Source: a virus
Lineage: Duplodnaviria; Caudoviricetes
IMG/VR virus record: IMGVR_UViG_3300010882_000012
Length of the DNA: 64,000 nt
Reading direction: 5' to 3' (one strand)
The notes beneath the pieces were generated by a model. That model worked only from the letters and a program-made list of their open reading frames with translations. It made no database searches and was not told where the DNA came from. The position numbers and the translations under genes are program-made. Shown piece after piece: positions 1 through 64,000 of this stretch (the first letter of the stretch is position 1; each line of letters opens with the position of its first letter).

Positions 1-696
1 TATTACACCATAACGATCAAAAATTGTTTGTGTTATTTTATCTTTTATTAATGGATTTTGCGCTGGATTTTCAACATTATAACGTTCTAAACAAGTTTTT
101 CTTATTTTCCCAGGATTATTATAATTTTTATCTCCATATATTTCTAAACAAGTTTGTTTTCCTTTATTATTTAATTCTTTTGAAGAAAATCCAATACCAT
201 TATAACGTTCTTCACAAGTTATTTTAACTTTATTTTTAATTTCTTTAGAATACATCGGATGCCCATTATATTTTTCTTCCCATGTTTTATTTTTCTTATC
301 AACTAAAAAAGAACTTGTGGAATTATATCTTTCTAATAAAGTTTGTTTTGTTTTTTCTTGTATTTCTTTATTTTGTTGTGGATTTTCTACACCAAATTTT
401 TCAATACAAGTATTTTTAACTTTTTGAAATGTATTTTGATATCTACATGATTTTTTATCACATGTATTAGCATATTTTCTATTATTTAAAATAAATTTAA
501 CATTTTCACCACAAATTGGACATTTTGGTATTTCTTGTAAATTATTTAAAAATAAAAAAATTCTTTCTTTATAATGAACAATATTTAAATGTGAAGAAAA
601 AGAATCTATAACATCTTTATATTGTTCATAAATTTGTTTTCTTGTATTTCCTTTTTTAGAAAATAATAAAGACCTTAATTCTTTTTCAGTTAACAT
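1..696 (-). CDS. Partial (runs off window) protein with CxxC motif and KxTCxEK(Y/F)GVxxPxQ-type repeats, as in jumbo-phage homing-endonuclease-associated proteins
   Basis: Not in ORF track (truncated). Hand translation from ATG at 696: MLTEKELRSLLF...IPKCPICGENVKF...KNTCIEKFGVENPQQNKEIQEKTKQTLLERY; similar repeats continue toward base 1. Confidence 0.75.
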   Translation of the reverse strand, partial: MLTEKELRSLLFSKKGNTRKQIYEQYKDVIDSFSSHLNIVHYKERIFLFLNNLQEIPKCPICGENVKFILNNRKYANTCDKKSCRYQNTFQKVKNTCIEKFGVENPQQNKEIQEKTKQTLLERYNSTSSFLVDKKNKTWEEKYNGHPMYSKEIKNKVKITCEERYNGIGFSSKELNNKGKQTCLEIYGDKNYNNPGKIRKTCLERYNVENPAQNPLIKDKITQTIFDRYGVI

Positions 697-860
697 TAAA
701 AAATAGTTTTTTTATATAAATCTGATAAAAATTCTCTTATTAATTTAGACATATTCCATCCTTTATTTTGCATATAAGCAAGTTCTTCTTTTTCTTTATT
801 ATTTAATTTAACAACCAAAGTATGATGGCGTTTTATTTCTAATGATTTTTTTGTATTCAT
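696..860 (-). CDS. 54-aa ribbon-helix-helix-like DNA-binding protein
   Basis: Hand translation MNTKKSLEIKRHHTLVVKLNNKEKEELAYMQNKGWNMSKLIREFL...; strand-helix-G-x-x-x-S-helix pattern; stop overlaps next ATG (TAATG). Confidence 0.6.
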   Translation of the reverse strand: MNTKKSLEIKRHHTLVVKLNNKEKEELAYMQNKGWNMSKLIREFLSDLYKKTIF

Positions 861-871
861 AATTATAATTA

Positions 872-879
872 TATTTATA
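872..879 (-). promoter_or_regulatory. T4-like late promoter box TATAAATA
   Basis: Exact TATAAATA just upstream of the ATG at 860 and downstream of a terminator; AT-rich context lowers specificity. Confidence 0.5.
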
Positions 880-925
880 TTATATATTCCAATATTTTTT
901 CAGCTTTTTACTATTTTGTAATAAT

Positions 926-950
926 CAAAAAAGCCATCATTTAGATGGCT
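926..950 (-). terminator. Intrinsic terminator after Ig-repeat gene
   Basis: AGCCATC-5nt-GATGGCT hairpin followed by a T-run on the minus strand. Confidence 0.8.
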
Positions 951-1029
951 CTTAAAGAGATTAAAGATTAAAATTCTAATTATTTATAAATCTTTATGGA
1001 ATTATAATCCCAAAAGATTATTGTTATAG

Positions 1030-4000
1030 TTATTCTTCATAAAATGTATAAATAAAGATATCCTCCTGAATATTTTTAATAATTGCAGTGTTAACACCTG
1101 GATATTCAATATCATAATCAAGAAGATTCATTTGTTTAGAATAAATGACTAATAAGTACACTGTAATATTATAACTCCATTTAATTTCTAAGTTTTGTCC
1201 TAACTGTATGGTCAGTGGAAAACTTGGTGTGAGTATCTGATTATTTGGCGAAACTGTGTAAAAATCTTCAATTAAGTCGACCGTTACTGTATTTGTTTCA
1301 AGTTCAAAAATTTTCTTTCCATTAAGAAACGCAACCTGTACTTCTTTTCCGTTAAGGAACATGTGTCCAATTTCTTTCCCATCTAAAAAACATCCACCTG
1401 AAGCAGTTACTATTATACTGAAGTTCTTTACATCAACACCATAAAGACTTAATACCATTACATCAAAATTGAAACTTCCAGAATTTAATACAATACCTGA
1501 AATAACACCAGTGTCAGGATCTAAAGTCAATCCGTTAGGCAATGATCCATTATGAATCCTCCAACTAATTGGTAAATCTCCAGATGCTTCAACTGTAGCT
1601 TCATAAAATTCCCCTACAATTGCATTCATCAAAGATGCCGTTGTAATAATCGGAGGATCTTTGATTGTCATCACAAATTGTCTTTCATCACTTCCAATTG
1701 CATTTGAAGCAATAATCGAGAAATTAAAAATGCCCGGAGTTGTTGGTATTCCTGTAAGTTGTCCGGCTGAACTTAAACTTAATCCATCTGGCAACACATC
1801 ACCAGATTTCAAAGTCCAAGTTATTGTAGGATTTCCATCTGCAACTAAACCAATATTAACTGAGCTTCCTTTGATTCCATTATTTAAGTAACTTGATATT
1901 ATTATGATTGGTGCACCTGTGTTATTAATTAGTATCGTAAACTGTCTTGTATCATCAAGTTCCGTAATATTCGTAACGCCAATCGTAAAAGTTGAAAGAC
2001 CTAACGTTGTCGGTGTTCCTGAAATAAGACCGGTGTTTGGGTTTAAACTTAACCCATTGGGCAAAGAACCATAAAGAACACTCCAAGTTCTTTCTTGTGA
2101 ACTTCCAGATGCCTGTAAAGTTTGGGAATAAGCAGTAGAGATAGTACCCGTGTTTAAAGAAAGTGTTAAGATCTTCGGTTCTTCATATACGTTCAAGATA
2201 AAGTCTTCTTCAAAATAATCAGCAATATTCTCAACCCGTAATCTTATTGGAAAACTACCAATCACAGAGGTTGTTCCGGAGATTAGTCCTGTTTCAGGAT
2301 CCAATGTAATTCCGGGTGGCAAACTTCCAGAAACGATACTCCATTCATGAGGTGTTACACCAGTTGCTGTCATTTGTTGCGAATATGGAATGCCCTTTAT
2401 CGCAAATGCAATGTCAAGTTCTATGATACTTGGTGTTGATATTTCAAGTGTTATCTGTTGTGGTGCAGAACTTCCAAACTCGTTAGTTGCTGTAACAGAA
2501 AATATGTAAGTGCCTTCAATTGGATATACCCAAGTAAGAGCGCCATTTGAAGAAAGTGAAATCTGTGCAGCGGCAGTTGGATTTGATGGTGGGGTTGTAA
2601 TTGCCCACATAATCGGTGTATTGCCATTTGCGGTAAGCACCACCGTAAACGGTCTGGCTTCTCTTCCACCAAAAAGATTCGCTGACGTAATTGTCGGTGA
2701 AGCTCCTATTGTAATAGAAAATTGTCCAGATGCTTGGGTTGTTCCGTTTGTGATTGTAACTGTTACGTTATAAGTACCTGCAACTGACGGGGTTCCGGTT
2801 ACAACACCGGTTCCTGCTGTAATAAGCAATCCGGTTGGTTGTCCGGTCCATGACCATGAAATACCTGCTGTTGAGTCTAAACCTTCTGCTTGAAAGGTTA
2901 ACTTTCCATTATAAGAAGTACCAACTGTTCCAATCGGAAGTGGAGATTGTGTTACAATGGCAAGTGCCAAACCTGCATCAATACTTAAGTTTCTTGGTGC
3001 AGAACTGCCTGCAATATTAGTAGCAACGACTGTAAAGTTAAACAGTCCCGTTGTGTTTGGGGTACCTGAGATTATGCCTGTTTGTCCGTCAAGACTTAAA
3101 CCACCTGGAAGTTGCCCAGAAGTTATTGCATAAGTAATAGGTGTAGTTCCAGTTGCATTAAGTTGAACAGAATAATTGGATCCCAAACGAGCATACCCAA
3201 AAGATGTTGTTGTAATTGCTGGAAGCTGATATGTTGTGATTGTGTATGTTCTAACATCGGTTCCTATACTGTTTTCTGCTTGTATAGAAAAGTTACTTAC
3301 ACCAAGTGTTGTTGGTGTTCCTGTAAGTTGTCCTGTATTAGTATTAAGAGAAATGCCATTAGGAAGTGATCCTGTTAAAACTGACCATGTAATTGGAGTT
3401 TGACCAGAAGCACTTAATGTTGCATTGTAAGCAACCGTAAGAGCTCCATTTGGTAAAGATATTGTATTGATGTTTGGCTTTGAAAAAACACCGAACGAAA
3501 AGTTCTTCGTATCAGTTCCATAATTATTGGTAGCAGTAACCGTAATTTGGCAAGTTTGTCCGTCAATTGTAGGTGTTCCTGTAATTGTAGTACCGCTTAT
3601 TGAAAGTCCGGTCGGTAAAGTCCCAGAAGTAACTGAAACTGTAACTTGCATACCGGCTGCTGAACCCGTAACCGTTGGACTCCAAGAATATGGAATGTTC
3701 TCAATTGCTCCGGGAATGTAAGTATCGGTTATAACAGGAGGTTCTGCAACGATTAAAGTAAACTGTCTTGTTGTTGTGTAACCCAAAGAGTCTTCTAACG
3801 AAACTGTAAAGTTGTAAGATCCTTCATTTAAACCAATTGTTCCGCTTATAAGTCCAGCAGAATTTACAGAAAGTCCATGTCCTGTTGGCAATCCATTAAG
3901 TGAAAATATGAACGGGGCTGTTCCTCCAGACCAAGCAAGTTGCTGCGAATAAGATCTTCCTTTTAATGACGATGTTATTGAAGCAGTTGTAATAATAGGA

Positions 4001-4677
4001 GGATCTGCAATTTTTATGTCACCTCCTGCTGGTGTTGTACCTTCCCACCAACCTGATGTTGGTGTATAATCAAGAACTGCATTACGGATTGCTAATAACG
4101 GAGGTTCGTTTCCTGCTCCAAAATCAGCAGTAAGGTCAATAACGACCACATTATCAAGCTGACCATAAAGATCACTATTTCCTGAGTTTGCAGTTTGTTG
4201 CCAAACCCATCTTGGATTCCAGTTTACAGTGTCTGCTGTCCAGATAGCATCAATTAGTTGCCATGAAGTTGTTACCAAAGATTGCAACCCATTCACAAAA
4301 GGTGTAAGTGCCGTTGTTCCCCTTGCAGGAATTGCATTTGTACCATTTGCTGGATTGACTGCATTAACGACCGTACAAGCAGATACTGTTCCTGCTGTTG
4401 CACCACGAAGTCTAACCTGAGATCGTATGTAATACTTGTGACCTACAATTGCACCTAAGTTAGTTGTCGGGTTAACATAAATCAAGCCCTGGGTTTTTCC
4501 TCCAATTTGTAATGCACCAGTTGCATATTCACCGTGGACTGGTGCCAATGGCGTAACCTGAGTTGGGTTTAACACAGACTGTGCATTTTGGTTGTTTGTT
4601 TGGAAACCTGAAAACCCATTAATATTAGCTATAAAGCTTCCGTTTGTGATCTTATTTGTAAGTTGTATTGCTGCCAT
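1030..4677 (-). CDS. Putative-Ig (He_PIG-like) tandem repeat virion/surface adhesion protein
   Basis: About 10 repeats of ~85 aa (P-x-I-T-T...G-x-LP-x-GL-x-L...TG-x-ISGTP...G-x-F-x-F-T-V-x-A-x-N); N-terminal beta-rich domain; C-terminal FLDGKEIGHMFLNGKEV motif. Confidence 0.85.
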   Translation of the reverse strand: MAAIQLTNKITNGSFIANINGFSGFQTNNQNAQSVLNPTQVTPLAPVHGEYATGALQIGGKTQGLIYVNPTTNLGAIVGHKYYIRSQVRLRGATAGTVSACTVVNAVNPANGTNAIPARGTTALTPFVNGLQSLVTTSWQLIDAIWTADTVNWNPRWVWQQTANSGNSDLYGQLDNVVVIDLTADFGAGNEPPLLAIRNAVLDYTPTSGWWEGTTPAGGDIKIADPPIITTASITSSLKGRSYSQQLAWSGGTAPFIFSLNGLPTGHGLSVNSAGLISGTIGLNEGSYNFTVSLEDSLGYTTTRQFTLIVAEPPVITDTYIPGAIENIPYSWSPTVTGSAAGMQVTVSVTSGTLPTGLSISGTTITGTPTIDGQTCQITVTATNNYGTDTKNFSFGVFSKPNINTISLPNGALTVAYNATLSASGQTPITWSVLTGSLPNGISLNTNTGQLTGTPTTLGVSNFSIQAENSIGTDVRTYTITTYQLPAITTTSFGYARLGSNYSVQLNATGTTPITYAITSGQLPGGLSLDGQTGIISGTPNTTGLFNFTVVATNIAGSSAPRNLSIDAGLALAIVTQSPLPIGTVGTSYNGKLTFQAEGLDSTAGISWSWTGQPTGLLITAGTGVVTGTPSVAGTYNVTVTITNGTTQASGQFSITIGASPTITSANLFGGREARPFTVVLTANGNTPIMWAITTPPSNPTAAAQISLSSNGALTWVYPIEGTYIFSVTATNEFGSSAPQQITLEISTPSIIELDIAFAIKGIPYSQQMTATGVTPHEWSIVSGSLPPGITLDPETGLISGTTSVIGSFPIRLRVENIADYFEEDFILNVYEEPKILTLSLNTGTISTAYSQTLQASGSSQERTWSVLYGSLPNGLSLNPNTGLISGTPTTLGLSTFTIGVTNITELDDTRQFTILINNTGAPIIIISSYLNNGIKGSSVNIGLVADGNPTITWTLKSGDVLPDGLSLSSAGQLTGIPTTPGIFNFSIIASNAIGSDERQFVMTIKDPPIITTASLMNAIVGEFYEATVEASGDLPISWRIHNGSLPNGLTLDPDTGVISGIVLNSGSFNFDVMVLSLYGVDVKNFSIIVTASGGCFLDGKEIGHMFLNGKEVQVAFLNGKKIFELETNTVTVDLIEDFYTVSPNNQILTPSFPLTIQLGQNLEIKWSYNITVYLLVIYSKQMNLLDYDIEYPGVNTAIIKNIQEDIFIYTFYEE

Positions 4678-4682
4678 CGTTT

Positions 4683-5276
4683 CTAATTTCTAATCATTTT
4701 ATATAGGTAATTGTTTCCTAATCTTTCCATTTTACACCCAATACTAAATTTGCTTGGATCATAATAAGTTGTTGTATACAAGTACAAAATTGCATTGTCT
4801 TTCATATTCTCTAAAATATGCAATAAACACTTATTCATTGCTTCCGCATCTTTGATGGGTGTACATAAGTATATGAAATCATAATCCTCATATTTTTCAT
4901 AATCACTTGCATTTGCATATTCAACTTCAACTTCATTTCTGAAATAAGTTGATGCAACATAATCACAAATTTCTTTATTGAGTTCTATCCCATGAACTTC
5001 TAATAAACTTTCATACTTTTTCTTTAAAGCATAAGAAAAAATTGGAACACCGCAACCAACTTCAAGAAACTTCTTTTTTGTTTCTTTTAAGTTCTGACCC
5101 ATATCTTTTGACACAAGTTCAAAAATTGATGCATCTGTTGGAATGTATCTCCAATTTTCTATTCCGGACGCAAGTTCTTCTTTTCCTGTAACTGAATAAA
5201 GAAATTCCGGTACAAAAAGTTGATATGTGTCAAGAAGTATTTGGTAACTCATCATCTCAGTTTTAAGCTTTTTCAA
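4683..5276 (-). CDS. Class I SAM-dependent methyltransferase
   Basis: Motif I FLEVGCG, acidic VHGIE, ANA...YDFIYL. Confidence 0.8.
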   Translation of the reverse strand: MKKLKTEMMSYQILLDTYQLFVPEFLYSVTGKEELASGIENWRYIPTDASIFELVSKDMGQNLKETKKKFLEVGCGVPIFSYALKKKYESLLEVHGIELNKEICDYVASTYFRNEVEVEYANASDYEKYEDYDFIYLCTPIKDAEAMNKCLLHILENMKDNAILYLYTTTYYDPSKFSIGCKMERLGNNYLYKMIRN

Positions 5277-7575
5277 CCCATGTAAGAATCCCAGGATTAT
5301 TTACAGAATATTGTTGCGCTAAGATAACATCTAACTCTTCATGATGTGCAACGACATCAGCTTTTGCATTTACTTCATTAACCGCAGGGATAATCTGTTG
5401 TGCTACTGTATCTAATGTTAAAGGTCCACTACCGTCACCACCAATTTCCAAACCAATCATATTGGTTAACGTTGCAACGTTAACATCCACAAAATCAAGT
5501 ATAACGCCATCTTTAGGAACACCTTCTGCTTGATTTGCACCATAAAACCATACATCTCCTCTTGGAACTGGACGGAAGTTTTCATCAATTAAAACATTAC
5601 CTGAAACGTCACTTAACTCTACAATTTTTGAGATTGCACCATTTTCTAAATACTCAAACCAAACTCGTAATCCTTCTTGTCTACGGGCTGCAGCTGCATT
5701 AGCAATGTTAGGATCTCCTTTTGTATCAAGTTGTGCATCTTCAATGTTATCGTAATAATAACGCATATAAGAAGCTGGAGTCACAACCGGACCTGTAAGT
5801 TGAATGTGCCATCTTGAATCTCTCATCGTGTTAGGAGGAAACGTAAGCATAGTAACATCCCACACAAAAATTGCATTATATCGCATTAAGTCATCGGAAA
5901 TATCAAGTGCGTCTTGAACGTTGTGGATTTTTAGTGGTGTTTTTGAGTTATCATAAAAAATGTTTTCTGCAATAAGTTCAATGTCAGCAACACCGTTCGC
6001 ATCAACCACAGATGAACCGTTGACTTGAACGTCTTCAATTTTGGACTCAGGAATTGGAATATTCCCAATTTTCTCATCAATAAGTGGGTAAATAAGATCC
6101 TTAATCGGTTCAGTGAGTTTAAACTCAGGTCCATCTAATGATTCTCCTGGAAACTCAACATAAAGGGTTGGCAAAAAAGTATCTAAAGGATGTAATTTCT
6201 TATACTCTATTTCACTGTCCTCAATAAACTCAAACCAAAAATTTTCTTCGGGGTTATCAATTTCCCATATACCATTTTTTCTGATTGGATTAAAAGTATA
6301 TCCAGGAAATCCCTTTGTTGTTAAATCAAAGGGATTTCCTGGATATACTTCAACTCCAGTATTACCGTTATAATAAAATGTATCAATACCGAAAGATGTC
6401 GTATTTGCAAGATTTCTTATATAAATTTCAGCATAATGTTCGGTTTCTATTTGAAGAATATTAACATTATCCGATTTAATTTTTGATCCTTGTGGAATTA
6501 AAGTCCCAACTTCCAAGTTCACCAAATATGTTTTATTTTTCTTTTCATACAATCTCAACTTCTTATTCTCATTACTGTCCCTGTTTAAAAGAAACTCATC
6601 ATTACCAAGTTCTGTGGTGCTTTCATATGTAGGAATCACAGGAAGAACTATTTTTGCCACTTTATTTTCAACCACTGAAATGTCATCAACCAAAACATCT
6701 TCAATTGCACAAGTTGGTGCAGGAATCTCAGAAATCTTTTCATCAATCAAAGGATAAATAAGATCCTTAATCGGTTCAGTGAGTTCAAAACCTTCGCTCT
6801 GCCATTCAAAATAAGTGTTCTGTGCTATCCAACAGTTTGGATCATTTGCACCAGGAATATTAGGCATTGCCGAAAAGCTTGCAAATAAGCCATGTTCTAA
6901 ATCATATAATACGGTTCCTAAAATGTTATTAGCAAGGTCTTCGGGTGCAACTTCCCAAACTCCTTCCACCCATGCGAATTGATGTGATAAAGCAGATGGC
7001 GAACTGTACCCATGATCAAGATACGCGCCAAACACAATCTTTTGTGTATCGGGATCTTTGCCTCCAAATAAACTTAAAACTCTATCCCAATCTTTGTTAA
7101 AAAGATCTGTCCATAAATCACCTGCATTTACTTCAATTGATTCTTTATTTTGAATCTTATACTTAGCACCAACGGGAATAAAGCTGTTGTTTTTAAGATC
7201 TTTAACATACAAACGAGTTACTATATTACCGGGTTCATACAACTTTATCTTCTTCTCATCGGTGCCATCTCTCTGCAAAAGATACTCATCACTACCGAGT
7301 TCATTTGTGGACTCAAATAATGAAGGATCTATGTAACCAGTCTCGCCTTGTGGACCTTGGGGTCCCTGTAAACCCTGTTCACCGGTATCTCCTTTGTAGC
7401 CTTGCGGTCCTTGGGGTCCTGCAAATTCAGACGTTCTACGATCATCATCCTCAAAATCGTAAAGTAATTTTAATTTTCCATCTTCTTTCTTAACAAAAAT
7501 GATTTGACCTTTCTTTATTTCTGGAAGTACTTCAGGATTTTCTGTACTTGATTGCAAAACACGGAATTTTGACAT
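5263..7575 (-). CDS. Collagen-repeat-containing fibre/tail-associated protein with internal module duplication
   Basis: GPQGPQGYKGDTGEQGLQGPQGPQGETG G-X-Y run; duplicated ESTxELGxDExLLxRD, LTEPIKDLIYPLIDEKI and IEDVxVxxxSVV segments. Confidence 0.7.
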   Translation of the reverse strand: MSKFRVLQSSTENPEVLPEIKKGQIIFVKKEDGKLKLLYDFEDDDRRTSEFAGPQGPQGYKGDTGEQGLQGPQGPQGETGYIDPSLFESTNELGSDEYLLQRDGTDEKKIKLYEPGNIVTRLYVKDLKNNSFIPVGAKYKIQNKESIEVNAGDLWTDLFNKDWDRVLSLFGGKDPDTQKIVFGAYLDHGYSSPSALSHQFAWVEGVWEVAPEDLANNILGTVLYDLEHGLFASFSAMPNIPGANDPNCWIAQNTYFEWQSEGFELTEPIKDLIYPLIDEKISEIPAPTCAIEDVLVDDISVVENKVAKIVLPVIPTYESTTELGNDEFLLNRDSNENKKLRLYEKKNKTYLVNLEVGTLIPQGSKIKSDNVNILQIETEHYAEIYIRNLANTTSFGIDTFYYNGNTGVEVYPGNPFDLTTKGFPGYTFNPIRKNGIWEIDNPEENFWFEFIEDSEIEYKKLHPLDTFLPTLYVEFPGESLDGPEFKLTEPIKDLIYPLIDEKIGNIPIPESKIEDVQVNGSSVVDANGVADIELIAENIFYDNSKTPLKIHNVQDALDISDDLMRYNAIFVWDVTMLTFPPNTMRDSRWHIQLTGPVVTPASYMRYYYDNIEDAQLDTKGDPNIANAAAARRQEGLRVWFEYLENGAISKIVELSDVSGNVLIDENFRPVPRGDVWFYGANQAEGVPKDGVILDFVDVNVATLTNMIGLEIGGDGSGPLTLDTVAQQIIPAVNEVNAKADVVAHHEELDVILAQQYSVNNPGILTWVEKA
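6089..6785. repeat. 31-bp perfect direct repeat (6089-6119 and 6755-6785) inside fibre gene
   Basis: TAAATAAGATCCTTAATCGGTTCAGTGAGTT present twice. Confidence 0.9.
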
Positions 7576-7660
7576 TGTTTCTTCATTATTTTACTATTAT
7601 CAGCGAGAGTCTATTCTCACTTACTATTTATTTCGATATGTTTTAAGAAAATTTTAAAAT

Positions 7661-7688
7661 GAAAAAGCTCTTCATTTCTAAAGAGCTT
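7661..7688 (-). terminator. Intrinsic terminator
   Basis: AAGCTCTT-8nt-AAGAGCTT hairpin plus T-run on the minus strand. Confidence 0.8.
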
Positions 7689-7724
7689 CTTCGATAATTA
7701 TGAAAAAATCCCAAAACAAAAGTC

Positions 7725-8585
7725 TTATGCTTGTCTTTTGATGTAACCTCCAATTTGTTGCTTTCTTTCTTTAAATCCTTTTGTTTGATTTTCAAAATTC
7801 GCAATATCCTTATCAATACCTTCTATTCTTTTTATTGCCCATTCTGAAAGTTTATCAGGATCTAATTCAATTCCACACTCTTCTGCCTGTTTAATTACTT
7901 CATCTGAAATTGATTTGTTTTTCAATATCTCAGTAAACTTCTCAAAAGCTTCTTCATATGTTCTAAATGGATGTATTGTTGTCCAGCCACCACTCCCATC
8001 ACTGTAAGTATTTAAACGATATTCTAAATCTCCATTTGATTTTCCAAATAATGAAACCAACTTAATTCCATCAATTCTGCCATGTCCCCAACAATCATAC
8101 CAGTAAAGTTCTAATTCAGATAATTTCATTATTTTAGGATGATACTCTTCTAAAACAATCCATTCTAAATCATTACAAAGAAAATCAATTATTCTATGCA
8201 ATTGATGTTCTACTCCAGAATCAATTTTAGGATCAAAATTAACTAAAGCAAGTTGCTCTTTCATTAATCTTAATCTGTCTCTTTCTTTTTCTAAACTATT
8301 AGCCATTTTTCTAATAGCATCTCTTTGACGTTCTTCTTCCTTGTAATAATCTTGATGATATTTTTCAAGCATAATATCATACTTTTCTTTCCAAGAAGAA
8401 CAAGGTTTATCAAAAAGTTCTGATTCTATTACAGTAAAAGCTTCACCCGATAAGTACTCTTGATTATCATCTGCAATAAAAATCTCTTGTACTATTACTT
8501 CAGTAGAATTAACCCTACTAATTACAATTACTTTTCTATTGTTTCTTGTGTACATAGGTTGTACATCTGTTTTCAATTCTTCCAT
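7725..8585 (-). CDS. Hypothetical coiled-coil phage protein
   Basis: 286-aa ORF, coiled-coil segments, LFGKSNGDLEYRLNTYSDGSG motif. Confidence 0.75.
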   Translation of the reverse strand: MEELKTDVQPMYTRNNRKVIVISRVNSTEVIVQEIFIADDNQEYLSGEAFTVIESELFDKPCSSWKEKYDIMLEKYHQDYYKEEERQRDAIRKMANSLEKERDRLRLMKEQLALVNFDPKIDSGVEHQLHRIIDFLCNDLEWIVLEEYHPKIMKLSELELYWYDCWGHGRIDGIKLVSLFGKSNGDLEYRLNTYSDGSGGWTTIHPFRTYEEAFEKFTEILKNKSISDEVIKQAEECGIELDPDKLSEWAIKRIEGIDKDIANFENQTKGFKERKQQIGGYIKRQA

Positions 8586-8769
8586 TGTATTATTTTAGTG
8601 CTGTTTGTAACCTTTCTATTTGTGAAAATTGTTCTTCAAAAGTCATTCTACTACCATCTGGATTTACACTACTACAAATCAAACAATTCCTATTATAATT
8701 AGGATTTATTTTCGCGCTAGGAAATACCGGAATTGGTGTAATTTCTGTTATTATAAAACTTTTCATATC

Positions 8770-9732
8770 TTAATAATCATGTTCAATTTGTAAAGTCCAA
8801 CCCGCAGGCTCAAAAAACTGTTTAAAAACTTTTTCTGTTTCTATTAAAAGCTCTTGTACTGTATCAAATCTACCTGTTGGATCTCCTTCTTCATAATTAA
8901 ACCATTTATTATAAGGATTTTTATTACCAGTTGCTTCTAATCTTGTAATTGGTCTTGTTACTTCAATTTCAAAATGGTCACAAAATTCTGGACCCCAAAC
9001 ATGACTCCATTCATCTTTATCTTCTCTAAGCTCTTTCCATTGAATATTGGAAGAATAATGAGGCTTTAGATGTCCATAATAATGTTCAGCATCCCAAGAA
9101 GTTCCAATGTATGATGTAATATTAAGAATTACAATTTTCTTGTTTTCTTGCTTACCACAAGTGTATTCTCTTTCTCTTGAAGAAACAAGAATTTTACCAT
9201 CATCTTTCAGTACAAAAACATTTTCTCCATAATCCACAGGAATAGACTCTTTTAACTCTGCCGATTGAGTTTTAAAACTTGTCCAATAATGATTAAGATT
9301 TTTATACCAATCCATCCATTTTTTCGTATCTCCTCTTTCTGTAAGTAAGTTAATTTTTCTATGCAAACCATCCCAAACAAAAATTTCTTCTCCTTCTCTA
9401 ACTTTTAAACATTTAGCATTCTTTTCTTTTTCTTCTTTTTCTTTTAATTCTGCTTCTCTTTTTTTGTTTAATTCATAGTTTTCTAAATCTCTGTCTTTTA
9501 ATGGTCCAAATTTCTCTTCCCATTCTTTACGATGTTGTTGTAATTCAACTGTAAAAGCTTCATCATTTGCATTATCTAAAACTTTTCTTGGATCTAATCT
9601 TCCTTCTCTTACTAAATTTATTACATGACTTTCACCAATCCGAAAAACAGAATGAGGTCTTTCATCTTCCATCCTTTGTTGCTGTTCTGTTTGAAATCCA
9701 AATGGTTGTGTATAATCAAAATTCTTTTCCAT
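8770..9732 (-). CDS. Hypothetical protein
   Basis: 320-aa co-oriented ORF. Confidence 0.75.
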   Translation of the reverse strand: MEKNFDYTQPFGFQTEQQQRMEDERPHSVFRIGESHVINLVREGRLDPRKVLDNANDEAFTVELQQHRKEWEEKFGPLKDRDLENYELNKKREAELKEKEEKEKNAKCLKVREGEEIFVWDGLHRKINLLTERGDTKKWMDWYKNLNHYWTSFKTQSAELKESIPVDYGENVFVLKDDGKILVSSREREYTCGKQENKKIVILNITSYIGTSWDAEHYYGHLKPHYSSNIQWKELREDKDEWSHVWGPEFCDHFEIEVTRPITRLEATGNKNPYNKWFNYEEGDPTGRFDTVQELLIETEKVFKQFFEPAGWTLQIEHDY

Positions 9733-9734
9733 AA

Positions 9735-10328
9735 TTAAGCAATAATTGATTCAATAAAACGATCTCTTTGTTTTCTTTGAGTTTCACTTCGAATTCCAAG
9801 TTTACCAACAAAGAATTTTGCAAAAACTTTATTTTTCAAATTCAAAAGTTGAGTTGCATATTGTGCGCAAAGATTTGATTTTTCTTTCAATTCTTTTTCT
9901 AACCGATTAGATTTTTTGTAAAGTTCCAAAGCTTTATCCATTACATGATAAGAATAATCATATTCTGTTGGCATTTTGATATGATGTATTGAAGTATGAT
10001 TAATTTCTTGTTCATACTCAAAAAGTGTACGGATATAACGATTAAGATTATGAGACTGACCATGAAATTGACTGTTTATTGTCTCAATAATTTTCTTTGT
10101 ATCTTGAGAAAACCCTGGTAATTCTTTACAACGAATCCATTGATTTTCAGATGGTAAAGTTTCTGGTGTGTAATAGCCCTCATTATAATTAACAGGACGA
10201 TAGATGTGTCCAAATTGAGATAGTGCATAAAGTGTTCCAATTCTGAAATCACCATAATCTGCAAAACCTATTCTAATAACGTAACTTAAATTTCTCTTTG
10301 TGTAACCTATGATTTCAATGTTGTCCAT
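9735..10328 (-). CDS. Hypothetical protein, first gene after a promoter motif
   Basis: 197-aa ORF with A-rich leader. Confidence 0.75.
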   Translation of the reverse strand: MDNIEIIGYTKRNLSYVIRIGFADYGDFRIGTLYALSQFGHIYRPVNYNEGYYTPETLPSENQWIRCKELPGFSQDTKKIIETINSQFHGQSHNLNRYIRTLFEYEQEINHTSIHHIKMPTEYDYSYHVMDKALELYKKSNRLEKELKEKSNLCAQYATQLLNLKNKVFAKFFVGKLGIRSETQRKQRDRFIESIIA

Positions 10329-10356
10329 GTTTTTGAATTTTAATTGATTTGATATT

Positions 10357-10415
10357 GTAAAAATACTAAAAATATTAATACTAAACTACAATTTAAGAAA
10401 AAAGTTACTAACAAT
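10357..10415 (-). promoter_or_regulatory. Conserved phage promoter motif copy 1 (ATTGTTAGTAAC-N37-GTATTTTTAC)
   Basis: One of 16 copies with 58-59 bp span, upstream of a gene start. Confidence 0.85.
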
Positions 10416-10820
10416 TTAAGCATCAATTTTTAACTCAATTTCTAAAGTAGTTATTCCTTCTTTACCAAATTTTGTAACAACTGAATAAACATGCCTACCA
10501 CCTCTTTGTGGATGAAAATAGTCTTGTTGTAAGTATGTTAGATATTCTGCAAAATCTTCTATCTCTTCAACTATTCTACCAACTTGTTTAAAACTTAAGC
10601 CTCCAATACAAACATGAACTATTGGAACATTCTTAAAAATTAAACTGTCTCTCATAGTTGTTCTTTGAGAAACCATTTTAATTACATCTTTAAGTGCTTT
10701 ATCATAATTATTATAAAGCCAAGCCCAAAAATCATCAGTAGATTCAATTTTGTAATTATTGATAAAATAGTTTTCAAATTTTTTCTGAAGATAGGATAAT
10801 CTTTTTTCTGTTATTTCCAT
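10416..10820 (-). CDS. Hypothetical protein
   Basis: 134-aa packed ORF. Confidence 0.7.
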   Translation of the reverse strand: MEITEKRLSYLQKKFENYFINNYKIESTDDFWAWLYNNYDKALKDVIKMVSQRTTMRDSLIFKNVPIVHVCIGGLSFKQVGRIVEEIEDFAEYLTYLQQDYFHPQRGGRHVYSVVTKFGKEGITTLEIELKIDA

Positions 10821-10822
10821 AA

Positions 10823-11104
10823 TTATTTTAATAAATGATTAATTTTTAATACTGATCTTTGATCTACTATTTTATGAAAACCATTTGGATCTTCATACAA
10901 GATGTCATTCTCTAGATTTTTTGTAATTCCAACTTTATTAGGAAATTGAGAACCAATTCCAGTAATAGTACAAATAATACCTTCAAATTCTATTCCAGAA
11001 CTTGTTACTTTTGTTAATAAACAATTTTTAGTTTCTTCACATTTTATGTAATATAAAACAATATCACATAATTTTAATTCTTGCCCAATGATGTCTTTTT
11101 GCAT
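10823..11104 (-). CDS. Hypothetical protein
   Basis: 93-aa ORF, KDIIGQELKLCDIV start common in phage proteins. Confidence 0.65.
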   Translation of the reverse strand: MQKDIIGQELKLCDIVLYYIKCEETKNCLLTKVTSSGIEFEGIICTITGIGSQFPNKVGITKNLENDILYEDPNGFHKIVDQRSVLKINHLLK

Positions 11105-11107
11105 AAT

Positions 11108-11358
11108 TTATGGTCTTAAAGCTGTTTTCAATGAATTTAATCCTGCTTCTATTCCTGAAATAAAAGCATCTACATTTTCCACATGTATTGATGGATGATT
11201 TACAATAAGATCTAAACCTATTTCATATTGTTTTAAACTTTCATCTAAATATGCTGCTTTTTAGGATCTTTTCTATCAAACCATTCTCCATCATTATAAT
11301 AATTTTGAGTAGATTTTCTAAAATTTTCTACATGATAACTAAAAACTTGTTCATTCAT
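11108..11358 (-). pseudogene. Frameshifted tandem paralogue of 11383..11622
   Basis: MNEQVF...RKDPKK, then shifted frame AAYLDESLKQYEIGLDLIVNHPS matching QYELGISTILNHPS; shift at the A5 run 11258-11262. Confidence 0.65.
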
Positions 11359-11382
11359 TATTTTATACTTTTATAGTTTTAA

Positions 11383-11622
11383 TTAATTAAAATTAATAGT
11401 TTTAATTACATCATTTATTCCATCTACAAAAGATTCTGCCGATTCACTAAATAAAGATGGATGATTTAAAATAGTTGAAATTCCTAATTCATACTGTCTA
11501 AATTCACTTTCAAGTTCATTCTTTCTTTTAGGATATTGAACTATTAAAATATTGTACCAATCTCTTTGAGATTCTACTTTTTCTGTAACTAATCTTCTTA
11601 TATTTTCTAAATTTGCTATCAT
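11383..11622 (-). CDS. Hypothetical protein
   Basis: 79-aa ORF with adjacent paralogue. Confidence 0.7.
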   Translation of the reverse strand: MIANLENIRRLVTEKVESQRDWYNILIVQYPKRKNELESEFRQYELGISTILNHPSLFSESAESFVDGINDVIKTINFN

Positions 11623-12176
11623 ATATTAAAATCTTTATGTTTTTCAAATAATAATCTATATGCTTTTTTCTCTTTGAAAGTAATTATAATATTTAAAATT
11701 TCTTCTAAATTTTTATAGTTAAACTTATTTGTATCTTTATTATATTTACAATCAAAATATTCTCCATCATACCAAAATTTTATTATACGTCCAACTCTAT
11801 GTTTTTGCATATCTTTCCAACTATGCTTTGGATGTTCAAATTTTTTCAAATTTATACATTCTTGAAGATGTTTAATATTTGAAATATGATCTTTTATAAT
11901 ATCCTCACCTATATAAATTTTATTCATTATTTTTTTTTCTATTGTTTTAGAAACATATTTTTCCATGCACTTAATGATTTTCTTTTCATGAATTTTTGGA
12001 AAGCAATATTTTAAAATATAATAATATGGAAAATCAATAATCCAATTTTTAGTAAATTTCCAAGCAAAATAAAATGGCAATACTCTTAATTGTTGAAATC
12101 GTCTTCTATAATAAGTTCTTGTTTTTGGCGATTCAACATCAATATACCAATCACAAGTTATTGTTCTAACCCACAT
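11619..12176 (-). CDS. Hypothetical protein (start uncertain)
   Basis: 185-aa packed ORF. Confidence 0.6.
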   Translation of the reverse strand: MWVRTITCDWYIDVESPKTRTYYRRRFQQLRVLPFYFAWKFTKNWIIDFPYYYILKYCFPKIHEKKIIKCMEKYVSKTIEKKIMNKIYIGEDIIKDHISNIKHLQECINLKKFEHPKHSWKDMQKHRVGRIIKFWYDGEYFDCKYNKDTNKFNYKNLEEILNIIITFKEKKAYRLLFEKHKDFNI

Positions 12177-12228
12177 TCGTCTCCACCAAAAACTACAAAA
12201 TGAATATCCTCTAACATGACTAACACCT

Positions 12229-12516
12229 TCAAAAATTGATTCTGTTAATTGTTCTTTTGAAATATGGCGTGATGGTGTATATTCTGTTCTTTTTTTGCCA
12301 AAATGGTTTTGGCCATTTTCTAAATTTATGATATCTACAACGAAGACATTTTATTTGATTAAGAGGTGGTTCAGTTCCGCACCAACACATTTCAACTCCA
12401 ACATTATCAGAACATTCTCTACAACGAATTATATTAGATAAAGTTTTATCATAATATTCTCCAATATTAATTACTTTACCACAATCTTTACAATATAAAA
12501 TTTCTTTTGCTATCAT
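12229..12516 (-). CDS. Cys-rich putative zinc-binding protein
   Basis: CKDC, CREC, CWC, CLRC. Confidence 0.6.
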   Translation of the reverse strand: MIAKEILYCKDCGKVINIGEYYDKTLSNIIRCRECSDNVGVEMCWCGTEPPLNQIKCLRCRYHKFRKWPKPFWQKKNRIYTITPYFKRTINRINF

Positions 12517-12851
12517 TTCTTACTCTTTATTTGTAGATGAAAATTTGAAATTTTTTTACATTCTTTTAAAGTTAAAATATCTTTAAATCCAACTTTCTGT
12601 AAAATTTCAGGAATTTCACCATTTAATAATTTAATCGGTTTTTCTGCTGGTTCTATCCACCAATAAGAATATTTTCTTTTACAAGTAACATTTACTTGTT
12701 TTGATTCTTGTTCACAATTTACACAATTAGTATCAAGTACACAATTATCACACTTTCTATTAAAACCAGAAAAATCTACAAAACCTGAATATTGTTTATA
12801 AAAATCCCAAGTTTTTCTAAATATAAATGGATTACTTAATCTATTTTTCAT
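12513..12851 (-). CDS. Cys-rich hypothetical protein
   Basis: CDNC...CVNC. Confidence 0.6.
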   Translation of the reverse strand: MKNRLSNPFIFRKTWDFYKQYSGFVDFSGFNRKCDNCVLDTNCVNCEQESKQVNVTCKRKYSYWWIEPAEKPIKLLNGEIPEILQKVGFKDILTLKECKKISNFHLQIKSKK

Positions 12852-13057
12852 ATTTTAGTTTTATAAAAATTTTCAAATTGTTCTTCTGACATTTCAACAT
12901 GCATAAATTCTCCATGTTTAATAAATTCAAGATCTTCAAATTTATCTTCAAGTTTTAATAATTCTTGAAATCCTAAATATAATATCCATGCATAATCTTC
13001 TTTTTGTAGATGTACCATTTAAAATTCGCTCTTTAATTTCTGTAATTTTATTTGTCA

Positions 13058-13519
13058 TTATTCTATTAATTTAGGATTATCAAAAATATTTCCAATTATT
13101 TCAATTTCACAAATTTGTAAATCTGAAAAATAGTAATTTTTATTTCTACTATTTTTCTTACTCTTATGTGTCTTTTTCATTCCAAATCGTGCATTAAACT
13201 CATTATAAACTACAATAGCATTAAAGTAATATTGATTTCTTTCTGAAATTCCCATATAATTAAAACTATTAGGATCATAAAGAACTTTTACAACATCACC
13301 CTCAAAAATTCTATTACCATTTTTATCTAACATTCCGATAAACTGCCCGATAGTTTCGGGGATAACGTAAATACAAGCAGTTTCAATTCCTTGTTGTTTT
13401 GTAATATTTTTAATATAAAATATTTCTGCAATATCTTTATATAATGATATTAAACTACCTTCTATCCATTTCCCTGTTTTATTTTCTTTACCCCTAAATA
13501 AATATTGTCTTGTTATCAT
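13058..13519 (-). CDS. YopX family protein
   Basis: FRGK...GKWIEGSL...PETIGQFIGMLDKNGNRIFEGDVV...EIIGNIFDNP. Confidence 0.9.
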   Translation of the reverse strand: MITRQYLFRGKENKTGKWIEGSLISLYKDIAEIFYIKNITKQQGIETACIYVIPETIGQFIGMLDKNGNRIFEGDVVKVLYDPNSFNYMGISERNQYYFNAIVVYNEFNARFGMKKTHKSKKNSRNKNYYFSDLQICEIEIIGNIFDNPKLIE

Positions 13520-13522
13520 ATT

Positions 13523-13954
13523 TTATTTTAAAAATTCTTTAATTTCTTTTTCTGTTAAACCAGCTTCTTTTAATTCATTTGCTAATTCATAATATTCTCT
13601 TTCTAATTCATCTGGTATATGTTCTCTTTCAATATTTACATTATTTCTTCCATAAAATTCTAGAATTTTTAATATTATAACCAAAAGTATTATTAATGGT
13701 ATTATAATAGCAGCAAACAAAATAAATGAAACTACAAATAATCCCATAAGACAAATACTTAATATCCAATAAATAGGTGTTAAAAAAACATAAATAAAAA
13801 GATTATTACTTTCTTTACATTTATCTTCATCAAAATCTAATCCACCACACAACCACCAAAATAGTCCAATAATTACTGTTAGAAGTAATATCCACCAATT
13901 ATCTGTCCATCCAAAAAATTGAACTGTATCCTGCCAAAAACTATAAGGTTCCAT
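13523..13954 (-). CDS. Membrane protein
   Basis: 2-3 hydrophobic segments. Confidence 0.7.
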   Translation of the reverse strand: MEPYSFWQDTVQFFGWTDNWWILLLTVIIGLFWWLCGGLDFDEDKCKESNNLFIYVFLTPIYWILSICLMGLFVVSFILFAAIIIPLIILLVIILKILEFYGRNNVNIEREHIPDELEREYYELANELKEAGLTEKEIKEFLK

Positions 13955-14387
13955 TTGTATTATTTAAATAATCTAAATTTCTATAAAATCCTTTATATTC
14001 AAGTTTAAAAAACTTTCCAAAATCTGTTATTTCTGTTTTTATGGAAGATTTTCTATATCCTTCCATTATATCATCATCTTCATCATGAAAATAATAATTA
14101 TTATCTATTACTTTTACTGTTGCTTCTTTAATAAATTCTACTATACAATCTAAATATTTTTTCCCTTTAAATTCCTCAATATTTAATCTTGTAATTTTCA
14201 TTCCCTCTGGATCATTTTTTGTTTTTTCTTTAATATAATCTATTGCTTCTTCTATAGAATTAAAAATATTCAATGAATCAAATCCAATTCTAGTTTGTGC
14301 TTTAGTTTCCGCCCAACATGGTACTCCTCTACATTTATAAACAGGTACTGTTGCTTCTAGTTTTCTTTGTAAAATAAAAATTTCCAT
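13941..14387 (-). CDS. Hypothetical protein
   Basis: 148-aa packed ORF. Confidence 0.7.
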   Translation of the reverse strand: MEIFILQRKLEATVPVYKCRGVPCWAETKAQTRIGFDSLNIFNSIEEAIDYIKEKTKNDPEGMKITRLNIEEFKGKKYLDCIVEFIKEATVKVIDNNYYFHDEDDDIMEGYRKSSIKTEITDFGKFFKLEYKGFYRNLDYLNNTNGTL

Positions 14388-14659
14388 TATTCATTATTTG
14401 TTTTTAATAATTCTGTTTCTAAATCTTCAACTCTTCCTTCTAATTCATGTCCCCAATCTCTAAGTTTAGAATTATCAGATCTTAAATCTTCTAATATATC
14501 ATCAAAATTCCATAATTCAGATTCTATTTCATCAATAGTATCCTTTAATTCTGTTACTTCTTCTAACTTACTTGCATACTTAATAATTCTATAGACTGAC
14601 TTAATTTTATCAATTGCCTTATCAATATCAGGACAAGTATGTCTTACAGGTGCTGCCAT
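14387..14659 (-). CDS. Coiled-coil hypothetical protein
   Basis: HTCPDID...LEDLRSDNSKLRDWG. Confidence 0.7.
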   Translation of the reverse strand: MAAPVRHTCPDIDKAIDKIKSVYRIIKYASKLEEVTELKDTIDEIESELWNFDDILEDLRSDNSKLRDWGHELEGRVEDLETELLKTNNE

Positions 14660-15330
14660 TTTTCATAATTTAATTTTGCCTTTTTCCAATTTTTTTTCCA
14701 ATGAGAATCGGTTTGTACATGATTTTCTCTCACATATTTAACAACATGGGTATTGAAATCTTTAACATCAAACTCATCTACTATTCTAACTACAACTCCT
14801 TCTATTTCATTTCCATATGCACTTCCCCATTTCATATGACACTCTATGATTTCTTTTTCAAGTTGTCTCATATCTCTAAACTTTCCTCTTCCTAAAACAG
14901 GAACTGTTGGAATTTCAAGTATAGTTGCAAAATCTTCAACCTCTGTCCATCTTAAAAACTTATCTTTATGCCTAATAGCAAACAAATGAAAATACTTATT
15001 AAGATTATTATACTCAATAGAATGAACTCCATAAAGATTTTCACCATAATAAATTGTATCCTCATCAAGATATGGTTTTATTCTATCAAATAATCCACCC
15101 TCTTGCCAAAGATTTTTATTCCAAGGATGATGTGCTTCTGAAGAATGAGAACGTGCAAAAACTCCATCAAATTTAAGAGCTGAATTTTCTCCATCAAGTT
15201 TTTCTGTTAAAACTAAATTATGAGAAATAAACCAATCCCAATCAACATTTGCAATCTTATCATCCCCACTTAATCCTGGACTAAATGGAAAATGAAAAGT
15301 TCTTGGATATTTTGTACTATTTTCTATCAT
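14644..15330 (-). CDS. ATP-dependent RNA ligase (covalent nucleotidyltransferase superfamily)
   Basis: KYPRTFH; motif I TEKLDGEN, III YYGEN, IIIa FHLFAI, IV EGVVVR, V VKYVR. Confidence 0.88.
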   Translation of the reverse strand: MIENSTKYPRTFHFPFSPGLSGDDKIANVDWDWFISHNLVLTEKLDGENSALKFDGVFARSHSSEAHHPWNKNLWQEGGLFDRIKPYLDEDTIYYGENLYGVHSIEYNNLNKYFHLFAIRHKDKFLRWTEVEDFATILEIPTVPVLGRGKFRDMRQLEKEIIECHMKWGSAYGNEIEGVVVRIVDEFDVKDFNTHVVKYVRENHVQTDSHWKKNWKKAKLNYEKWQHL

Positions 15331-15568
15331 TTTTTATTAACAATTTCTATTCTACAAATATCACGCCAACTTAATAAAATAGAAGTTTTATTCCATTTAT
15401 CAATAATTACATCATCAATCATAATACCACTACCATTAAAATGATCTATAGTACCTTTAATATCTGCAACTGTGCAAGGAACTTTCTTTTTATTACAAAA
15501 ATAATGATAATATTCCCATAACTTTATTTTAATAATATCTCCTTTTTCTAACTTATCCCACATCATAA

Positions 15569-15886
15569 TTATTTCTTTACACTAAATTCAAATTTTGCTT
15601 CATAACTTTCATTATATCTTGGTTTATCATAATAGACATTCCAACCTGCATTTCTAAAAATTTGTTCAAAATCTAACCATCTTTTATCATAAATTTCTCT
15701 ACTATTTGTATCAGGATTTCTCTTAATAATCTCCGCAACAATATCTTTTTGTAATATGGTTGTTGATTTTCCTGTAGAAATAGAACCTATTAATAATTCA
15801 TTTACAGATTCTATTACAAAATCGGGAATTCTTTCATTTTTACATCCTAAAATTTCTTCTGATGTTAAAGCTTTTACTTCTTTCAT
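15569..15886 (-). CDS. Hypothetical phage protein
   Basis: IPDFVIESVNELL...WLDFEQIFRNAGWNVYYDKP. Confidence 0.7.
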   Translation of the reverse strand: MKEVKALTSEEILGCKNERIPDFVIESVNELLIGSISTGKSTTILQKDIVAEIIKRNPDTNSREIYDKRWLDFEQIFRNAGWNVYYDKPRYNESYEAKFEFSVKK

Positions 15887-15889
15887 ATA

Positions 15890-16681
15890 TTATTGATTTA
15901 CAAAATTTATAATATCTTTTATATAGTTTTTAGTCAACTCAATAAAATTTATTGTTTTTGAATTAAGTTGCGCGAGTTTATAAATTAAAACCGGATTATG
16001 AATAGCACAAATAATTTGAGTATCTTCTCTATAATTAGAAAGAATATTATAAACCATTTTAGTATTCTCTAAATCCATATTTCTATCAGGCTCATCCATT
16101 AATAAAGAAACAATATTATCATCAATATTATTATTTTTAAAATATTTTACAAGCTGATCTATTCTTGATTTCCAAATATCATTACAACCTTCTTTAAGTT
16201 TTTGTAATTGTTCTAATCCCATTGCAATATTACTATCTTCTCCAAACATTTCATTAAATAAAAGATTAAAAGATTGAATATTTTTCTGACCATCACTTAA
16301 AGAATTTCCCGAAATCATTTGATTAAAGTTCAATATATTTTCTAAACTTTCGTCTCCTTTAATATCTGAATGAAGACGATAATTATATGTTTTAACACCA
16401 TAATTAGCTTTTACTTCAATACCATCATAAAATTCATTACTTCCATAATCAACATATTCTTGCCAAAATTTTAAATCAGTTGCTAAAGTAATATCAGATG
16501 AAAAATCATTTATTAAAGTATAATGCTTTAATATATTAAGTACTGTTGATTTTCCAGAACCATTAATACCAACTAAAATATTTGTTCCTTCTTTAAATTC
16601 TATTTTAGTTGGCAAACTTACATCTTTAAAATAAGCATGATGAGCTTTTTTGAAATCCTTAAATTCTAAAGAATAAATCAT
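15890..16681 (-). CDS. ABC-type ATPase
   Basis: Walker A GINGSGKST, signature LSDGQ, Walker B LLMDEPD, H-loop AIH. Confidence 0.88.
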   Translation of the reverse strand: MIYSLEFKDFKKAHHAYFKDVSLPTKIEFKEGTNILVGINGSGKSTVLNILKHYTLINDFSSDITLATDLKFWQEYVDYGSNEFYDGIEVKANYGVKTYNYRLHSDIKGDESLENILNFNQMISGNSLSDGQKNIQSFNLLFNEMFGEDSNIAMGLEQLQKLKEGCNDIWKSRIDQLVKYFKNNNIDDNIVSLLMDEPDRNMDLENTKMVYNILSNYREDTQIICAIHNPVLIYKLAQLNSKTINFIELTKNYIKDIINFVNQ

Positions 16682-16687
16682 ATTTTT

Positions 16688-16939
16688 TTATTTAAATGGT
16701 GCTAAACAATAATTTTCAAATTCTTCTATTCTTGTATCTTCTATAGAAAGAACAAGTTTTACTTCATTTCTTGTAAATTGAACTTCTTTAATAGGTCTAT
16801 CTATATTATCTTCAAAGTTTACTGTTATAGTTTTTTCACCCATATCAATAACAGTATAAAAATTACCATTATATTGAGCATAAGCTGAATTTTTGTTTAC
16901 TTGGATCTCTGCTAAAAGACTTAAATTGTGATTTTTCAT
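16688..16939 (-). CDS. Hypothetical protein
   Basis: 83-aa ORF directly after a promoter motif. Confidence 0.65.
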   Translation of the reverse strand: MKNHNLSLLAEIQVNKNSAYAQYNGNFYTVIDMGEKTITVNFEDNIDRPIKEVQFTRNEVKLVLSIEDTRIEEFENYCLAPFK

Positions 16940-16962
16940 AATTCATTATTTTTAATAATAAG

Positions 16963-17021
16963 GTAAAAATACAAAAAATAACAATACAAAAGATTATTAT
17001 AAAAGAAAAATTACTAACAAT
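16963..17021 (-). promoter_or_regulatory. Conserved promoter motif copy 2
   Basis: ATTGTTAGTAAT...GTATTTTTAC, 59 bp. Confidence 0.8.
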
Positions 17022-17333
17022 TTATACTCTAATATATCCATATGTTGTAATATCTTTACATGCTTTTTTTAAAATATTCCAAGCACGATAATATTGTATT
17101 GGATAACCATCTGTAATATTAATATCATTAATAAAGTATTCAAAAATAAGTTTTTGTGTAATACTAAGAAGATCATATTCATATTTAACAAGTTTAATAT
17201 AAAGATCTTTATAAATTGTACCAAGTGGCTCATTTGTAAGATAATATTTATGATAATCAAGAAATTCTGCTAATATAATAACAGATTCCTTAATTTTTTC
17301 TTCATTTGTTCTCCAATCTTTATCCCAACTCAT
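17022..17333 (-). CDS. Hypothetical protein
   Basis: 103-aa packed ORF. Confidence 0.65.
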   Translation of the reverse strand: MSWDKDWRTNEEKIKESVIILAEFLDYHKYYLTNEPLGTIYKDLYIKLVKYEYDLLSITQKLIFEYFINDINITDGYPIQYYRAWNILKKACKDITTYGYIRV

Positions 17334-17334
17334 A

Positions 17335-17607
17335 TTAAATATATGTTATAAATCCTTTTTCTTTAATTTCTTTACGAAAATTTTTAATTAATTGTAAAGC
17401 ATACCATTGAACATTATCTCCTTCTCCGGAAATATCAAGAGGAGGTTTTGGTTCCCAATTATAATCAAACATATCACAAATAAGCATTTCAATAATTCTT
17501 GTAATACCTGTGGATGAACTTAATAAAGCTTCATAACTATCTATTTTATCTAAAGATAGTGCAATTACTCTGATTGCATCTCTTAAAAATTGTTGTGTAC
17601 AATTCAT
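17335..17607 (-). CDS. Hypothetical protein
   Basis: 90-aa packed ORF. Confidence 0.65.
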   Translation of the reverse strand: MNCTQQFLRDAIRVIALSLDKIDSYEALLSSSTGITRIIEMLICDMFDYNWEPKPPLDISGEGDNVQWYALQLIKNFRKEIKEKGFITYI

Positions 17608-17623
17608 AATTTTTTATTTAGCA

Positions 17624-18481
17624 TTATTTTTCACATACATTATCAATATTTTCTTTTGGACAATATCCTTTATTTTTCTCGCCATTCTTTAATCCTTTAA
17701 TTAAATATTGTCCATTTTCTTTTATAAGATATCGAGAATCTTTTCCAGTTGGTCTCATTAAAAATCCACCTCTTAATCCACTAAAGTAAGATGAATAATG
17801 ACCTCGAAATCTTTTTATGTTCACACCTTCATTTTTACATCCCTCTTTAACTTTTCCATATTTAAGTAAAAAACTTTGAAGTTGTTTCCATGTACAAGTT
17901 AATCCAACTTTCGAATACATCTCAACGAAATCTAAACATTTTTCTTTTAATGATTTTTGATATGGATCTTCTTGTTGGTACCAAAATACCCAATAAGGAT
18001 AACCGGAAGATTTATTAGCACCTTGCATTACCATAGTCAACTTTAATTTTGGATCATTATTATACAATTGTAAATAGAGTTCAATTTTTTCAGGATGTCC
18101 TGCTGCCCCAAAAAAGAATCCAATACCTCTTGAATTTTCTAATCCCCTTGCTGCTAATTCTAAAGATTGATCATTTTTATTATAATCCCACTGTGACATT
18201 CTATCTGAATAAACTGCGCGATTATTTTCTGACCAATTTTTTCTATCCATCCAAAGAACATAAGGATCATAACTATACTGTGCATTACTTGGTGTATCTC
18301 TATTCGGTCTTCCATGTTCATCATGATATTGACCAGAATAAGGTATTGCATTTCTTAAAAATTCTCGGTAGCGAATATCTTCTTCAGAATAAAAACTACT
18401 TCTACCATTCCAATCACCACCTCTATATCCAAAGTGTGAAAAACCACGATAACCATCTGTGTAAATAAGATCTTCTTGCAT
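17624..18481 (-). CDS. Two-domain hypothetical protein; C-terminal module resembles repeats in 37400..38665
   Basis: YSYDPYVLW...VYSDRMSQWD...GANKSSGYPYWVF; C-terminal SSYF...KDSRYLI. Confidence 0.75.
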   Translation of the reverse strand: MQEDLIYTDGYRGFSHFGYRGGDWNGRSSFYSEEDIRYREFLRNAIPYSGQYHDEHGRPNRDTPSNAQYSYDPYVLWMDRKNWSENNRAVYSDRMSQWDYNKNDQSLELAARGLENSRGIGFFFGAAGHPEKIELYLQLYNNDPKLKLTMVMQGANKSSGYPYWVFWYQQEDPYQKSLKEKCLDFVEMYSKVGLTCTWKQLQSFLLKYGKVKEGCKNEGVNIKRFRGHYSSYFSGLRGGFLMRPTGKDSRYLIKENGQYLIKGLKNGEKNKGYCPKENIDNVCEK

Positions 18482-19040
18482 AATATTTTAAATTTTTTAT
18501 TAATAATTTCTATTTAAGATGTATTAAATCATCCCAAGCTTTTTGAATTGATTTCTTTATAACCATTATATAATCACCACTATGGTAATTTTTTGTAAGA
18601 ATTTCTTCAATATCCTCTTTTCTACAAAAGAAATCTGAATTTACAAAAAATAGTACTTGCATAACGATAAGTATCTCGTACTGTTTTCAAATAATCATAA
18701 CGTCTGTATCTATAATTATCTGCTAATTTTTCTAAAGTTTCCATAAATGGATTAAAATTGGTTAAATCTATTGTTCTTTTCATGCTTCTAACTATTTACA
18801 TGGAACCATCATCCATTATATTATGAGATAAAACCGAAACTCCGGAATCAAATCCATAACAAAAAACCTGTCTAAATTTTTCTTCTATCATTCCCATTGC
18901 AACAGGAAATTGTTTTTTATTAATTTTAAGTTTTTGACAAAGTTGATTAGCAAGAATTATTAAATCCGTTGCTATTTCTTTATTATCAACTGCTTCTCTA
19001 AAAGCTCTGTCTGAATAAAAATATTCTTTTACCATAATTT

Positions 19041-19505
19041 TTAATTTTTATTAAATAAAACATCCCCCATTTGTTTTGAAAGTAAAATAAGTGATTCATA
19101 TATTTCAATAGAAATTTCTTCTACACCTACACAACCAGAACAAGTTCCAAGTAACCAAGATTTTTGTACCGAACCTCTCGATGTAGTAAAATTTGCCGGC
19201 ATTGCACCATTTTCTTTTAAATATGAAAGAATAGGTTTACCTGGAATAATATAATCTTGTACATCACTATCAAAAGTTTCTTTATCTATCCAAACTAAAT
19301 TATAAGAACTATTATTATGGTTAATCATAAAAACCTTTCCAACCATTGAACTTAATTTTCTATTTTGTTCAATTTGTTTTTGTTCTTTTGCTTCTCTTTG
19401 TTCTTTAAGTGCTTGTTCATGATTTTCACAATATTTTTTTAAAGTAATATTAGGATTATTCTCATAAATATCTGAAAATACTGTAAGATTGTGTACCTGT
19501 CTCAT
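19041..19505 (-). CDS. Hypothetical protein (start corrected to MRQVH)
   Basis: Track start runs through the promoter motif; ATG at 19505 follows the leader. Confidence 0.7.
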   Translation of the reverse strand: MRQVHNLTVFSDIYENNPNITLKKYCENHEQALKEQREAKEQKQIEQNRKLSSMVGKVFMINHNNSSYNLVWIDKETFDSDVQDYIIPGKPILSYLKENGAMPANFTTSRGSVQKSWLLGTCSGCVGVEEISIEIYESLILLSKQMGDVLFNKN

Positions 19506-19524
19506 ATTTCTAAATTTTAATAAT

Positions 19525-19595
19525 ACAAAAATACATCTTTTTTCTTTACCAAAAGCTTTAAAAAGAAAAAAGTTACTAACAATGTTAGTAACCTT
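19525..19595 (-). promoter_or_regulatory. Promoter motif copy 3 fused to terminator hairpin
   Basis: GTTACTAAC-att-GTTAGTAAC hairpin + T-run; -7 box GTATTTTTGT. Confidence 0.8.
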
Positions 19596-19704
19596 CTCTT
19601 GCCAAAGACCATCCAAATTAAACTATGTAAAAAAGGTAATTATACCATAGATTATTGTAACAGTTAAGCTACTATTAAAAGCTAAATTATACAAAATATT
19701 GTAT

Positions 19705-20151
19705 TCATAAATTTTTCATTTTTTCAATAAATTCTTTCATTTCTTTTTCAGTAAATGGAAAACTTTGAGTACCAAAATTTACTTTTTCTAAATCCCAACA
19801 AGCACATTTAACAGGATTTTCATATGTCCATCCACAATCATATCCTCCATGTTCCCAAAAAGCGCAATTCTTTGGTCTTTGTCCCGGTTTACAAACTCTA
19901 TCTGGATCTTCTTGATGTTCATTTCCACAAGTAAAAGCTGATAAAGAATAAATTTTATCTACTTCTTTTTGATTTATAAAACCATCATCTTCTTGTCCTT
20001 TTACATATTGAGAAAGACAATCATTATTCTCCGGATATCCTTCTATAAAAGCATATTCAAGATATAATTTTCCGTTTTCATCTTTTCTAAGATAAACAAA
20101 ATTTTCTCCAAGACCTTTAAAATTTACAATTTCTTTAAGCAAATTTTCCAT
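19705..20151 (-). CDS. Cys-containing hypothetical protein
   Basis: 148-aa ORF. Confidence 0.7.
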   Translation of the reverse strand: MENLLKEIVNFKGLGENFVYLRKDENGKLYLEYAFIEGYPENNDCLSQYVKGQEDDGFINQKEVDKIYSLSAFTCGNEHQEDPDRVCKPGQRPKNCAFWEHGGYDCGWTYENPVKCACWDLEKVNFGTQSFPFTEKEMKEFIEKMKNL

Positions 20152-20172
20152 ATTTTTATAATTTAAGTTGTA

Positions 20173-20916
20173 TTACCATATTTTATAATTTCTTGATTTG
20201 TATGGATAAAAAATAAGTTTTGCTCTTATTTTTTCATTGGTAGTAACATAAGTATTTCCTTTATAAATAGGTTCTTCTAATATATCAATAGTTAAATCAT
20301 TTCTTTTACAACCATAAATTCTTGCCGGCGCATTTTTCATTCCATTTATTGCTTTTTGTAAAGTACAATTTTTTCTATACAATAAATTTCTTATTAATTC
20401 AACTCCAGCATCAATTCCGATAGAATGAATTTCGTCCCAACCGATAACGACTTTAGCTCCTTTGTTTATAAAAGTTTTTGCAAAATGAGATTTATGTTTT
20501 AATCCACAGCATGGAACAAAATAAATTAAAGAATTTTGTAATGAATTTTCTGGATAATATTTTTCAAAAAATTTATGAGATATTGCTAAAAATTTAGGTT
20601 TATTTTCTTTAGTTCCATAATCTGGTGAAATAAAATCATCTATACATTCTTTATCAATTTTATTTTTATTATGACAAAATAAAACTTCATTTGTTAAAAT
20701 CCAACTTTTCTTATTAAAAACTTTTCCATGTGTAATCAAGAAAATAACATCATATCCTTGTAATCCAGTCTTAAAAAATTCAATATCAGCATAAGTAATA
20801 ATTTTTACTTCAAAATTATATTTTATAAAAGCTAATGGTAAAACATTCATACAATTTACTACATCTTTTCTATGTGGTAATCCAGCTTCACAATTTATAA
20901 TAAGACATTTTTTCAT
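20173..20916 (-). CDS. Possible caspase/gingipain-fold (C25/CHAT-like) protein
   Basis: YDVIFLITHG ... SLIYFVPCCG ... FAKTFINKGAKVVIGWD; His-Gly and Cys after beta-strands. Confidence 0.45.
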   Translation of the reverse strand: MKKCLIINCEAGLPHRKDVVNCMNVLPLAFIKYNFEVKIITYADIEFFKTGLQGYDVIFLITHGKVFNKKSWILTNEVLFCHNKNKIDKECIDDFISPDYGTKENKPKFLAISHKFFEKYYPENSLQNSLIYFVPCCGLKHKSHFAKTFINKGAKVVIGWDEIHSIGIDAGVELIRNLLYRKNCTLQKAINGMKNAPARIYGCKRNDLTIDILEEPIYKGNTYVTTNEKIRAKLIFYPYKSRNYKIW

Positions 20917-21109
20917 TAATAATCAATTAAATCTTTTCTTAAACAACCATATTTTCTCATCCATCCTTCAAGTGCTTTTTTAATATCCGCATTCATTGCT
21001 CTTTGAACCGGACAACCTATGCACATACCCAATCCTTTACAACCGGTACAATTACCATGACAACCACAACATCCAAACTTTTTATAATCTAGGGGATCTA
21101 TATTTAAAA

Positions 21110-21592
21110 TCATTTTATTATTCCAAAGTGTTTTCTAAGTTCGTTTAACTCTTCTGTATATGGCATCTTATTTTTATTTTTTAATATATTTGCATAATTT
21201 TTTGCACTTAATTTATCTTTAGGTTTGGAAACTTTTTCTCCAATCAATCCTTTTACATCTCTACCAACATGATAACCGTCACAAATTTTACAATAATATG
21301 CTACAAAATTAATACCATGTTTTTCAATCATTTTTAAAGCAGCCTTTTGTGCTTTCTTTAAAGTTTCAAATCTTTTCTTTTCTTTATTACCATGAAAATG
21401 ATCTTGAATTTGTTGTTTTGTACATTCTATTGTTTTATTGCCAATATCAAAAGTTTTTACATGAGATTTCTTTTTCTTAACCTTTCTCGGAATTTTATTA
21501 AATTCTTGTTCTTCTAACTTAACTTGTTCTTCAAAAGAAAAATTAAAAATAAAATTAAAAAATTGAAAAATATTATAAAAAAACTTTTTCAT
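21110..21592 (-). CDS. Protein with YxCxxCxGxHxG zinc motif
   Basis: KRFETLKKAQKAA...AYYCKICDGYHVG. Confidence 0.7.
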   Translation of the reverse strand: MKKFFYNIFQFFNFIFNFSFEEQVKLEEQEFNKIPRKVKKKKSHVKTFDIGNKTIECTKQQIQDHFHGNKEKKRFETLKKAQKAALKMIEKHGINFVAYYCKICDGYHVGRDVKGLIGEKVSKPKDKLSAKNYANILKNKNKMPYTEELNELRKHFGIIK

Positions 21593-22298
21593 ACTTTAAT
21601 CATCATCTTCCATTGCCATTCCAGAAAAAACAATCATTAACATAATAGACATTTTTTCTTTTTCAGGAATATCTAATTTTTCAACATCATCTGGCCATTG
21701 TATATCTACTGTTTCACCAGTACTAAGTTTTACTTTCCATGTTTTTAGTGGTTTTGTTTCTTCACTCATATTTTTTAATTTTTAATAATCATCATCCCAA
21801 TTACTACTACAACATAAATATCCATCTTTATTTGTAGCATAAGTACATTCTAAACAATATCCAGTACTTTCATATACTTTCTTAACTCTTGGTTTTGGAT
21901 ATCCAGAATAATATTCTAATCCAAATGGACAAATTTTATCTGAAACCCATAATTTTACTTTATCTCCATAAACATCTTGACCTCCTAAAATATCACTATT
22001 ATGTGGATGTAAGATACCTTCATGCCAAACTTTTTTCTCTTTCATTATTTTATTAATTCAAAACTCCAAAATCCATAAACTGCTTGCCATTCATAACTAT
22101 AGTCTCCACAAGCAATAGCTTTAGGACTTTGAATCTTACTATTATCAAGATTAATAGGTAATTTGAAACGTAATCTATCTTGATCATCTTTAATATAACA
22201 TTCTCTCCATTCTTCATTAATTTCATAAACTGTAAATATTACAGGATCTGAAACCATATGGTACACATTAATTTTGTCATTAAGTTCTAATTTTTCTT

Positions 22299-22655
22299 TC
22301 ATATTAATTCTTTTGTAATTTCTTTAATAATTTTTACATTTTTCAAAATAGGTTCACCATCACTACCAATTCCAATCTCTTCACCATCAATAAGATAAAT
22401 TTTACTTTTATCTTTTGGATTTACTTTATACCATTCTTCTGTTACTTGATTAATTAAACTTTCTAAAGTTTGTATTGCACCAATTTTTAATGGATTTGGA
22501 ATAATTATATGCCATTTTCCTTTTAATTGAACACCATAATAACAACTAACTCCTTTTTCTTCTCCAATTAAAACTTCTCCTCGATATATTCTACTTATAC
22601 CATCTATTGGAATTTTACCAATTCTAATATAAAACAAGCCCTGCCGATCTACCAT
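22299..22655 (-). CDS. Hypothetical phage protein
   Basis: YIRIGKIP...EKGVSCY...GSDGEPILKNV. Confidence 0.7.
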   Translation of the reverse strand: MVDRQGLFYIRIGKIPIDGISRIYRGEVLIGEEKGVSCYYGVQLKGKWHIIIPNPLKIGAIQTLESLINQVTEEWYKVNPKDKSKIYLIDGEEIGIGSDGEPILKNVKIIKEITKELI

Positions 22656-22867
22656 TTTTACAATTATATTTTACCATTCTTTTAATAAACTCTTCTTGTT
22701 CCTTTGTATTAAGAAATATAGACCAAATTCCACATCCGGATGCGACTAATAATGAAACTCCAAAAAGAATATCAAGTAAAAATATAGGAAAGAATATTTT
22801 ACTAATAAGACAAATTGCAATAATTGATATACTAATAAAAAATAAAATTTTTAATAACTTACGCATT

Positions 22868-23920
22868 TTATTCAAATTTAGCATTTTGTAAATTATGATT
22901 AAGATAAATTAAACAATTATTTACTAACCAATAATTATTAAAAATTCGTTGTCTATATTTATCTAATTTAAAATTTTCAATATTAAATCCTATATCATTT
23001 GTTAAATAAACTTCAATAGAATAATCATGGTTTTCATAATCAGGAACTGCTGGATAAACATCACCATCAAATTCATCTATTTCTTGATGACTACCTATTT
23101 GAACTTGTACTGCTTTAAAATTTTTAAAAATTCCAATATATTTTCCTCCTATTATAACTTTTTTACCTTTTAATATTTTTCTAAGTTTTTCTTTAATAGT
23201 ATTTAAATACTGAGGATTATATTTGTATATTTCAGAAACTAATAATTTGTCTTCTTCTGTTAATTCTATTGGAATTGGTGGCTTTTCAAATTCAAATTGA
23301 GGTTGTTTGCCCCATTTTGTACCAAAAGTTTTTTGACAATATTTATCACAAATTTTAATAACTTTAGCCCAATTTTCAACTCTTTGACTATCTTGATAAA
23401 TCCAATGATTTAATCTATGTTCAACACAAATAAATTCAGGTGATTTATATGTATTAAAAAATTCAATAGAATAATTTTCTAAAACAAATATTAAATCATC
23501 AAAATTAAATTCAGTACTTTCTTTTCCTTGATCCCAAATTGTTTCTTTATCTTCGTTTTTCTTTTTGGTTTTTGTGTTACAAACTAATCCATGAAATAGA
23601 TGTGTATCTAAATAATCAATTTCACCTTTTATTACTTTAATATACCATTCTAATTTCACTGAAATACGTTCTCTTTTTTGAGAATCTACAATAACATTCT
23701 TTTCTTTAAATTGAGACAACATTCCCATATTATAAAGTAAATTATTAATATTATCTTCCGGTTTAGTTAAAATTGTATATTCTTTTCCCGCCCAATTATA
23801 GACAAATTTACATTCTTGTTTTTGTTTTAAACAATAATTTAAAATCTTTTCAATATAATAAACAACATTACTACAATTTGGTGCAATTTTATTTGCTTGT
23901 TTTTCTGTAATTATTTTCAT
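22868..23920 (-). CDS. Hypothetical protein
   Basis: 350-aa ORF. Confidence 0.75.
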   Translation of the reverse strand: MKIITEKQANKIAPNCSNVVYYIEKILNYCLKQKQECKFVYNWAGKEYTILTKPEDNINNLLYNMGMLSQFKEKNVIVDSQKRERISVKLEWYIKVIKGEIDYLDTHLFHGLVCNTKTKKKNEDKETIWDQGKESTEFNFDDLIFVLENYSIEFFNTYKSPEFICVEHRLNHWIYQDSQRVENWAKVIKICDKYCQKTFGTKWGKQPQFEFEKPPIPIELTEEDKLLVSEIYKYNPQYLNTIKEKLRKILKGKKVIIGGKYIGIFKNFKAVQVQIGSHQEIDEFDGDVYPAVPDYENHDYSIEVYLTNDIGFNIENFKLDKYRQRIFNNYWLVNNCLIYLNHNLQNAKFE

Positions 23921-23922
23921 TT

Positions 23923-24243
23923 TTATAAATTTTGCTTCTTAATTCTTTCATATTGTTCAAATTCTCCTACTTTTAATGATCTTGATCCCGGACCTATTAT
24001 TGTTAAATAATTACAATCTTTCCATTCATTTGTTGTCGCCATAAAACCTCTTTTACAACAAATAGTAGGCGTACATCCTTCACAAACAGCAGGATTATGA
24101 TATTTTATAAAAGTTCTTACCATTATTTCACCATCTATCATATCAGCAAATCCCTTTATTCCAACTTCTTCAATTTCATAAGGTTGACTAACTATTTCTT
24201 GAAAAGTTTTACATTTTTGTAATTCTTCAAACTTTGTTTCCAT
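23923..24243 (-). CDS. Hypothetical protein
   Basis: 106-aa packed ORF. Confidence 0.65.
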   Translation of the reverse strand: METKFEELQKCKTFQEIVSQPYEIEEVGIKGFADMIDGEIMVRTFIKYHNPAVCEGCTPTICCKRGFMATTNEWKDCNYLTIIGPGSRSLKVGEFEQYERIKKQNL

Positions 24244-24766
24244 TTTCTAAATATTTTTTCCATTTATTTAAAAATTCTACTCTTAGTTTAAACCATTCTG
24301 TTTTCCACCAAGCACCCAAATCCTTCTTTCCATTTTTACAATTCATACCATTTTGCCACCAATAATTTGTTTTCATTCCAAAATCTAAACATTTTGTACA
24401 CTCTTCACTATACTTTTTTAAATAACTATTAGTAGGACAATAACTACAATCTACAGAATCATCTGTTAAAATTCCATTATGTAAATATACAACTTTTTCA
24501 CTTTCATTTTCCCCATTATCTTGTAAAGATTCTAACAATTTATACTTTTTTATTATAAATTGCTTTATTTCTTTCATACAAGAATGATATAAACTTTTAT
24601 CTTTTAAAATTTCTAAACAATATTTAATAAGATAATCACCAATACCTCCTGTATAAAAAGTAGCTTTACCTCTCATATAATCGGGTAATTTTCGAGTATC
24701 TTCTTTTGTTATTTGAATCATTTCAAGAGTCCAGTCGATAAAAGCATTAAGATCTTTATTTTTCAT
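24227..24766 (-). CDS. Hypothetical protein, paralogue of 27163..27534
   Basis: Both start xLxxxID(W/F)xLxxI and end WFKxRxEFLxxWKKxLEN. Confidence 0.7.
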   Translation of the reverse strand: MKNKDLNAFIDWTLEMIQITKEDTRKLPDYMRGKATFYTGGIGDYLIKYCLEILKDKSLYHSCMKEIKQFIIKKYKLLESLQDNGENESEKVVYLHNGILTDDSVDCSYCPTNSYLKKYSEECTKCLDFGMKTNYWWQNGMNCKNGKKDLGAWWKTEWFKLRVEFLNKWKKYLENGNKV

Positions 24767-24768
24767 TT

Positions 24769-25221
24769 TTAAAATTTCATAAATTGTTCTGCACCAGGAC
24801 TAATATAAATTACTTCATTATCTTTTGCTGATGTGCCAAGAGGAACTGAATCATGTGGAATATTTGGTAAAAGTATCATAATTTTATAAACTCTTTCTTC
24901 ATAAAATTTAACACTTTCTTTTTTCCATTCTATTATTTCATCATATAATCCTATAAATTTTTTAATTATAGTAATATAAGATATTTCTTCATGTAATTTA
25001 TCTTTTTTCTTATATAATTTTCCCAATTCAGTAGTACTTTCATTTTTTAAAGATTGATAAAACTCTAAAAGTTGTTTATATTCTCTTAACATTTTATCAT
25101 TCCACAATAAATTTTCAATAGTTTCTTCGACTGTATATCCATAAAGACCTTCAAAATTTTTAACCTTTAAACGTTCTATAATAAATTTAGGATCTTCTCT
25201 TATAGTTTTAATTTGTAACAT
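24769..25221 (-). CDS. Stand-alone seryl-tRNA synthetase N-terminal (tRNA-binding coiled-coil) domain
   Basis: MLQIKTIREDPKFIIERLKVKNF...LPNIPHDSVPLGTSAKDNEVI, then stop; no class II catalytic motifs. Confidence 0.8.
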   Translation of the reverse strand: MLQIKTIREDPKFIIERLKVKNFEGLYGYTVEETIENLLWNDKMLREYKQLLEFYQSLKNESTTELGKLYKKKDKLHEEISYITIIKKFIGLYDEIIEWKKESVKFYEERVYKIMILLPNIPHDSVPLGTSAKDNEVIYISPGAEQFMKF

Positions 25222-25222
25222 T

Positions 25223-25540
25223 TTATAAAATTTCTTCTTTAATAACTTTCAAATATTTTTCCTCTTCTTTTTCTTGATTTTCTTTAGTTTCTTTAAGTTC
25301 TACAAAAATTACATCAAGATTATCTTTTCTATAATATTTTCTACAAACTGTATTATCACAACTTCCACTTTCTGTTCTATTTAAAAAACATTTTTCTGTT
25401 GGTTCTCCCGCTATCCATAATTTTCCACTACAAAAACTATTCCATGGATTTTCAACACATTGAACTCTAACTCCATTGACTTTTATAATTTCATTAAGTT
25501 CTAATTCTCCCACACCTGTTTCAAAAGTAAATCTTTTCAT
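25223..25540 (-). CDS. Cys-cluster hypothetical protein
   Basis: C...C...C..xRKDNLDVIF, similar to 54791..54985 and 56674..57090. Confidence 0.65.
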   Translation of the reverse strand: MKRFTFETGVGELELNEIIKVNGVRVQCVENPWNSFCSGKLWIAGEPTEKCFLNRTESGSCDNTVCRKYYRKDNLDVIFVELKETKENQEKEEEKYLKVIKEEIL

Positions 25541-25714
25541 TTTCCTATCTTAAAAAATTTTAAAATATAATACAACCATTTGAATGGCCAATCGAATTCT
25601 ACATAACTTTTTGTAAATTCTAAACGTAAAACATTTTCATGCCTAGATTTTAAACATTCTAAACAATAATCTACTTTTTCAAAATACTCTCCATATTTAA
25701 GTGGCGTTCCTTCT

Positions 25715-26038
25715 TTATTCATATTGATTAAGTGGTTTATTATTAATTTTAGATTTTGTTTGTTCCCATTCATCTTCCCAACAAATCATATACTGTGCAA
25801 TATCTCCACCCAAATCAGCTCTATATTTTGATCTCCATCCAAATTTAATTTTTGGTAGTTTATTAAGTTCTTTTAATGGAATTTTAGCATGTCCCATTGC
25901 ATGAAAAAATTCAAGATAAAGTTGCAAATCATCAAATAAAAGTTTATCATTTTCTATATGAAATTTTTTACTTGTTATATTAAAATTTACATTTTCTACT
26001 TTCTTTGTGATTTTTTCAATTACTTTATTCATTATCAT
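25715..26038 (-). CDS. Hypothetical protein
   Basis: 107-aa packed ORF. Confidence 0.6.
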   Translation of the reverse strand: MIMNKVIEKITKKVENVNFNITSKKFHIENDKLLFDDLQLYLEFFHAMGHAKIPLKELNKLPKIKFGWRSKYRADLGGDIAQYMICWEDEWEQTKSKINNKPLNQYE

Positions 26039-26229
26039 ATTTAGTTATCCATTTAATATCTAAAAACATAAAATTCCTAATGTAATTGAAAATATCATTC
26101 CAATATGTAAAACCATTCGTCCTGTTTTTAACATATCAAAATTAAATAAAATTTCTGGAATAACTAACCATGTTAATATTGTATAAATACTAATAAGCCA
26201 CCATCTATTTTTAAGGATAAATTTTTCCA

Positions 26230-26607
26230 TTATTTTTTCTTCCACCCCATTTCTTTTGTATATTGACTTTCAAATTCTCTTAAATCTTCTTCAGCTTTTT
26301 CTACATTTTTTGTTAGATGTTCTCTTTTAGAATCTATCCAACTTTTTCTTTTCTTAATAGCATCTCCTTCATTTAAAAACCAAACTTTACCTTGTGTAGT
26401 CCAAATATTTTCATTTTTACCCAAACCTATTACCATCCAAGCATCGCTTCCGTTTCTAGGCCAAAATCTTACTGTATCAAAATCTTTTATCAAACTATTT
26501 GGATTTCCTTTTTCACCTATTTGATTTTCTTTAATTGTTAATGTATTCCAATCTAATTCCCAAATTACATCTCCAATTTCTAAATCTTGTGCTACTTTCT
26601 TTTTCAT
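26230..26607 (-). CDS. Hypothetical protein
   Basis: DLEIGDVIW start and C-terminal coiled coil, similar layout to 61438..61887. Confidence 0.65.
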   Translation of the reverse strand: MKKKVAQDLEIGDVIWELDWNTLTIKENQIGEKGNPNSLIKDFDTVRFWPRNGSDAWMVIGLGKNENIWTTQGKVWFLNEGDAIKKRKSWIDSKREHLTKNVEKAEEDLREFESQYTKEMGWKKK

Positions 26608-26842
26608 ATCTTTAATATTTTCTATTTGTTCTATAATTTCTTATATCTCCTCCAGCATGTTCACATCTTATTTCACAAGAGCTACAAAATTCATCACTTA
26701 CAAAATTTTGTACATATTTACAATAATACTTCATTTCATCACAAAAAGATTTCTTTGGAATCCAATAAGCATCTATTGCTTCTTGTAATTTTTCATCACA
26801 AAATCGTGAATTTGTTGTTTTTAAATCTTGATTCATTAGTTT

Positions 26843-27190
26843 TCATCTTTTTTTTATCCATCCTAATGGTTTTCCAAGAATAAACCATCTCCAATCAATA
26901 AGATGTATAATAAATTTCTTAAATGGAAATATTGGTATTTCATCTGGCAAATATCTATTACTACTTTCTGATAAAAATGCTTCTACCCATTCATAATAAC
27001 TAAATACACGTTTAAATTTAAAAACATATATTAAATAAATTATAGTTGTAAACAACCAAATAATTCCAAATACAATACTGTCAAGTATTCCAAGAAAAAA
27101 TAACCAAATTAAGTAAATTAACTTAAAAATAGGATCAATAATAGGTTTCATAATATAATAATTTAATTTTCTAATAATTCTTTTTTCCAA
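26843..27190 (-). CDS. Membrane protein
   Basis: Long hydrophobic segment. Confidence 0.65.
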   Translation of the reverse strand: MEKRIIRKLNYYIMKPIIDPIFKLIYLIWLFFLGILDSIVFGIIWLFTTIIYLIYVFKFKRVFSYYEWVEAFLSESSNRYLPDEIPIFPFKKFIIHLIDWRWFILGKPLGWIKKR

Positions 27191-27534
27191 TTTTCTAAAA
27201 ATTCAATCCGAGGTTTAAACCATTTTTCTAATGAAATCATTTTTAATTTTCCAGTCGTTTTATCTCTAATAGTACCTTCTAACCATCCATAACTATCATT
27301 AAGTGGTTTACCCATTATTTTATAATAATATGTTTTAAATTGTCTATGAATATAGATATTTTCTTCTACTTCATCCTTTAAAATTTCTTCAACATATCTT
27401 TTAAAGAATAAACAAATACTGGGGCCTGAAATTCTAGATTTATTTGCTACGTAATAAGTACCATAATCTTGATCTTGAATTTTTTTAATTTCATCTAATG
27501 CAAAATCAATCGCTTCAATAAGTTTTTTATTCAT
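27163..27534 (-). CDS. Hypothetical protein, paralogue of 24227..24766
   Basis: Shared N- and C-terminal motifs. Confidence 0.7.
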   Translation of the reverse strand: MNKKLIEAIDFALDEIKKIQDQDYGTYYVANKSRISGPSICLFFKRYVEEILKDEVEENIYIHRQFKTYYYKIMGKPLNDSYGWLEGTIRDKTTGKLKMISLEKWFKPRIEFLENWKKELLEN

Positions 27535-28063
27535 ATAATTTAATTTTTAAAAATATTCAGGATGTGTACTGCCATAAAATTCATATTCAGTAGATGTATA
27601 TCTTTTACTTTTATATTGGCTTCTTATTTTGTTTTCAAGTTCTTGCATTTCTTTTTTCTTTTTCCTTTCTTTTTCTATTAAACAATTATCTTGAACCCCT
27701 TCGCTAATATTTAAAAAACTTTCAAATTCCCAATCTTTCATAATCTTTCACTATTTAATGGATGTAAAAATTCTTCAACAGGTCTATTATATGATTCTCT
27801 CATATGATAGTTTCCATCTCTGTGAAATTCATTACATTTTTCATTACTTATTATTTTTAAATCGTTTAAGTGGGTAATCACAACTTGCCCATGCAAAATC
27901 ACTTAAATTTTTTATTTCTACATCTGAACTTAATCTACAACCATCTGTTATTTTCATACCAGTTCTTCTCGGCGCAAAACGAATATAATCTTGTATAAAG
28001 ACTTTTCCGTTTTCAATATCTAATTTCCATTTTACTAAATTATTATATTGTATTGCCATAATT

Positions 28064-28711
28064 TTACCAAATAAAAATAAACAATAAACAAAAACAAACT
28101 ACTTCCATGAAAAATATCCAAGCTGAATCATTAGTGTCAAGCGCGGTATTTTTATTATAAACTCCTGGAATATTCAAACCAATTGCAATCATTAATGGAT
28201 AAAAGAAAATAACACTTAACCATCCATACTTATTCATTATACAAATATAAACAGTACTTAAAATTATTGCCATTATACTGCAAACAAAATGAATAAACTT
28301 TGCTGATCCATTTTTAGGATTAAAAGCTTTTAACATACTTTTTATCTTTTGCCAAAATGGTAACAATATTACTTCTTCTATATCTTCAACTTCATTACAA
28401 CCTTCACATTTACAACCTCCTTTATATCTACAACTGACTCCTGTAAATAATAATCCAAACATTACTAATAATGGAATCCAACATAAATATCCTGGCGCTA
28501 ACATAAACCAATAAATTCCTAATGGAACTGCAACCATTGTACACCAAGCTGAAAAAAGCCAATCTATTTTCTCTGGTAATAAATAAAAAGTTTCACTTAA
28601 ACTCACAGGAACACCATACTTAAACACAATAAAAATTATGTAAGCAATACAACAAATAAATGAAATAATCGGTAGTGCTATCATATCTCTTAACTTATTA
28701 AAGTTTGCCAA
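28064..28711 (-). CDS. Multi-pass membrane protein
   Basis: About 6 hydrophobic helices; GVPVSLSETFYLL. Confidence 0.8.
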   Translation of the reverse strand: MANFNKLRDMIALPIISFICCIAYIIFIVFKYGVPVSLSETFYLLPEKIDWLFSAWCTMVAVPLGIYWFMLAPGYLCWIPLLVMFGLLFTGVSCRYKGGCKCEGCNEVEDIEEVILLPFWQKIKSMLKAFNPKNGSAKFIHFVCSIMAIILSTVYICIMNKYGWLSVIFFYPLMIAIGLNIPGVYNKNTALDTNDSAWIFFMEVVCFCLLFIFIW

Positions 28712-29527
28712 TAATAAATTTCTAAATTAGTAGGATCTATTGCATTATAATTACCATGTTTTTGCGAATATTGATTTTCATAATAGATGGTTTTAAGATT
28801 AACCAATCCACTATCATTTATTGAAGCAATCTCACATTCTTGGCAATTATATCTGGCAAACATACCAACCTTAATTTCTTCACCCTTTTGTACAACTCTT
28901 TTAACTTTATTTTCCATATTTCTTAAAATTATTTATGTTCTTTTTTCCTATAAAACACATATTTCTTTTTTAGTCTGATTCAACTTTATAAATACAACTC
29001 AACTCTGTCATTATATCTTCTATACTTAATAACAATTTTGTATTCACTGCCAATAATTCTGGTCTTTGAAAAGCTTCTTCAATAAAAGCTTCTCTTGCTT
29101 CATTTAATAAATCTTGTACTTTTTGCATATTATCCTCCTATTCCCTCCCACATTTTCATACCATCTCTAAAACCTAAATTATAAATAAATTCTGTAAATT
29201 CACTTAAAGAATCTGCAAATAATTTATCAGTTTTCTTGTTTTTGGGTTTTGGAACAAATAATTCTGTTAATCCCATTACTAAGAGTCCAAAATATTCTTT
29301 GTCCTCTTTTGACATTTTAATTTCAGTTTTTATATTCATATTCTTTATTTAGTTTTTTCAATTAATACATAACAATAATGTAAACAATTTAACAGTGTAC
29401 TTATACCGCCGCTACTTATTTTAACTATTTCCCAATCATCATTTAATCTTCTTTCAAGTTCACAAGTATTATTACCTTTTACTAATATAAGTTCTTGTTT
29501 TTTCATTTAATTTTTCTTTTTTCTTTT

Positions 29528-29866
29528 TTATATCATTTCAATCGGTCTCCATTCTATAATCTCGTCTGTAACTTCATCTTTTCCCTCAGGTGCTTTGTCT
29601 ATAAAGAACTTATATTTGTTCTCCGGATTATTTTTTGAACCATACCCTGTATAAACATAACCATTAAAATTCTTTAATAAAACTAATTTATGCGGCTCCG
29701 GACGTTTATAATTTATACTAATCCATTCTAGAGCATATTCTATACCATTTTTAAATGAGAATTTTGCAATATCATATTCTTTAAATCCTTCTGCATATTC
29801 AGATGCTGCTACATTAATAGTTTTTAACTCTTTTAATAAAAGATCCGGACGTATCATTATTTCCAT
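29528..29866 (-). CDS. DUF551-like protein
   Basis: WISINYKRPE...VLL...IIEWRPI. Confidence 0.55.
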   Translation of the reverse strand: MEIMIRPDLLLKELKTINVAASEYAEGFKEYDIAKFSFKNGIEYALEWISINYKRPEPHKLVLLKNFNGYVYTGYGSKNNPENKYKFFIDKAPEGKDEVTDEIIEWRPIEMI

Positions 29867-29932
29867 TTTTAATTTTTCTTTAATATTTCTGGATAATCTC
29901 TAACCTGTTCTGCTTGTTTGTGTATGATATTG

Positions 29933-30181
29933 CTAAGTATTTCTAAGTGTTTTTTGTTGTTGAGTTGGAATATCATAATGACCCATTGCATCAACTTCAA
30001 TTGGGTTTCCTTCTTTTGAGTCTGTAATATAGTAGCCTTCATGTAAGTTGTCAACTATCTGCAATCTAAAGTCATCAAACTCAATTTCATTTGCTTCACC
30101 GATATATCCATATTCTTTATGCCAAATATGAACCATTGGTATTGATATCTTGTTTAGTTTTGGTCTAAATCCGGTTTTCAT
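29933..30181 (-). CDS. Hypothetical protein (start corrected to MKTGF)
   Basis: GYIGEANEIEFDDFRLQI, similar to YLGAVNSLQFFDFCLQI in 47798..48229. Confidence 0.6.
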   Translation of the reverse strand: MKTGFRPKLNKISIPMVHIWHKEYGYIGEANEIEFDDFRLQIVDNLHEGYYITDSKEGNPIEVDAMGHYDIPTQQQKTLRNT

Positions 30182-30388
30182 ATTGTTATAATTTAAAAAA
30201 TTGACAAATAAAAAAGAAAATTCACTAATAACATACAAACAGTCATTAAAATTGTGATAAAGATTCCGACTGATGTGGCAGATATTATTAAAGCACAACT
30301 TATAATGAATAGTAAAATGGCGGTTAGTACATTAAATAGAATAGCAATAAAGTTTCGTTTTAAAAAGTTTTTCATATTTTTTTAATTA

Positions 30389-31024
30389 TTATTTTTTTGT
30401 TTTATATTTTAATCCTCTACCGAATTTAAAATTCTCATCCACAATCATAAATATTTTTTCATTCAGTATAGCAAATTTCTTTATCATCTTAATTTTTTCA
30501 AACCATTCAATATATTCTTTCATTTCTATATTGTATCTTTCCCATCCCATTTCACAAGTACTGTTTCGAGGAGGTAATGGTTTTTTTAATTTATAACTCG
30601 GTATTATTTCTATTAAGTATTCATCTACCCACTCTTTACTTTTTATTTGAGCCCAATACTTAATTTTGTGTTTTTCTATTTCTTTATTTATAGGATTATT
30701 CCATTCTATCTCATATAATTCTATTCCCCACTTTTCTATAGTTTTACTTTCATCACAAAATTTTATCCATATTTTATCCCATGTATTTGTATAATATGGT
30801 TTTTCTTTATTAACATATTTTTTTATGTTTTTTAATTTATATGTTCCTTCCTTAAATGTACTTCCTCCGGGTTTTAAAAATTTATCATTATATGGACTTT
30901 GTCTCCATTTTACTTTTTGTTTAATACCGGTATGATCTCCCCATTTTCTTTTAGGTATTTTGGAAATTGTATCATCTTTAATAGGATATTTTCTAGGTCT
31001 ACCTCTTTTTCTTTTCTCTTCCAT
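30389..31024 (-). CDS. T4 gp4 / TnsA-N-like head-completion nuclease homologue, degenerate, with N-terminal AT-hook
   Basis: KRKRGRPRKYP; YYTNTWD...FCD...KWGIE...IEIIP aligns by eye with the gp4 pattern YRSSWE...WCD...WxSE...IEIKP; preceded by GAATAAATA. Confidence 0.65.
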   Translation of the reverse strand: MEEKRKRGRPRKYPIKDDTISKIPKRKWGDHTGIKQKVKWRQSPYNDKFLKPGGSTFKEGTYKLKNIKKYVNKEKPYYTNTWDKIWIKFCDESKTIEKWGIELYEIEWNNPINKEIEKHKIKYWAQIKSKEWVDEYLIEIIPSYKLKKPLPPRNSTCEMGWERYNIEMKEYIEWFEKIKMIKKFAILNEKIFMIVDENFKFGRGLKYKTKK

Positions 31025-31409
31025 TTAGATTAGTAAGGCATTTTTATTTTATTTATTCAAAAAGTTTCATGTTTTGGTAGGAATTGGAAATTACATGTAT
31101 TTTATGGTAGTATTTTGAGGGTATTTTGGAAAAAATCGGAGATTTTTGGAAAGTTATGGAAGAAGAGTAAAAGTATTTAGTTACTATAAGATTATTATAA
31201 GAATAAGTTTAAATTTAGTATTTTTACTGTAATGTAAAACCTTAAAACCTACATCATAAAATTCTGCAGACACTTAGTAAATTCTATAAAAACCTAGTTA
31301 AACAGGCTCGTTTTGACGAAAATTTTTAGGTCTCTATTCTAACTATCTCACACTAAGCGCTTTACACATCCTATCTACTTGGTTTGCTAGGTTTTTGCAA
31401 AAAATTAAC

Positions 31410-31450
31410 AAATTGTTAGTATTTTCTTGCAAATTGTTAGTAACTTTTTT
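31410..31450 (+). repeat. Two tandem copies of the promoter upstream box on the opposite strand
   Basis: AAATTGTTAGTATTTT and AAATTGTTAGTAACTTTTTT, 21 bp apart, with no canonical -7 box. Confidence 0.75.
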
Positions 31451-31667
31451 ACTAAATTTTTACAAATCTTTCTAACTCACTTTTGCAAATTTTTTAATAT
31501 CACCCTGGTCCAAAACTCCCGTCACTTCGTATCTTTCTGCTAATATTTTGCAATTCTTTTACAATTTCTTTTCCAAGTTCAGTTATCTTATCATTTTGTT
31601 TTTCAATCAATCTTTTGATTTCTAAAAGTGTACCGTACTCTATACTACTCATATTAAATCTCTTTTG

Positions 31668-31988
31668 TTATAATAAAACTCCTGTATTCTTTTCCCAAGC
31701 TTCATCTCCGCATCCTTCATTAAGTACTTCTTCAATTTCTCTCAGTGCTTGCATAAACTTTTCACCTGCTTCAATTGTTCCTTCTTGCTCTCTTCCATTG
31801 TGTTCCATTTCTCCTCTAACACCTCCTCCTAAATAATTTCTGTAAGCACCAAATTTTCCAACCGGTGCATTCATCAATTCTCCTCTACAGTACAAACTCC
31901 AAGATTTAGTTTCATCTAAAATTACACTTCCTTCTGGTAATCCTAATTCAGATTCTAAGTTGTCAATAATTTCTTCAATACTTTCCAT
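31668..31988 (-). CDS. Hypothetical protein (probable start MESIE)
   Basis: FGAYRNYLGGGVRG motif. Confidence 0.7.
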   Translation of the reverse strand: MESIEEIIDNLESELGLPEGSVILDETKSWSLYCRGELMNAPVGKFGAYRNYLGGGVRGEMEHNGREQEGTIEAGEKFMQALREIEEVLNEGCGDEAWEKNTGVLL

Positions 31989-32059
31989 ACTATAATTTTT
32001 TAAATGAATACACAATTTCCCATTTTAACCATAAAAATATCTTCACTTAATAATTCTTT

Positions 32060-32452
32060 CTATTCTTCTTTAGTTGCCATAATATCTGCAAAAGTACTGA
32101 CATTTTTCTCTGCATATTCACAAAGTTCATCAAGTGTTGTAAAAACCGGTGTACAAGGAGAACCTTCTGATGTAGTTTCCCATAATTGGTATCCTTCTCC
32201 TACAGGTGGTTCATAGTACCAAATAGCTCTGTGTTTTTCATTATGAACATAACAATGTTCTTGGTTTTCTTCACAAGGTAAATCACAAGCTGAACAATTT
32301 GCGCAAATACTTCTAAGATCTAAATCTTCTTTATTAGCCCAAACAGGATTAAAAAGTTCAATTGCTTTTTCTGGTGTTAAGATGTAGCCAGGCCAAATTT
32401 GATTTAATGGATGATTGAAATCCATTGGTACTCGTTTTACTGTTCTTCCCAT
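32060..32452 (-). CDS. Hypothetical phage protein (TAG stop possibly premature)
   Basis: MGRTVKRVPMDF...EPPVGEGYQLWETTSEGSPCTPVF; frame stays open 19 codons past the TAG. Confidence 0.75.
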   Translation of the reverse strand: MGRTVKRVPMDFNHPLNQIWPGYILTPEKAIELFNPVWANKEDLDLRSICANCSACDLPCEENQEHCYVHNEKHRAIWYYEPPVGEGYQLWETTSEGSPCTPVFTTLDELCEYAEKNVSTFADIMATKEE

Positions 32453-32700
32453 TATGATGAAACTTTATTGTAAGTGTTTCTAGTTTCTCCTAGTATGATT
32501 TGACCACAGGTAGGACATTTGAATTTAAGTTTGAATTGGTCTACGTCTTTCCCATCTGGTTTAAAATCTACTCTTTTTATAATTAACGGTTGTGTTGCAT
32601 TTTCTTTGGCTGTAAACTTAGTTTTAGTTCCACAAACATTACAAAGTACATCTTCTGTAGTTCCAGAAGTTAAGTCAGTATAGTAAGCTAGATTTTCCAT
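32452..32700 (-). CDS. Zinc-ribbon protein
   Basis: CNVCG ... CPTCG. Confidence 0.7.
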   Translation of the reverse strand: MENLAYYTDLTSGTTEDVLCNVCGTKTKFTAKENATQPLIIKRVDFKPDGKDVDQFKLKFKCPTCGQIILGETRNTYNKVSS

Positions 32701-33084
32701 ATTATGATTTAATTAGTAATTGTAACAGTTGATAAATTCTACCTGATTAGTATCTAATTGAGATTCTGTTTCTTCATAAGAGTGGCAGGAGAAATTTCCA
32801 TGTACCAAATGATGTACTTGGAAAATGACAGGTTTTGACTGATCAACTCTTTTGTATGCTTGTTTTAGTTTTGAGAATTCATCCATTATTAAATAGTGTT
32901 AGATTCTTTGTACTGCAGATAAACATGATTTCTATTGCGATAAACAAAGTCGATGGGGAAAGCAAAACCTTCCTTGTTTGAAATTGCATACACTTCTATA
33001 TCATCTCCTAAAAGTACCTTTGCTTCTTCTAACCTTGCGATAACTTCTGTAATTGTCATGATGTTTGAATTTTAATTTGATATT

Positions 33085-33143
33085 GTAAAAATACTAAAAA
33101 TACTGATACAAAACCTCATCATAAGAAAAAAGTTACTAACAAT
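33085..33143 (-). promoter_or_regulatory. Promoter motif copy 4
   Basis: 59-bp motif. Confidence 0.85.
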
Positions 33144-33520
33144 CTCAATTGTTATTATTTCATAAACCAACAATTTAAATAGCTAAAACTTTTTAAAAGT
33201 TTGGAATAAATAGTATGAAAGTTCTTGTAAGAATATGCTCTTTGATATTTTGTTATAGTGTAATTAAGTGAAAACTATTAGCATTCGTAGAATAGGCCAA
33301 AGTAGGTACGAAACAGTCTGCCCAGTTAAATTGAACTTTAAAAAACTAAAACAAAATTTAGAAAGAAATGAAAAAGTACTTTTTGTAATTCTTTGACATG
33401 TTGCTAGATTAGACCAAATCAAACAGAAAGCCCTCTTCATATGATTAGCGCTGGAAAGTCCTGGAGACAAGTTCCTCTCAGGGCTAAAATATTTTTAAAA
33501 TACTATTTAATAGATTGGCT

Positions 33521-35236
33521 TTACTGCTTTACCACTTTAACCGTCCGTATCCCTATATCTGTATGAACTTTCACCATATAAACGCCAACGGATAAGTGGC
33601 TAATATTCAAACTATTATTTCTTATCTCAGTTTGTAGGATTTTACGCCCTTCAATGTTAAATACCTCTACGAATTTGACAACCTCATCGGTTTGAATATA
33701 GAGTTCCCCATTTGTAGGATTGGGGTAAACTACCAATTTTTCGATTTCGTTCTCCGTTACGCCAACTCCTATTTTAAATACAGCTGAAATTGTGCCATTC
33801 GATTGCACATTCGTAAATGTGTAGGTAGTTATAGCTCCTTTCGATTCACCGTTAACTAAAACGTTATCAATCACATAATTGGTTTTTGGAGCAATCGTAA
33901 ATGTAATATTGCCGCCTTCTTCAACTTTTGCATCGCCGAACGGATCTATCGTTCCCCAATCCGCATTATTTACGGTTGCTGTAATCGTATAAATATTGCC
34001 GTTTTGTTCATCCGTTTTGAATGTTGCCGAATTTGAAGGCGGTGATGCCAAATGTGTGGCGGTTTCCTTCTTTCGCTGTTTGAACGTATATGATGTGTTG
34101 GGCGTTAATCCGTTAAACACATTAGAGCTCTGCCAATTACCGTTATCCTTTTGATACTCACAACCTTCAACTGTATTCAATGTTATGGATGTAGGCGTTT
34201 TCGACTGTAATGTTGGTGTGGGCGGTGCTGTTTGGGTGGCTTTCGTAACTGTTGCTGTTGGTGATGAGGTCATACTGCCGATAACCTTTAAAGCCATATA
34301 ACCGCCGCTATTATCATAAAAATCTCCAACATAAATTGTTACGGCGATTTCTTTTCCGATATCATCAGCTGTTAAAGTATAGGTTTTACTATTGCCGCCA
34401 TCCACCGTAAGATAATAATCATCAATAATCGTACCATTACGTTTCCACCCATATTTTATTATTTCATAAGGCCACATTGAAAAATTGGAATGATTTACTG
34501 TTAATGTTTGACCGAAAACCGGATTGCCGCTAATTGACAAATTGGCACTGATTACGTTGATTGTGAAGTCTTTAACGAAATCGTTTGGAAATATAATATA
34601 TGCACTACCATCTTCATTAGGATATTGTATGGTTGCTCTAATTGTTGTGACTCCTTCATTTTCAGCCAAAAACCGATAAGCCAAACCACCCAAATGAGTT
34701 AGTGTGGCGTTTGCAGATCCGGGGTCAACCATTGACCACACTATTGATGGATATGACTGATTGGCTTCATAAGGAACAAATATATTATTATCAATCGGCA
34801 TATACAATGGTATATTGGCGACAGCAGTAGTTGGGATGTTGATGATGTCGGTGACTGAGAGGATGGCAGAGAAGTTTTGATTAGGCAGATTTTCGGTAAG
34901 TGGCTCTATATAAATGGATTCGGGTACAAACCGATAACCTTCTTTTTCCGGTATGAGATCTCCAAAACCACCCAGTGGAACTCCTAATACGTAATTCCCA
35001 TTTGCATTAGTTGTAGTAGATAATATATCACATCGTATGGTTGTGTTGGGTAGTGGTTGAGATGTTTGATAAATTCTAACAGTACCGGATACAGTTACCC
35101 ATTGAGCATTCGCTTTCAACGGATTGACTATTGACATTATTATAAATCCCAAAACAACTATTATAAAAGCAATAGTTGAGGGAATTCCGGTACCCACTTC
35201 ATTAGGGTAAGGTTTTAAATTTAAAAGATTTTTCAT
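33521..35236 (-). CDS. Host-type secreted Ig/FN3-like multidomain protein with T9SS type A C-terminal sorting domain
   Basis: Signal peptide ending ANA-Q; beta-sandwich domains; C-terminal VVYPNPTNGELYI...VFNIEGRKI...ISHLSVGVYMVKV...KVVKQ. Confidence 0.9.
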   Translation of the reverse strand: MKNLLNLKPYPNEVGTGIPSTIAFIIVVLGFIIMSIVNPLKANAQWVTVSGTVRIYQTSQPLPNTTIRCDILSTTTNANGNYVLGVPLGGFGDLIPEKEGYRFVPESIYIEPLTENLPNQNFSAILSVTDIINIPTTAVANIPLYMPIDNNIFVPYEANQSYPSIVWSMVDPGSANATLTHLGGLAYRFLAENEGVTTIRATIQYPNEDGSAYIIFPNDFVKDFTINVISANLSISGNPVFGQTLTVNHSNFSMWPYEIIKYGWKRNGTIIDDYYLTVDGGNSKTYTLTADDIGKEIAVTIYVGDFYDNSGGYMALKVIGSMTSSPTATVTKATQTAPPTPTLQSKTPTSITLNTVEGCEYQKDNGNWQSSNVFNGLTPNTSYTFKQRKKETATHLASPPSNSATFKTDEQNGNIYTITATVNNADWGTIDPFGDAKVEEGGNITFTIAPKTNYVIDNVLVNGESKGAITTYTFTNVQSNGTISAVFKIGVGVTENEIEKLVVYPNPTNGELYIQTDEVVKFVEVFNIEGRKILQTEIRNNSLNISHLSVGVYMVKVHTDIGIRTVKVVKQ

Positions 35237-35545
35237 AAGATTAAATTTTTTTGATTATTGTTTGTTTGATTATTTTAATTTGTTGTAATCGAAATCAATG
35301 TATTGTTTTGGTTTCGCCGTTGTTATATCCAATTTGTGCAATATGATAAAGTAGGATAACAACATTAAACTGATGTGGACTGTAACTAAAGCTGCCATAA
35401 GATTAAAAATTGATTGAGCTTCCAAACTATTCTGAATTGTCGCAAAAGGCAACTACCTTATCAAACTTACCATTTTGAGAAAGTTCTCTAAATCGAAAAT
35501 CTGTTATTTCCTTAATTTGTCTCAATTTTCTGTTTGACAGTTTCA

Positions 35546-35869
35546 TTATGCTATTCTTAAAAAGTTTAATTTTTTAAAACATCTCCACTCATTTCTTTCT
35601 GTATCAAAGTAAGTAAAAACCTTGTCACTTCTATCATATCCTTTCGGTTGTTGCTCAATTGGTACTTTATCTAACATTAAGTGTCCATATGCTTCTCTTG
35701 TGGTACCATCTATCTTCTGAAAATAGAATTTTACAATTTCCAACCTCATCCTTTTCTTTAGATAGTACAATTGCCAAGCTAACTTTAATGCTTCTGAGAG
35801 ATTACATCCAGAAATTTTCACAAACTTCCAGGTCTCATTCATGATTTGTCTTTTGTCCTCTGTCTTCAT
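35546..35869 (-). CDS. SH3 beta-barrel (WYL_2-like) protein
   Basis: LSEALKLAW...VKFYFQKIDGTTREAYG...TYFDTERNEWRCFK. Confidence 0.8.
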   Translation of the reverse strand: MKTEDKRQIMNETWKFVKISGCNLSEALKLAWQLYYLKKRMRLEIVKFYFQKIDGTTREAYGHLMLDKVPIEQQPKGYDRSDKVFTYFDTERNEWRCFKKLNFLRIA

Positions 35870-36261
35870 TATGCAATATCAGTTTTGAAAGTTAAGTAGT
35901 TACCATTTACTTTACAAGAAAGTGTTACAGTTTTGAAAGCTGGGCCGGCGGAAAGTTGCTTTGCAAAGTTTGGCCAAGTGCTCATATCTACACCTTCAAA
36001 AAAATCATTGTCCAAACGGTAAACAATTCCAAATGGTCTTTTTTGTGCTTTCACAAAGCTAACACCTTTTGCATTTGCGCCCATAAGAGGCAAGCATTCT
36101 AAGAACGCTTTTCTAAGTATTTTTTCATATTCTTTCCAATCTTCGTATTCTTTCTCGTCTTGCCAACGTCCCCAAAGATTAGCGATTAGACCTTCCATTT
36201 TTTCATAGATAACCTTATGGATTTCTGTGATTTTTTCATTCGGATTTAAGACTTTTGCCAT
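35869..36261 (-). CDS. Hypothetical protein
   Basis: LWGRWQDEKEYEDW...KRPFG. Confidence 0.75.
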   Translation of the reverse strand: MAKVLNPNEKITEIHKVIYEKMEGLIANLWGRWQDEKEYEDWKEYEKILRKAFLECLPLMGANAKGVSFVKAQKRPFGIVYRLDNDFFEGVDMSTWPNFAKQLSAGPAFKTVTLSCKVNGNYLTFKTDIA

Positions 36262-36295
36262 GATGTTTAAATTTTGATTTGATTGTTTTGATACT

Positions 36296-36370
36296 GTAAA
36301 AATACTAAAAATACTGATACGAAAGTGTTTAAAAAGAAAAAAGTTACTAACAATTTGTGCTAGTAACCTC
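36296..36370 (-). promoter_or_regulatory. Promoter motif copy 5 fused to terminator hairpin
   Basis: GGTTACTAGC-acaaatt-GTTAGTAACT + T-run. Confidence 0.85.
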
Positions 36371-36415
36371 TTTCCTTCGCATTATGAAAAAGAAAAATTT
36401 AAAAATATCGATTTG

Positions 36416-36907
36416 CTATTCGTTAATTCGAGTATCTACAACCTCATCGGGCACATAACTCGGAGCTGATGTTTCTATTCTCTGTGTGGAACCTGCATTA
36501 TTACCAAATGGATTAAAATTCCGGTCTAAAACTATGATATTATCGACAAAGTACTTTTGATCACCTCTGACACGCCATATGTTCTTGAGTCCCCAAACTT
36601 TATGATACACAACTTGCACTTTCCATCCATGAATAAGGGCGGAGTCCATAAGATTAATAATCTCCATACGCTTTTGTTTGGTAATAACGCGGTCAAATCG
36701 GTCGACGGAAAAATTAAAAGCATCTGTGCCGGTGTTCATTCCGGTTTGCGTAACATTAAGTTCACCTTCGTAAGATTTGAAGATAACACCTTCTTCGTTG
36801 AATTTCGTAAGGAATCCAACACGGTTTCCGTTTGAATAGTTTTCTTTGCAGCTGGTAAACGCTAAAGTTGCGACCAGCAACATGATTAAAAATTGAAATT
36901 TTTTCAT
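36416..36907 (-). CDS. Lipoprotein of unknown function
   Basis: Lipobox LAFTSC; YSNGNRVGFLTKF...GVIFKSYEGEL. Confidence 0.75.
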   Translation of the reverse strand: MKKFQFLIMLLVATLAFTSCKENYSNGNRVGFLTKFNEEGVIFKSYEGELNVTQTGMNTGTDAFNFSVDRFDRVITKQKRMEIINLMDSALIHGWKVQVVYHKVWGLKNIWRVRGDQKYFVDNIIVLDRNFNPFGNNAGSTQRIETSAPSYVPDEVVDTRINE

Positions 36908-36938
36908 TTTGATTGGTTTTTTAATTGGTTAAAAATGA

Positions 36939-37277
36939 TTATTGGTTTGATTTTCTATCAAGAGCTCTTTTCATTGAACTCTCATGATTTTCTTTTGTAG
37001 TAACTTTGTAGCAAGGTTGTCCACCTTTTAATCCGTATTCTTCCAACCATCTACGATCATTGATTTGCTGATAAAGCAAAGATTGTTCACTACTTTTTTT
37101 ACCATGTTTTTGGAACCAATGGCGAGAAACAACACCATTAACAACTAATCCGCGAGCAGTGTCAATAGGACGAATAATATCTTCAATTTGTTCACGAGTT
37201 AATGGTACAATACGAGCTTCAATTTTATTTAAAATTTCTACCCTAGCTGCATTTTTGTTTACTGATAATACTTTCAT
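36939..37277 (-). CDS. Hypothetical protein (start corrected to MKVLS)
   Basis: ATG follows the promoter leader. Confidence 0.7.
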   Translation of the reverse strand: MKVLSVNKNAARVEILNKIEARIVPLTREQIEDIIRPIDTARGLVVNGVVSRHWFQKHGKKSSEQSLLYQQINDRRWLEEYGLKGGQPCYKVTTKENHESSMKRALDRKSNQ

Positions 37278-37299
37278 GTCTTTGAATTTTGATTGATTA

Positions 37300-37375
37300 A
37301 TAAAAATACCACTTTTTTCGATACGAGTTTCATTAAAAAGAAAAAAGTTACTAACAATTTGTGCTAGCAACTTTC
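37300..37375 (-). promoter_or_regulatory. Promoter motif copy 6 fused to terminator hairpin
   Basis: AAAGTTGCTAGC-acaaatt-GTTAGTAACTTT + T-run. Confidence 0.85.
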
Positions 37376-37399
37376 TTCACTATCAAAATTCAAAATTCT

Positions 37400-38665
37400 C
37401 TAAAATAATTTTTTCTGATCTTGTATTACAATATAACGATCTTCCATGCTGGATAATTTTGGTTTGGGAATCGGTACGATATACCGTGGATCTTTTTGTT
37501 GTTGAAAAAACAGACTACTTTTACTGTTAATAGGACCAATTGGCTGAAAATAATAACTGAAATCACTATTTTTATTACCATGTACTTTCTTTATAATCTG
37601 CATGATTTCATCTTTTGATAAAGAATGATTTTTTAATTGCATCGTAGATAAAATCATACCACGTGCTGACATATCATGTGGACAACGACCTAATCCTTTA
37701 CCACGTTGATATGGTTTTCTTTCTTTTGTTTCTACTACCGGAATTACTTTTTTGCAAGATTGTCTAACTTTTCCTTTTACAACAGGTTTTTCTACCGGAG
37801 CTTCTGTTACAAGTCTGAAAGTGGATTCCATTTTTGTAGCACCAGATTCTACTAATAGAAGAAAACGTTTATCAGTTTTATTCTGCTTCAAAAGAGAAGA
37901 AAATGAACCTACACCATTTGTACTCGGTTTTTGAAAATAATGGATAAAGCAATTGCAATTATCGACAGTTTTTTCTAAAGTAGGATAAGAGGTACCAAGA
38001 AGAAATTCAAGTACTTCTCTCATAGTAACATCTTTTCCTTGTGCTTGAATCCAATCTAAACCCAGAGTACGGAGAGATTTCTTTACAGGTTCTACTTTCT
38101 TAGATGTGGTTGCAACCTCATCTTCAATTGGTTGTGCTTGAACAGGCATCGGCGGAATATGACGACAAGCAAATCCATTTTTAAACATGAATTCTGCCAG
38201 TAAACCTTTTTGAACTAATTTAGAAAGCGATTCAGATAAAGCACCCAAGATAATGGATTCTTGCACATGTAACGGACAAGCTTTGTATGCATCTGCATTC
38301 ACATAGTTATTGTAAAGATCTCGCATTGCTAACGCATCATTGTGATCTTCATAGATAAGACCATCTGCCATAGTATTGTCCTTTTTACTAAGGATGATTG
38401 TTCCAGTTTTCATTTTGATATTGTTTAAAGTTAATTTTTGTTTTACCTCAGTTTTAAGTACTTGATTCCACCGTGCTGCTAGCATACTGTGACCGATGTG
38501 AAATCCGTTACAAATAGGGCATTGGTATGCATCAAATGGAGCTCCCATACTAAGTGTTACACCTTCTGCTGCTTTTTGTGCAATTTCCAACGTTTCATAT
38601 GCTTTCTTTACTTTGTTTCCTTTAGTAAAATGAGCATTTTTCTTTTGTTTTAGTGTTAGTTCCAT
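37400..38665 (-). CDS. Basic multidomain protein co-transcribed with PARP (Zn motif plus two repeated helical modules)
   Basis: YQCPICNGFHIGH; two repeats ending HYF...KTDKRFL and YYF...KDPRYI; starts 1 nt after the PARP stop. Confidence 0.8.
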   Translation of the reverse strand: MELTLKQKKNAHFTKGNKVKKAYETLEIAQKAAEGVTLSMGAPFDAYQCPICNGFHIGHSMLAARWNQVLKTEVKQKLTLNNIKMKTGTIILSKKDNTMADGLIYEDHNDALAMRDLYNNYVNADAYKACPLHVQESIILGALSESLSKLVQKGLLAEFMFKNGFACRHIPPMPVQAQPIEDEVATTSKKVEPVKKSLRTLGLDWIQAQGKDVTMREVLEFLLGTSYPTLEKTVDNCNCFIHYFQKPSTNGVGSFSSLLKQNKTDKRFLLLVESGATKMESTFRLVTEAPVEKPVVKGKVRQSCKKVIPVVETKERKPYQRGKGLGRCPHDMSARGMILSTMQLKNHSLSKDEIMQIIKKVHGNKNSDFSYYFQPIGPINSKSSLFFQQQKDPRYIVPIPKPKLSSMEDRYIVIQDQKKLF

Positions 38666-38666
38666 A

Positions 38667-39938
38667 TTAACGCTCTATAATTTCAACGATATAACGAATT
38701 GTTGACTGTTCTGTAGAATAAACCATAAACTCATTATTACGAATTGAAGTGCCGGCATGAGCATAAACACTATCAAAACCTTCACGATCAAGTTGTTTTT
38801 TATTTAAATCATAACAAGCCGATGTATGATTATAGATATGTTTTTGATTGCCCACATGAACATCATAGATTGCTAAGAAAGCTTTTTTGCTACAACCCTT
38901 TGCCCAATAAGAACCAGAAAGAGAAGTATATCCAATAGATTTTTGTGCTTTATCTGCAAAATAAACAGAATTTCCATACATTGCACCTGTAATTATTACA
39001 CCCGCCGGACGTATTAAAAGTCCGGTTTGCAAGATGTTCATCCAATTTTCATTTCTGCTACCATGCCAAAACAGTTCGCATTTTTGGTTTTTGGCTTTTG
39101 CAACATAGCTCTTAAAGTTTCCTTCTGTTTTTTTGTTTACCACAGAAAAAGCTCTTTTGTACTGACCGGAATTGTTTCCCATCATTTTCTTAATGAGTTC
39201 TGCTTCTTTAGAAGACACTTCTTTAACTTCTAGTCCAAGTACCTCAAGCATGTCCATAGTGCTCTTAGAATTGCCCGTTTGCGTCCTGGTGGCTTCTTTT
39301 TGTTTCTTTATTGCTTCAACCTGACCCGCCATAACGTCCAAAAGTTTTTGTTCATCATCTAGCATTCGTTGTAATGATGAGGTAGAGTATCCGCTTTCTA
39401 CAAGATGGTTTTTTACGTGAGCCATTTTTCTCGGTACTGTTCGATACAATTTCAACAAACAATCATTAATAGTTGTTGAAGTACTTTGATTTCTTAAATG
39501 ACCAACCAAGTTGTCAAGGATTTTTTGAGCCTCATCAACTTGTGCTTGTGTAACATCTTCTTGAGTTACAGAATAGTTTTCTTTAATGGTTTTGTTTGCA
39601 TATGCTTGGAGTTCGTCAATGAGTTGACGCACCATAGCATTCTGGATGGCGGTTACTTGTGCTCCGGTTGTAGCATCTTTGATATCGGCCTCAATCTTTT
39701 CAGTATAGAGGTGTGTGATATCATTGTAACCTTTTTTGGTTTTTTCACGATACTTTTTATCCCAATCCGACATAGGATAAGAGTGCTCTATGGAGGTAGA
39801 TTCTATCCTGCCATAAACCACTTTAAAATTTCCATCGTTCTGCTCGAACATATGGTAAAACTTGTTGTTATTGTCCCCTGTAACACAAACCAGTTTTTTA
39901 ACTTGTTTGCCTGGTACCGAGTAATCTGATATTTTCAT
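38667..39938 (-). CDS. PARP-family ADP-ribosyltransferase with N-terminal WGR-like domain
   Basis: NNNKFY...VVYGRI...EKTKKGY (WGR-like); FWHGS, GAMYGNSVYFADKAQKSIGY, RNNEFMVY = H-Y-E triad. Confidence 0.92.
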   Translation of the reverse strand: MKISDYSVPGKQVKKLVCVTGDNNNKFYHMFEQNDGNFKVVYGRIESTSIEHSYPMSDWDKKYREKTKKGYNDITHLYTEKIEADIKDATTGAQVTAIQNAMVRQLIDELQAYANKTIKENYSVTQEDVTQAQVDEAQKILDNLVGHLRNQSTSTTINDCLLKLYRTVPRKMAHVKNHLVESGYSTSSLQRMLDDEQKLLDVMAGQVEAIKKQKEATRTQTGNSKSTMDMLEVLGLEVKEVSSKEAELIKKMMGNNSGQYKRAFSVVNKKTEGNFKSYVAKAKNQKCELFWHGSRNENWMNILQTGLLIRPAGVIITGAMYGNSVYFADKAQKSIGYTSLSGSYWAKGCSKKAFLAIYDVHVGNQKHIYNHTSACYDLNKKQLDREGFDSVYAHAGTSIRNNEFMVYSTEQSTIRYIVEIIER

Positions 39939-39959
39939 ATGATATTGAATTTTGATAGT

Positions 39960-40018
39960 ACAAAAATACCGCTTTTTTCTTTACGATGAGAACCTAGATG
40001 GAAAAAGATACTAACAAT
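39960..40018 (-). promoter_or_regulatory. Promoter motif copy 7 (drives PARP unit)
   Basis: ATTGTTAGTATC...GTATTTTTGT, 59 bp. Confidence 0.85.
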
Positions 40019-40038
40019 TTCATGATAAGGTTTAAACT

Positions 40039-40127
40039 AAAAAAGTCCTTGATTACTCAAAGACTCTTTTAGACGTTCAAAAATCATTATTCACAAAATC
40101 TTGATAAATGAAAAAATCAAAAATTGT
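40039..40127 (-). ncRNA. Candidate ~85-nt U-rich small RNA with own promoter and terminator
   Basis: Lies between promoter copy 8 and hairpin terminator ~40039-40068; too short for a credible ORF. Confidence 0.55.
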
Positions 40128-40130
40128 ACT

Positions 40131-40189
40131 ACAAAAATATTGTAATTCTAGATATGAAAGTTTAGTTACATGAAAAAGTTACTAACAAT
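40131..40189 (-). promoter_or_regulatory. Promoter motif copy 8 (no downstream gene)
   Basis: 59-bp motif. Confidence 0.8.
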
Positions 40190-40195
40190 CTGTTT

Positions 40196-40575
40196 AAAAA
40201 GAAAAACGCCCATAGATTCTTTCTGGGCGCTTCTCGTCAGATTTTTGGGCGAAGGTTCTGTAACACCTTTTCTGGCAGCCTAATGGACCTAGTTGAAATC
40301 AATTGTTTTCTGTCCCGGCAGCATGCCCCATAAACCAAGATTCATTTCATGTTCAGGTTCTTGGTCGACCTGATTGCCGGCAAGGTGTTTTCGCTTTCGC
40401 TACGGATTACCTTCGGTGCCGGCAGGCATTCTAAAGACCTGACTCGCGATTCCCGAACGGTTCGCATTATAGCGGCGGGCTCGAGGAGGTCTGGTTTTTC
40501 CGAGTTGACGTTAGGATTCCGCGCGGAGATTCCTGGTTTCTGATCAGCCTACCAGGTAGTGTCAATCGGATGAGA
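40196..40575 (-). ncRNA. Candidate ~370-nt structured non-coding RNA (RNA-A)
   Basis: About 50% GC by hand count (187/370 for 40201-40570); multiple nested helices; own promoter (copy 9) and terminator (CGCCCA...TGGGCG + T-run). Confidence 0.75.
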
Positions 40576-40577
40576 TT

Positions 40578-40635
40578 GTAAAAATACTAAAAATATCAAT
40601 GCGAAAATTTAAAAAGAGAAAAAGTTACTAACAAT
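40578..40635 (-). promoter_or_regulatory. Promoter motif copy 9 (drives RNA-A)
   Basis: 58-bp motif followed by structured RNA instead of the usual A-rich leader. Confidence 0.85.
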
Positions 40636-40660
40636 TTAAACAATTTTTGATGAGGTTTAA

Positions 40661-40920
40661 AAAAGAAAAGAGTCCTTAGATTACTCTAGGACTCTCTTCA
40701 CCACCCAAATTGCTATTTGATTCCCCAATAGGTTGCAACCCTCCCAAGATTTCGGCATAGGTTCTTGGTTGACCGTCTTCTAGGTTGCTGGCGGTAATAC
40801 GCTTTAAAAGCTTCCGCATCTTGCATTAACCTAATCGTGATTTTTCACCCCGACCACACTATTTGGTTGTTTTCAGCCCGGTTGTGAACCTCCTCGATTA
40901 CTCGTTCGAGTCGACAATAG
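40661..40920 (-). ncRNA. Candidate ~220-nt structured RNA (RNA-B) plus terminator, in the 3' region of 40924..41751
   Basis: GC-rich hairpins; shares GGTCRACCAAGAACCT...AATCTTGG with RNA-A; terminator ~40661-40698. Confidence 0.65.
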
Positions 40921-40923
40921 ATA

Positions 40924-41751
40924 TTAAAACATGTCTGCTTTTAAAATACGGATACGAACATCCGGATAAGGAACTCCAGTATAACGAGAATAAGCAGCTT
41001 TTGCTTGATTTTTTGTCATTACAGCATCATAATAACGCTCTTCCTCATCCGGGAATTTAACAGGATGTCCAAAACAAACATAATCTCCTTTTTCAGGATA
41101 TGTAATACCTGCATCCTTATCATCAGTATCATCAATATCATCTTCAAGACGATATTGAGAATTTGCAAGCGCGCAAGGTTCATCATCAACTGTTGAAAAA
41201 AGCTCTGGATGGAATTCTTCAAGTTCTTCTAACGTAATTTCACCATAATGGATATTGGCTAAGTACTTTTTCAAATTTTCGCGGGTACCGGTCAAATTTG
41301 CGGAGGTGTTTCCAGTTACTTCAATTTCCAAATTGTAGTTTTGCAACACCTCTAAGGCCTCATCAAGTTCTTCTTCATCACATACCCAATCAACATCAAC
41401 AATGAATTGGTCATTAAGTCCGTAAAGGTCTGTAACCATTGCATTTACGGCTTGGTCATGTGCATGATCTTCATCATTCATTGCATTCAAAATGGTAAGC
41501 GCACGGAGATCATCCATAGCTTGTGCATCACAAAGAGATTTGAAGTAAATCCGGTAGTCTCCATTGTGTCTCCAGTCTATAACACCCTCATTTTTGAGGT
41601 CTTGCATGAAAGTTGAAACAATTTGCTGCGTTGCCCAAAAATCGTTGGCGCGTAATTCGTTTTTAACTTCTAAAGTTGTGGTTTCTCCGTTCAATTCGAT
41701 TAGAGTTTGTGCAACCACTTGCACATCATTTTTTGTAGTTGTCTTTTTCAT
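40924..41751 (-). CDS. Acidic multidomain protein with winged-helix-like N terminus
   Basis: TTTLEVKNELRANDFWATQQIVSTFMQDL...YRIY; D/E-rich middle. Confidence 0.8.
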   Translation of the reverse strand: MKKTTTKNDVQVVAQTLIELNGETTTLEVKNELRANDFWATQQIVSTFMQDLKNEGVIDWRHNGDYRIYFKSLCDAQAMDDLRALTILNAMNDEDHAHDQAVNAMVTDLYGLNDQFIVDVDWVCDEEELDEALEVLQNYNLEIEVTGNTSANLTGTRENLKKYLANIHYGEITLEELEEFHPELFSTVDDEPCALANSQYRLEDDIDDTDDKDAGITYPEKGDYVCFGHPVKFPDEEERYYDAVMTKNQAKAAYSRYTGVPYPDVRIRILKADMF

Positions 41752-41797
41752 AGCTAACTTTTTAAATGGTTTTTAATTTTGGTTAATTATTTTGAGA

Positions 41798-42244
41798 TTA
41801 TCCAAGCGGACAACCTTCTTTTCTGTAACAAGGGAATGTAGGACATCCGCCAATCATTTTTTCAGGTTCACGACAATACGCATCTTGTGGAAGCAAAGTT
41901 ACACGATCATTGTGGAATCGGTAGTAATCCGGATTTCTCTTGATATTATCAAGGTCAAAATACCACATTTTTGCAGGATTTCCATCTGTTCCTATCCAAC
42001 CTTGAAAATCGGGGTGAATTTCAAAAATTTCAGTAGGGATGTAGTGCTTAAGCAACTCTTCATCCATAGAATCGGAATAACAATAAAGACCTTTTCTAAC
42101 AGGTCCTTCTGACTCAGTACCCGCGAAAGTTCTCATATTACTGCCCATTTCGATGTCTCGGTCTACGTCAATAAAGTAAAAACCGCCCTCACCATTATGG
42201 TGCTGAAAGAAGATGTCTAAAAATTTAATTTCAAGTGATGTCAT
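41798..42244 (-). CDS. Hypothetical protein
   Basis: First gene after promoter copy 10. Confidence 0.75.
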   Translation of the reverse strand: MTSLEIKFLDIFFQHHNGEGGFYFIDVDRDIEMGSNMRTFAGTESEGPVRKGLYCYSDSMDEELLKHYIPTEIFEIHPDFQGWIGTDGNPAKMWYFDLDNIKRNPDYYRFHNDRVTLLPQDAYCREPEKMIGGCPTFPCYRKEGCPLG

Positions 42245-42264
42245 GCTAATTGAATTTTGATACT

Positions 42265-42323
42265 GTAAAAATACTGCTTTTTTCTTTATAATGAGGCCCT
42301 AGATAGAAAAAGTTACTAACAAT
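42265..42323 (-). promoter_or_regulatory. Promoter motif copy 10
   Basis: 59-bp motif. Confidence 0.85.
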
Positions 42324-42541
42324 TTAACTATTATGGTAAAGAAACAAAAATAGTCCATGTGTTATCCTCTAAATAGAGAATTTTTTGTTCTACTTTCACA
42401 ATATTATTAATAGCCGGTATTTTCAAACCATCTCCTTTATTAAGATATAGTAAACCTTGATTGTTTGATGTTACTATTAATCCGTCAGAAAGTACAGATG
42501 CAACATTTTAATTGAAATATTGTGTTCCATATCAGTAAATT

Positions 42542-42805
42542 TTAATCGTTACGTTGAAAAACTATTGGAAATTCGTCAAAAACTCCGTCAATGAAGTAAT
42601 TATTGGTTAAATCGTAAATTCCTCTCGGAAAGTACCGTAAATCTGGTAATTCATTGTATTCGAATCCCCATTTATCATTGAAAATCTCAAACATACGACG
42701 TCTTGGATCTTCATCTGTTATTTTTACAAGGAGGTCAACATCAAAAGTTATATCATTGTGTCGATGTACGTGATGACCACAAAAACTAAAATAGGATGTT
42801 TTCAT
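42542..42805 (-). CDS. Hypothetical protein
   Basis: YFSF.GHH...RRRMFEIFNDKWGFEY. Confidence 0.7.
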   Translation of the reverse strand: MKTSYFSFCGHHVHRHNDITFDVDLLVKITDEDPRRRMFEIFNDKWGFEYNELPDLRYFPRGIYDLTNNYFIDGVFDEFPIVFQRND

Positions 42806-42810
42806 AATTC

Positions 42811-43179
42811 TTAAGATTGATGAGGTGAATTCACGTCTGCATTTTTCAAAAAGAGTTCCATAGCTTTCTTTTTACTGATATTGTCCGGAATTTTAAATCC
42901 GTTAGGACATGTAACACCTACAACATTAGCTCCTCTAAATCTTTCTTCTACTGATTTTTGGTTTTTCATTTGTTTTTCCATCTTTTTCATCCATCCGGAA
43001 GTTCCTTTACGAATAGCTTTTTGCATGGGGCTCATTTTACGATATTTTAACCATTTTGGTACGAAATTGGCTGCCAGATACATTACTATAATAATGATAC
43101 CAGCCCACATTTCGAAAATTGCAAAAATGATAATGGTCAAAACCGCTAAAATTGCAAGGATAATTGATAATCTGTTCAT
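42811..43179 (-). CDS. Membrane protein
   Basis: Two N-terminal hydrophobic segments. Confidence 0.7.
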   Translation of the reverse strand: MNRLSIILAILAVLTIIIFAIFEMWAGIIIIVMYLAANFVPKWLKYRKMSPMQKAIRKGTSGWMKKMEKQMKNQKSVEERFRGANVVGVTCPNGFKIPDNISKKKAMELFLKNADVNSPHQS

Positions 43180-43732
43180 GTTTTTAAATTTTGATTGGTT
43201 AATTTTTGATTAAAAGTAGGATACAAAAGCATTATGTTGGATATCTTCTGCTTCTAGTCTTTCCATTCTGCGTAAACCTGCATCTATCATACGATCTTTT
43301 TCTTGTTCATAAAGATGATCTGCAATATCAGCAAGGGCATCATTTGTCAGCTCTTCAAACTGACAATTTTCTTCATCTTGATTGCATCTGTCAGCAAATG
43401 GACAGTCAAAACAAGAATCGGGGGTGAAAATTTCATCCGGATCCATAATTAGTTGAATTTTTGATGTTTAACAATTTCTCTAAGTACCGGAATATCCTTG
43501 GTATAGACCGGAAGAACTGTTGCACAAGAGATTTGACGTTTTTCTATCTGAGCTTTTGCTTGCTCTTCATTAGGATACAAAGTTTCCAAATCTATCTTAC
43601 CTGATAGATGGTCTAAAATTGCATACCATTTTTGTCTACCGGATTTATCCGATTGTTTTTCGTTGATGTAAGTTAAAGCCATATGATTTTGATTATTTTT
43701 AATTACTTTTTTAAGGAACGGAATAGTAGTTT

Positions 43733-44119
43733 CTAATCCCTACCTTCTACCACTTCAAACTTGGTCTGAAAATTACCTTCATATGTGATGTTTACCAAGG
43801 TAGAATTCTCTATGCAATGGTTGTAGAGTTTACGTTTTTTTGACATTTGGATAGACTCAAAAAAATAGCGACCATCATTGATTCTAGTTACTACAAAAAT
43901 TTCCCCATTATGGTTGTGCACAAAAAAGTGTCCTCTAGCACCCTTTAAATTAACAACTCGATTTCCATCGAGGTCAATACGGAAATAATAATTAGACGGA
44001 ACTTGTGGTTCTATTGCTTTAAGAGATCCACAAAATTGTACAAAACCTCCTCCATCTTTATTTGGTCTTCCTTGAATTTCAGTGAACATAGCACCTTGTG
44101 CGATAAAGGTCTTTTTCAT
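43733..44119 (-). CDS. Hypothetical protein
   Basis: 128-aa packed ORF. Confidence 0.7.
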   Translation of the reverse strand: MKKTFIAQGAMFTEIQGRPNKDGGGFVQFCGSLKAIEPQVPSNYYFRIDLDGNRVVNLKGARGHFFVHNHNGEIFVVTRINDGRYFFESIQMSKKRKLYNHCIENSTLVNITYEGNFQTKFEVVEGRD

Positions 44120-44130
44120 AGTTTTAAATT

Positions 44131-44505
44131 TTAAAGTGAGTCTAACTTAGTTTGTGATTTGATTCCACCCGATTTGGTTACACTTGTATCATATGTTACT
44201 TTCACACCTAAAAACGGAACAGCATACACTATACGAATGATGTTCTGGTTACGTGGTGCTTTTACAAATTCCATATCAAGAAGTTCGATAGCATACTCAT
44301 CACCCTTAGGCATTTCGAGTTTACGGAAGTTTGTGCTGATTTTAAATTTTTTAAATTTCCAAGATTCCTCAAGGTCAGGAGTGGAGCTATAAGTAAGTTC
44401 CATCCACGTGTTGGCTAATCTCCACTCTAATTGATTGTGAACTGCTTTCTCTATCTTCGAGAAGATGGGATTTCCCCATATTGCATTTAATTGTCCTGTT
44501 GTCAT
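44131..44505 (-). CDS. Hypothetical protein
   Basis: First gene after promoter copy 11. Confidence 0.7.
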   Translation of the reverse strand: MTTGQLNAIWGNPIFSKIEKAVHNQLEWRLANTWMELTYSSTPDLEESWKFKKFKISTNFRKLEMPKGDEYAIELLDMEFVKAPRNQNIIRIVYAVPFLGVKVTYDTSVTKSGGIKSQTKLDSL

Positions 44506-44536
44506 ATCTGATAAATTTGAATTTTGATTTGATAGT

Positions 44537-44595
44537 GTAAAAATACAGAAAAAATCAATACGATGAGGTCCTAGATAGAAAAAGTTACTAACAAT
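44537..44595 (-). promoter_or_regulatory. Promoter motif copy 11
   Basis: 59-bp motif. Confidence 0.85.
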
Positions 44596-44604
44596 CTGTT
44601 TAAA

Positions 44605-44797
44605 ATTAAAACATCCTCAGTCAAGAGGATGTTTAAACATCCTCAGTCAAGAAGATGAGTAGGCATTAATTGGATATTGTTAAAGTGACCGACAAGCGTG
44701 AGTATTAAACATCCTTTAGGATTTCCATTAAGTTTGTGAAAATTTCAAAACACTAAACCTTGTAACCGTCTCAATCCACCGGTAAGCCCATACTACC
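44605..44797 (-). ncRNA. Candidate rod-shaped ~190-nt ncRNA (RNA-C)
   Basis: Lies between two terminator-like hairpins, no ORF of note; nested complementary blocks 44658-44664/44786-44794, 44671-44679/44772-44778, 44687-44696/44759-44770. Confidence 0.45.
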
Positions 44798-44861
44798 GTC
44801 AAAATACGTTGAAATTATTACTATACTAGTATGCGAAGGTTACAAAAAGTTTCAGTTTTTT

Positions 44862-44890
44862 AAAAAGAAAAAGCTCTCATTTAAGAGAGC
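44862..44890 (-). terminator. Intrinsic terminator
   Basis: GCTCTC-6nt-GAGAGC + T-run. Confidence 0.75.
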
Positions 44891-44949
44891 CATACTTTTG
44901 CAACCAGTGGTGCTAAATCATTATTTCTGTGAACTTAGTGCAAAAGCTA

Positions 44950-45303
44950 TTAGTATGTTGCAAAAATTACTTCTGCATCAATGAGTACCAAATTGGTACC
45001 TGTGCATTGTTTTGCCATTTTTACCATTTCATTTTCAAACTTATCCCATATTTTACTTGAAACACCGTCTCTTAAAAGAGGAAATCCCCAAGTGTATACT
45101 TCTCTTCCTTCTCTATTATTAATGAGAATTTGTCCTGAATCTGTATCTCCATCATCTGCATCTCTTCCTAATTCTTTTGATGATACATTAAGTTGGTATG
45201 CTACTGAAATAGCTCCTATGTTTGGATTGTCAAAAATTCCAAGTGTAAAACCTTCACTGTCCATAACAGATGGAAAATTGCTTAGATTAACTTTCTTTGT
45301 CAT
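44950..45303 (-). CDS. Hypothetical protein
   Basis: 117-aa ORF. Confidence 0.7.
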   Translation of the reverse strand: MTKKVNLSNFPSVMDSEGFTLGIFDNPNIGAISVAYQLNVSSKELGRDADDGDTDSGQILINNREGREVYTWGFPLLRDGVSSKIWDKFENEMVKMAKQCTGTNLVLIDAEVIFATY

Positions 45304-45338
45304 ATAATATACTCTTTTTTACTATCTATTCCAGAATT

Positions 45339-45728
45339 TTAATCAATTATTCCTTCGTCATTCAAATCATTAAGTAGTAAACCAAGATATTGGTCTCCTA
45401 CTTTAAAATCATTAAGATTAGCTAATCCATATGCTTTGTACGTATGATCTATGAACCAAACATTACATTCAAAAATTGCCAATAATTCAAGTTCAGAAAT
45501 TTTATCTGCATGTGTATTACCGATATAGTTGATAGACAATTTTTTCTCTTTTGCATACTTCTTAATTGTATTGGCCTCTGAAATTGAACGATCTTGAATT
45601 ATCATAGGAGATAATGGTTGCATAGTTCCGCTATAAGGCCACGGCAAACCTTGCATTAAATGATCAACAATGGCTTTGTCTCCTATTGTATCATCTACTT
45701 CTAATTTGACTAAAATTGTTCTTTTCAT
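45339..45728 (-). CDS. Hypothetical protein
   Basis: 129-aa ORF. Confidence 0.7.
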   Translation of the reverse strand: MKRTILVKLEVDDTIGDKAIVDHLMQGLPWPYSGTMQPLSPMIIQDRSISEANTIKKYAKEKKLSINYIGNTHADKISELELLAIFECNVWFIDHTYKAYGLANLNDFKVGDQYLGLLLNDLNDEGIID

Positions 45729-45738
45729 GTTGGTATTA

Positions 45739-46242
45739 TTAACATTGATTTAAAATTTCTTCTTTTACTTGTTCAAATCTCTCCCATATTCTCTCCGCGT
45801 ACCAAGTATGCTTATTGTGCAATCGGATTGCCTTATTAAGGTCCTTTTCTGGATTTCTGTGGTTTTGTACTATATCAAACATTTCTCTTGATTTCGTGAT
45901 ATCAAAAGCATCTTCATGTTTGTACTTCTCTTTTCCTAAGATTCGATTCACTTCCTTAACATAGATAGGTGTGATTTGAATTATTCCCCAATCTTTGTCC
46001 TTTCCTTTTAGTTTAGGATCATTTGCATAGTCCTTTTCTTGTTCATTAACACCCAAAATGGTTTTAGTCTCTACCCAACAAATGGTCTCATAAAGTAGCT
46101 CCCATTCTTGTTCTTTTGTGAGTTCTTTTTGCATAACTATTACCTCCTCGACGACAGGCTCTTCTTGATGAGGTTCTTCTATAGAAGAAATCAGTAATCC
46201 GGTAAAAACTGCTATTATTACATGATTGATGATATTTTTCAT
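45739..46242 (-). CDS. Lysozyme-fold / lytic transglycosylase-like protein with N-terminal anchor
   Basis: ICWVET (candidate catalytic Glu), WGIIQIT (G-x-x-Q), KAIRLHN. Confidence 0.7.
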   Translation of the reverse strand: MKNIINHVIIAVFTGLLISSIEEPHQEEPVVEEVIVMQKELTKEQEWELLYETICWVETKTILGVNEQEKDYANDPKLKGKDKDWGIIQITPIYVKEVNRILGKEKYKHEDAFDITKSREMFDIVQNHRNPEKDLNKAIRLHNKHTWYAERIWERFEQVKEEILNQC

Positions 46243-46261
46243 TACTTGAATTTTTGATACT

Positions 46262-46320
46262 GTAAAAATACGAAAAATAGGGACACAAAAGTCCCTATGT
46301 AGTCAAAAGTTACTAACAAT
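46262..46320 (-). promoter_or_regulatory. Promoter motif copy 12 with terminator hairpin inside the spacer
   Basis: ATAGGGAC-ttttgt-GTCCCTAT + TTTT at 46273-46298. Confidence 0.8.
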
Positions 46321-46327
46321 TTGAGTA

Positions 46328-46984
46328 TTAAGCTTTTCTATCTTCGGAGATTCTGTTGAGATAAAAGCTAATCATTTCATAGACAGGTTGAAGTTCTTTC
46401 GGAATATCACCCTTTGTATGCTCTCTATCTACTAAGAGACGTAAAGCCTCTAAATGATAATTGATGAGGTTGAGACAATCATAGGATTGTTGCCCACGCG
46501 TAAACATGCTGGTAAGATGTGCCATTTCTTGATATTGACCAAGTTCATCTATGATTTCAGCATAACGTGCATCTCCGGTTTTGTTTGAAAACGGATTTTC
46601 ATGTCTCCACTCATCAAGCTTCTTTTTAGCTTTTTCGATTTCAGGCGTAACATCAGAACCGGGTGAACCTGATTTATCAGTAACTAAGATAATCTCCGGT
46701 TGTTTAGGATCCGGTTTAATTAAACGGCATTCGTAATAATGATTTGCACACAAATTCCAATGGATAAGTCCATCTTCTGTTTGCCAACATCCACCCGATT
46801 GATAGCGAAATGATTGATCGTTAAAGTGTGATAAATCAGCTTTGTGCCAATCTGATCTTTGGTAATCTACACTTGCATCAAAAGCATAATCATCGGTGTA
46901 GATTCCATTGCATCTGATTTCAATATTACCGACATGGATTTGCTTTTTCAGCCAATCTCTTCTAATTGTTTTGATTTTTGTCAT
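46328..46984 (-). CDS. Hypothetical protein
   Basis: KTIRRDWL...YTDDYAFDA. Confidence 0.75.
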   Translation of the reverse strand: MTKIKTIRRDWLKKQIHVGNIEIRCNGIYTDDYAFDASVDYQRSDWHKADLSHFNDQSFRYQSGGCWQTEDGLIHWNLCANHYYECRLIKPDPKQPEIILVTDKSGSPGSDVTPEIEKAKKKLDEWRHENPFSNKTGDARYAEIIDELGQYQEMAHLTSMFTRGQQSYDCLNLINYHLEALRLLVDREHTKGDIPKELQPVYEMISFYLNRISEDRKA

Positions 46985-47002
46985 GATATTTTGAATTTTT
47001 GA

Positions 47003-47353
47003 TTAGTCTTCTACGATTTGAAAATTTTCATCTTCTAAAATTCCAAGGTTAATAGCCTCAGCTTTTGAAAGTAAGGTGCATATCATAATACCTTTAGACC
47101 ATTCTGTAGTACCATAAAATTTGCAACCTTTACAACCGCCTTCACCACAATCTTCCGGACAATCGGTATGTTCTGAAGAGTAAAAGTCTTCAAACGCTAA
47201 TAGCCTATGATTTCCATCCGGCTCATTTAAAATTAAGTAATCTTCTTGTACTTCGAGTACAATACCCTCATAGACCTTACCATTAGGAAGATTGTTTGAT
47301 CCTCTCATGATGATTTTGATCCGGTCCTTAGGTTCAATTGGTACATTTTGCAT
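47003..47353 (-). CDS. Hypothetical Cys-containing protein (start corrected to MQNVP)
   Basis: ATG follows the promoter leader. Confidence 0.7.
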   Translation of the reverse strand: MQNVPIEPKDRIKIIMRGSNNLPNGKVYEGIVLEVQEDYLILNEPDGNHRLLAFEDFYSSEHTDCPEDCGEGGCKGCKFYGTTEWSKGIMICTLLSKAEAINLGILEDENFQIVED

Positions 47354-47378
47354 AATATTGAATTTTGATTTTGATATT

Positions 47379-47456
47379 GTAAAAATACAGCTTTTATCCT
47401 TACGAAAGTGCATGAATCGGAAAAAGTTACTAACAATCATATGCTAGTAACCTTTT
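47379..47456 (-). promoter_or_regulatory. Promoter motif copy 13 fused to terminator hairpin
   Basis: AAAAGGTTACTAGC-atatgatt-GTTAGTAACTTTTT. Confidence 0.85.
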
Positions 47457-47476
47457 CACTATCAAATCAAAATTCT

Positions 47477-47785
47477 TTAATCGTAAATTTCTTGGCACAT
47501 GGATTTCCATGTTTCTTCTTCTATTTCAGTAGAGTTGTTAAAATTAAGGTATGCAAAATTTCCATTTCTGGTATAGAACTTGCAACCAAACTTTTCAAAT
47601 TCTCTTTCTATTAAACAGTCTCTATCTGAAAGTGATAAATTCGGCGATTGTTTAGAGATGAGATTATGCGCTAATCTAAGTGCTGCTGCATCCGTTTCTA
47701 TTTCTGGTGTAGTCTCATCAAATCCTACTCTATGATAAAGTTTGAAAAAGACGGCTTCTGCTATTTGTTGATTTGAAACTTTCAT
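47477..47785 (-). CDS. Hypothetical protein
   Basis: 102-aa ORF. Confidence 0.7.
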   Translation of the reverse strand: MKVSNQQIAEAVFFKLYHRVGFDETTPEIETDAAALRLAHNLISKQSPNLSLSDRDCLIEREFEKFGCKFYTRNGNFAYLNFNNSTEIEEETWKSMCQEIYD

Positions 47786-47797
47786 GATGATAAAATT

Positions 47798-48229
47798 TTA
47801 AAGATTTTCGTAACCGCTTGCATAAGTAATTCCGAGTACTTTACTATGAAGATCTTGTTCGATTTTGCGGCTAGCATGAAGAACTTCCATTAATTCATCA
47901 TATTCCGGTTGTAATCCGTCTTGAATCATTTGGTAGCTATAGTTAATAGTACCGTCTGACATGATATCAAAAGCATAAGAACTTTGTGTATCTTGCTCAT
48001 TCCGAAATTGTGTACCGAAATCAAAAGATTTGCGCACTTTGTAACCAGATGGAGGATTGCTTGCCGGCATTCCTTTGTATTGTAAAAGACCTTTTTTCCA
48101 AAGATTTTTGATTTGGAGACAAAAGTCAAAAAATTGCAAACTATTAACAGCTCCTAAATAGTTCTTTCCATGGAAAAGATGAACTGCCTGATGTGTGAGA
48201 TGTTGATTGATTTTTGGTTTTACTGACAT
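47798..48229 (-). CDS. Hypothetical protein
   Basis: 143-aa ORF; related to 29933..30181. Confidence 0.7.
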   Translation of the reverse strand: MSVKPKINQHLTHQAVHLFHGKNYLGAVNSLQFFDFCLQIKNLWKKGLLQYKGMPASNPPSGYKVRKSFDFGTQFRNEQDTQSSYAFDIMSDGTINYSYQMIQDGLQPEYDELMEVLHASRKIEQDLHSKVLGITYASGYENL

Positions 48230-48240
48230 GATATTGAATT

Positions 48241-48570
48241 TTAATTAATTTCTACTATTTTCCAAACATTGCGATTACCAAGAAAACTCTTAAGAGAAAT
48301 TTGGTCGACTGCCATATACTCATGGATATAACCCGCTTTATCTTGTACCCAATAACAATTAAGAACGTCTGAAAAGTCAAACTTCCATCCGAGCAATGGA
48401 ATAGCTGTTTTAAAATAGGAGTTGGTATTAACTCCTTCAGTAATAAAACGGGCATCTTCTCTTGAAAGATCTTCTCCGTTGTTTACTTTTTCCATGATAG
48501 CATACACTTTTGAGTTTTGAACGGCTGTAATATTATTTGCTGTTTCTGAGAATTTGGTTATATTTTGCAT
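48241..48570 (-). CDS. Hypothetical protein
   Basis: 109-aa ORF. Confidence 0.7.
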   Translation of the reverse strand: MQNITKFSETANNITAVQNSKVYAIMEKVNNGEDLSREDARFITEGVNTNSYFKTAIPLLGWKFDFSDVLNCYWVQDKAGYIHEYMAVDQISLKSFLGNRNVWKIVEIN

Positions 48571-48637
48571 GTTCGTTATTATTAAACGGTTTGAAATTTT
48601 GAACGAATTGAATTGATGTTGTTTGTGATTTTGAACG

Positions 48638-48889
48638 TTACAGTAATTCTAAGAAATTAGCATTACCCCAACCGTCTGCTCTTCTAATCCAAGCATTGTG
48701 GCTGGTAAATTCTTGATCTCCCCAATAAATGGTCCGATCTAAGTTAACTTTAACATTAATAGTATGGATATCTTTGGTCACCTCTGCTATAGTACCTTCT
48801 TCCATTTGTCCGAAAGTCATAGTTTTGCATTTTCTACCGATGAGGTCATTACGGAGGATTCCATTAGGTGCTAATTCTTGTACTGTCAT
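48638..48889 (-). CDS. Hypothetical protein (start corrected to MTVQE)
   Basis: ATG follows the promoter leader. Confidence 0.7.
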   Translation of the reverse strand: MTVQELAPNGILRNDLIGRKCKTMTFGQMEEGTIAEVTKDIHTINVKVNLDRTIYWGDQEFTSHNAWIRRADGWGNANFLELL

Positions 48890-48914
48890 GATGTTTGAAT
48901 TTTGATTTGATATC

Positions 48915-48993
48915 GTAAAAATACAGCTTTTATCCTTACGATAAGATTTAAAAAGAAAAAAGTTACTAACAATTTGCATGCTAGTAACCTTTT
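48915..48993 (-). promoter_or_regulatory. Promoter motif copy 14 fused to terminator of the NAD operon
   Basis: AAAAGGTTACTAGC-atgcaaatt-GTTAGTAACTTTTTT. Confidence 0.85.
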
Positions 48994-49040
48994 CCACAAT
49001 CAAAAATTCAAAAAAGTTCTCTATTCAAGAGAATTTATTA

Positions 49041-49874
49041 TTAGATCCATTCTATTACAGTCGGATCATAGTTTTTGTACATCGGAGTTTTGTAATCCTT
49101 TTCTGTTAATTTGTACCATTGAAAGTGTTTTGCAAGTTCGTTAAATTCTTTCACAACTTCTTTTTTAATTTTCTTGTTGTCAAAACGATAGTGTGAAAAA
49201 GTCATACCACAATCTGAATCAGTGTAAGAATCACATGCCGATTTTGTAATTTTAATAGCTTTTTCTATTGCTTCTAAAACAGTCTCTCTTGTTACTAATG
49301 GTATTTCTTCAACTGGTTCCGGTTCATTAATAACATTGATGTGATTAAGTTTTAAAATTGCAATTGCTTGACGATGAGATTCATCTGTAACACAAGCACA
49401 ACAACTTGCATCTACAGTAATTTTGGCTTTACGATAGATTGCTGATAAGATAATAGCATTTTGTAAAACACAAATTCCGGTACACAATCCAAAAAGTTCA
49501 ATTTCATCAATATCCTCTTCATAGATATTATAGGATTCAAAAAACTCTTGCCATTTTACAGTACCATGTGCAAACTTTGTAATAGCACTTGAATTTTGTT
49601 CTAAGAGTTCTTTCAGTTCCGGATGTAATTCAGCTCCAGGAGTATCATAAACACAATGACATACACGTAAGTCTCTACCTTCTAAAGTATGCTCATACTT
49701 GTATGGATCCATTGGATGATTATGGTTGTCAAAAGAATGTGCAATAAAATCTCCATTCTCTATGGCTTTTTCAATTTTAGTTTTACAGTTTGCTATGATA
49801 GCATGTGCATGTGGAGAACCTAAAGTTCCTGTAATAAAATCATTTTCTAAGTCGATTGCTAAAGTAATTTTCAT
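49041..49874 (-). CDS. pncA: Nicotinamidase (isochorismatase family) with extra C-terminal domain
   Basis: AIDLENDF..GTL, metal-binding D-x-H and HC, TKF, GLCTGICV catalytic Cys; adjacent to nadE. Confidence 0.8.
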   Translation of the reverse strand: MKITLAIDLENDFITGTLGSPHAHAIIANCKTKIEKAIENGDFIAHSFDNHNHPMDPYKYEHTLEGRDLRVCHCVYDTPGAELHPELKELLEQNSSAITKFAHGTVKWQEFFESYNIYEEDIDEIELFGLCTGICVLQNAIILSAIYRKAKITVDASCCACVTDESHRQAIAILKLNHINVINEPEPVEEIPLVTRETVLEAIEKAIKITKSACDSYTDSDCGMTFSHYRFDNKKIKKEVVKEFNELAKHFQWYKLTEKDYKTPMYKNYDPTVIEWI

Positions 49875-49886
49875 ATGATTAAGTTT

Positions 49887-50780
49887 TTAAAGTTGAACAT
49901 TTTTAATTAATTTGAACATTGGTATGGCTTTAAGTTTATGCTGCGACATCAGATTTCTTCCCATTACTGTTTTCACTATACCGGGTCGGATATTTTCATT
50001 TGCAATAAATTCCGGTGTCGCATAAAGTATGAAATCATCAAGTTGTTCATATGAAAATCCAAGTTCTTCTTCATCAGATTGACCTTCCCAAAGATCAGCA
50101 CTTGGTTTTTCATTGATGATAGATTTCGGAACACCAAGATATTCAGCAAGAACATAAACCTCTCTTTTTGTGCACCAACCGAGAGGATTAAGGTCACATG
50201 CACCATCGCCCCATTTTGTAAAATAGCCACAATAACGTTCTGAAAGATTGCCGGTACCTATTACAAAACGACTCATGAGTTGTGCCATTTGATAAAGGTG
50301 ATTCATTCGGATACGAGCACAAACATTAGCTTTTGCCAGATTTGCTGCTTCTGGTGTAAAAGATTTATCCCAAAAAAGACTATTTTCTGTAACAAGCATA
50401 GAATTGACTGTTTTGGTAATATTAAAAGTTTGCCATTCAAAGTCAAACTTGTCAACTAATTTCACACAGCGCTGCATAGAAGAGTTGTTTCCTCTTGACA
50501 TGGATTCTCCATAAGGCATGGATATGAGTTGCACCGGTACATTTGCAATTTGACAAAGTCTTGCAACAACAGAGCAATCTACACCGCCTGACATGCCAAG
50601 TACAACACCTTTGCGATTTGCTTTTGCTACAGCATTTGCAATCCAATCTGACATAAGATTAGCATAATGTGCAACATTTTTACTATCAATAATTTCTTGT
50701 TTTAGTTGAGCCGGCATGGGACAACTTTTGTTTAAATTTTCAGTATTTTCCATTTTTGTAATTTTAGAGGTTGTAAACAC
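49887..50780 (-). CDS. nadE: NH3-dependent NAD+ synthetase
   Basis: VLGMSGGVDC, ARIRM, GTGNLSE..GYFTKWGDG, KPSADLWEGQSDEEELG. Confidence 0.93.
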   Translation of the reverse strand: MFTTSKITKMENTENLNKSCPMPAQLKQEIIDSKNVAHYANLMSDWIANAVAKANRKGVVLGMSGGVDCSVVARLCQIANVPVQLISMPYGESMSRGNNSSMQRCVKLVDKFDFEWQTFNITKTVNSMLVTENSLFWDKSFTPEAANLAKANVCARIRMNHLYQMAQLMSRFVIGTGNLSERYCGYFTKWGDGACDLNPLGWCTKREVYVLAEYLGVPKSIINEKPSADLWEGQSDEEELGFSYEQLDDFILYATPEFIANENIRPGIVKTVMGRNLMSQHKLKAIPMFKLIKNVQL

Positions 50781-52461
50781 GTTTCATTTCTTTATTATAG
50801 AGAACTTTAATTTCATCCCATGAATTTAAGTAATAAAATTCTCCATCTTTGTAGAATTCTTTGAGTAAGTTTTTGTCTCCATATGCATCTGCTTCTTCAG
50901 GAGTCAAGTTGTCAATCATAGCATAGTTGTTTTTAGATTCATCCCAAATAACAACCGGTATACCGGTAGGAGATTTTTTAAAACTGTTCTTTTCAGATTT
51001 TACGAGTTTTTGAATTTTTTTGAAAACACCTGACATGATTTCTGCAATTCCTTTTAATGCAAAACCAAACGTATCTCTCGTAACATACTGATAAGTGAAT
51101 GAACCAATTCCAAAGCTAACGTTAATACTTGCAAATCCTTTGTCTCTAAGACGTTTGCAAATTTTGAAACATCTCTCAATTGTAATAGCATCACCGTAAG
51201 TAATTCCAATATGAGAATCATGTTCCTTAAAACCGTTTGCGTTTACAGTGCCACCGAATTCATTCCAAAGTGCTTCACACAATCCCAAATCTTCTACAGT
51301 CGGTGTGTACTCTTCATAGATATCTTTCCATGGATGATAAGCCGAAATCGAATGATCATCTTCTCTTGTTACTTTCCACCAGCTTCCATCTTTTAATCTG
51401 AAAATAACGCCTAATCTCATTTCAGCAAAACCATTATTATGATAGTATTTCTTTGCTTCTGCCATGGTTAAGAAAATTTTTGTTTCTCTTCCACAAACAA
51501 CTTCAACCGGATCACCACTGTCAGGGCGGATGAAAACTTTTCCAGGTCTTGATAAAATTTGAGGTTTTATCTCCGGCAATACAGTAGAGATAACATTCCA
51601 AAAATCGTAAGTATCTGAAACAATTGAGATGTTGCCGCTTGGATACTTCTTTGTAATAAGAGTAAGAAATCCACGAACCTCATCAATTCCCCAACTACAC
51701 ATTACAGAATGTTCGGTTGACGGATTACAAGAAATAGCTCCTTTTGGTTTTTGATAAAAAGCTTTAAGATAATTACGGACAGGAACAGTAGCTGAAACAT
51801 TAAAAGCAAGTAGATGTCCAGGACCTGTGCGATATGCTGCTTCCGGTTGATTCATGCCTCTCATTGAAAAGTCGCCGGCTTGATTATCAACTCGGACTTC
51901 ATCTACACCTGTTTCTCTTGCAAATTGGATGAGAATTTTTTTGTAAACGGATGAGATAGTCCCGGATGTCATTGGACTCCAGATGTAAGAAGAAAGTTGA
52001 GTTTCGATATAGCCAGGAATCCAGAAAAATCTTGGATCTGTATTCTCAATAGTAAACATTGCAACGCCAATAGGTACAAAAGTACCTTCCGCAAGTGCTT
52101 TTACCTTAATAGGAAGATATCCTAAAGCATGTAAAGCCCTAACATGTTCAGAACCATGATTAGCCGCCCATTCTGGATTTGTCTTTTTAAAGATATCTGT
52201 AATGGTCTCTTCGTATTCTGCAACTACATCTTCAACAGGTCTAGAGAAAAAGTAATCTTGGAAATTTTGTGTGATTTCTGCTAAAGCTCCTTGTAAAGAG
52301 TAAAAGCATACATGGTTAATTCCTTCTGCTCGTGACATCCGTGGAATCCAAGTTTCTAAAATCCATTCAATACCATCAGGATATTGGGACATGTGACAAA
52401 TTTTGTAGACATCTGTCATGTCCATTGGATTTTTGATCATTCTGTCGTTTAATTGAAACAT
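50764..52461 (-). CDS. NAMPT/NadV-family pyridine transferase, probably nicotinate-accepting
   Basis: TDVYKICH, DFSMRG, STEHS, SIVSDTYD, FIRPDSGDP, YGDAI, FGIGS, TRDTFGFA; SAT in place of the usual TDT. Confidence 0.9.
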   Translation of the reverse strand: MFQLNDRMIKNPMDMTDVYKICHMSQYPDGIEWILETWIPRMSRAEGINHVCFYSLQGALAEITQNFQDYFFSRPVEDVVAEYEETITDIFKKTNPEWAANHGSEHVRALHALGYLPIKVKALAEGTFVPIGVAMFTIENTDPRFFWIPGYIETQLSSYIWSPMTSGTISSVYKKILIQFARETGVDEVRVDNQAGDFSMRGMNQPEAAYRTGPGHLLAFNVSATVPVRNYLKAFYQKPKGAISCNPSTEHSVMCSWGIDEVRGFLTLITKKYPSGNISIVSDTYDFWNVISTVLPEIKPQILSRPGKVFIRPDSGDPVEVVCGRETKIFLTMAEAKKYYHNNGFAEMRLGVIFRLKDGSWWKVTREDDHSISAYHPWKDIYEEYTPTVEDLGLCEALWNEFGGTVNANGFKEHDSHIGITYGDAITIERCFKICKRLRDKGFASINVSFGIGSFTYQYVTRDTFGFALKGIAEIMSGVFKKIQKLVKSEKNSFKKSPTGIPVVIWDESKNNYAMIDNLTPEEADAYGDKNLLKEFYKDGEFYYLNSWDEIKVLYNKEMKRVYNL

Positions 52462-52668
52462 TTTAAAATTTTTGATTATTGTTTTAATTTGTCATGTTTT
52501 GATAAAGTGTGCATTGCAAGAATCCTAAGAATCTTTTGATAGAAGAAAATTGCTATAGGGATTAAAACCAACCATATAGAAATTTCAATAATAGTTGCAA
52601 GTTTTAAGACAAGCAAAATTATTGAAACTAAAATTAGTCCCAATCCGGGTAATAAAAATTTTCTTGCT

Positions 52669-52863
52669 TTAGTTTTCATTGAGTGATTCTATCATGTCAA
52701 TTGAAACTACAAGAAGGTTGTTATAATCACCACTCATAGCTTCTTTTCTGTAGTTGTTAATTTCTTCATTAGTCTTTTTCTCTGCTTTCATACAAGAAGA
52801 GACATAGCCCATAACGGAATAGGCATTACCATCTATTCCTACTAAATCATAAGGTTTTTTCAT
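52669..52863 (-). CDS. Small hypothetical phage protein
   Basis: LVGIDGNAYSVMG...AMSGDYNNLL. Confidence 0.75.
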   Translation of the reverse strand: MKKPYDLVGIDGNAYSVMGYVSSCMKAEKKTNEEINNYRKEAMSGDYNNLLVVSIDMIESLNEN

Positions 52864-53512
52864 GTTTTTGATATTTTGATTAAATTTTGTAGTCGTTTGG
52901 AATATTGAGGATAATGTAAATACCTCTATTAACTTGTGAGATATGACCAGCTCTAATTAAAGCATTAAATTCTTTAATAGCGGCTTGTTTTCCTGTTTCA
53001 CTATAATTACTTGTTCTCCATTGATAATTGAAGATAAAATTATGGCGTGTCATTGTTGCACCTATCTCTTTAAAAGATTGTAATACTTGAGTTGTTGTTT
53101 GTGAATATAATTTTGCCATATCTTTAAATTTTAATAAGTGTCCTTTTTTGTGAGTATCATTATTTTAAATTTCGTTTATTGTACTGTTCTTGATAATGAG
53201 CAATATTTTCTTCCATCTCTTCAATAGTTATCAAGTTTAATGCTTGTAATTCTTTTTGTCTTTCGGTGAGAAACTTTAGTAAAGTCTCACTCATTACGAT
53301 ATTGGTCTTTTCTGCCATATTAAATCCTTTCTTTCATTGGTTCAACAATAATTTGTTCGCTGCAATTTGGACAAAAGATGTAATTAACTTGTGGATTACC
53401 TTCTCCAGGATATGCATGGAGTTTGTAGTCTTGAGTCATGTAACCGATTCTTTTATTACAATACTTGCACTTTGTTTCAAAGTGATGATTTTCTATTACG
53501 TGTGCCATGTTT

Positions 53513-53752
53513 CTAAAGTTTTTCTAAAATTACTGTTACTATTGACATAATGGAAATTATAATCCAAAAGCCGGTTGTGAGAAATCCCATAAGAAGTTTT
53601 GCATTATCCCAAGCCCAAGATTTTGGTGTCCAATTTTTGTTACCTTTGCGATATTCACTACGATTAACTTAATCTGCTATAATAGCAACTAAAATTGTAA
53701 TAACAGTGAAAATTGATATGGAGACTATTCCCCAAAAAGTGATGTTTACCAT
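53513..53752 (-). pseudogene. Two-TM protein interrupted by in-frame TAA; similar layout to 53760..53957
   Basis: MVNITFWGIVSISIFTVITILVAIIAD*VNRSEY...LLMGFLTTGFWIIISIMSIV. Confidence 0.55.
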
Positions 53753-53966
53753 AGTTTTATTATTTAAATAATGATGTGATATAAGCTGTGAGAACAAACA
53801 TGATTATGATAAGAGCAACAGTACATGCAAATTTTCCCATTCTTACGTAAAAAGATTCTAATCCATCAGGATTTACTGCTTCCCATCTTTGTTCTATGAT
53901 TGTTGAAATTGTTGCTATAACAATTACTACAATTATTAAGGTAATCCAAAAAATCATACTAACCTC

Positions 53967-54425
53967 CTATCTTTGAAAATAAACAACTACAGTAGGTATA
54001 GATTCTCCGAGTACATTAACATCACTTGCAAAAGTAACAAAAGTGACCGGATAAAACTCTTCGCCATCTTGAATTAAAACTGGATAATTTTCAGTTTTTT
54101 CTTCTTCTGAAAACCAACGATTGATAGAACGTGTAATTTCATTAGAAACAATAGGTTCTAAATTAGGTTCAGCAATAGCACCATGTTCTGGAATACAATA
54201 ATTGTTTTCCATATCTACAGTGTTTAAAGTTTTTAAAACTAAAACGGTTTCATTGATTTGATTTCCTTCTGCGTCTTGTTTTGTGTGAAGATCGAAGATA
54301 TCATAATCAACAATCCATTCAGAAACTGCATCTTGTTCATCTGCATCAGCAAGTACTGCTTCTACTGGAGTTAATTTAGGTGCTTGTAAAGCTTCTAAAT
54401 CTGATAAAAATTGTTTAGTATTCAT
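53967..54425 (-). CDS. Acidic hypothetical protein (start MNTKQ)
   Basis: First gene after promoter copy 15. Confidence 0.7.
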   Translation of the reverse strand: MNTKQFLSDLEALQAPKLTPVEAVLADADEQDAVSEWIVDYDIFDLHTKQDAEGNQINETVLVLKTLNTVDMENNYCIPEHGAIAEPNLEPIVSNEITRSINRWFSEEEKTENYPVLIQDGEEFYPVTFVTFASDVNVLGESIPTVVVYFQR

Positions 54426-54444
54426 TTTGATTAATTTTGATACC

Positions 54445-54523
54445 ACAAAAATAGCATAATTTTCTTTACCATGTTGTTTAAAAAGAGAAAAGTTACTAAC
54501 AATTTGTGATGCCAGTAACTTTT
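54445..54523 (-). promoter_or_regulatory. Promoter motif copy 15 fused to terminator; nearest motif upstream of the NAD operon
   Basis: AAAAGTTACTGGC-atcacaaatt-GTTAGTAACTTTT. Confidence 0.8.
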
Positions 54524-55000
54524 ACTCTATTTCCCATTCTCTTTCTTCTGTGGTTGCTTCCGACTGAACTACAAACTCTGGGAGAAGTTTGTTTCTCGTT
54601 TCACAAATTCAAGATACGTCTCACCACCAGATATTACCTGAATCTCCACGAGCTTAAATTCGATATGTTCTATACCTACTCGTTCTCTTAGTACTAATTA
54701 GATTAATTAAAGTTAGCGTTCTCATCAATTTCTCTGCTTAGTTATCATCAATCAAAATTCTATTTTATTATGCGCAAGTTTTAAAAAGTTTTAGAATTGT
54801 TGGAAAAAAATTGAAATTTTATCCGGTCTTTCATGTGCTTTACAAACTAAAGATTGACAACCGATTTCTTTTAGTGCACATTGTTGACAATCATTTAGTT
54901 GATATGATTTTACTACTTTGTATCGATTTCCTTTAAATCGGCATGTAGTTCCTAACTCTATGAAAAACTTTTTCTTCTTTTTCATATACTATCTATTTTA

Positions 55001-55030
55001 TAAAAAGAGCCTCAGATTTCTCTAAGGCTC
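55001..55030 (-). terminator. Intrinsic terminator
   Basis: AGAGCCTTAGA-gaaa-TCTGAGGCTCT + T-run. Confidence 0.8.
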
Positions 55031-55129
55031 TAGATGGTGGACCATCATGATTGCCGGTCTAATTTAATCATCCGGATGATGGTCCTTCCTGCCTGGCGAG
55101 GACTGCATTTCACCAGTCCGGAAAGTGTG

Positions 55130-55486
55130 TTATGATAACGGTTGTGAAGTTGTTGCACACCATGGACCTCTATTAGCTGCCCAGGACGTCTCACAACGGA
55201 GATTGATACTTGGAATAGCATAACAAACTTTGAGGTCACCAAGGTGGTCATTTACGCCCAAAAATTGAGCATCACGATAACCATATGCTTTGGCATATTT
55301 TTCAAAACGACTACGGATTGTTCTAACCGTACTTGCCCATTTTCTACGACCTTCTGAATTGTTGAGGGAGATAATGGTACTTTGAAGTGCACGATAAACA
55401 CCGTCACGACAATTTTCGTAAACTGCATTTGTACTTACAGCTTCTTCACGAGCTGATGTTGCTGGATTTTCTTTTTTTACTGACAT
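55130..55486 (-). CDS. Hypothetical protein (start corrected to MSVKK)
   Basis: ATG follows the promoter leader. Confidence 0.7.
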   Translation of the reverse strand: MSVKKENPATSAREEAVSTNAVYENCRDGVYRALQSTIISLNNSEGRRKWASTVRTIRSRFEKYAKAYGYRDAQFLGVNDHLGDLKVCYAIPSINLRCETSWAANRGPWCATTSQPLS

Positions 55487-55518
55487 GATTTTAAATTTTG
55501 ATTGATTAACTTTGTAAC

Positions 55519-55596
55519 GTAAAAATACAGCTTTTATCTTTACGATAAGATTTAAAAAGAAAAAAGTTACTAACAATTTTCATGTAGTAACTTTTC
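55519..55596 (-). promoter_or_regulatory. Promoter motif copy 16 fused to terminator hairpin
   Basis: AAAAGTTACTAC...GTTAGTAACTTTT. Confidence 0.85.
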
Positions 55597-55623
55597 TCCA
55601 CTCATTAAAACAACTTACTGCCA

Positions 55624-56355
55624 TTAGCAAGTTAAACAATCTCCATTATGATCGGTCTTTTTGGTGTACATCTTACCATCACTCATGTCTTGTTCGGTAA
55701 TTTCTTCTTCATAGATATCTCCGTCTTCTGTTTCATCTTCCTCTTCCTCATACTCTTCACCATTTGCAAGACATCTAACACGATATTCTTCTTTTGTTAA
55801 GAGTTCCATTTGTTCTACGTAGGTTTCTGTTTCCATTGCTAATGGTAATTGAAAAGTACCGAGTAAACGACAGGGACCATATCTTCCATCTTTTGTTTCT
55901 CCATATCGGTTGCAACCTGATGGATCTTCATAATCCTGGAATCCTCTCCAAAATTCTAAAACATTATCATCTAAATTGATGATGTAAGCATACTCACAAA
56001 AAAGACTATCTAAGATAAAATTATTGTGATTTGGCATGTAAGGAATTCCCTCTTTGTAAACTGCCAGATTTCCTTGTGCTTTTCTAAGTAAGCAATACCA
56101 ATCTGAAGTTGATTGTTCAGAAACTCCCAAATCTGTCCAAGGTTCGCATTTTTTGATTTGTTCTGGAGTTGGTGTAGAATTATTAGTATCAATTAACTCA
56201 ATTCTATCGTAGATTTCATTAAGTTCTTTAATACTAACAGATTTGCAAAAATCCACCACTTCATTTCCTAACCATTCAGGATAAGAATCAAAGTGATTGT
56301 AGGTTAATTTGTCTTCGTTGTTTTTACGAAAACCATAAGCACCGCGTGTTCCCAT
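55624..56355 (-). CDS. Hypothetical phage protein with acidic tail
   Basis: MGTRG...YNHFDSYPEWLG...CEYAYIINLD. Confidence 0.8.
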   Translation of the reverse strand: MGTRGAYGFRKNNEDKLTYNHFDSYPEWLGNEVVDFCKSVSIKELNEIYDRIELIDTNNSTPTPEQIKKCEPWTDLGVSEQSTSDWYCLLRKAQGNLAVYKEGIPYMPNHNNFILDSLFCEYAYIINLDDNVLEFWRGFQDYEDPSGCNRYGETKDGRYGPCRLLGTFQLPLAMETETYVEQMELLTKEEYRVRCLANGEEYEEEEDETEDGDIYEEEITEQDMSDGKMYTKKTDHNGDCLTC

Positions 56356-56372
56356 TTTAATGTAATTTAAAG

Positions 56373-56660
56373 TTAGTTATTGTTTGATTTAAGATTAGAA
56401 ACTTGAATACAATACTGATTAACTTGAAAATCAGTTAGATAACCAAGAACATCGGAAGTGATATCTGTTTCATAACAAAGATTCCAATTTTCAGAATTTC
56501 CTTCTAAAATTGCAAGCTCCCAAAGTCCTTCTGTCCCGCCATAAGAGTAAGGATGCTGAACTACAGAAACACCATAGCCATTTGTCCAAAAATTGATGTA
56601 TTGTATACCGCCAAAATCGGGTGTTGAAAATTCAAAATTTTTAAAATTCATCTCTTCCAT
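56373..56660 (-). CDS. Hypothetical phage protein
   Basis: NGYGVSVV...SYGGTEGLWELAIL...DVLGYLT. Confidence 0.75.
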   Translation of the reverse strand: MEEMNFKNFEFSTPDFGGIQYINFWTNGYGVSVVQHPYSYGGTEGLWELAILEGNSENWNLCYETDITSDVLGYLTDFQVNQYCIQVSNLKSNNN

Positions 56661-56673
56661 ATTTTTTTTGTTT

Positions 56674-57090
56674 TTAGTTATTATAGTATTTAAAATTTAC
56701 TCGAGGACAAACATCACAAAGAAAAGTCCTGCCCATATTACACTTAATAAAAGAATTGTATTCACATCCTTTTGATCTTTTCTTTCCTTTGATATCTGGT
56801 AATCCAGATTCCCCATCTCTATCAAACCAAGTTGTCAACTCATAATATTGATATGGTTCTTCATTAGGACCTGCAAAGTATTCAAAGTAAACATCTTTAT
56901 TATCATCTCTATTTTGTGACTCACATGCTATCTGTTCACAAAAATCTTCACCATAACAATAAAAAACACAAAGACCTTTACAAGGTACATTAAAGTGATG
57001 TTCTGTAATAATAATTTTTCCCCAATTTTCTGTTTCTATGATAGAGCCTATTGCTAAGTCGTAATATTCTAGATTTTTCATTTTAGACAT
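56674..57090 (-). CDS. Cys-rich hypothetical protein
   Basis: 138-aa ORF. Confidence 0.65.
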   Translation of the reverse strand: MSKMKNLEYYDLAIGSIIETENWGKIIITEHHFNVPCKGLCVFYCYGEDFCEQIACESQNRDDNKDVYFEYFAGPNEEPYQYYELTTWFDRDGESGLPDIKGKKRSKGCEYNSFIKCNMGRTFLCDVCPRVNFKYYNN

Positions 57091-57158
57091 CTCTTTTTAA
57101 TTTAATATGATAAACTTTCAAAAAGTTTTAATTTTCCAATAGTAAAGAGAAGATTTTT

Positions 57159-57470
57159 CTAGAACAATTCAAAATTACATTTAGGATTTTCACAATATTT
57201 ACAAGCATGAAAATTTTCACAATTTTGATTATCTTTTCGGATATGATCGAAAAGTACTGCTTTAAAATCTACAGCATAATTACAGTGTTCAAAACAAGGC
57301 GCGTTTTCTAAAGTACAATTGATTACTTCTTCTACTACCATTTTTTCTGCAACATAGTTAGTTACAGTTTTTCTTTCCCGATAAGGACAAAGTGTTAAGT
57401 GTTGGTCTATTGCAAGTTTCGCAATTTTTGAAATCTTTTCTTTCAATAGATTACCATTTTCTACTTCCAT
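57159..57470 (-). CDS. Cys-rich hypothetical protein
   Basis: 103-aa ORF. Confidence 0.65.
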   Translation of the reverse strand: MEVENGNLLKEKISKIAKLAIDQHLTLCPYRERKTVTNYVAEKMVVEEVINCTLENAPCFEHCNYAVDFKAVLFDHIRKDNQNCENFHACKYCENPKCNFELF

Positions 57471-57494
57471 TCTTTTGTTATTAATTTCTATTAT

Positions 57495-58127
57495 TTATTC
57501 CAACCTTTTAACTCTGTACCATATTTGCCATTTTCTATTATAGTCTGAACCACTATGTAAATGCTTTGTTAATTTTAATCCGGTTGCAACAATTTCTTTT
57601 TCATTTTGAATATAAATAGAACCTTTTGGAATTATTGCCTCATAAATTCTGTGAGGAAACCAAAGATGTGCTTTTTTATAATCTTCTTTAATAATGTCTT
57701 CTATTGTATTATAAGCATGTAAACCAGATTCAATAGTTGCTTCTACTCTTAAATCATCCACATTAAGATTTTTGCCTACAAGTTTGGCTTCTTTAAAAGA
57801 ACTATCAAGTGCCATATTAAGAACTTTCATTTTTACAAAAGCTTTTTCTTCATCTAATTTTGATTTATCATTAGGTATGCAATTAGGACAATTAATTGAT
57901 TCTTGTATCTTAATAGATTTTTGATCATTTTCTAAAGACCATGTTTGAATCTCACACCAAATACTTGAAAATCTTATTTTACCTACTCTGTATCCGCTTC
58001 CAGGATAATAAGGTCCTTGTAATTTTTCACCTTTTGGATTGTTCGCCACATACTCAATTACTTTGTAACATTTGATATCTTCTGTAGCAATTTTAAATCT
58101 TGAATTTTCTCTTATTGTAAAGCACAT
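57495..58127 (-). CDS. MC(L/F)...GLH...IPKG family paralogue 1
   Basis: KIATEDIKCYKV, GPYY, SGLHAY, AIIPKGS. Confidence 0.8.
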   Translation of the reverse strand: MCFTIRENSRFKIATEDIKCYKVIEYVANNPKGEKLQGPYYPGSGYRVGKIRFSSIWCEIQTWSLENDQKSIKIQESINCPNCIPNDKSKLDEEKAFVKMKVLNMALDSSFKEAKLVGKNLNVDDLRVEATIESGLHAYNTIEDIIKEDYKKAHLWFPHRIYEAIIPKGSIYIQNEKEIVATGLKLTKHLHSGSDYNRKWQIWYRVKRLE

Positions 58128-58138
58128 AATATTTTGTT

Positions 58139-58717
58139 TTAAATTTCTTTAATTGGTATCATTTTTGTTGCTGCAATTTCTTTTCTACAAGTAACATAAA
58201 GTGCTCCTTTTGGAATAATACATTCTACTACAACAAAGAAAAAACTAAGTTTTTGAGAAATAGTACATTCTTTCCGTAATTTAGTTTTTCTCCTGTTTGC
58301 TTTCCACTTTTTCGTAAATCCATGTAAACCGTCCATTACTGCAACATCTTCGAAAAAATCATTCCAAATTGATTCTTTATCAAAATAACGGTCAACTCTA
58401 ATATTATCCTCAAACTTAATTTCACCTTTATTTTTCCAACCTTCACATTTAAAAGTCCTTAATTCTTCATCATAAATGAAAGTTACTGCATCACAAATAA
58501 AACCATTTAAATATCTTTGCTCTTTACCAAAACTCAATTTAAGATTAGAATTTTTAATATAACCTAAATCCCATTCTTCATCAAAATAAGGCGAAAAATA
58601 TCCATTTTTTACTATACCAAAATCATTAAGATCACAAACGCGTTTAAAAACTTTGTAGCAAATAATATCTTCAGTTGCTATCTTAATTTTAGTTCTCTTT
58701 TTACAGTTTAAGCACAT
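58139..58717 (-). CDS. Family paralogue 2
   Basis: KIATEDIICYKV, SPYF, DGLHGF, CIIPKGA. Confidence 0.8.
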   Translation of the reverse strand: MCLNCKKRTKIKIATEDIICYKVFKRVCDLNDFGIVKNGYFSPYFDEEWDLGYIKNSNLKLSFGKEQRYLNGFICDAVTFIYDEELRTFKCEGWKNKGEIKFEDNIRVDRYFDKESIWNDFFEDVAVMDGLHGFTKKWKANRRKTKLRKECTISQKLSFFFVVVECIIPKGALYVTCRKEIAATKMIPIKEI

Positions 58718-59135
58718 GTTAAAGTTGTTTAATTAATTTTAATTTTGTTGTTACTATTTTACTTTTTCTTTCAATATAAAGTTCTTTCTGTTACAATTAA
58801 GCACATTATTTTCTTTTCTTTTTCTTATTCTTCATATACCAATCATCAAGTCTATTAAAATGAGCTTCATTCTTAAAACATGTCAAATTCAAATCTTGAC
58901 AAAGATTATATGCACTAAAATTATGATCGGAATATTTTGTTTTCTTCCAATGACAATCTCTTTCAATATAGCACTTTTTACATTTTGTTTGATTTAAAAT
59001 TCTAATCATTTGAATAGAAAGAAAAATTAAAGCACATATTGATCCGATTATTAAGAATCCACAAATATAGGCTCCTATTTTATTTGCTAAATCAATTCCA
59101 GATAATTCAATTGAACATTATAATAATATTATCTC

Positions 59136-59477
59136 TTAATAATATTTTTCAAATATTCGGCACTTTTCTCCATCTGTGCCATTTGTATCATCACCTTTAA
59201 GACAACAAAATCCTTCATAATCACCAGTATGTGATGGTGTATCAAAGTGTATACATTTTTTACAATTCTTTTGTTTTCTTTTTTCTTCTTTTTCCATGAA
59301 TCTTAATTGCTTTCCATAACCTGGCCAATATTTTAAAAGAAACATGATAACCTTAGGTATTGATCCGGAAACTAATTTTCCTTCAGGGTGTTTACTAGCA
59401 AATTTGATTACATCATTGTAAAAAATTTGTTCAGAAGTTTTATTCTCTGCTAAGAAAGTAATTAAATAGTGTGTCAT
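59136..59477 (-). CDS. Hypothetical protein
   Basis: 113-aa ORF, Cys-rich C terminus. Confidence 0.65.
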   Translation of the reverse strand: MTHYLITFLAENKTSEQIFYNDVIKFASKHPEGKLVSGSIPKVIMFLLKYWPGYGKQLRFMEKEEKRKQKNCKKCIHFDTPSHTGDYEGFCCLKGDDTNGTDGEKCRIFEKYY

Positions 59478-60340
59478 TATCTGATGTGTTTTAAATTATC
59501 TGATGTGTTTTAAATAGTTCCATTTTCTGATCATTATAATCATTGAAATTAAATTAAATATTGGTACAAAAGCCATTACAATAAAAACGGGTTTTACCCA
59601 TCCTTTCAACGTCATCGTTTTCGCAGCTTTGCTAATTCCTTCTGGTTTTATGAACATGAAAAGAAAAGTCAAAAATAATGCAATTAAGTAAACTGTCAAT
59701 AAGAAAAATCCAATTAATCCTGCCATATTTTAGTTTGTTTCTTGTTTTTCAAGTAGCACATAGCAAAATGAATATGCATCTTTTCTTGCTTCACACTGTC
59801 CTATTGTTCCTGGAGAATTTATTGCTGCACAAGCACTCATGGATTTTACAATCCATCCATTATTCAATAATTGAGATAAAGTATCAAAATCTCTTTCTTC
59901 TACTCTAAGTATTTTTTGTACTATTCTTGATTCTTTTAGTTTTTCTTTTTCCATTTTAATTTTCAATTAAAATTCCTGGTATTACTTTTAGTTCTTCAAA
60001 AATTTTATCTGCATGTTCTTCATCCTCTATGAAATATCCTTGTCTCACTCCATAGGTTTGCAAACTTGTTTTATAATCTTTCCATTTTATCCAAGCATTA
60101 ATTACTCGTTGTGCTTCCTTCTCTTCTATAATTGAAATATTTTTACTCGGCATTACAACTGTAACTGAACTAAATGAAAATTTAACATAATTAGCTGGCC
60201 CTACTTCTGAAAATTTCATGTTAGGATTTAAAGTCTTATTATTGAAAGTTTCAATTCTTTCAATTTTGTCAAGGTCGATATAATCACTAATCTGACCTTC
60301 ACTGTTTTTAATTGTTAAAATCTGTTTCATATTTTCTGTT

Positions 60341-60676
60341 TTAAAAATTGAATGTTGCAAAAAGTGGCATTTTACCATAACATGAATTCATTATCATTTT
60401 GTAATATCCAATTTTTGCTTTTTGTTGTCTAAGTGTAACTTTTTGTGCAATGATAGTCATTAGGTCATCTACATTAGAATTTGGATGTACTGTAATTTCT
60501 CCATAAGAAATATCATCAAACCTAATTTCAACTTTAATAGATTTCTTTTCGGAAGTTGATTCAAGTCTCATCCTTCTTACTATATCATCCCATCTTTCTT
60601 TGTCATCCTTTTGAAAACTTGCTTCATAACTTTTCGGAGTTCTACAAATACCACCGTAAATTCTTAATGTTGTCAT
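60341..60676 (-). CDS. Hypothetical protein
   Basis: 111-aa ORF ending KMIMNSCYGK. Confidence 0.65.
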   Translation of the reverse strand: MTTLRIYGGICRTPKSYEASFQKDDKERWDDIVRRMRLESTSEKKSIKVEIRFDDISYGEITVHPNSNVDDLMTIIAQKVTLRQQKAKIGYYKMIMNSCYGKMPLFATFNF

Positions 60677-60690
60677 TATTTTTTAATTTT

Positions 60691-61224
60691 TTATTCTAAT
60701 TCTTTTATTAATTGTATTTTACTTGCTGCTATTAAAAATCCTTTTTGTACTATAATAGAACCTTTTGGAATTACACATTCGCATACAACAAAATGATTCC
60801 AGGAATAACAACGGGGAATAATTGTATAATTCATCATCCATTTAGCACGCCAAATTTTAGTACAAGCATGTAATCCTTCATTAATTTCAATTTGGCTTAA
60901 TTTTTTATTAGTCAAACTTCTATTATTAGGATGTAAAAATGTAATGGCTTTTTGTTCTCCTTTTGATTCATCAAAAATAGTAGAAAGTTTAATTTTTTCT
61001 AATATATCCCTCTTGTAACCTTTATCATGAAAAAATTCTAAAACTACTTCTGAAGATTTTTCTTCACCTAATTGCCAATTTGTCATAGTATACCAAGGTG
61101 AAATATATTCAAATTTTGATTCAGCACCAAGAACATGCTTTTCTCTTTTAAGAAAAATTTTAAAAACTTTAATATCTTCCTTTGCTATTTGAATTTTAGT
61201 TCTTTTCTTTATTACTAAGCACAT
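60691..61224 (-). CDS. Family paralogue 3
   Basis: QIAKEDIKVFKI, SPWY, EGLHAC, CVIPKGS. Confidence 0.8.
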   Translation of the reverse strand: MCLVIKKRTKIQIAKEDIKVFKIFLKREKHVLGAESKFEYISPWYTMTNWQLGEEKSSEVVLEFFHDKGYKRDILEKIKLSTIFDESKGEQKAITFLHPNNRSLTNKKLSQIEINEGLHACTKIWRAKWMMNYTIIPRCYSWNHFVVCECVIPKGSIIVQKGFLIAASKIQLIKELE

Positions 61225-61437
61225 ATTGTTAATTTTTAAATTGTAAAACGATATTCTATTAATTCATCTGTTCTTACTCTTCCTTTAGGATGTTTCTTTG
61301 TATATTTGCGATAATTTTTATCATCTAACTTTTTATGAATTTCAAAGTTTGAAAATAACAAAAAACTTAGAACAATTTTAACAAAAAGTAAAACTGTAAT
61401 TAGTTTCTTTTTATCTTTTCCCATTTTTCTTTTTGAT

Positions 61438-61887
61438 TTAATTATCTTTTGCATCAATTAATTTAAACATTTGCTGAATACGATATTTAAGACCTTCATA
61501 ATCCGATCTGTTTAATTTTTTCAACTCCCTACAATTTTGTTTTACAACATCCATTAATCTTGTAATACTTTTTTGACGTTCAGAAACTCGCATATTTTGA
61601 ACCATCTTAAGATTTAAAGAACCATAAACATAACAAACAATTGGCTCTTTTGAAAATAGATCTTTTTCTGTAACAGTTAAAAAATCGTCTCCATTATAAG
61701 GAACTTTAATTGTGAATGTACTATAGTTGTTGTTCTTGTAAATATTTTTTTCTAATAACGTAATTTCCAATTCTTTATTATGAAGATTGGGATTTTTAAT
61801 TCCCTCAATTTCAAGAGACTCAATAGTATTGGCTGGTGTTAAAAAATGGATTTTATCTCCTATTTTTAGTTGGCAAAATTTCTTCAT
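61438..61887 (-). CDS. Hypothetical protein
   Basis: 149-aa ORF. Confidence 0.65.
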   Translation of the reverse strand: MKKFCQLKIGDKIHFLTPANTIESLEIEGIKNPNLHNKELEITLLEKNIYKNNNYSTFTIKVPYNGDDFLTVTEKDLFSKEPIVCYVYGSLNLKMVQNMRVSERQKSITRLMDVVKQNCRELKKLNRSDYEGLKYRIQQMFKLIDAKDN

Positions 61888-62542
61888 ATAGTTCTAAGTT
61901 TTCGATTAATTTTAATTGATTGGTTACTACTTCACTTCCATTTTTAACTATTATAGAACCAGCTGGAATAATACCTCGATATAGTTTAAAAGTTCCTTGA
62001 TATTCTTTTTCTATTCTTAGATTCCATTCTTTGCAAAGATGTCTTGCCCAACTTTCTTCAACAAAAGCATGTAGTCCTTGATTAATTGCAATACTTTCTA
62101 ATTTTGAAGAAACAGACTTTAAAGTTTTTAATCCACTAACATCATTCTTTGATGGTACTTCATCTCCAAAACTTTCTATTGTGTATTCCAATTTGTGAAA
62201 GTGTTTGTTCATGATTTCTTCTAAATTCAATCCGGCTTCATTTTTATCAAGTTGAACTGTTTTAGAAAAGTACTTGTAACTAAAAGTTGTTGGTCCTTCA
62301 GGTGGATCTTTATGATTACATGTAGATTCTTCTAAAACATGGATGTAATAGGCAATTAATTTTGAATTTCTAACCTTATTTAATTTCCAACAAAATAATG
62401 GTTTTCTATGTGCTGGTGAAACTATTAATTTCTTTCCTTCTTTACCAATATGAAAATCATCAATTTCTTGAACTATTTTAAAAACTTCTCTATCTTGATC
62501 CAACAAAATTACTTTTGTTTCTCTATTACAATCTAAGCACAT
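61853..62542 (-). CDS. Family paralogue 4
   Basis: DREVFKI, SPAH, QGLHAF, GIIPAGS. Confidence 0.8.
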   Translation of the reverse strand: MCLDCNRETKVILLDQDREVFKIVQEIDDFHIGKEGKKLIVSPAHRKPLFCWKLNKVRNSKLIAYYIHVLEESTCNHKDPPEGPTTFSYKYFSKTVQLDKNEAGLNLEEIMNKHFHKLEYTIESFGDEVPSKNDVSGLKTLKSVSSKLESIAINQGLHAFVEESWARHLCKEWNLRIEKEYQGTFKLYRGIIPAGSIIVKNGSEVVTNQLKLIENLELYEEILPTKNRR

Positions 62543-62554
62543 ATTACGAATTTT

Positions 62555-63094
62555 TTAATTTTTACAATCGTTAATATAATCAACATATTGTTTTTCATGT
62601 ACACCTACTATTTTTAATTTTGATGAAACGTAATCTCCTTTTTCATTTCTAATAAAAACAGCACCTTTTGGAATAATAGCATCAAAGAAAACATCACTAC
62701 TATCAGTACACATTAAGTCTGATACTCTTTTAAAAGTATCTGAAGAATGAATTCCATCTCTTACCAACTTTCGACATACTTTTGACAAATGTTCATTTGC
62801 TAATTTGACACCCGTTTTAGTAGCTATAACCCGATAAATCCTTTGAAAACCTACTACATCTTTATTCTTTTGCCAATCATCATCATCCTTAAAGTGACTA
62901 ACACGAATTTCAGCTTTATTAGTACTTCCCAATTTCCATGATGTTCCTCTATAAACGGGAGAATACAAAATTTCATGTTCTGAAACCGGAGCTTTTAAAA
63001 AAGAACACCATGTTTCTCGAACTAAAAGTTTAACAACCGGAATATCTTCTATTGCGATTTGAAATTTGCTTGATTCTGAAAGTAATAGACACAT
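62555..63094 (-). CDS. Family paralogue 5
   Basis: QIAIEDIPVVKL, SPVY, DGIHS, AIIPKGA. Confidence 0.8.
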   Translation of the reverse strand: MCLLLSESSKFQIAIEDIPVVKLLVRETWCSFLKAPVSEHEILYSPVYRGTSWKLGSTNKAEIRVSHFKDDDDWQKNKDVVGFQRIYRVIATKTGVKLANEHLSKVCRKLVRDGIHSSDTFKRVSDLMCTDSSDVFFDAIIPKGAVFIRNEKGDYVSSKLKIVGVHEKQYVDYINDCKN

Positions 63095-63095
63095 C

Positions 63096-63413
63096 TTAAT
63101 TTCTCCTATTATTAATTGTTGTTAAATTTGTTACAGTCCATATATGAATATCTTCCTCTATACAATCGCGGCTTTTTTCATTAAGCAATATTGTAATCTG
63201 TTTTCTTAAAACTTCAAGTAATTCATGTTCAACATATTTTGAACTACATGTAACCGTAATTTCAAATCTTCCATTTGGATAATTGCCTGAACACAAGTAA
63301 CAAAATTGTGATGGTTTTCCAAGTTGTACCGTTGTTCCTAAAATAATAAAATTAAGAAAAGAAAACAACGTAGCAAAACTAACTAAAATTATCATAACTG
63401 TAAAAAAGTTCAT
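63096..63413 (-). CDS. Membrane-anchored hypothetical protein
   Basis: N-terminal hydrophobic helix. Confidence 0.6.
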   Translation of the reverse strand: MNFFTVMIILVSFATLFSFLNFIILGTTVQLGKPSQFCYLCSGNYPNGRFEITVTCSSKYVEHELLEVLRKQITILLNEKSRDCIEEDIHIWTVTNLTTINNRRN

Positions 63414-64000
63414 ATTTCTAAAATTTTAAGGTTTAACATTTTAAGCATCCAGAACCACTATAATTTCCACAACTATGGTAAGTAATTCCTAAGTAATTTT
63501 CATAATAATCATTACAACATCCAGAACAATTTTCTTCTTCATCTTCATTTTCTAAATCTCTTACCGGTTTTACAGATTCTTTACATTTTGGACAATAAAA
63601 AAGTTGGTGCAATTTCATTATTAAGTTCAGTACCACACATTGGACAAAAGTACAATTTTTTTCATATCTTTAAATTTTGATTGATTACTAAATTTCAATT
63701 GTTTCCATACACCAAATTCTAATATCAGGACAACGATCAAGATCGAAAATTAACCTTTTACGATTTCTGTTTACATCATAACCTTGAAATTCATGATAAT
63801 CTTCTATGAAATATCCGGCATATTGAAAATTAGTACGATTAAGTCCATTGTAAACAGCAAGTAAAAATCTGTTAGGTCCTGAAAGTGAATTTTCATACAC
63901 TTTTTTATCCAAAGTATTTTGGTGTACAAAATATTGTGGAAATTCGGTTTTCCATCTACGATAAATCCTTGTTTTAATGTAATCCAAAAACTGAAACCAA

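Follow-up and report, generated by a model that had tools for sequence, protein, structure and literature searches.

An array of ORF-free units, probably encoding orphan RNAs, lies between a winged-helix gene and a PARP gene in an uncultured gut phage

Introduction

Does an ORF-free stretch beside a phage PARP gene encode RNAs, and would such RNAs work with the PARP? The role of phage PARPs is still unknown (PMC7824862, PMC8120803), and members from jumbo phages have already been catalogued (PMC7824862, PMC11662467). The locus that raises the question comes from an uncultured gut phage (146-kb record, ~56% complete, genome GC content 0.30), of which we analysed a window of 64,000 nt; all coordinates refer to this window, and all genes of the locus lie on the - strand. 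The initial annotation described an array of small RNA units upstream of a WGR-type PARP and a basic partner protein, and suggested that the RNAs might activate, restrain, or target the enzyme or serve as decoys.

Results and discussion

The gap upstream of PARP lacks coding capacity and is filled with promoter-to-terminator units

The genes for P0003, a 275-aa protein (40924..41751, - strand), and PARP (38667..39938, - strand) are separated by 985 nt (39939-40923), which is the longest stretch without ORFs of at least 70 aa in the 146-kb record and contains the largest GC island of this GC-poor genome. Each frame contains 16-21 stop codons and no ORF longer than 69 aa, none of the single stop-codon reassignments opens more than 128 aa, and Pfam searches of seven stop-to-stop frames gave no match and no trace of a former ORF or protein family. 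The earlier impression that about 1 kb here carries no credible gene was therefore correct.

A ~75-nt promoter cassette occurs three times in the gap, along with three dedicated intrinsic terminators. The cassette consists of a box (ATTGTTAGTAACTTTTT), a -33-like TTTCGTA, a -7-like GTATTTTTAC, and an A-rich leader, followed by ATG. On the - strand, the cassette of RNA-A occupies 40576..40635 (box 40635-40619, -7-like element ~40586-40578), that of a short AT-rich unit 40125..40189 (box 40189-40173), and that of the PARP operon, including its leader, 39939..40018 (box 40018-40002, one mismatch), and a fourth box lies at 37358-37342. The window contains 20 box matches at up to three mismatches, where 2.0 are expected. 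Among the 25 copies of the cassette, every canonical one precedes an ATG ORF except for the two in the gap. The cassette of RNA-A is 72-86% identical to the others over ~70 nt; the promoters in the gap are the general cassette of this phage and not PARP-specific. A divergent cassette copy on the + strand, at window position 31433, also lacks an ATG ORF.

Along the - strand, the order is P0003, RNA-B, RNA-A, the AT-rich unit, and the operon of PARP and a 421-aa protein. RNA-B (40657..40923, - strand, ~265 nt, ORF-free) begins directly after the P0003 stop codon, has no promoter of its own, and forms the 3' tail of the upstream P0003 operon, ending in a hairpin and U tract (40699-40657). RNA-A (40196..40575, - strand, ~375 nt, ORF-free) has its own promoter and a terminator at 40235-40196, the hairpin of which spans 40235-40201. 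The short unit (40036..40124, - strand, ~86 nt) likewise ends in a hairpin, here with U6 (40064-40039). After the 421-aa gene, the PARP operon is closed by a further hairpin and U tract (37342..37376, - strand), and the 3' arm and U tract of this terminator double as the promoter box of the next unit. The mapping of cassettes and hairpins bears out both the annotated layout and the description as an array of ORF-free promoter-to-terminator units, and the gap probably comprises two or three small units making RNAs of no known family. The terminators of RNA-B and the short unit had been noted as near-identical, which had suggested unit duplication: the homology extends over 81 aligned columns and reaches into the next promoter box, and what has been duplicated are terminator-plus-box cassettes, accompanied by paralogous RNA-A and RNA-B bodies.

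RNA-A and RNA-B are diverged paralogs with a shared core hairpin

The bodies of RNA-A (40238-40572) and RNA-B (40702-40923) have GC contents of 0.51 and 0.46, respectively, versus 0.30 for the genome. By alignment, they are co-linear paralogs: the alignment score of 57.5 compares with 30.4 +/- 5.7 for 1000 dinucleotide shuffles and was reached by none of them, but the margin is slim (best shuffle 57.0). Both contain a core, assigned to repeat family D8, in which GGUCAACCAAGAACCU (RNA-B, 40734..40774, - strand) or GGUCGACCAAGAACCU (RNA-A, 40326..40370, - strand) is followed by a loop and AAUCUUGG. The 16-nt core is identical at 15 of 16 positions and forms the same hairpin in both (in RNA-B, the stem CCAAGA/UCUUGG has 6 bp), whereas numerous indels separate the flanks; the RNA-A core includes the palindrome GGTCGACC. 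Because both copies keep a high GC content and the core despite their diverged flanks, selection is favoured over decay. The layout, the lack of coding capacity, the duplication, the paralogy, and the absence of the array from relatives are shown; transcription of RNA-A and RNA-B into stable, structured RNAs, and any function of these, are inferred. Their folding energies are not exceptional relative to shuffled sequences (body z = -1.4 for RNA-A and +0.7 for RNA-B). A complementarity of 10 nt between the two RNAs (ACCUCCUCGA / UCGAGGAGGU) is at chance level.

The short unit differs in character (body GC content 0.21). It had been annotated as a small RNA, and an antisense role is not borne out, as its pairing has no specificity for translation starts: duplexes with start regions average -13.7 kcal/mol and those with gene interiors -13.5, and 52 of 60 dinucleotide shuffles find a target at least as good as its best one (-20.8). 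The unit may be no functional sRNA but an empty cassette left by duplication.

The RNA bodies match no known class and have no homologs in the collections searched

Rfam 15 at gathering thresholds gave no match in the whole window, and permissive filters on 39900-41000 returned CsrC as the best match, with 22.2 bits versus a gathering score of 61; the Rfam tRNA model, at E<=10 in the same region and with the same filters, had no match. ARAGORN found neither tRNA nor tmRNA genes in the window or the whole record, even with the threshold lowered. A retron msr-msd, the template of a diversity-generating retroelement (DGR), and a group II intron RNA were rejected, as the record has no RVT_1 match; the genome contains no second copies of the RNA bodies, which is a further argument against a DGR template.

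Blastn of the bodies against 50,697 phage records gave no match. The 16-nt core had 22 matches in IMG/VR, all of which we attribute to chance because flanking similarity is absent, and the core combined with the hairpin pattern had none in metagenome contigs or in genome contigs. BLAST searches of two related phage records (G001 and G002) and of the PARP/partner loci matched the promoter cassettes alone, and a covariance model of the core, run over 0.5 Mb of this phage and related phages, recovered just the RNA-A and RNA-B copies. The cassette-sharing phage G002 has 17 weak protein matches and no PARP, and its own GC islands without ORFs correspond to a cluster of tRNA genes, so in such genomes GC-rich ORF-free islands mark structural RNA genes. 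The seven contigs read that carry the region of interest, from several samples, gave four loci; these are 100% identical, and therefore offer no population variation. The source samples are the termite-gut type JGI sets 3300010162 and 3300010049 and ENA/Logan runs with identical contigs.

The enzyme is an ordinary jumbo-phage PARP

Judged from its sequence, the 423-aa PARP is an ordinary member of the catalogued jumbo-phage PARPs, in which a probable, divergent WGR domain is followed by a helical and an H-Y-E catalytic domain. The catalytic domain (residues 243-419) matches Pfam PARP (PF00644) with E=2e-21 and 76.7 bits (cut-off 26.7). All 43 aligned homologs match this family too, and the triad H292, Y326, and E403 is invariant among them; in the alignment, these residues correspond to the HGS, Y, and E motifs of human PARP1. 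Residues 126-240 of the family profile align to the helical domain of the PARP1 catalytic fragment (4rv6 residues 41-135), and Pfam PARP_reg gave no match in the phage protein. A divergent WGR domain probably occupies the N-terminus. The protein's own match to PF05406 is below the cut-off (13.2 bits versus 22, E=0.099), and YGR replaces the WGR motif, but seven of 43 full-length homologs match PF05406 (best 1.6e-6), and residues 18-369 of the family profile align to human PARP2 (start 18-20). The annotation as a WGR-type PARP is supported.

More than 2000 homologs were found at E<=1e-10, many on contigs of 100-500 kb. With HaPARP of Herpetosiphon aurantiacus, CdPARP of Clostridioides difficile, and the jumbo-phage PARPs, the protein shares the helical and H-Y-E catalytic domains, probably the WGR domain, and an approximate length (~420 aa). 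Like the 'NAD-jumbo phages' defined in PMC11662467, this phage encodes NAMPT and an NAD-synthetase-like gene. PARG (PF10021) and macrodomain (PF01661) proteins are absent from the 146-kb, ~56%-complete record, and the same searches gave matches in control genomes. Unlike the known bacterial and jumbo-phage PARPs, this one alone has an ORF-free array between its gene and the winged-helix neighbour, and a gene for a 421-aa orphan protein behind it.

A winged-helix protein, not the 421-aa protein, recurs beside PARP

P0003 (pI 4.3) has an N-terminal winged helix, predicted by AlphaFold with a pLDDT of ~97 and matched by Foldseek to wHTH regulators, and a small C-terminal domain. Tblastn and alignment with the upstream PARP neighbours of L044-L047 and L103 identify it as the ortholog of a ~175-aa protein encoded directly next to PARP in the closest relatives, from which it differs by an additional acidic insert of ~100 aa. 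Orthologs adjoin PARP at a distance of 18-22 nt in nine loci (L044-L047, L103, L185, L187, L188, and L191), and 14 of the 23 metagenome loci with the P0003 family have a PARP gene no more than 4 kb away. By gene order and alignment, the recurrent PARP neighbour in this clade is a small winged-helix protein, which may lie on either side of the gene. One P0003-like family member itself bears a WGR domain. At L199, an apparent long ORF-free stretch after the P0003-like gene proved to be an ORF running off the contig end.

The RNA array does not recur with this pair. At 78 IMG/VR loci, the ORF-free gap upstream of PARP is at most 257 nt long (median 52 nt) and never GC-rich; among ~90 PARP relatives, the upstream gap is likewise at most 257 nt, and none has the 421-aa protein. 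PARP without the RNAs in relatives is one half of what the initial annotation had named as refuting the link, and the proposed working link between RNAs and PARP is unsupported because the array is absent from every other PARP-carrying phage that we examined. Its exact position between the members of a recurrent PARP gene pair may nonetheless point to a functional relationship, one that synteny has no means of revealing in a single lineage.

The 421-aa protein (37400..38665, - strand), whose start codon lies 1 nt past the PARP stop, had been annotated as a basic Zn-motif protein forming a module with PARP. It is indeed basic (pI 9.5), and of the Zn motifs one Cys-x2-Cys-x3-His alone is conserved in the sole full-length homolog, which is encoded on a phage contig without PARP. 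The N-terminal ~55 aa with CPxCNxxH correspond to a small phage domain (phrog_14788), and the remainder has no family match; the ESM Atlas yielded no usable neighbour, and the structural model is poor (pLDDT 0.56). Kinship with the winged-helix family was rejected because the hhalign probability is 0.7%. The pairing with PARP is absent from all 80 IMG/VR PARP loci, all 23 winged-helix loci, and all seven closest relatives, so that a module is not supported; from this distribution, the 421-aa protein appears merely as a local operon mate of PARP. Adjacency in a single genome should not be read as a module. The recurrence of the winged-helix protein beside this PARP clade is the firmer and more general result, and makes this protein the first candidate for what activates or directs phage PARPs.

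Origin and possible roles of the array

The most likely reading, which we consider narrowly probable, is a lineage-specific insertion of a new orphan RNA family beside PARP rather than a PARP regulator. As the P0003 ortholog abuts PARP in the closest relatives, the 985-nt gap would be an insertion between the two genes in this lineage, amplified by tandem duplication, in which promoter and terminator cassettes native to the phage frame the short unit and two GC-rich paralogous bodies that have diverged. RNA-A and RNA-B would be genuine non-coding RNAs, stable and structured, that make up a new orphan family, with the core hairpin as a putative binding site for a common factor, and would have reached the side of PARP by insertion and not as a regulatory part of its system. 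The strongest challenge is that the gap is functionless, a decaying foreign GC-rich remnant that was trapped and duplicated with the cassettes and is perhaps transcribed without a role. The lack of homologs in any collection searched, the unexceptional folding of both bodies, the resemblance of the AT-rich, target-less short unit to an empty cassette, and the evident cassette duplication are all in line with such a remnant, yet neutral decay would erase the elevated GC content and the common core hairpin that two diverged copies have kept; full canonical promoters and strong terminators are retained as well, and no former ORF or protein family is traceable, so that we regard this explanation as unlikely, if a serious contender.

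A role in the PARP system, with the RNAs binding the WGR domain or the winged-helix partner as activators, restrainers, or decoys or being substrates of ADP-ribosylation, would fit the position of the array exactly between the members of a recurrent gene pair, the WGR domain in one P0003-like protein, and the biochemistry of related enzymes, given that PARP1-3 bind nucleic acid through their WGR domains and that the activity of HaPARP depends on DNA (PMC8120803). We nevertheless judge it distinctly improbable: neither an insertion nor a GC-rich gap occurs at the 78 IMG/VR loci, in the seven closest relatives, or at the PARP-bearing winged-helix loci, BLAST and the core covariance model find nothing alike near PARP elsewhere, and the promoters are of the phage's general type. 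The bolder proposal, in which RNA-A and RNA-B form a new ncRNA family that works with the winged-helix/PARP pair and either serves as a nucleic-acid ligand that turns the WGR-PARP on or keeps it off, or is coupled to protein or modified at its ends by the enzyme, is quite a long shot; if true, it would be a natural RNA-controlled or RNA-directed PARP in a bacterial virus. Finally, the island could act as DNA, either as a platform for winged-helix binding or as a packaging or replication signal. It adjoins the gene for a DNA-binding winged-helix protein, and its RNA-A core contains a palindrome, but the framing by promoters and terminators fits transcription units, the cumulative GC skew does not turn at the gap, and there are no iterons or tandem repeats apart from the cassettes, which leaves this role very improbable.

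Relation to known phage RNAs and insertions

The favoured reading, an inserted orphan RNA family, can be set beside three known systems. The CsrB/CsrC sponge RNAs (RF00084) account for the only Rfam signal of RNA-B, which has several GGA-containing loops, but the score is far under the gathering threshold and the alignment is largely terminator, so RNA-B is not a member. Species 1 and 2 of phage T4 (RNA C and D) are stable RNAs of unknown function that sit in a tRNA cluster and are processed along with the tRNAs. The units described here resemble them in being small to mid-size, ORF-less, equipped with their own signals, and without an assigned role, though here the transcripts are predicted; they differ in that tRNA genes are lacking from this record, and the two show no relation by sequence or in Rfam. 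Few stable RNAs encoded by phages are known, and RNA-A and RNA-B, if real, would add an orphan family to them.

Morons are promoter-gene-terminator units that lie between conserved phage genes and often deviate in composition. Similarly, the array consists of autonomous units between genes that are adjacent in relatives, with a GC content far from that of the genome; unlike morons, the units carry non-coding cargo and rely on a repeated promoter cassette native to the phage, not on foreign promoters. Moron-type insertions could then, provided that the RNAs are real, bear RNA cargo framed by the promoter and terminator cassettes of the phage itself.

An array of predicted RNA units within a phage PARP locus

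The window covers bases 63901–127900 of a 146-kb IMG/VR virus record that is ~56% complete, and copies identical to the phage region are present in ENA, Logan, and JGI assemblies. The genome has a GC of 0.30, and nearly all window genes lie on the minus strand. Between the stop of a 275-aa gene (40924) and the start of the PARP gene (39938) lies a 985-nt gap (39939–40923, minus strand). Nowhere else in the record is an ORF-free stretch as long or a GC island as large. Across all frames, no ORF in the gap exceeds 69 aa, every frame is interrupted by 16–21 stops of all three kinds, and single stop-codon reassignments open at most 128 aa. Pfam searches of seven stop-to-stop frames returned zero matches even at E = 1. 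The array in this gap is a real and unusual genome architecture of tandemly duplicated, ORF-less, GC-rich predicted transcription units, set within a phage PARP locus that is ordinary in other respects.

The units are bounded by a promoter cassette of ~75 nt, headed by ATTGTTAGTAACTTTTT, which has 25 copies in the record; in it the box is followed by −33-like and −7-like elements, then by an A-rich leader and an ATG. The 17-mer box has 19 exact occurrences in the 146 kb; in the window, boxes start on the minus strand at 10415, 19583, 33143, 36354, 37358, 40018, 40189, 40635, 42323, 44595, 46320, 47437, 48973, 54503, and 55577. Only the two gap copies at 40635 and 40189 are canonical cassettes that lack an ATG ORF, and a divergent plus-strand copy at 31433 likewise has none. 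In many copies the box also serves the unit before it, supplying the 3′ arm and U tract of that unit's terminator hairpin, as after the gene for a 421-aa protein (37376–37342, minus strand), while the 5′ arm varies between copies. The host is probably one of the Bacteroidota, on two grounds: the −7 elements are of the TAnnTTTG kind, a consensus of that phylum, and a 571-aa protein bears a Por_Secre_tail (type IX secretion) signal. The 571-aa gene lies with one for a 107-aa WYL_2 protein just downstream of the PARP operon (33521–35869, minus strand).

A second phage (G002, IMGVR_UViG_3300010167_000012, 217 kb) has ~22 cassette copies yet just 17 weak protein matches to the record. That phages this distant have a regulatory cassette in common suggests that they share a factor too, either one from the host or a phage-encoded transcription factor.

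In transcription order, the gap holds RNA-B (~265 nt), which has no promoter of its own and is the tail of the operon starting at the 42323 cassette, followed by RNA-A (~375 nt) and a short unit (~86 nt), each with a full cassette. All three end on the minus strand in a hairpin and U tract (40699–40657, 40235–40196, and 40064–40039, respectively). The near-identity of the RNA-B and short-unit terminators, first seen in the initial annotation, was borne out and spans terminator, spacer, and next box over 81 columns; the RNA-A terminator has the same loop and tail pattern (repeat family D5). A third GC-rich ORF-free tail of ~100 nt (55000–55130, minus strand) lies 3′ of a gene ending at 55130 and ends in a terminator at 55030 that is similar to the RNA-B and short-unit terminators. 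It has CCGGCAAUCA..GGUC.ACCA in common with RNA-A, at a score equal to chance level.

RNA-A and RNA-B probably form an orphan RNA family

Body GC is 0.51 in RNA-A and 0.46 in RNA-B. The two bodies have in common a 16-mer (15/16 identical) followed by the same 6-bp hairpin, and they align co-linearly with gaps over ~210 nt with a score of 57.5, which none of 1000 dinucleotide shuffles reached (30.4 ± 5.7, best 57.0). We read them as diverged tandem paralogs. Neither body has a second copy elsewhere in the genome, and every route tried through phage records, IMG/VR, metagenome contigs, and prokaryote genomes found no homologs. Rfam gave no match at gathering thresholds, there is no tRNA or tmRNA among the candidates, and no reverse transcriptase was found in the 146-kb record. 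The sole signal under permissive Rfam filters, CsrC, reached 22 of 61 bits and leaned on the terminator. RNA-A and RNA-B belong to no described RNA class.

Folding thermodynamics are of no help here, with body z-scores of −1.4 and +0.7 and full units that fold better owing much to their terminators. The case for real structured RNAs is built on canonical promoters and terminators, zero coding capacity, GC far above that of the genome in both diverged copies, and a conserved core. An orphan RNA family is the probable product of the array. G002 served as a positive control for the GC argument: its ORF-free GC islands consist of at least 11 clustered tRNA genes (149700–153520, minus strand; 9700–13520 of the extracted locus L098), some fired from the same cassette; the window's record has zero tRNA genes in 146 kb. 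One gene of that cluster has a long insertion (Rfam tRNA match at 10655–10787 of L098), and several sub-threshold tRNA-like matches also occur there.

The short unit is AT-rich (body GC 0.21) and may be an empty duplicated cassette. In antisense pairing it showed no preference for translation starts over gene interiors, and its strongest target did not outdo those of shuffled versions.

Neighboring genes and the proposed link to PARP

The initial annotation joined the RNAs, the PARP, and the basic 421-aa protein encoded downstream into one candidate module. Comparison does not bear this module out: the basic protein is absent from all 80 IMG/VR PARP loci, 23 winged-helix loci, and seven closest relatives compared. 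Among 1.8 billion cluster representatives it has a single full-length homolog (identity 32% over matched stretches by phmmer, 27% by pairwise BLASTP), encoded on a phage contig where no PARP gene lies close by. Only the N-terminal ~55 aa recur, a CPxCNxxH domain (phrog_14788; residues 10–65, 38500–38635) found as small stand-alone proteins in many phages, in a second window ORF (21110–21592), and as three tandem copies in G002 (203199–203840). Judged by these comparisons, it is an accident of this operon's structure that puts the supposed partner next to PARP.

A functional link between the RNAs and PARP appears unlikely. In its favor is a single point, that the array is inserted exactly between two members of a recurrent gene pair. 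The upstream 275-aa protein (P0003) has as its ortholog a protein of ~175 aa in the nearest PARP relatives (55%–58% identity) and in further metagenome contigs, where 18–22 nt separate the end of the ortholog's gene from the start of PARP. PARP lies within 4 kb in 14 of 23 metagenome loci holding the P0003 family, directly adjacent in ~11 of the 14 and in either order; the association is one-sided, with a member of this winged-helix family within 3.5 kb in just 11 of 80 IMG/VR PARP loci. Against the link, across 78 IMG/VR loci the ORF-free gaps ahead of PARP measure 52 nt at the median and never more than 257 nt, long ones are AT-rich, and in the closest relatives the gap is missing altogether. 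Every relative seen thus has PARP but lacks the RNAs, one half of the mutual independence that the initial annotation had set against its own proposal. G002 has neither PARP nor the RNAs. The connection is, on this comparative evidence, unsupported.

P0003 is modeled as a winged helix (pLDDT ~97) with a small C-terminal domain, and in the window phage it carries an extra acidic insert. One family member has a WGR domain, and one has a WYL_2 match.

The PARP belongs to a known kind

A PARP catalytic domain is clearly recognizable in the 423-aa protein, with H292, Y326, and E403 invariant among 43 homologs. Against human PARP2, the family profile aligns from residue 18–20 to 369, and it also aligns to the PARP1 helical-plus-catalytic fragment. 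Pfam WGR is sub-threshold in the window PARP (E = 0.099) and matched in 7 of the 43 homologs, and the N-terminal domain is therefore read as probably a divergent WGR. At E ≤ 1e-10 the family numbers >2000 members; most are ~420 aa long, and many come from contigs of 100–500 kb. Relatives are encoded in 258 IMG/VR stretches. Jumbo-phage PARPs and co-occurring NAD+ synthesis genes have been catalogued (PMC7824862, PMC11662467), and the window PARP belongs to this known kind. NAD+ salvage genes lie ~10 kb away (within 49041–52461, minus strand), encoding NAMPT (565 aa, phrog_448, E = 1e-146) and a NAD-synthetase-like protein (297 aa, phrog_11189), with a 277-aa protein (phrog_19305) adjoining; this fits the "NAD-jumbo phage" pattern (PMC11662467).

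The loci of the closest PARP relatives (L044–L047) have a recurring order of winged-helix protein, PARP, and Pyr_excise (T4 endonuclease V-like), with AMMECR1, an AAA_33/PNKP-like kinase, NT5C, and a metallophosphatase downstream. By its predicted genes this neighborhood is a DNA/RNA-repair setting, and a phage PARP that senses damage would fit into it.

Follow-up and report, generated by a model that had tools for sequence, protein, structure and literature searches.

The early-type region of this phage raises an unusual question: why do some of its predicted transcripts end in the reverse complement of a leader, and can such a message pair its own two ends? The window, 64,000 nucleotides in length, comes from the virus IMGVR_UViG_3300010882_000012, a large, uncultured phage in which a T4-type portal was matched (PF07230, E = 8.6e-60). 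An earlier note had reported two transcript leaders perfectly complementary to the trailers of their own units. Direct reading of the DNA bears out both cases: 39945-39959, in the unit encoding a PARP-like enzyme, is the exact reverse complement of 37379-37393 (15/15), and 48897-48912 that of 47460-47475 (16/16). Two weaker pairs also hold, at 13 nt (54747-54760 with leader 55494-55506) and 11 nt (52467-52477 with 48998-49008). Judging from the sequence and folding of one genome, the finished message can probably pair its own ends and damp translation.

The region is tiled by about 22 repeated cassettes, each composed of terminator, promoter, and leader, which can be aligned in register; both cassette orientations are present in the genome. 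The order along the transcript is terminator hairpin, conserved upstream element, promoter, and A-rich leader; a hairpin is present in 10 of the 22 cassettes and absent from the other 12. The predicted promoter box, GTATTTTT(A/G), resembles the consensus TAnnTTTG, and the promoter looks, by its sequence, to be of the Bacteroidota -33/-7 type, not sigma-70. No Pfam family was found for eight of the ten proteins flanking cassettes. Transcription start sites, terminators, and unit boundaries are predictions throughout. The hairpin scan also places a module hairpin after the NAD operon (48995-48955). Two further hairpins and one complete cassette are as follows.

37277-37358, minus strand: cassette P37300, with upstream element 37346-37358, promoter box 37300-37309, leader 37278-37299, and ATG at 37277
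37340-37378, minus strand: terminator-like hairpin of 17 bp with a U-run, from the hairpin scan; the conserved upstream element of the next promoter forms its 3' arm and reads GTTACTAACAAT on the plus strand
47419-47457, minus strand: terminator hairpin of the 47379 cassette, with a U-run; stem about 16 bp, from RNAfold only

The leader core, ATCAAAATTCAA, is common to 13 of the 22 module leaders and is a general start-region motif, found in 63 of 179 gene starts (35%). It is also seen ahead of internal genes lacking a promoter module, as would suit a role in translation better than one in transcription. A Shine-Dalgarno (SD)-like 4-mer precedes only 6 of the 179 gene starts, and SD use appears to be absent from them. 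In 146 kb there are 11 exact copies of the 12-mer core: nine are leader-sense and lie just before an ATG, and both inverted copies adjoin a terminator hairpin. Four leaders or start regions enter into what follows.

39945-39959, minus strand: 5' leader of the PARP unit; promoter box 39960-39969 lies just upstream and the ATG 6 nt on, at 39938; the plus strand reads TTGAATTTTGATAGT
48897-48912, minus strand: 5' leader of the unit from cassette 48915, whose first gene (48638-48889) is DUF7258
55484-55518, minus strand: leader of cassette 55519 and partner of element A6 (below), from cassette alignment and matching
52464-52480, minus strand: internal start region of the NAMPT gene, a five-A variant of the motif, with an 11-nt match to element A3 (below)

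The reverse complement of the core, here called the anti-leader, occupies only six non-coding sites (A1-A6), five of which directly adjoin the 5' arm of a cassette terminator hairpin. The element is a 13-19 nt reverse complement of a leader that fills the non-coding stretch from stop codon to hairpin; the hairpin stem in cassettes that carry it is about 14-17 bp.

37379-37396, minus strand: anti-leader A1, 2 nt past the stop of ORF 37400-38665 and abutting the terminator hairpin; 37379-37393 within it, the PARP-unit trailer, is ACTATCAAAATTCAA
47458-47475, minus strand: anti-leader A2, 1 nt past the stop of ORF 47477-47785
48998-49014, minus strand: anti-leader A3, where the NAD operon ends, preceding the module hairpin 48955-48995 and overlapping the U-tract of a weak upstream hairpin
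54747-54760, minus strand: anti-leader-like element A6, in a 267-nt non-coding gap, with no adjoining module hairpin

The placement of these elements is not random. The trailers had been described as lying just before the terminator, and both strong ones do begin 1-2 nt past a stop codon, directly 5' of a hairpin with a U-run. Anti-leaders are found in 5 of the 10 hairpin-bearing cassettes and in none of the 12 without a hairpin (hypergeometric p ~0.01), which suggests that they belong to real 3' ends. Of the nine inverted core matches (at most one mismatch), four fall in non-coding DNA, an enrichment given that such DNA makes up 9.7% of the region. The outer edge of the inverted repeat coincides with the promoter/leader boundary, so the complementarity is limited to transcribed bases. 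Immediately upstream of A3 and A4 is a weaker hairpin whose U-tract the anti-leader overlaps, so some transcripts may end before the anti-leader is complete. The non-coding gaps at 54524-54790 and 44600-44855 gave folding z-scores of +0.8 and -0.9; as candidate structured RNAs they were rejected on these unremarkable scores and for want of mutual similarity, and neither resembles the structured RNAs at 40196-40920.

The only relative found to carry the cassette is IMGVR_UViG_3300010167_000012 (G001), with about 20 modules, four of them with hairpins; DNA similarity to it is restricted to the cassettes (93% identity), the genes sharing none. No anti-leader was found in the modules of this sole cassette-sharing phage, so neither conservation nor the covariation in related phages that the earlier note looked to could be shown. 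Pattern scans of viral, metagenome, and genome contigs returned G001 only, the other matches being chance; megablast of the whole window against the phage collection gave no match, and protein searches for syntenic loci, using a 421-amino-acid protein and the PARP-like protein, returned only the phage itself. The 421-amino-acid protein is encoded on three contigs, the longest of 181 kb. No Rfam family scored above threshold, and ARAGORN identified no tRNA. PF01818 (RegA-type translational repressor) and PF07068 (Gp23 capsid) were not matched, but the controls were silent as well, making this search uninformative.

The cassettes recall the promoter-early stem-loop (PeSL) cassettes known from T4-type phages, in which they mediate shuffling (Arbiol et al. 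2010, PMC2839356; Comeau et al. 2014, PMC4122927). The likeness lies in a repeated intergenic motif of about 100 bp that joins a terminator stem-loop, a strong promoter (predicted here), and the start region of the next gene; in small flanking genes, mostly without assigned function, and a cassette more conserved than its cargo; and in a T4-type phage, here identified by its portal. PeSLs are further described there as mediating recombination and mini-circle formation. They differ in having sigma-70-like -35/-10 elements and an SD at the 3' end, neither of which was found in the phage cassettes, whereas in the latter the 3' arm of the hairpin doubles as the conserved upstream element. The inverted leader copy on the terminator side is likewise present in the phage but is not described for PeSLs in the passages of the two papers that were consulted.

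How closely does each anti-leader match the leader of its own unit? In four units the own-leader match is 15, 16, 14, and 13 nt, and none of 2,000 dinucleotide shuffles per trailer reaches the observed cognate 15, 16, or 14 nt. The cognate leader ranks 2, 2, 15, 2-5, 15, and 2 among the 22 leaders for the six elements. Permutation with this sample, six elements from one genome, gave a cognate bias by match length of p = 0.005 (0.02 for five elements and 0.01 for the four strong ones) and by duplex energy of p = 0.02-0.07. The earlier proposal to compare cognate with non-cognate and shuffled matches thus gave a divided answer: cognate matches beat shuffles and random leaders, but one non-cognate partner is better each time. 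A1 matches its cognate leader L39960 over 15 nt and the non-cognate L70869 over 16; A2 matches L48915 over 16 nt and the non-cognate L44537 over 19; A6 matches L55519 over 13 nt and L37300 over 14. Two anti-leader units have non-matching 5' leaders: A3 matches its cognate module leader over 8 nt, the NAMPT start region over 11, and, as its best partner, a start region at 47004 over 16, and A5 matches the module leader of its own unit over 7 nt. Every anti-leader has its best match in a leader or start region other than its cognate one, and the top partners are without exception start regions. The caution that leaders are mutually similar and match across units was correct, and some of these cross-unit matches exceed the cognate ones. 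For the leader of the next gene, which lies about 100 nt off, there is no such bias (p = 0.5), the matches being 13, 12, 10, 6, 6, and 9 nt.

Predicted duplexes of anti-leader with leader have energies of -14 to -20 kcal/mol, and predicted minimum free energy (MFE) folds of whole transcripts join leader and trailer in the P39960, P48915, and P70869 units, pairing leader positions 1-15 or 3-18 with the trailer; the predicted accessibility of the anti-leader is only moderate (0.38-0.62 unpaired), a point against such pairing. Of the leader-trailer helix as first proposed, the non-coding complement at the 3' end, on the transcribed strand, and its MFE pairing stand; toward the own leader there is a bias, with one better non-cognate partner in every case.

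Since the trailer usually resembles the complement of its own leader closely, the finished message can probably pair both ends. We tentatively favour, at somewhat less than an even chance, the explanation that the 3'-UTR anti-leader pairs with a leader, preferentially its own, occluding the start of the first gene and base-pairing the 5' end. After transcription of the anti-leader and termination, the free 3' UTR would pair with the A-rich leader; the 5' leader of the same molecule would be the most reachable partner, and also tends to be the most alike. The duplex would extend from about nucleotides 1-3 of the transcript to some 5-8 nt before the AUG. In an SD-less host whose initiation needs an unstructured A-rich upstream region, this would lower first-cistron initiation on finished transcripts, and the leader:anti-leader duplex would leave the 5' end base-paired. 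Structure in the mRNA is described as tuning initiation in Bacteroidetes (PMC6847099). Cross-pairing with other early messages would likewise be expected, because the target is a consensus motif. End protection, shut-off of initiation, and processing are candidate roles of the helix; the transcript ends, in vivo pairing, and its possible consequences for translation or stability are inferences from the features above. It counts against this explanation that about half of the terminators lack an anti-leader.

A DNA-level by-product would account for much of the same anatomy. The inverted leader copies could be scars of recombination or inversion, or the result of gene conversion, between opposed PeSL-like cassettes, carried with the 5' arm of the hairpin and having no RNA function. 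As repeats, the cassettes are recombinogenic: they share 93% identity with those of a phage whose genes have no DNA similarity, and both orientations occur; the element is fixed in position beside the hairpin arm and missing from G001; and an inversion event between two inverted leaders would place a leader at one end of a cassette and an anti-leader at the other, so that cognate similarity is predicted here too. We nevertheless place this origin on the unlikely side: the perfect runs of 13-19 nt stand amid otherwise unconserved trailers, the repeat is confined to transcribed leader bases, neither a full inverted module nor a target-site duplication was seen at the inspected loci, and quasi-palindrome correction would favour the nearest leader (~100 nt), which is unbiased (p = 0.5). 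Quasi-palindrome correction was itself rejected, the nearest leader not being the best match, as was a transposon or MITE as the origin of inverted repeats 15-16 bp long: they lack a target-site duplication, no Pfam match resembles a transposase, and the "repeat" is a motif common to a third of gene starts. At the RNA level, anti-leader and hairpin might instead act in trans as a 3'-UTR antisense seed against the common start motif, damping many early messages as transcripts accumulate, with the own leader in no way special. The frequency of the target (13 of 22 module leaders, 63 of 179 gene starts), the better non-cognate partner of every element, and the top partners, all start regions, speak for such a generic brake, as does the seed lying directly 5' of the terminator hairpin, the layout of 3'-UTR-derived small RNAs. 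A purely generic model would not lead one to expect the cognate bias (p = 0.005-0.02), however; a processed small RNA or chaperone is not known in the phage, the relative G001 lacks the element, and we regard the brake as unlikely.

Sequestration on read-through RNA has a precedent in the T4 genes e, soc, 49, and I-TevI, whose start regions are sequestered in longer transcripts (PMC3014915); there too, sequence upstream of a promoter is complementary to a downstream start region, and the identity of the transcript decides translatability. Applied here, the anti-leader would pair with the leader of the next gene, leaving only transcripts from that gene's own promoter to be translated, and MFE folds across the 37300, 47379, and 48915 cassettes (three of five modules) do close a three-way junction with an anti-leader:next-leader helix. 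The T4 partner is local and gene-specific, however (PMC3014915), whereas the local pair in this phage is at random level (p = 0.5) with a strong terminator between the partners; two of the following genes lack the motif, and the element is confined to places at which read-through is already stopped by a strong terminator (0 of 12 hairpin-less cassettes), making this very unlikely. Extremely improbable is a pair of DNA operators, with the leader motif as a protein site at the transcription start and an inverted copy about 100 bp upstream allowing looping or repression. Three promoters do have inverted copies on either side, 100-108 bp apart from centre to centre, but the helical phase of this spacing varies, the motif also stands before internal genes without a promoter module, and two anti-leaders flank promoters whose own leader lacks it. 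An antisense promoter on the plus strand before the leader-like copy was rejected: no acceptable -33/-7 pair was seen by eye, and an ATG follows one copy only (an 8-codon ORF).

To our knowledge, only two cases of 5'-3' pairing within one bacterial mRNA are well studied, icaR and hbs. In icaR, as here, the message carries in its 3' UTR a short complement of its own ribosome-loading region, with blocked initiation as the predicted outcome; there an anti-SD UCCCCUG pairs with the SD of a single gene, as shown experimentally, with RNase III cleavage (PMC3868564), whereas the phage would form an A/U-rich duplex of 13-19 nt with an SD-less consensus leader in several polycistronic units, by prediction only. 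The hbs mRNA of Bacillus subtilis has a 5'/3'-UTR helix of similar length (14 bp) that affects ribonuclease access to the leader, but it concerns a single host gene and cleavage by RNase Y and is neither repeated nor cassette-borne (PMC5737220). We found no published description of 5'-3' pairing that is encoded by a cassette and recurs among phage early genes.

A more far-reaching and rather unlikely version of self-pairing makes each cassette-borne early message a self-closing unit: the complement of its first 15-19 nt is transcribed last before the terminator, so that completion would tie the 5' to the 3' end, switch off the first cistron (e.g., the PARP-like enzyme), and shield both ends, a portable "transcript-completion timer" on PeSL-like cassettes, suited to SD-less hosts. 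If real, pairing of the ends would mean that the promoter-terminator cassettes by which genes are shuffled among T4-type phages also carry a level of post-transcriptional control. It would reveal a way to hold translation down in phages of SD-less hosts, in which leader structure is the main lever, and would bear on the dosing of potentially costly genes such as those for the PARP-like enzyme and NAD+.

The window spans bases 63901-127900 of a 146-kb phage contig. This contig is estimated to be 56% complete (CheckV) and encodes a T4-type portal (PF07230, E = 8.6e-60); beyond roughly 55 kb, every gene of the contig lies on the minus strand. This region is tiled by some 22 copies of a single composite cassette, whose parts, in transcript order, are:

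Hairpin: long (stem approximately 14-17 bp), with a U-run after it
Conserved element: ATTGTTAGTAAC, the 3' arm of the hairpin
Promoter box: GTATTTTT(A/G)C, about 35 nt beyond the conserved element
Leader: (A/G)NTATC...ATCAAAATTCAAA pattern, 16-32 nt long
ATG: after the leader

The 5' arm of the hairpin is present in 10 of the 22 cassettes, and the other 12 have the conserved element alone. A terminator scan identified terminator-like hairpins at 37378-37340, 48995-48955, and 54523-54488, and folding also supports the cassette hairpins. The putative promoter resembles the Bacteroidota -33/-7 consensus, and this likeness, together with the absence of a Shine-Dalgarno (SD) site, distinguishes the cassettes from the promoter-early stem-loop (PeSL) cassettes of T4-type phages. 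The architecture itself is shared with PeSLs (PMC2839356, PMC4122927). The sequence GTTACTAACAAT is conserved some 45 nt before the promoter box (10404-10415, 17010-17021, 33132-33143, 40624-40635, and others), including in the 12 cassettes where it has no inverted partner. Besides forming the 3' arm of the terminator, it therefore probably serves the promoter, either as an upstream element or as a factor site. Three cassettes (47379-47410, 48915-48946, and 55519-55550) have a promoter core made of an inverted repeat (minus-strand TCGTAAGGATA ... TATTTTTACGA), predicted to fold as a second hairpin beside the terminator in read-through RNA.

The core of the leader, AAAATTYAA with at most one mismatch, precedes 63 of the 179 predicted gene starts in the whole genome, versus 6% of random 30-mers (examples in the window are at 43184-43195, 48234-48245, 52464-52480, and 63670-63681), and it also precedes internal genes that have no promoter module. 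SD-like 4-mers precede six of the 179 starts, fewer than the random background. The core is therefore a general start-region motif and does not mark single units; it looks like a general SD-independent start signal of this phage, whose host is probably Bacteroidota-like.

Reverse complements of the leader, here termed anti-leaders, occur in the trailers of several units. The exact 12-mer ATCAAAATTCAA has 11 copies in the contig, nine in leader sense directly before an ATG and two in the opposite sense, each beside a terminator hairpin. When the minus-strand gene region was searched for plus-strand matches to a module leader that were 13 nt or longer, only five fell in non-coding trailers (A1 to A4 and the anti-leader-like A6), all others being coding; A5 is a weaker element. 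All 22 module leaders were compared with all trailers and then with the whole genome.

Table. Anti-leaders, the match of each to its cognate leader (that of the promoter expected to drive the unit) with its rank among the 22, and the best partner found. Leaders (L) and units (P) are named by promoter box position; G000 denotes contig numbering.
A1, 37379-37396: cognate 15 nt, rank 2 of 22; best L70869, 16 nt, non-cognate
A2, 47458-47475: cognate 16 nt, rank 2 of 22; best L44537, 19 nt, non-cognate
A3, 48998-49014: cognate 8 nt, rank 15 of 22; best the internal start region at 47004, 16 nt
A4, G000 133730-133746: cognate 14 nt, rank 2-5 of 22; best L37300, 15 nt, non-cognate
A5 (weaker), near G000 143557-143572: cognate 7 nt, rank 15 of 22; even the best partners match weakly
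A6, 54747-54760: cognate 13 nt, rank 2 of 22; best L37300, 14 nt, non-cognate

A1 to A5 each follow a stop codon and precede a module hairpin, whose 5' arm is 7-10 nt away; A1 begins 2 nt and A2 1 nt past the stop. Anti-leaders are found in five of ten hairpin-bearing cassettes versus none of 12 hairpin-less ones (hypergeometric p ~0.01, our own arithmetic), and of the nine inverted hits obtained when one mismatch was allowed, four fall in non-coding DNA, which makes up 9.7% of the region. Putative tandem terminators are seen at A3 and A4, where a second hairpin, short and weaker, lies just before the anti-leader (49015-49035 and G000:C1:133747-133770) and overlaps it with its U-tract.

A6 opens the first of two non-coding gaps of about 260 nt (54524-54790 and 44600-44855), each of which separates a stop codon from the terminator of a cassette. 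Compared with shuffled sequence, the gaps show no excess folding stability (z = +0.8 and -0.9), and they show no relation to each other or to the structured RNAs at 40196-40920 (folding z = -3.0 and -2.1). Upstream of both, and of the gene start at 57090, lies a second repeated motif (minus-strand AAACTTTTTGAAAGTTT...; 44819-44854, 54758-54793, 57095-57130, and G000:C1 ~144121) that differs from the main cassette and may be a second promoter class.

An earlier note had reported two leaders as exact reverse complements of their own trailers, and direct reading confirms both: 39945-39959, in the PARP unit (leader L39960), against 37379-37393 (15/15), and 48897-48912 against 47460-47475 (16/16). 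The coordinates of its weaker 13-nt and 11-nt matches also hold. Of 2,000 dinucleotide shuffles of each trailer, none reaches the cognate matches of 15, 16, and 14 nt. When leaders were randomly reassigned to elements, cognate matches stood above random assignment by match length and by duplex energy, respectively, for all six elements (p = 0.005 and 0.02), for A1 to A5 (p = 0.02 and 0.07), and for the four strong elements A1 to A4 (p = 0.01 and 0.04). However, each strongly matching element has a better non-cognate partner, and the 5' leaders of the A3 and A5 units do not match their anti-leaders; there is thus a modest but real cognate bias, as the note proposed, but specificity is not supported. 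What the trailers complement is a shared consensus, and the unit's own leader is never the single best match. Toward the next gene's leader, which lies about 100 nt off beyond the terminator and promoter, there is no bias (13, 12, 10, 6, 6, and 9 nt; p = 0.5). Two best matches are reciprocal, A1 (upstream of P37300) with L70869 (G000:C1 ~134750-134766) and A4 (end of the P70869 unit) with L37300 (37281-37295), which could be a trace of cassette re-assortment.

Nearest-neighbour energies predict cognate leader:anti-leader duplexes of -14 to -20 kcal/mol. In the predicted minimum free energy (MFE) structures of complete terminated transcripts, leader positions 1-15 of the PARP unit (2.6 kb) and 3-18 of the P48915 unit (1.5 kb) pair with the trailer, as does the leader of the P70869 unit; leader-trailer pairing is absent from the MFE structure of a control unit that has no anti-leader. 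In isolated 3' ends the anti-leader is unpaired at 0.38-0.62, a moderate predicted accessibility. The leader-trailer helices envisaged in the earlier note are plausible, and its interpretation is partly supported.

The sole relative found was IMGVR_UViG_3300010167_000012 (G001, 217.7 kb); other hits among viral, metagenome, and genome contigs were rejected as chance matches. G001 has some 20 copies of the cassette, sharing its box, upstream element, and leader, at up to 93% identity (36279-36368 versus G001:C1:198892-198980 and 168784-168874), and against a 20-kb query it gave no gene matches at the DNA level and no match to the PARP-like protein. The regulatory cassette is far better conserved than its cargo between these phages. 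None of the four hairpin-bearing cassettes of G001 has an anti-leader, and the genome has no exact inverted core and no terminator-adjacent match of 12 nt or more. This comparison speaks against the anti-leader being an obligatory cassette part.

Anti-leaders occur only at real terminators and only in non-coding trailers, and they match none but transcribed leader bases, a placement that favours action at the 3' end of terminated RNA. A pair of DNA operators seems to us very improbable. Since the bias is toward the cognate leader and not toward the nearest one, pairing with the transcript's own 5' end is favoured over T4-style occlusion of the next gene in read-through RNA (PMC3014915), which we consider quite unlikely. 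In predicted folds of read-through RNAs over three cassettes, the anti-leader does pair with the next leader. We tentatively prefer the reading that the anti-leader pairs as RNA with a preference for its own leader.

With a consensus motif as target, the anti-leader could on energetic grounds equally well cross-pair in trans, and it might be a generic trans-acting brake on the shared leader motif of other messages, an explanation we regard as unlikely. Somewhat unlikely, too, is a DNA-level origin of the inverted leader copies as relics of recombination. The cassettes, which are recombinogenic repeats, occur in both orientations, and inversion between two inverted leaders would produce just this arrangement, a cassette bounded by a leader and an anti-leader, and would account for cognate similarity as well; the lack of anti-leaders in G001 fits such a recent, lineage-specific origin.

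If the anti-leader does pair with its own unit's 5' end, the duplex would begin at the 5' terminus and stop 5-8 nt short of the AUG, leaving the 5' end paired. mRNA structure tunes initiation in an SD-less host (PMC6847099), so the duplex should lower initiation of the first cistron. The closest experimental precedents for 5'-3' pairing within one mRNA are icaR (PMC3868564) and hbs (PMC5737220). As read from the sequence of one genome, the anti-leader cassettes of this phage would combine a PeSL-type cassette with 5'-3' pairing of the icaR/hbs type.

Follow-up and report, generated by a model that had tools for sequence, protein, structure and literature searches.

Alt, ModA and ModB, the ADP-ribosyltransferases of phage T4, are mono-transferases of the R-S-E class and possess neither a WGR nor a helical domain. 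Their targets have been described in PMC8120803, which also reports in-vitro activity for the PARPs of Herpetosiphon and C. difficile, the Herpetosiphon enzyme requiring DNA. Phage PARPs carrying an H-Y-E triad have likewise been published, for Cellulophaga phage phi4:1 and for jumbo phages (PMC4245714, PMC7824862). Additionally, GenBank annotates WGR, regulatory and catalytic domains in the PARP of Klebsiella phage FBKp34. A literature search found no biochemical tests of the PARPs of phi4:1, FBKp34 and Xanthomonas phage XacN1. The window considered here, a stretch of 64,000 nucleotides from the viral record IMGVR_UViG_3300010882_000012, contains a PARP gene of a kind that is already recorded in other phages and is not new. 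The locus adds little on the enzyme itself; the new point is the partner gene with which it is paired.

The PARP gene and its relatives

Sequence comparison and structure prediction confirm that the open reading frame at 38667..39938 (-) encodes a putative PARP of 423 aa with the architecture claimed for it in a preliminary description: a WGR domain (approximately residues 12-78; nt 39705-39905, -), a helical regulatory domain (approximately residues 100-233; nt 39240-39641, -) and an ART catalytic domain (approximately residues 236-421; nt 38676-39233, -) with an intact H-Y-E triad. Firstly, the Pfam PARP family (PF00644) matches residues 243-419 at 76.7 bits (cut-off 26.7; E 2.2e-21) and also matches all 42 of the 42 relatives, while a Pfam search finds no ART family other than PARP at E <= 1. 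The triad resides in the motifs H292-G-S, Y326-F-A and N402-E403. Alignment of the family shows H292, G293, S294, Y326, K333, Y337 and E403 to be invariant (42/42); E403 pairs with the glutamate of the PARP1 NEY motif in a phmmer alignment, and K333, S334 and Y337 align with the KSANY segment of the same protein.

Secondly, the N terminus is indeed WGR-like. Pfam WGR stays below threshold for the window PARP alone (E 0.099) and is found at E <= 0.01 in nine of the 42 relatives (best 1.6e-6), and a profile confined to the first 105 residues matches the WGR structures of PARP3 (2eoc_A, E 3.4e-4) and, at E 0.05, of PARP2, the NNNKFY and [W/Y]GRVG signatures being in alignment. The motif itself reads Y42-G43-R44 in the window PARP and WGR, YGR or FGR among its relatives. 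Thirdly, residues 130-230 align with the regulatory helices of PARP1 (phmmer), and the AF2 model (pLDDT 86.7, pTM 0.81, with low confidence in the loop at 311-318) places helices at 101-233; Pfam lists PARP_reg neither for the window PARP nor for any of the 42 relatives. Finally, from profile positions 15-17 to 361 the profile of the whole family runs colinear with PARP2 chains comprising WGR, HD and CAT, and the best Foldseek matches of the model are WGR-HD-CAT chains of PARP2 (6x0l_P, E 9e-20) and PARP1 (4dqy_C, E 1.2e-19), in alignments that span approximately 480 columns, HD included, at 16-22% identity. The predicted fold thus resembles PARP2 and PARP1 along its whole length, and its WGR domain resembles that of PARP3 by profile.

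The preliminary description also noted that the triad glutamate is required for chain elongation in PARP1-type enzymes. The H-Y-E triad is necessary for this activity but is not sufficient, for PARP3 and PARP4 keep the triad and yet are mono-transferases, PARP4 being designated a mono-ADP-ribosyltransferase in PDB titles among the phmmer matches; the choice between poly- and mono-ADP-ribosylation is therefore not readable from the sequence of the window PARP.

Relatives of the window PARP number 2052 at E <= 1e-5, and the family occurs on 249 viral contigs, which fall into no fewer than 16 lineages at 60% identity, and on 113 genome-assembly contigs, mainly of Bacteroidota. A portal search with the single PARP protein returned only seven relatives, while one with an alignment returned 76 loci, with merely 21 contigs of at least 45 kb and hence a weak control; megablast of window positions 30000-50000 against the phage collection gave no match. 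The nearest relatives, at 38-48% identity, sit on genome-assembly contigs of Bacteroidota and Clostridia, some of them several Mb long. The label "eukaryote-like" given in the preliminary description is for this reason better replaced by "bacterial-type". Exchange of the PARP gene between Bacteroidota and their phages would be part of the best explanation. The source of the window PARP is a large phage of Bacteroidota. Its record of 146 kb holds 225 ORFs and is approximately 56% complete (CheckV), and absences reported for this phage therefore refer to about half of its genome.

A winged-helix gene beside PARP

The next gene upstream of PARP (40924..41751, -) encodes a protein of 275 aa in which an N-terminal winged-helix domain (residues 1-80; nt 41512-41751, -) leads into a linker rich in acidic residues (27% D+E), with a conserved motif of approximately 45 aa at the C-terminal end. 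The AF2 model of this partner (pLDDT 91.9) contains helices at 7-21, 26-35 and 42-54 and strands at 58-62 and 67-71, and its predicted topology of three helices and a beta-hairpin wing is that of a winged helix-turn-helix. The best Foldseek matches are CzrA, MecI/BlaI, PadR, Fur and Zalpha (TM 0.6-0.68, E 4e-3 or worse), and a Pfam search of the domain finds no family at E <= 0.05 except stray matches. Because these matches are to generic winged-helix regulators and carry weak E-values, the partner could be a mere transcriptional autoregulator.

Finding relatives of the partner required a profile search, as a word-indexed search with the 275-aa protein returned that protein alone. The partner-domain HMM identifies a single ORF among the 225 of the 146 kb record, namely the gene next upstream of PARP. 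The domain is single-copy in 13 of the 28 PARP-bearing contigs that measure 105-425 kb; it lies no more than 3.2 kb from PARP in 11 of the 13, with a gene-to-gene gap of 4-337 nt in seven, while in two contigs it stands 17 and 33 kb away and in one (G020) on the opposite strand. When loci are sampled by the partner domain instead, a PARP on the same strand is found at 58-3441 nt in 13 of 24 viral loci. When they are sampled by PARP, the domain stands beside it in 14 of 80 phage loci (8/16 lineages) and directly downstream on the same strand in 47 of 80 genome-assembly loci. In Cellulophaga phage phi4:1 the partner is gp030, adjacent to the PARP gp031, and in some long partners the winged helix is fused to a second WGR domain. 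Together these data show that, in Bacteroidota as in their phages, PARP is usually accompanied by one particular small winged-helix protein.

The partner is nevertheless missing from many PARP loci and is thus not obligatory. None is found near PARP in the largest phage clade (49/80 loci) or near the PARPs of XacN1, FBKp34 and LR756500, the search having covered 4 kb on either side in XacN1 and FBKp34, and 33 of the 80 genome-assembly loci have none, six of these ending just after PARP.

The PARP and winged-helix genes would form a two-gene module, in which the partner may be a DNA-associated co-factor, a regulator or an acceptor. A bolder version of this proposal, which we put forward tentatively and regard as possible rather than probable, is that the two constitute an as yet undescribed ADP-ribosylation system of two components, belonging to Bacteroidota and their phages, with the partner as a dedicated DNA-targeting or activating subunit or as an acceptor, and with phage use at nucleic-acid ends. 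A literature search that covered passages of PMC8120803, PMC5966428, PMC4245714 and PMC7824862 found no published description of the pairing. A complex prediction for the PARP and the partner winged-helix domain, scoring 0.00 against a mark of 0.32, gave no verdict and weighs on neither side. The pair offers a concrete two-protein system, with a cultured example in gp031 and gp030 of phi4:1 in Cellulophaga baltica, and could shed light on the targeting or regulation of a minimal PARP outside eukaryotes.

Insertion, promoter-like motif and NAD+ genes

As judged by comparison with related loci, a putative non-coding insertion of 985 nt (39939..40923, -) splits the partner-PARP pair in this phage, for the stretch is absent from relatives, in which the two genes are 4-30 nt apart. 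It contains GC-rich units bounded by promoter-class motifs at 40619-40635 and 40173-40189, together with terminator-like hairpins, and blastn with the GC-rich insert returned nothing from the 80 related loci or the phage collection. No Rfam family reaches its gathering score in the window. The best of the sub-threshold Rfam matches in 39800-41000, CsrC, reaches 22 bits against a cut-off of 61; it was rejected because GGA motifs number approximately five where approximately three are expected.

Upstream of PARP, at 40002..40018 (-), lies the promoter-class motif ATTGTTAGTAtCTTTTT, a copy of ATTGTTAGTAACTTTTT with one mismatch, and 33 nt past it, 22 nt ahead of the PARP ATG, is a TATTTTTG box (39961..39968, -) that fits TAnnTTTG, the -7 consensus of Bacteroidota promoters. 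The window holds 20 matches to the motif where 2.17 would be expected, and the 146 kb record holds 25 copies, 23 of which are on the PARP strand. The claim of a dedicated phage promoter hence survives in part: a promoter-like motif occurring well above chance does stand upstream of PARP, but it is one of 25 general copies and is not special to this gene. The PARPs of the closest relatives have no such element, because the partner gene immediately precedes them. TATAAATA, a T4-type late-promoter word, is found ahead of none of the 225 ORFs of the record.

On the other side of PARP, an orphan ORF of 421 aa (37400..38665, -) is joined to it by a TAA-T-ATG junction, and the next promoter-class motif beyond that junction lies at 37342-37358; from this layout the ORF is most likely co-transcribed with PARP. 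It has no relative near any of the 80 related PARP loci, no Pfam or NCBIfam match and no usable Atlas match, and otherwise yields one weak PHROG match and one marginal PADLOC match (SduA, E 0.0024, 14.5 bits). Such an orphan companion, together with the disruption of the PARP-partner pair by the insertion, might suggest that PARP is a recently acquired host gene without adaptive function in the phage, or an inactive enzyme. This is very improbable, given that the frame is intact, that the catalytic residues are all conserved across the 42 relatives, and that the spread of the family over 249 viral contigs and at least 16 lineages argues for long retention of PARP in phages.

An NAD+ gene cluster (49041..52461, -) lies 9.1 kb from the PARP start, in agreement with the NAD+ salvage genes reported at about 10 kb in the preliminary description. 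The cluster comprises an isochorismatase or nicotinamidase-like gene (49041-49874, -), NadE (49887-50780, -) and a gene of the NAMPT/NAPRTase family (50764-52461, -). The copy of the promoter-class motif closest to the cluster on its upstream side (54487..54503, -) is 2 kb away from the NAMPT-family start, and small ORFs lie between the two.

These genes figure in the suggestion that PARP serves host take-over or anti-defence while the phage NAD+ genes replace the NAD+ that it consumes, a reading that we consider rather unlikely. The motif with its host-type box, found on one strand in 23 of 25 copies, is located among small ORFs that form a block of the sort usual in early regions, and the NAD+ genes share that block. 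Phage PARPs have been suggested to act like phage ARTs (Iyer et al. 2021, PMC7824862). Consistent with take-over, too, is the presence of an NAPRTase-family gene in 20 of 27 PARP-bearing contigs of at least 100 kb and in 9 of 11 near-complete ones. This co-occurrence is, however, not significant when set against size-matched PARP-negative contigs (3/7; Fisher p = 0.18), controls that are few, incomplete and partly redundant, and physical linkage is lacking, with NadE no more than 10 kb from PARP in 3 of the 80 related phage loci and an NAMPT-family gene in one. Furthermore, the phage also has a gene for an NAD+-dependent DNA ligase with this class of promoter motif, and the rebuilding of NAD+ is by itself an established means of counter-defence (bioRxiv 10.1101/2024.02.11.579819), so that the NAD+ genes need no PARP as explanation. 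The proposed coupling, in which the salvage genes would recycle the nicotinamide released by PARP, is accordingly not yet supported by gene distribution. On genome-assembly contigs the PARP-partner pair occurs amid housekeeping genes, which speaks for a function not confined to take-over.

Gene neighbourhoods, proposed mechanism and described systems

The neighbourhoods of PARP point more towards nucleic-acid end metabolism than towards host take-over or anti-defence. An RNA ligase, an ATP-dependent DNA ligase, RlaP or RtcB is encoded in the fetched locus of 7 of 16 phage PARP lineages, an association dominated by one syntenic clade, with RNA ligase in cluster 0 only; the ligases of the present genome are far from PARP. 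The phi4:1 PARP is flanked by a CCA-adding/poly(A) polymerase and a DNA ligase, and a PolyA_pol+HD gene follows PARP in five genome-assembly loci. Annotated recurrent neighbours in genome assemblies include the housekeeping genes for a tRNA synthetase, a peroxiredoxin, SCO1 and an acyl-CoA dehydrogenase, and no recognised defence gene is among them. As to erasers of ADP-ribosylation, the 146 kb of this phage, a record approximately 56% complete, yield no PARG, macrodomain or ARH gene; among the 28 PARP-bearing contigs, Macro occurs in four, ARH in seven, bacterial-type PARG in none and any of these in ten, and 4 of 11 near-complete contigs carry an ADP-ribose hydrolase gene.

Housekeeping neighbours also weigh against a further explanation, namely that the pair is a toxin-antitoxin-like or abortive-infection module used against competing phages or as an addiction element. 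Upon encountering foreign nucleic-acid ends, PARP would then drain NAD+ or modify essential targets, and the winged-helix protein would repress or neutralise it. The gene pair is self-contained in otherwise variable surroundings, is spread patchily over Bacteroidota, Clostridia and many phage lineages, and recalls the RES-Xre and ParST modules, in which an NAD+-consuming enzyme likewise stands next to an HTH-type protein. Apart from the lack of recognised defence genes in the annotated genome-assembly loci, however, PARP has its own predicted autoinhibitory domain and so needs no antitoxin, and PADLOC at E <= 0.01 returned nothing for the window PARP, its partner, the PARP of genome-assembly locus L232 or three genome-assembly partners; besides the SduA match of the 421-aa ORF, a CARF-type model gave one marginal match (E 0.0033, 14.5 bits), to the other genome-assembly PARP, that of L241. 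We judge the explanation to be decidedly unlikely.

The reading that we favour, with moderate confidence, is that of a bacterial-type PARP which forms a module with its winged-helix partner, is probably produced early and functions in the metabolism of DNA or RNA ends. If PARP1-3 and those bacterial PARPs that have been tested are a guide, the WGR domain would bind a nucleic-acid end or break, and this binding would loosen the autoinhibitory helical domain; the catalytic domain would then attach ADP-ribose from NAD+, as single units or chains, with release of nicotinamide. Likely acceptors would be PARP itself and nearby proteins, and possibly nucleic-acid ends. Through the insertion the two genes would have come apart, and PARP would have gained a separate copy of a general host-type phage promoter, from which PARP would probably be made from early in infection.

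Comparison with described systems reveals both similarities and differences. Firstly, bacterial PARPs, namely those of Herpetosiphon aurantiacus and Clostridioides difficile CD160, have the compact layout of WGR, helical and H-Y-E catalytic domains seen in the window PARP, a likeness drawn from the published layout rather than from alignment (PMC8120803, PMC4245714). The published pairing of a bacterial PARP with an eraser is matched by a macrodomain gene directly before PARP in 11 genome-assembly loci, apparently of Clostridia type; the window copy, in contrast, is phage-borne, is paired with a winged-helix gene and has no eraser in 146 kb. Secondly, human PARP2 and PARP3 share the domain order (WGR-HD-ART), the WGR signatures and the H-Y-E triad with the window PARP, which differs from them in having no N-terminal extension, YGR in place of WGR and no listed PARP_reg match. 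Thirdly, T4 Alt, ModA and ModB are phage-encoded, NAD+-consuming ADP-ribosyltransferases, as the window PARP is predicted to be; with its H-Y-E triad, however, the latter falls outside the R-S-E class, and while Alt is packaged in the virion, the window PARP gene has an upstream promoter-like element.

Phage PARPs for comparison are gp031 of Cellulophaga phage phi4:1, gp111 of Klebsiella phage FBKp34 and ORF414 of Xanthomonas phage XacN1, all annotated as poly(ADP-ribose) polymerase and 24-30% identical to the window PARP over 94% of its length, but from lineages and hosts different from those of the window phage. Of these, phi4:1 resembles the window in possessing the winged-helix partner, unlike the surroundings of the XacN1 and FBKp34 genes. 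Should the proposed role of that partner prove correct, it would be a prokaryotic counterpart to the zinc fingers, HPF1 or linker histones of eukaryotic PARPs.

The PARP enzyme and its family

The PARP gene, whose coordinates are exact by ORF calling, encodes a protein of 423 aa on the minus strand (38667-39938). Its catalytic domain at residues 243-419 scores 76.7 bits against a Pfam cut-off of 26.7, a match to PHROG 23333 spans residues 20-420 (E 2.7e-56), and residues 130-341 align with a helical plus catalytic fragment of PARP1 in a phmmer search of PDB sequences (E 6.6e-15), a second stretch of which places N402-E403-F opposite N-E-Y of PARP1. Alignment of 42 relatives, 45-58% identical, revealed H292, G293, S294, Y326, K333, Y337 and E403 to be invariant; since H292, Y326 and E403 are among these residues, the intact H-Y-E triad reported in the preliminary description is both real and conserved.

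The WGR-like N terminus noted in that description is likewise borne out. Taken alone, the window PARP falls below the Pfam WGR threshold (E 0.099); nine of the 42 relatives reach this model (best 1.6e-6), and an N-terminal profile, restricted to the first 105 residues of 28 sequences, matches WGR domains of known structure from PARP3 (2eoc_A, E 3.4e-4) and PARP2 (E 0.05), its NNNKFY and [W/Y]GRVG pairing residue for residue with theirs. The motif reads YGR in the window PARP, and WGR, YGR or FGR among its relatives. Additionally, the whole-family profile is colinear with the WGR, helical (HD) and catalytic (CAT) chains of PARP2 from profile position 15-17 to 361. On this profile evidence, the N terminus of the window PARP is a WGR domain. 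The AlphaFold comparison proposed earlier gave a model (AlphaFold2; pLDDT 86.7, pTM 0.81) in which an N-terminal domain of four strands precedes a helical block (residues 101-233) and an ART fold, whose best Foldseek matches are WGR-HD-CAT chains of PARP2 (6x0l_P, E 9e-20) and PARP1 (4dqy_C, E 1.2e-19), aligned over ~480 columns. Among the Pfam matches listed for the 42 relatives there is none to PARP_reg, a point also made for bacterial PARPs in the available text of a review (PMC8120803).

At E <= 1e-5 the family numbers 2052 proteins, and the 120 listed are almost all ~400-440 aa long; it is present on 249 IMG/VR contigs. When prokaryotes were scanned at one genome per species, it turned up on a further set of 113 contigs; by title, the 80 listed are mostly Saprospiraceae, Cytophagales, Microscillaceae and other Bacteroidota, with some Clostridia, several of these contigs are several Mb long, and their PARPs are 38-48% identical to that of the window. 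Because the family is distributed across viral and genome-assembly contigs in this way, mostly in Bacteroidota, the window PARP is, judged by its relatives, a bacterial-type enzyme common to a host phylum and its phages, and the epithet 'eukaryote-like' previously applied to it is misleading.

A winged-helix gene beside the PARP gene

Upstream of PARP lies a 275-aa ORF (40924-41751, minus strand). Apart from PARP itself, no other ORF of the record has relatives that adjoin PARPs in several lineages. Residues 1-80 of this partner form a conserved domain (consensus NG.TTTLEVKNELR..GFWA.Q..VS), and a local HMM of the domain matches one of the record's 225 ORFs (E 1.4e-34). The domain occurs within +-4 kb in 14 of 80 PARP loci, from 8 of the 16 lineages into which PARPs fall at 60% identity. 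Of 28 PARP-bearing records, searched as whole contigs of 105-425 kb, 13 hold exactly one match. In seven of these phage contigs (G001, G002, G015, G016, G017, G019 and G024) the gap between partner and PARP is 4-337 nt; the distance is 985 nt in the window, 1.85 kb in G020, where the two lie on opposite strands, ~2.5 kb in G011, ~3 kb in G026, 17 kb in G012 and 33 kb in G003. The product of the per-contig proximity chances is ~1e-14 over nine non-duplicate contigs of partly dependent lineages; for a gene present once per contig of 105-425 kb, such closeness to PARP is far beyond chance.

With the domain as the starting point, 13 of 24 viral loci carry a same-strand PARP at 58-3441 nt, five of these PARP loci being new relative to the first set, and at least four of the remaining eleven have a PARP farther off on the same contig. 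Among genome-assembly loci, the domain is found in 47 of 80, on the same strand as PARP; the median spacing between where the PARP alignment stops and where the domain begins is 134 nt, and of the 33 domain-free loci six are cut short within 400 nt. By clustering, the partner is the only widely conserved PARP neighbour (44/79 genome-assembly loci). No match to the domain lies within +-4 kb of PARP in XacN1, FBKp34 and LR756500, and the largest phage PARP clade (49 loci) likewise lacks it.

An AlphaFold2 model of the partner domain (pLDDT 91.9) has three helices and then a beta-hairpin, and Foldseek returned only generic winged-helix DNA-binding domains, including CzrA, MecI/BlaI, PadR, Fur and Zalpha (TM 0.6-0.68, E 4e-3 or worse). 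Bar stray hits, the partner matches no Pfam model at E <= 0.05, and it matches none in PADLOC. Searching 1.84 billion representative proteins by profile identified 1190 relatives at E <= 1e-3. Genome-assembly partners are mostly 82-138 aa, counted from the first start codon, and phage partners carry an extra linker that is acidic or Ser/Thr-rich, that of the window partner being 27% D+E. Two of five scanned partners of about 290-345 aa contain a second WGR domain (Pfam E ~1e-5). Most phage partners also bear a conserved C-terminal motif (...T[RK][DN]QA[KR].AY...DVR..R), which in some loci of other phages stands alone as a small ORF 1.4-3 kb from PARP (L048:6752-7027, L071:8311-8571 and L072:6745-7185).

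Promoter class, NAD+ genes and the phage genome

The promoter-like motif ATTGTTAGTAACTTTTT has 20 matches in the window at <=3 mismatches, as compared with 2.17 expected, and 25 copies in the record at <=2 mismatches, 23 of them on the minus strand. Some 32-33 nt after most copies, including that of PARP (40002-40018, minus strand, by motif match), comes TATTTTT[AG] (39961-39968, minus strand, before PARP), followed by a conserved A-rich leader and ATG. A promoter 'dedicated' to PARP had been described; the motif is indeed present and far above chance, but with 25 copies the putative promoter element represents a general class of this small-gene block. The motif often forms the 3' arm of a 17-bp hairpin preceding a T run (e.g., 37340-37378 and 48955-48995, minus strand), so that terminator and next promoter would compose one cassette. 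One of only two plus-strand copies in the record (G000:C1:24645-24661, outside the window) lies ~70 nt ahead of where the gene for the NAD+-dependent DNA ligase begins, and this NAD+-consuming enzyme thus shares the promoter class of PARP.

Downstream, a 421-aa ORF begins one base past the PARP stop (TAA-T-ATG) and is probably co-transcribed with it; no relative of this ORF was found near the 80 related PARP loci. Upstream, the partner gene ends 985 nt before PARP, as opposed to 4-30 nt in the closest relatives. The intervening stretch contains two more promoter-class motifs, terminator-like hairpins and GC-rich sequence, the latter as two non-coding units of ~50% G+C (40195-40900, minus strand), each bearing its own promoter-class motif and terminator-like hairpin; about 380 nt of it (40195-40575), in a genome of ~30% G+C, has a fold z-score of -2.39. 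The GC-rich insert matches no Rfam family and nothing in related loci or deposited phages. Given this insertion relative to the short gap elsewhere, PARP's 'own' promoter is best read as a lineage-specific outcome of insertion.

The NAD+ genes encode an isochorismatase-family protein that weakly matches nicotinamidase (49041-49874), NadE (49887-50780; TIGR00552, 225 bits) and a NAMPT/NAPRTase-family enzyme (50764-52461; PRK09198, 411 bits; PHROG 448), with a weak NadD-like protein and a Prs-like protein (G000:C1:141107-142066, outside the window) elsewhere in the record. Of the salvage operon formerly placed under the same promoter class, the genes are present (49041-52461), but the nearest motif lies 2 kb upstream of the cluster. 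PARP and the NAD+ genes are not physically linked: within +-10 kb of PARP in the 80 viral loci, NadE occurs in three and a NAMPT-family gene in one. At contig level, 20 of 27 PARP-bearing contigs >=100 kb carry a NAPRTase-family gene, as do 9 of the 11 that are >=90% complete; as background, the available text of a preprint gives NARP1 plus NARP2 in 5.4% of sequenced phages, unmatched for genome size (bioRxiv 10.1101/2024.02.11.579819). Control contigs (>=45 kb, encoding a relative of the window phage's portal) carry NAPRTase in 4 of 18 PARP-negative cases and in 3 of 7 of those >=100 kb, all of the latter being incomplete and three apparently one lineage. The difference was not significant in this size-matched comparison with few, incomplete controls (20/27 vs 3/7; Fisher p = 0.18); a value of p = 0.0009, obtained with short fragments included, was set aside for contig-size bias. 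Coupling of PARP to NAD+ salvage is chemically sensible and unproven, and the NAD+ genes do not require it, since the NAD+-dependent ligase and known counter-defence roles account for them.

Erasers were sought in 28 PARP-bearing contigs including the window record: four encode a macrodomain, seven an ARH and none a bacterial-type PARG. As a macrodomain or ARH occurs in 10 of the 28, and in 4 of 11 near-complete ones, a phage-encoded eraser is not an obligate partner of PARP. In G007, G008, G010 and G013 (loci L041, L043, L047 and L058) the macrodomain gene lies ~2 kb from the NAPRTase-family gene, away from PARP.

The window belongs to a single viral record of 146,406 bp (29.9% G+C) that is ~56% complete (CheckV), so absences in it speak for half a genome; Pfam scans covered 221 of its 225 called ORFs. 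Its Pfam content is that of a T4-like myovirus, with gp32, a gp20-type portal, gp15, tail sheath, a split family-B polymerase, topoisomerase II and an SbcCD-like pair, together with nucleic-acid end enzymes (NAD+-dependent DNA ligase, RtcB and RNA ligase) and metabolic genes for Prs, CoaD and CoaE. CoaE (dephospho-CoA kinase) and CoaD (phosphopantetheine adenylyltransferase), encoded outside the window at G000:C1:130093-130671 and 144127-144621, perform the final two steps of coenzyme A synthesis. A 150-aa ORF (24769-25221, minus strand) matches seryl-tRNA synthetase in the N-terminal coiled-coil arm alone (Seryl_tRNA_N, E 2.8e-9), without the catalytic domain.

The nearest relative, a contig of 425 kb (portal 68% identical, PARP 57%), together with the ~56% completeness, makes the term 'jumbo phage' plausible. 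This 425,361-bp contig, which is both L194 and L007/G001 and whose 68% identical portal is of T4 type, was deposited in a bin labelled archaeon and looks like a mis-binned phage. A 571-aa protein with a type-9-secretion C-terminal sorting domain (33521-35236, minus strand) and a 1215-aa protein with nine He_PIG Ig-like repeats (1030-4677, minus strand) point to surface-exposed or adhesin-like phage proteins; these two, together with a TAnnTTTG-type box, which we take to be the promoter consensus of Bacteroidota, point to a host in that phylum.

Predicted role and known phage PARPs

In the large phage clade, genes for RNA ligase (37 loci), ATP-dependent DNA ligase (29) and RlaP nucleotidyltransferase (14) lie 1-3 kb from PARP, and a ligase or repair gene is present in the locus in 7 of 16 PARP lineages. 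The PARP of phage phi4:1 sits between genes for a CCA-adding/poly(A) polymerase and a DNA ligase. In genome assemblies, a PolyA_pol+HD gene follows PARP in five loci, a macrodomain gene precedes it in 11 and an ARH gene is divergently upstream in four. Owing to these nucleic-acid-end neighbours and the WGR sensor, a predicted break- or end-responsive ADP-ribosyltransferase is the best-supported reading of the PARP; it may alternatively modify host proteins for take-over, as first suggested, or the PARP and winged-helix genes may together constitute a conflict cassette. Overall, the original observation of the locus is confirmed and its interpretation partly supported.

The literature searched yielded no biochemical study of a phage PARP and, within its available text and with PMC6126934 outside the search, no published account of the PARP and winged-helix pairing. 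The kind of enzyme is already known from phages. Firstly, 16 deposited phage records contain the family, nine being annotated as PARP or ADP-ribosylation, and the GenBank note of Klebsiella phage FBKp34 names all three domains. Secondly, as far as their available text goes, Perina et al. (2014; PMC4245714) report that Cellulophaga phage phi4:1 and Aeromonas phage Aeh1 carry PARP genes and that three of four viral PARPs keep the triad, and Iyer et al. (2021; PMC7824862) mention jumbo phages that encode PARPs. It is the conserved PARP and winged-helix gene pair that is the finding to carry forward: gp030 of phi4:1, annotated as hypothetical, is a member of the partner family (E 2e-9; 3e-14 with a broader profile), and the pair is testable in this cultured Cellulophaga phage.

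Follow-up and report, generated by a model that had tools for sequence, protein, structure and literature searches.

Here, we describe RNA-A, a GC-rich and ORF-free locus of an uncultivated T4-like phage, which on balance is probably a stand-alone, strain-specific accessory gene for a non-coding RNA (ncRNA). The locus resides in a 64-kb window, that is, the whole stretch of DNA that was analysed, which corresponds to bases 63901-127900 of a 146,406-bp IMG/VR virus record (29.9% GC; 56% complete according to CheckV) and carries nearly all of its genes on the minus strand. Between the stop of a 275-aa ORF (o275; 40924) and the start of the PARP gene (39938), both on the minus strand, the window features a gap of 985 bp without a credible gene, and the same gap is left without gene calls in three independent assemblies of this phage. 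Read along the minus strand, the gap includes RNA-B, terminator T1, promoter P1, RNA-A, terminator T2, promoter P2, ~85-90 nt of AT-rich sequence, terminator T3 and promoter P3, followed by PARP (Table 1). The RNA-A locus is present with 100% identity over 3.7 kb in at least four independent samples (ENA ERZ27257295 and ERZ27257297, Logan SRR10512950 and JGI 3300010162), and thus represents real DNA, not an assembly artefact.

Table 1. Positions of RNA-A, its predicted substructures and the surrounding features in the 64-kb window.
Feature	Position	Strand	Remarks
RNA-B, GC-richer 3' UTR of the 275-aa gene	40702..40923	-	Begins directly past the stop at 40924; without a promoter of its own
Terminator T1, closing the 275-aa gene and RNA-B	40660..40700	-	Composite terminator-promoter cassette together with P1
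Promoter P1, upstream box TTGTTAGTAACTTTTTC	40618..40634	-	Exact match, 0 mismatches; aligns with other modules
Promoter P1, -7 element TATTTTTA	40579..40586	-	7/8 fit to the Bacteroides consensus TAnnTTTG
RNA-A body	40241..40575	-	~335 nt, 50% GC, without credible ORF
Domain D1, predicted three-way junction	40495..40570	-	z = -1.61; local MFE = centroid
D1, predicted outer helix P1 UCCGAUUGAC/GUCAACUCGGA	40561-40570/40499-40509	-	Encloses CCUGGU/ACCAGG
D1, predicted hairpin CCUGGU/ACCAGG	40551-40556/40532-40537	-	13-nt loop holds the palindrome CUGAUCAG
D1, predicted small CCG/CGG hairpin	within 40495..40570	-	
Domain D2, predicted AGACCU/AGGUCU stem around CUCG/CGAG and CCCG/CGGG	40435..40492	-	z = -1.55
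Domain D3, predicted UGCCGGCA/UGCCGGCA stem, AAGGU/ACCUU, GC-GAAA-GC tetraloop	40375..40424	-	z = -2.72, 1/200 shuffles as stable
Predicted hairpin ACCAAGA/UCUUGGU, possible pseudoknot UCAGGU/ACCUGA	40334..40373	-	Holds the 16-mer common to RNA-B
41-codon ORF	40342-40467	-	GC3 66%, codon usage ~6 SD under real genes
64-codon ORF	40349-40543	+	
Terminator T2, closing RNA-A	40196..40235	-	GC hairpin and U-tract, z = -5.25
Unit 3: complete promoter module P2, ~85-90 nt AT/U-rich, terminator T3	40040..40188	-	
PARP gene, separate transcription unit with own promoter P3 (box 40001-40017)	38667..39938	-	PF00644, E = 2.2e-21

The boundaries of RNA-A are defined by signals that recur throughout the phage genome. 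The promoter box TTGTTAGTAACTTTTTC was found 20 times in the 64-kb window when up to three mismatches were allowed (16 times on the minus strand), against 1.46 matches expected, and represents the upstream half of a longer module, in which it is followed ~23-30 nt downstream by GTATTTTT(A/G). This downstream element fits the -7 consensus of Bacteroides, TAnnTTTG (PMC4747536), and its GTATTTTT block is invariant across an alignment of five junctions (A1). In the whole record there are 26 such modules, of which 23 are separated by 15-44 nt from the ATG of an ORF (43 codons or more), the intervening leaders being A-rich (40-55% A). The three modules without an ORF are P1 in front of RNA-A, P2 in unit 3 and one doubtful copy on the plus strand. 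Downstream of P1, the leader contains 25% A and the next 300 nt are 50% GC with no ORF. The full promoter copy that the initial annotation had placed ahead of RNA-A is indeed a complete module at the same position, and from its -7 element the transcription start would fall at ~40572-40577. Judging by these signals, RNA-A appears to be a promoter-to-terminator transcription unit of its own; the earlier description as independently transcribed is borne out as far as its own promoter and its own intrinsic terminator go, and from these we infer transcription itself.

The body between these signals stands out by its composition. The GC content is 52% at 40300-40499 and 49.5% at 40400-40599 (200-nt windows), the 300-nt bin 40201-40500 is the maximum of the window at 50%, compared to the genome mean of 29.9%, and in 150-nt windows the peak at RNA-A reaches 57%, the highest value among ORF-free sequence of the 146-kb record. 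The 5' end of this GC-rich body coincides exactly with the predicted transcription start and its 3' end with a terminator of the family that the phage itself uses, and no turning point of the GC skew was seen at RNA-A. The terminator T2 (folded as 40196-40240) consists of a 12-bp hairpin followed by UUUUUCUUUUU, and 0 of 200 shuffles were as stable; the stretch of ~50% GC ending in a GC hairpin and U-tract had been reported from the sequence and was found again at those positions. Structured RNA genes are known to sit in long GC-rich intergenic regions of AT-rich genomes (PMC8632094), and the gap is a region of this kind under the GC-IGR criterion for ncRNA genes. Taken together, the promoter, the GC island, the absence of an ORF and the terminator are clearly beyond chance.

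By all tests that were run, RNA-A is non-coding. Across the unit, each of the six frames contains 3-8 stops, with ~6 expected at random. The 41-codon minus-strand ORF and the 64-codon plus-strand ORF that had been pointed out initially are both present, and neither these nor a 47-codon ORF gave a Pfam match; the 64-aa translation from the plus strand likewise had no homologue among longer proteins. For codon usage, 79 long ORFs of the phage served to train a model, with 40-codon pieces of real genes as reference. The small ORFs of RNA-A reached per-codon likelihoods of -4.5 to -4.9 versus -3.66 +/- 0.18 for real genes, which places their codon usage 5-7 SD under real genes, and no frame was preferred, the out-of-frame phases being equally good. 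GC3 of the RNA-A frames is 52-66%, versus ~29% in genes. The 41-codon ORF had been called atypical and without an A-rich start, and this agrees with its codon score, its GC3 (Table 1) and the 25% A of the leader behind P1. The only near-open frame of RNA-A requires that TGA is read as W (translation P0121). This read-through was rejected, as TGA ends 6 of the 72 long ORFs of this genome, and the translation moreover lacks a start and continues into the U-tract. When P0121 was compared exhaustively with 1.84 billion representatives by phmmer, two matches emerged, both perfect tandem-repeat pseudo-proteins, the scores of which are inflated because tandem repeats are summed; the DNA of the one match that was compared had no nucleotide similarity to RNA-A.

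No known RNA family accounted for the locus. The covariance models of Rfam 15 gave 0 matches at gathering threshold in the 64-kb window, including those of ROOL, GOLLD, OLE, HEARO, raiA, group I/II introns, riboswitches, SRP, 6S and ribozymes, and at E<=10 the region 40100-40700 returned terminator look-alikes and noise only, far under gathering. ARAGORN found 0 tRNA or tmRNA genes in the window and 0 in the whole record. RNase P RNA (RF00010) was of interest as it is size-matched to RNA-A (367 model positions) and the ACAGAAAAC stretch of RNA-A loosely recalls its P4 3' strand; at E<=10 the model matched nowhere in the 146-kb record, and it gives matches in 11 of the 14 genomes used as controls, Bacteroides thetaiotaomicron among them. 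The initial annotation had failed to relate RNA-A to tRNA, tmRNA, SRP, RNase P or introns, and the Rfam, ARAGORN and RF00010 searches agree. Two motifs were considered and dropped, namely an 11-nt GAAA tetraloop receptor (CCUAAC / UAUGG) judged by eye, because its flanks are unpaired, and a hammerhead core (CUGACGAG), because stem II is without the following GAAA.

Searches for homologues at the nucleotide level were equally negative. Blastn of RNA-A against INPHARED phages and PLSDB plasmids gave no homologue, nor did nhmmer over 1.7 Mb of loci, including the whole sister phage described below (G002) plus G003-G005, and nothing similar to RNA-A was found in the remainder of the 146-kb record. 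The full hairpin motif of RNA-A had 0 matches in JGI metagenomes and 0 in 185,579 species genomes, and patterns tolerant of purine/pyrimidine exchange had 2 chance coding matches in metagenomes, 0 in genomes and 0 in IMG/VR. Following synteny via PARP and via o275 did not reach a relative of RNA-A. The flanking protein o275 itself is an orphan, with no homologue among 5.8 billion proteins, and the flanking gene o421 is also an orphan.

The closest sequence is RNA-B, within the same gap, which shares GGTCNACCAAGAACCT...AATCTTGG with RNA-A (consensus form GGTC(G/A)ACCAAGAACCT...AATCTTGG). A local alignment of the two over ~100 nt has P = 0.017, and the fold of RNA-B is no better than its shuffles (z ~0). 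From its sequence, RNA-B may be regarded as at most a weak, degenerate partial duplicate of the middle of RNA-A. A scan of IMG/VR with a 15-mer common to both gave 43 matches, all of them chance.

Local folding recovered all of the helices that had been listed by eye (Table 1), and the statistics of the fold are modest. The whole unit reaches z = -2.74, largely owed to the terminator. For the body without the terminator, the z score of the MFE is -1.43 (8 of 100 shuffles as stable; -1.5 in a separate run), that of ensemble diversity -1.57 and that of positional entropy -1.48, and 3-11% of dinucleotide shuffles match its stability. The opposite strand has z = +0.41, and the lean to structure is confined to the transcribed strand. 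In the 5' half, the centroid equals the MFE and z = -1.77; the 3' half is at z ~0, the same as shuffles. The helices of D3 occur in all folds. Those of D2 are the same in local folds and in the unconstrained global MFE, and are rearranged when the outer helix P1 of D1 is enforced. Folds with this helix lie 3.8 kcal/mol above the global MFE, in which the 5' end pairs with 40260-40340 instead, so that RNA-A has two incompatible predicted global architectures separated by this energy. In these models, the internal helices of RNA-A would exceed chance modestly. The initial reading as an undescribed multi-domain structured ncRNA is therefore kept for "undescribed" and "non-coding" and toned down for the fold, which is ~1.5 SD better than shuffles with an outer helix that is not in the global MFE. 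The suggested pseudoknot fared similarly: its helices each occur in alternative folds and are sterically compatible, with loops of 2 nt and 12 nt, and an H-type pseudoknot is geometrically possible.

RNA-A is also rich in perfect palindromes, with five 8-mers versus 1.16 expected (P = 0.009) and two 10-mers versus 0.28. Avoidance of restriction sites was not seen genome-wide and does not explain this enrichment; several of the palindromes coincide with predicted RNA helices. As a conjecture from the modelled fold, CUGAUCAG in its 13-nt predicted loop could mediate dimerisation, and this loop together with the CCGCGCGG hairpin would be the candidate segments for a palindrome-mediated dimer.

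Further context is provided by related phages. A scan of IMG/VR, first with the promoter box and later with the complete module, yielded one true relative, the sister phage IMGVR_UViG_3300010167_000012 (G002, 217.7 kb), with 22 modules; in G002-G005, which were found through the promoter box, matches were limited to the promoter modules. All four ORF-free GC islands of the sister phage are part of a tRNA array with 11-13 genes, which by the GC-IGR logic (PMC8632094) indicates that ORF-free GC-rich islands in this clade are RNA genes. The sole ORF-less module on its gene strand lies within this array, ~110 nt upstream of tRNA-Glu, and thus the same promoter type drives stable RNA genes in this clade. 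Phage tRNA arrays are in this regard like RNA-A, as GC-rich ORF-free islands of an AT-rich genome under the same promoter type, but unlike these arrays RNA-A is empty for ARAGORN and the Rfam tRNA/tmRNA models. Of the block from o148 to o421, the sister phage lacks almost everything, and hardly any genes are shared there. The host of the RNA-A phage is probably a member of Bacteroidota, as indicated by the -7 consensus and by Por_Secre_tail proteins encoded by two of the PARP relatives.

The junctions around RNA-A share a common design. Five aligned junctions (A1) form one composite cassette of terminator hairpin, U-tract, TTTAAAC, box and -7 element; T1/P1 nearly duplicates T3/P3, and the hairpin of T2 is of one family with those of T1 and T3, from which it differs by changes in the stem that compensate each other. 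Unit 3 may be a nearly empty cassette or a small RNA. In T4-type phages, composite terminator/early-promoter motifs known as PeSLs flank and shuffle variable modules (PMC4122927; PMC2839356). Like the cargo of PeSLs, RNA-A has repeated composite terminator-promoter cassettes on either side and lies in a variable part of a T4-like genome, with a near-empty cassette adjoining. Unlike in enterobacterial PeSLs, the motifs here are unrelated, combining a Bacteroides-type -7 element with the TTGTTAGTAAC box, and while PeSLs carry an ORF as cargo, the present cassettes enclose a GC-rich RNA without an ORF; recombination at them is putative. Given the cassettes on both sides and the absence of the block from the sister phage, RNA-A is best seen as an accessory cassette with an RNA as cargo instead of an ORF.

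RNA-A had initially been presented as lying upstream of PARP, but a link between the two was not supported. At E<=1e-20, the PARP family counts 2027 proteins, many of which come from contigs >100 kb. Upstream sequence was readable for six relatives (51-58% identity), and in each of them the end of a protein gene precedes PARP at a distance of 14-35 nt; neither an ORF-free GC island nor a match to RNA-A by nhmmer was present there. Because none of the six has such an RNA upstream, we do not regard RNA-A as a partner of PARP. In this phage, the two are separated by a strong terminator, a further promoter-terminator unit and PARP's own promoter. Among the proteins encoded in the neighbourhood, no RNA-handling partner was recognised with PHROGs and Pfam, and the record, which is 56% complete, yielded no reverse transcriptase and no TnpB. 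The N-terminus of o275 is winged-helix-like, which is a weak lead, and the accessory region around RNA-A bears NAD-salvage genes in addition to PARP.

Among other explanations, RNA-A could be a functionless passenger, that is, a foreign GC-richer fragment or a scrambled remnant trapped between cassettes by recombination and perhaps transcribed but inert. This is unlikely, though it ranks first among the alternatives: RNA-A is found in one strain only, between orphan genes and in a block almost entirely missing from the sister phage, its fold statistics are marginal, and the near-duplication of T1/P1 and T3/P3 next to the almost empty unit 3 resembles a footprint of cassette recombination, for which PeSLs are a precedent (PMC4122927). 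However, no source was found by protein or DNA search, no frame resembles a decayed ORF given the near-random number of stops, the GC-rich body is bounded exactly by the predicted start and a phage-family terminator, and the folding asymmetry favours the transcribed strand. Improbable, in our view, is that the locus acts at the DNA level, as a palindrome-rich platform for dimeric proteins such as o275 or as a site of recombination or replication, with the RNA being incidental. The enrichment in palindromes and the winged-helix-like lead from o275 would be consistent with such a role, yet the palindromes are all different and hence offer no repeated operator, several are accounted for by predicted RNA helices, the GC skew does not turn here, and promoter and terminator bracket RNA-A precisely.

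Two further readings concern what the transcript would do in cis or encode. RNA-A shares its strand with PARP, is located upstream of it and ends in a terminator, as would a leader or attenuator in which a long sensor RNA lets T2 be read through conditionally into unit 3 and PARP, and two copies of CGCCCA(A/G)AAA could pair alternately with UGGGCG. We hold this to be quite improbable, as the complete promoters P2 and P3 and another terminator intervene before PARP, no riboswitch, T-box or leader family matched, the PARP relatives have no leader, and the alternative pairing would still adjoin the U-tract. A messenger for small basic peptides, encoded by the 41-codon ORF and a 37-codon relative in RNA-B, is very improbable. 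It is true that the 16-mer common to RNA-A and RNA-B is in frame in both ORFs (RSTKNL) and that its three nucleotide differences are all synonymous, but the similarity ends within 6 codons, a 7-nt indel just upstream shifts the frame, and both ORFs fail the codon test, the 41-codon ORF scoring no better than out-of-frame phases. Additionally, the A-rich leader of the other 23 genes is absent, there is no Pfam or database homologue, and no gene caller predicts the 41-codon ORF.

Under the preferred reading as an accessory ncRNA gene, RNA-A would be a self-contained cassette of promoter module, ~335-nt GC-rich body and intrinsic terminator, placed in a variable accessory region. A host-type RNA polymerase would start at the -7 element and produce a discrete RNA of ~375 nt alongside the other genes with this promoter, and the RNA would act in trans as a folded molecule. 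Considering the genomic context, its most plausible mode would be that of a protein-binding scaffold or decoy in host take-over or counter-defence, via the hairpin domains D1-D3 of the better-defined 5' part, and it may self-associate through its palindromic segments.

The nearest known counterparts are ROOL and GOLLD, large ornate RNAs of phages and prophages whose cryo-EM structures revealed self-assembly partly via kissing loops (PMC12286853). Like RNA-A, these come from phages, are non-coding and richer in GC than the genome, measure several hundred nt and have no known protein partner; in RNA-A, palindromic segments lie in predicted loops. At ~375 nt, however, RNA-A is shorter than ROOL and GOLLD (~580 and >800 nt), matches neither Rfam model even at E<=10, and lacks a neighbouring tRNA island, there being no tRNA genes in the record; further, ROOL and GOLLD occur widely and have covariation behind them, while RNA-A is a singleton. 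It is conceivable, albeit doubtful, that RNA-A is the first of a new class of mid-sized structured phage RNAs that act as RNA only or together with proteins of the host, be it as a particle that self-assembles through its palindromic loops or as an anti-defence decoy, with RNA-B as a degenerate second copy of its core.

At present, the value of RNA-A is that of a well-delimited candidate from a single strain, not of an established discovery. Phage ncRNAs larger than sRNAs are rare, and ROOL and GOLLD, among the few that are known, form RNA-only cages. If our reading is correct, an unrelated further example from a T4-like phage of Bacteroidota type, with a recognisable phage promoter for its expression, would widen that class and represent a compact structural target of ~375 nt. 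Further, it would mean that the terminator-promoter cassettes of T4-like phages can move RNA genes besides ORFs.

A hairpin and ~100 nt of weak similarity (P = 0.017) are common to RNA-B, a 3' UTR, and RNA-A, the GC-rich ORF-less unit between promoter P1 and terminator T2. RNA-B folded no better than its shuffles, and the 47- and 37-codon ORFs inside it have poor codon usage. The 275-aa protein encoded upstream had no homologue among 5.8 billion proteins; its first ~80 residues share 39% identity with the N-terminal end of a 310-aa protein from the sister phage G002 and weakly resemble a winged-helix domain (Atlas leads PadR, Penicillinase_R and WHD_RNase_R), while the remainder is acidic. Elsewhere in the window, a second GC-rich 3' UTR element has a long-range stem of 10 bp (GGACCAUCAU...AUGAUGGUCC), after which comes a terminator (GAGCCUUAGAGAAAUCUGAGGCUC plus U-tract) belonging to the family seen in the RNA-A region, and beyond it lie a 64-codon Cys-rich ORF (54791-54985) and ~260 nt of ORF-poor sequence. 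RNA-A itself is enriched in perfect palindromes, with five 8-mers versus 1.16 expected (P = 0.009), and no specific avoidance of its palindromic sites was found elsewhere in the genome.

Coordinates of the features discussed (window positions unless a locus is named)
Feature	Position	Strand	Description
RNA-B	40702-40923	-	GC-richer (about 44-47%); follows the orphan 275-aa gene as its 3' UTR
275-aa protein gene	40924-41751	-	Upstream of RNA-B
GC-rich 3' UTR element	55020-55130	-	After a 118-codon gene
RNA-A palindromes	40241-40575		CTGATCAG, TCCGCGCGGA, CTCGAG, TCGCGA, TTGCCGGCAA, TGCCGGCA, GGTCGACC, GCATGC
TTGTTAGTAAC box preceded by inverted copy GTTACTAGCAT	47420-47457, 48956-48994, 19566-19598		
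Unit 3	40040-40188	-	Complete promoter module, terminator ~85-90 nt further on
G002 tRNA array	L181 9729-13520 (G002:C1:149729-153520)	-	ARAGORN, Rfam

Unit 3, located between RNA-A and the PARP gene, has an AT/U-rich body whose sole ORF is 16 codons long (MIFERLKESLSNQGLF), and its 5' part is a typical A-rich leader with an ATG-AAA start, in reverse complement. It is either a nearly empty cassette that recombination left behind or a small RNA. In some promoters the box and its inverted copy together form a near-perfect palindrome, which looks like a dimeric regulator's operator and sets one subclass of promoter modules apart; the RNA-A promoter is without this inverted half.

Two library matches to the RNA-A translation with TGA read as Trp, P0123 (L185 3001-3828) and P0124, are 'proteins' translated from perfect tandem DNA repeats. 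Because the repeat units get summed, junk translations rich in Arg, Ser and Cys match such entries at library-wide E-values (2.6e-6) that are misleading.

G002 has a single array of 11 (ARAGORN) to 13 (Rfam) tRNA genes with a promoter module within it, and the 133-nt length of one Rfam match (L181 10655-10787) suggests that it contains an intron or an insertion. In the present phage, the 146-kb record contains no tRNA genes at all.

In five phages with related PARP genes (L051, L052 and L190-L192), PARP is closely followed downstream by a Pyr_excise gene (T4 endonuclease V-like), and such phages encode proteins that carry Por_Secre_tail, a T9SS sorting domain (L191 5401-7128; L192 8429-9727). 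These genes point to Bacteroidota hosts and to a conserved neighbourhood of PARP and DNA repair, which the present phage lacks.
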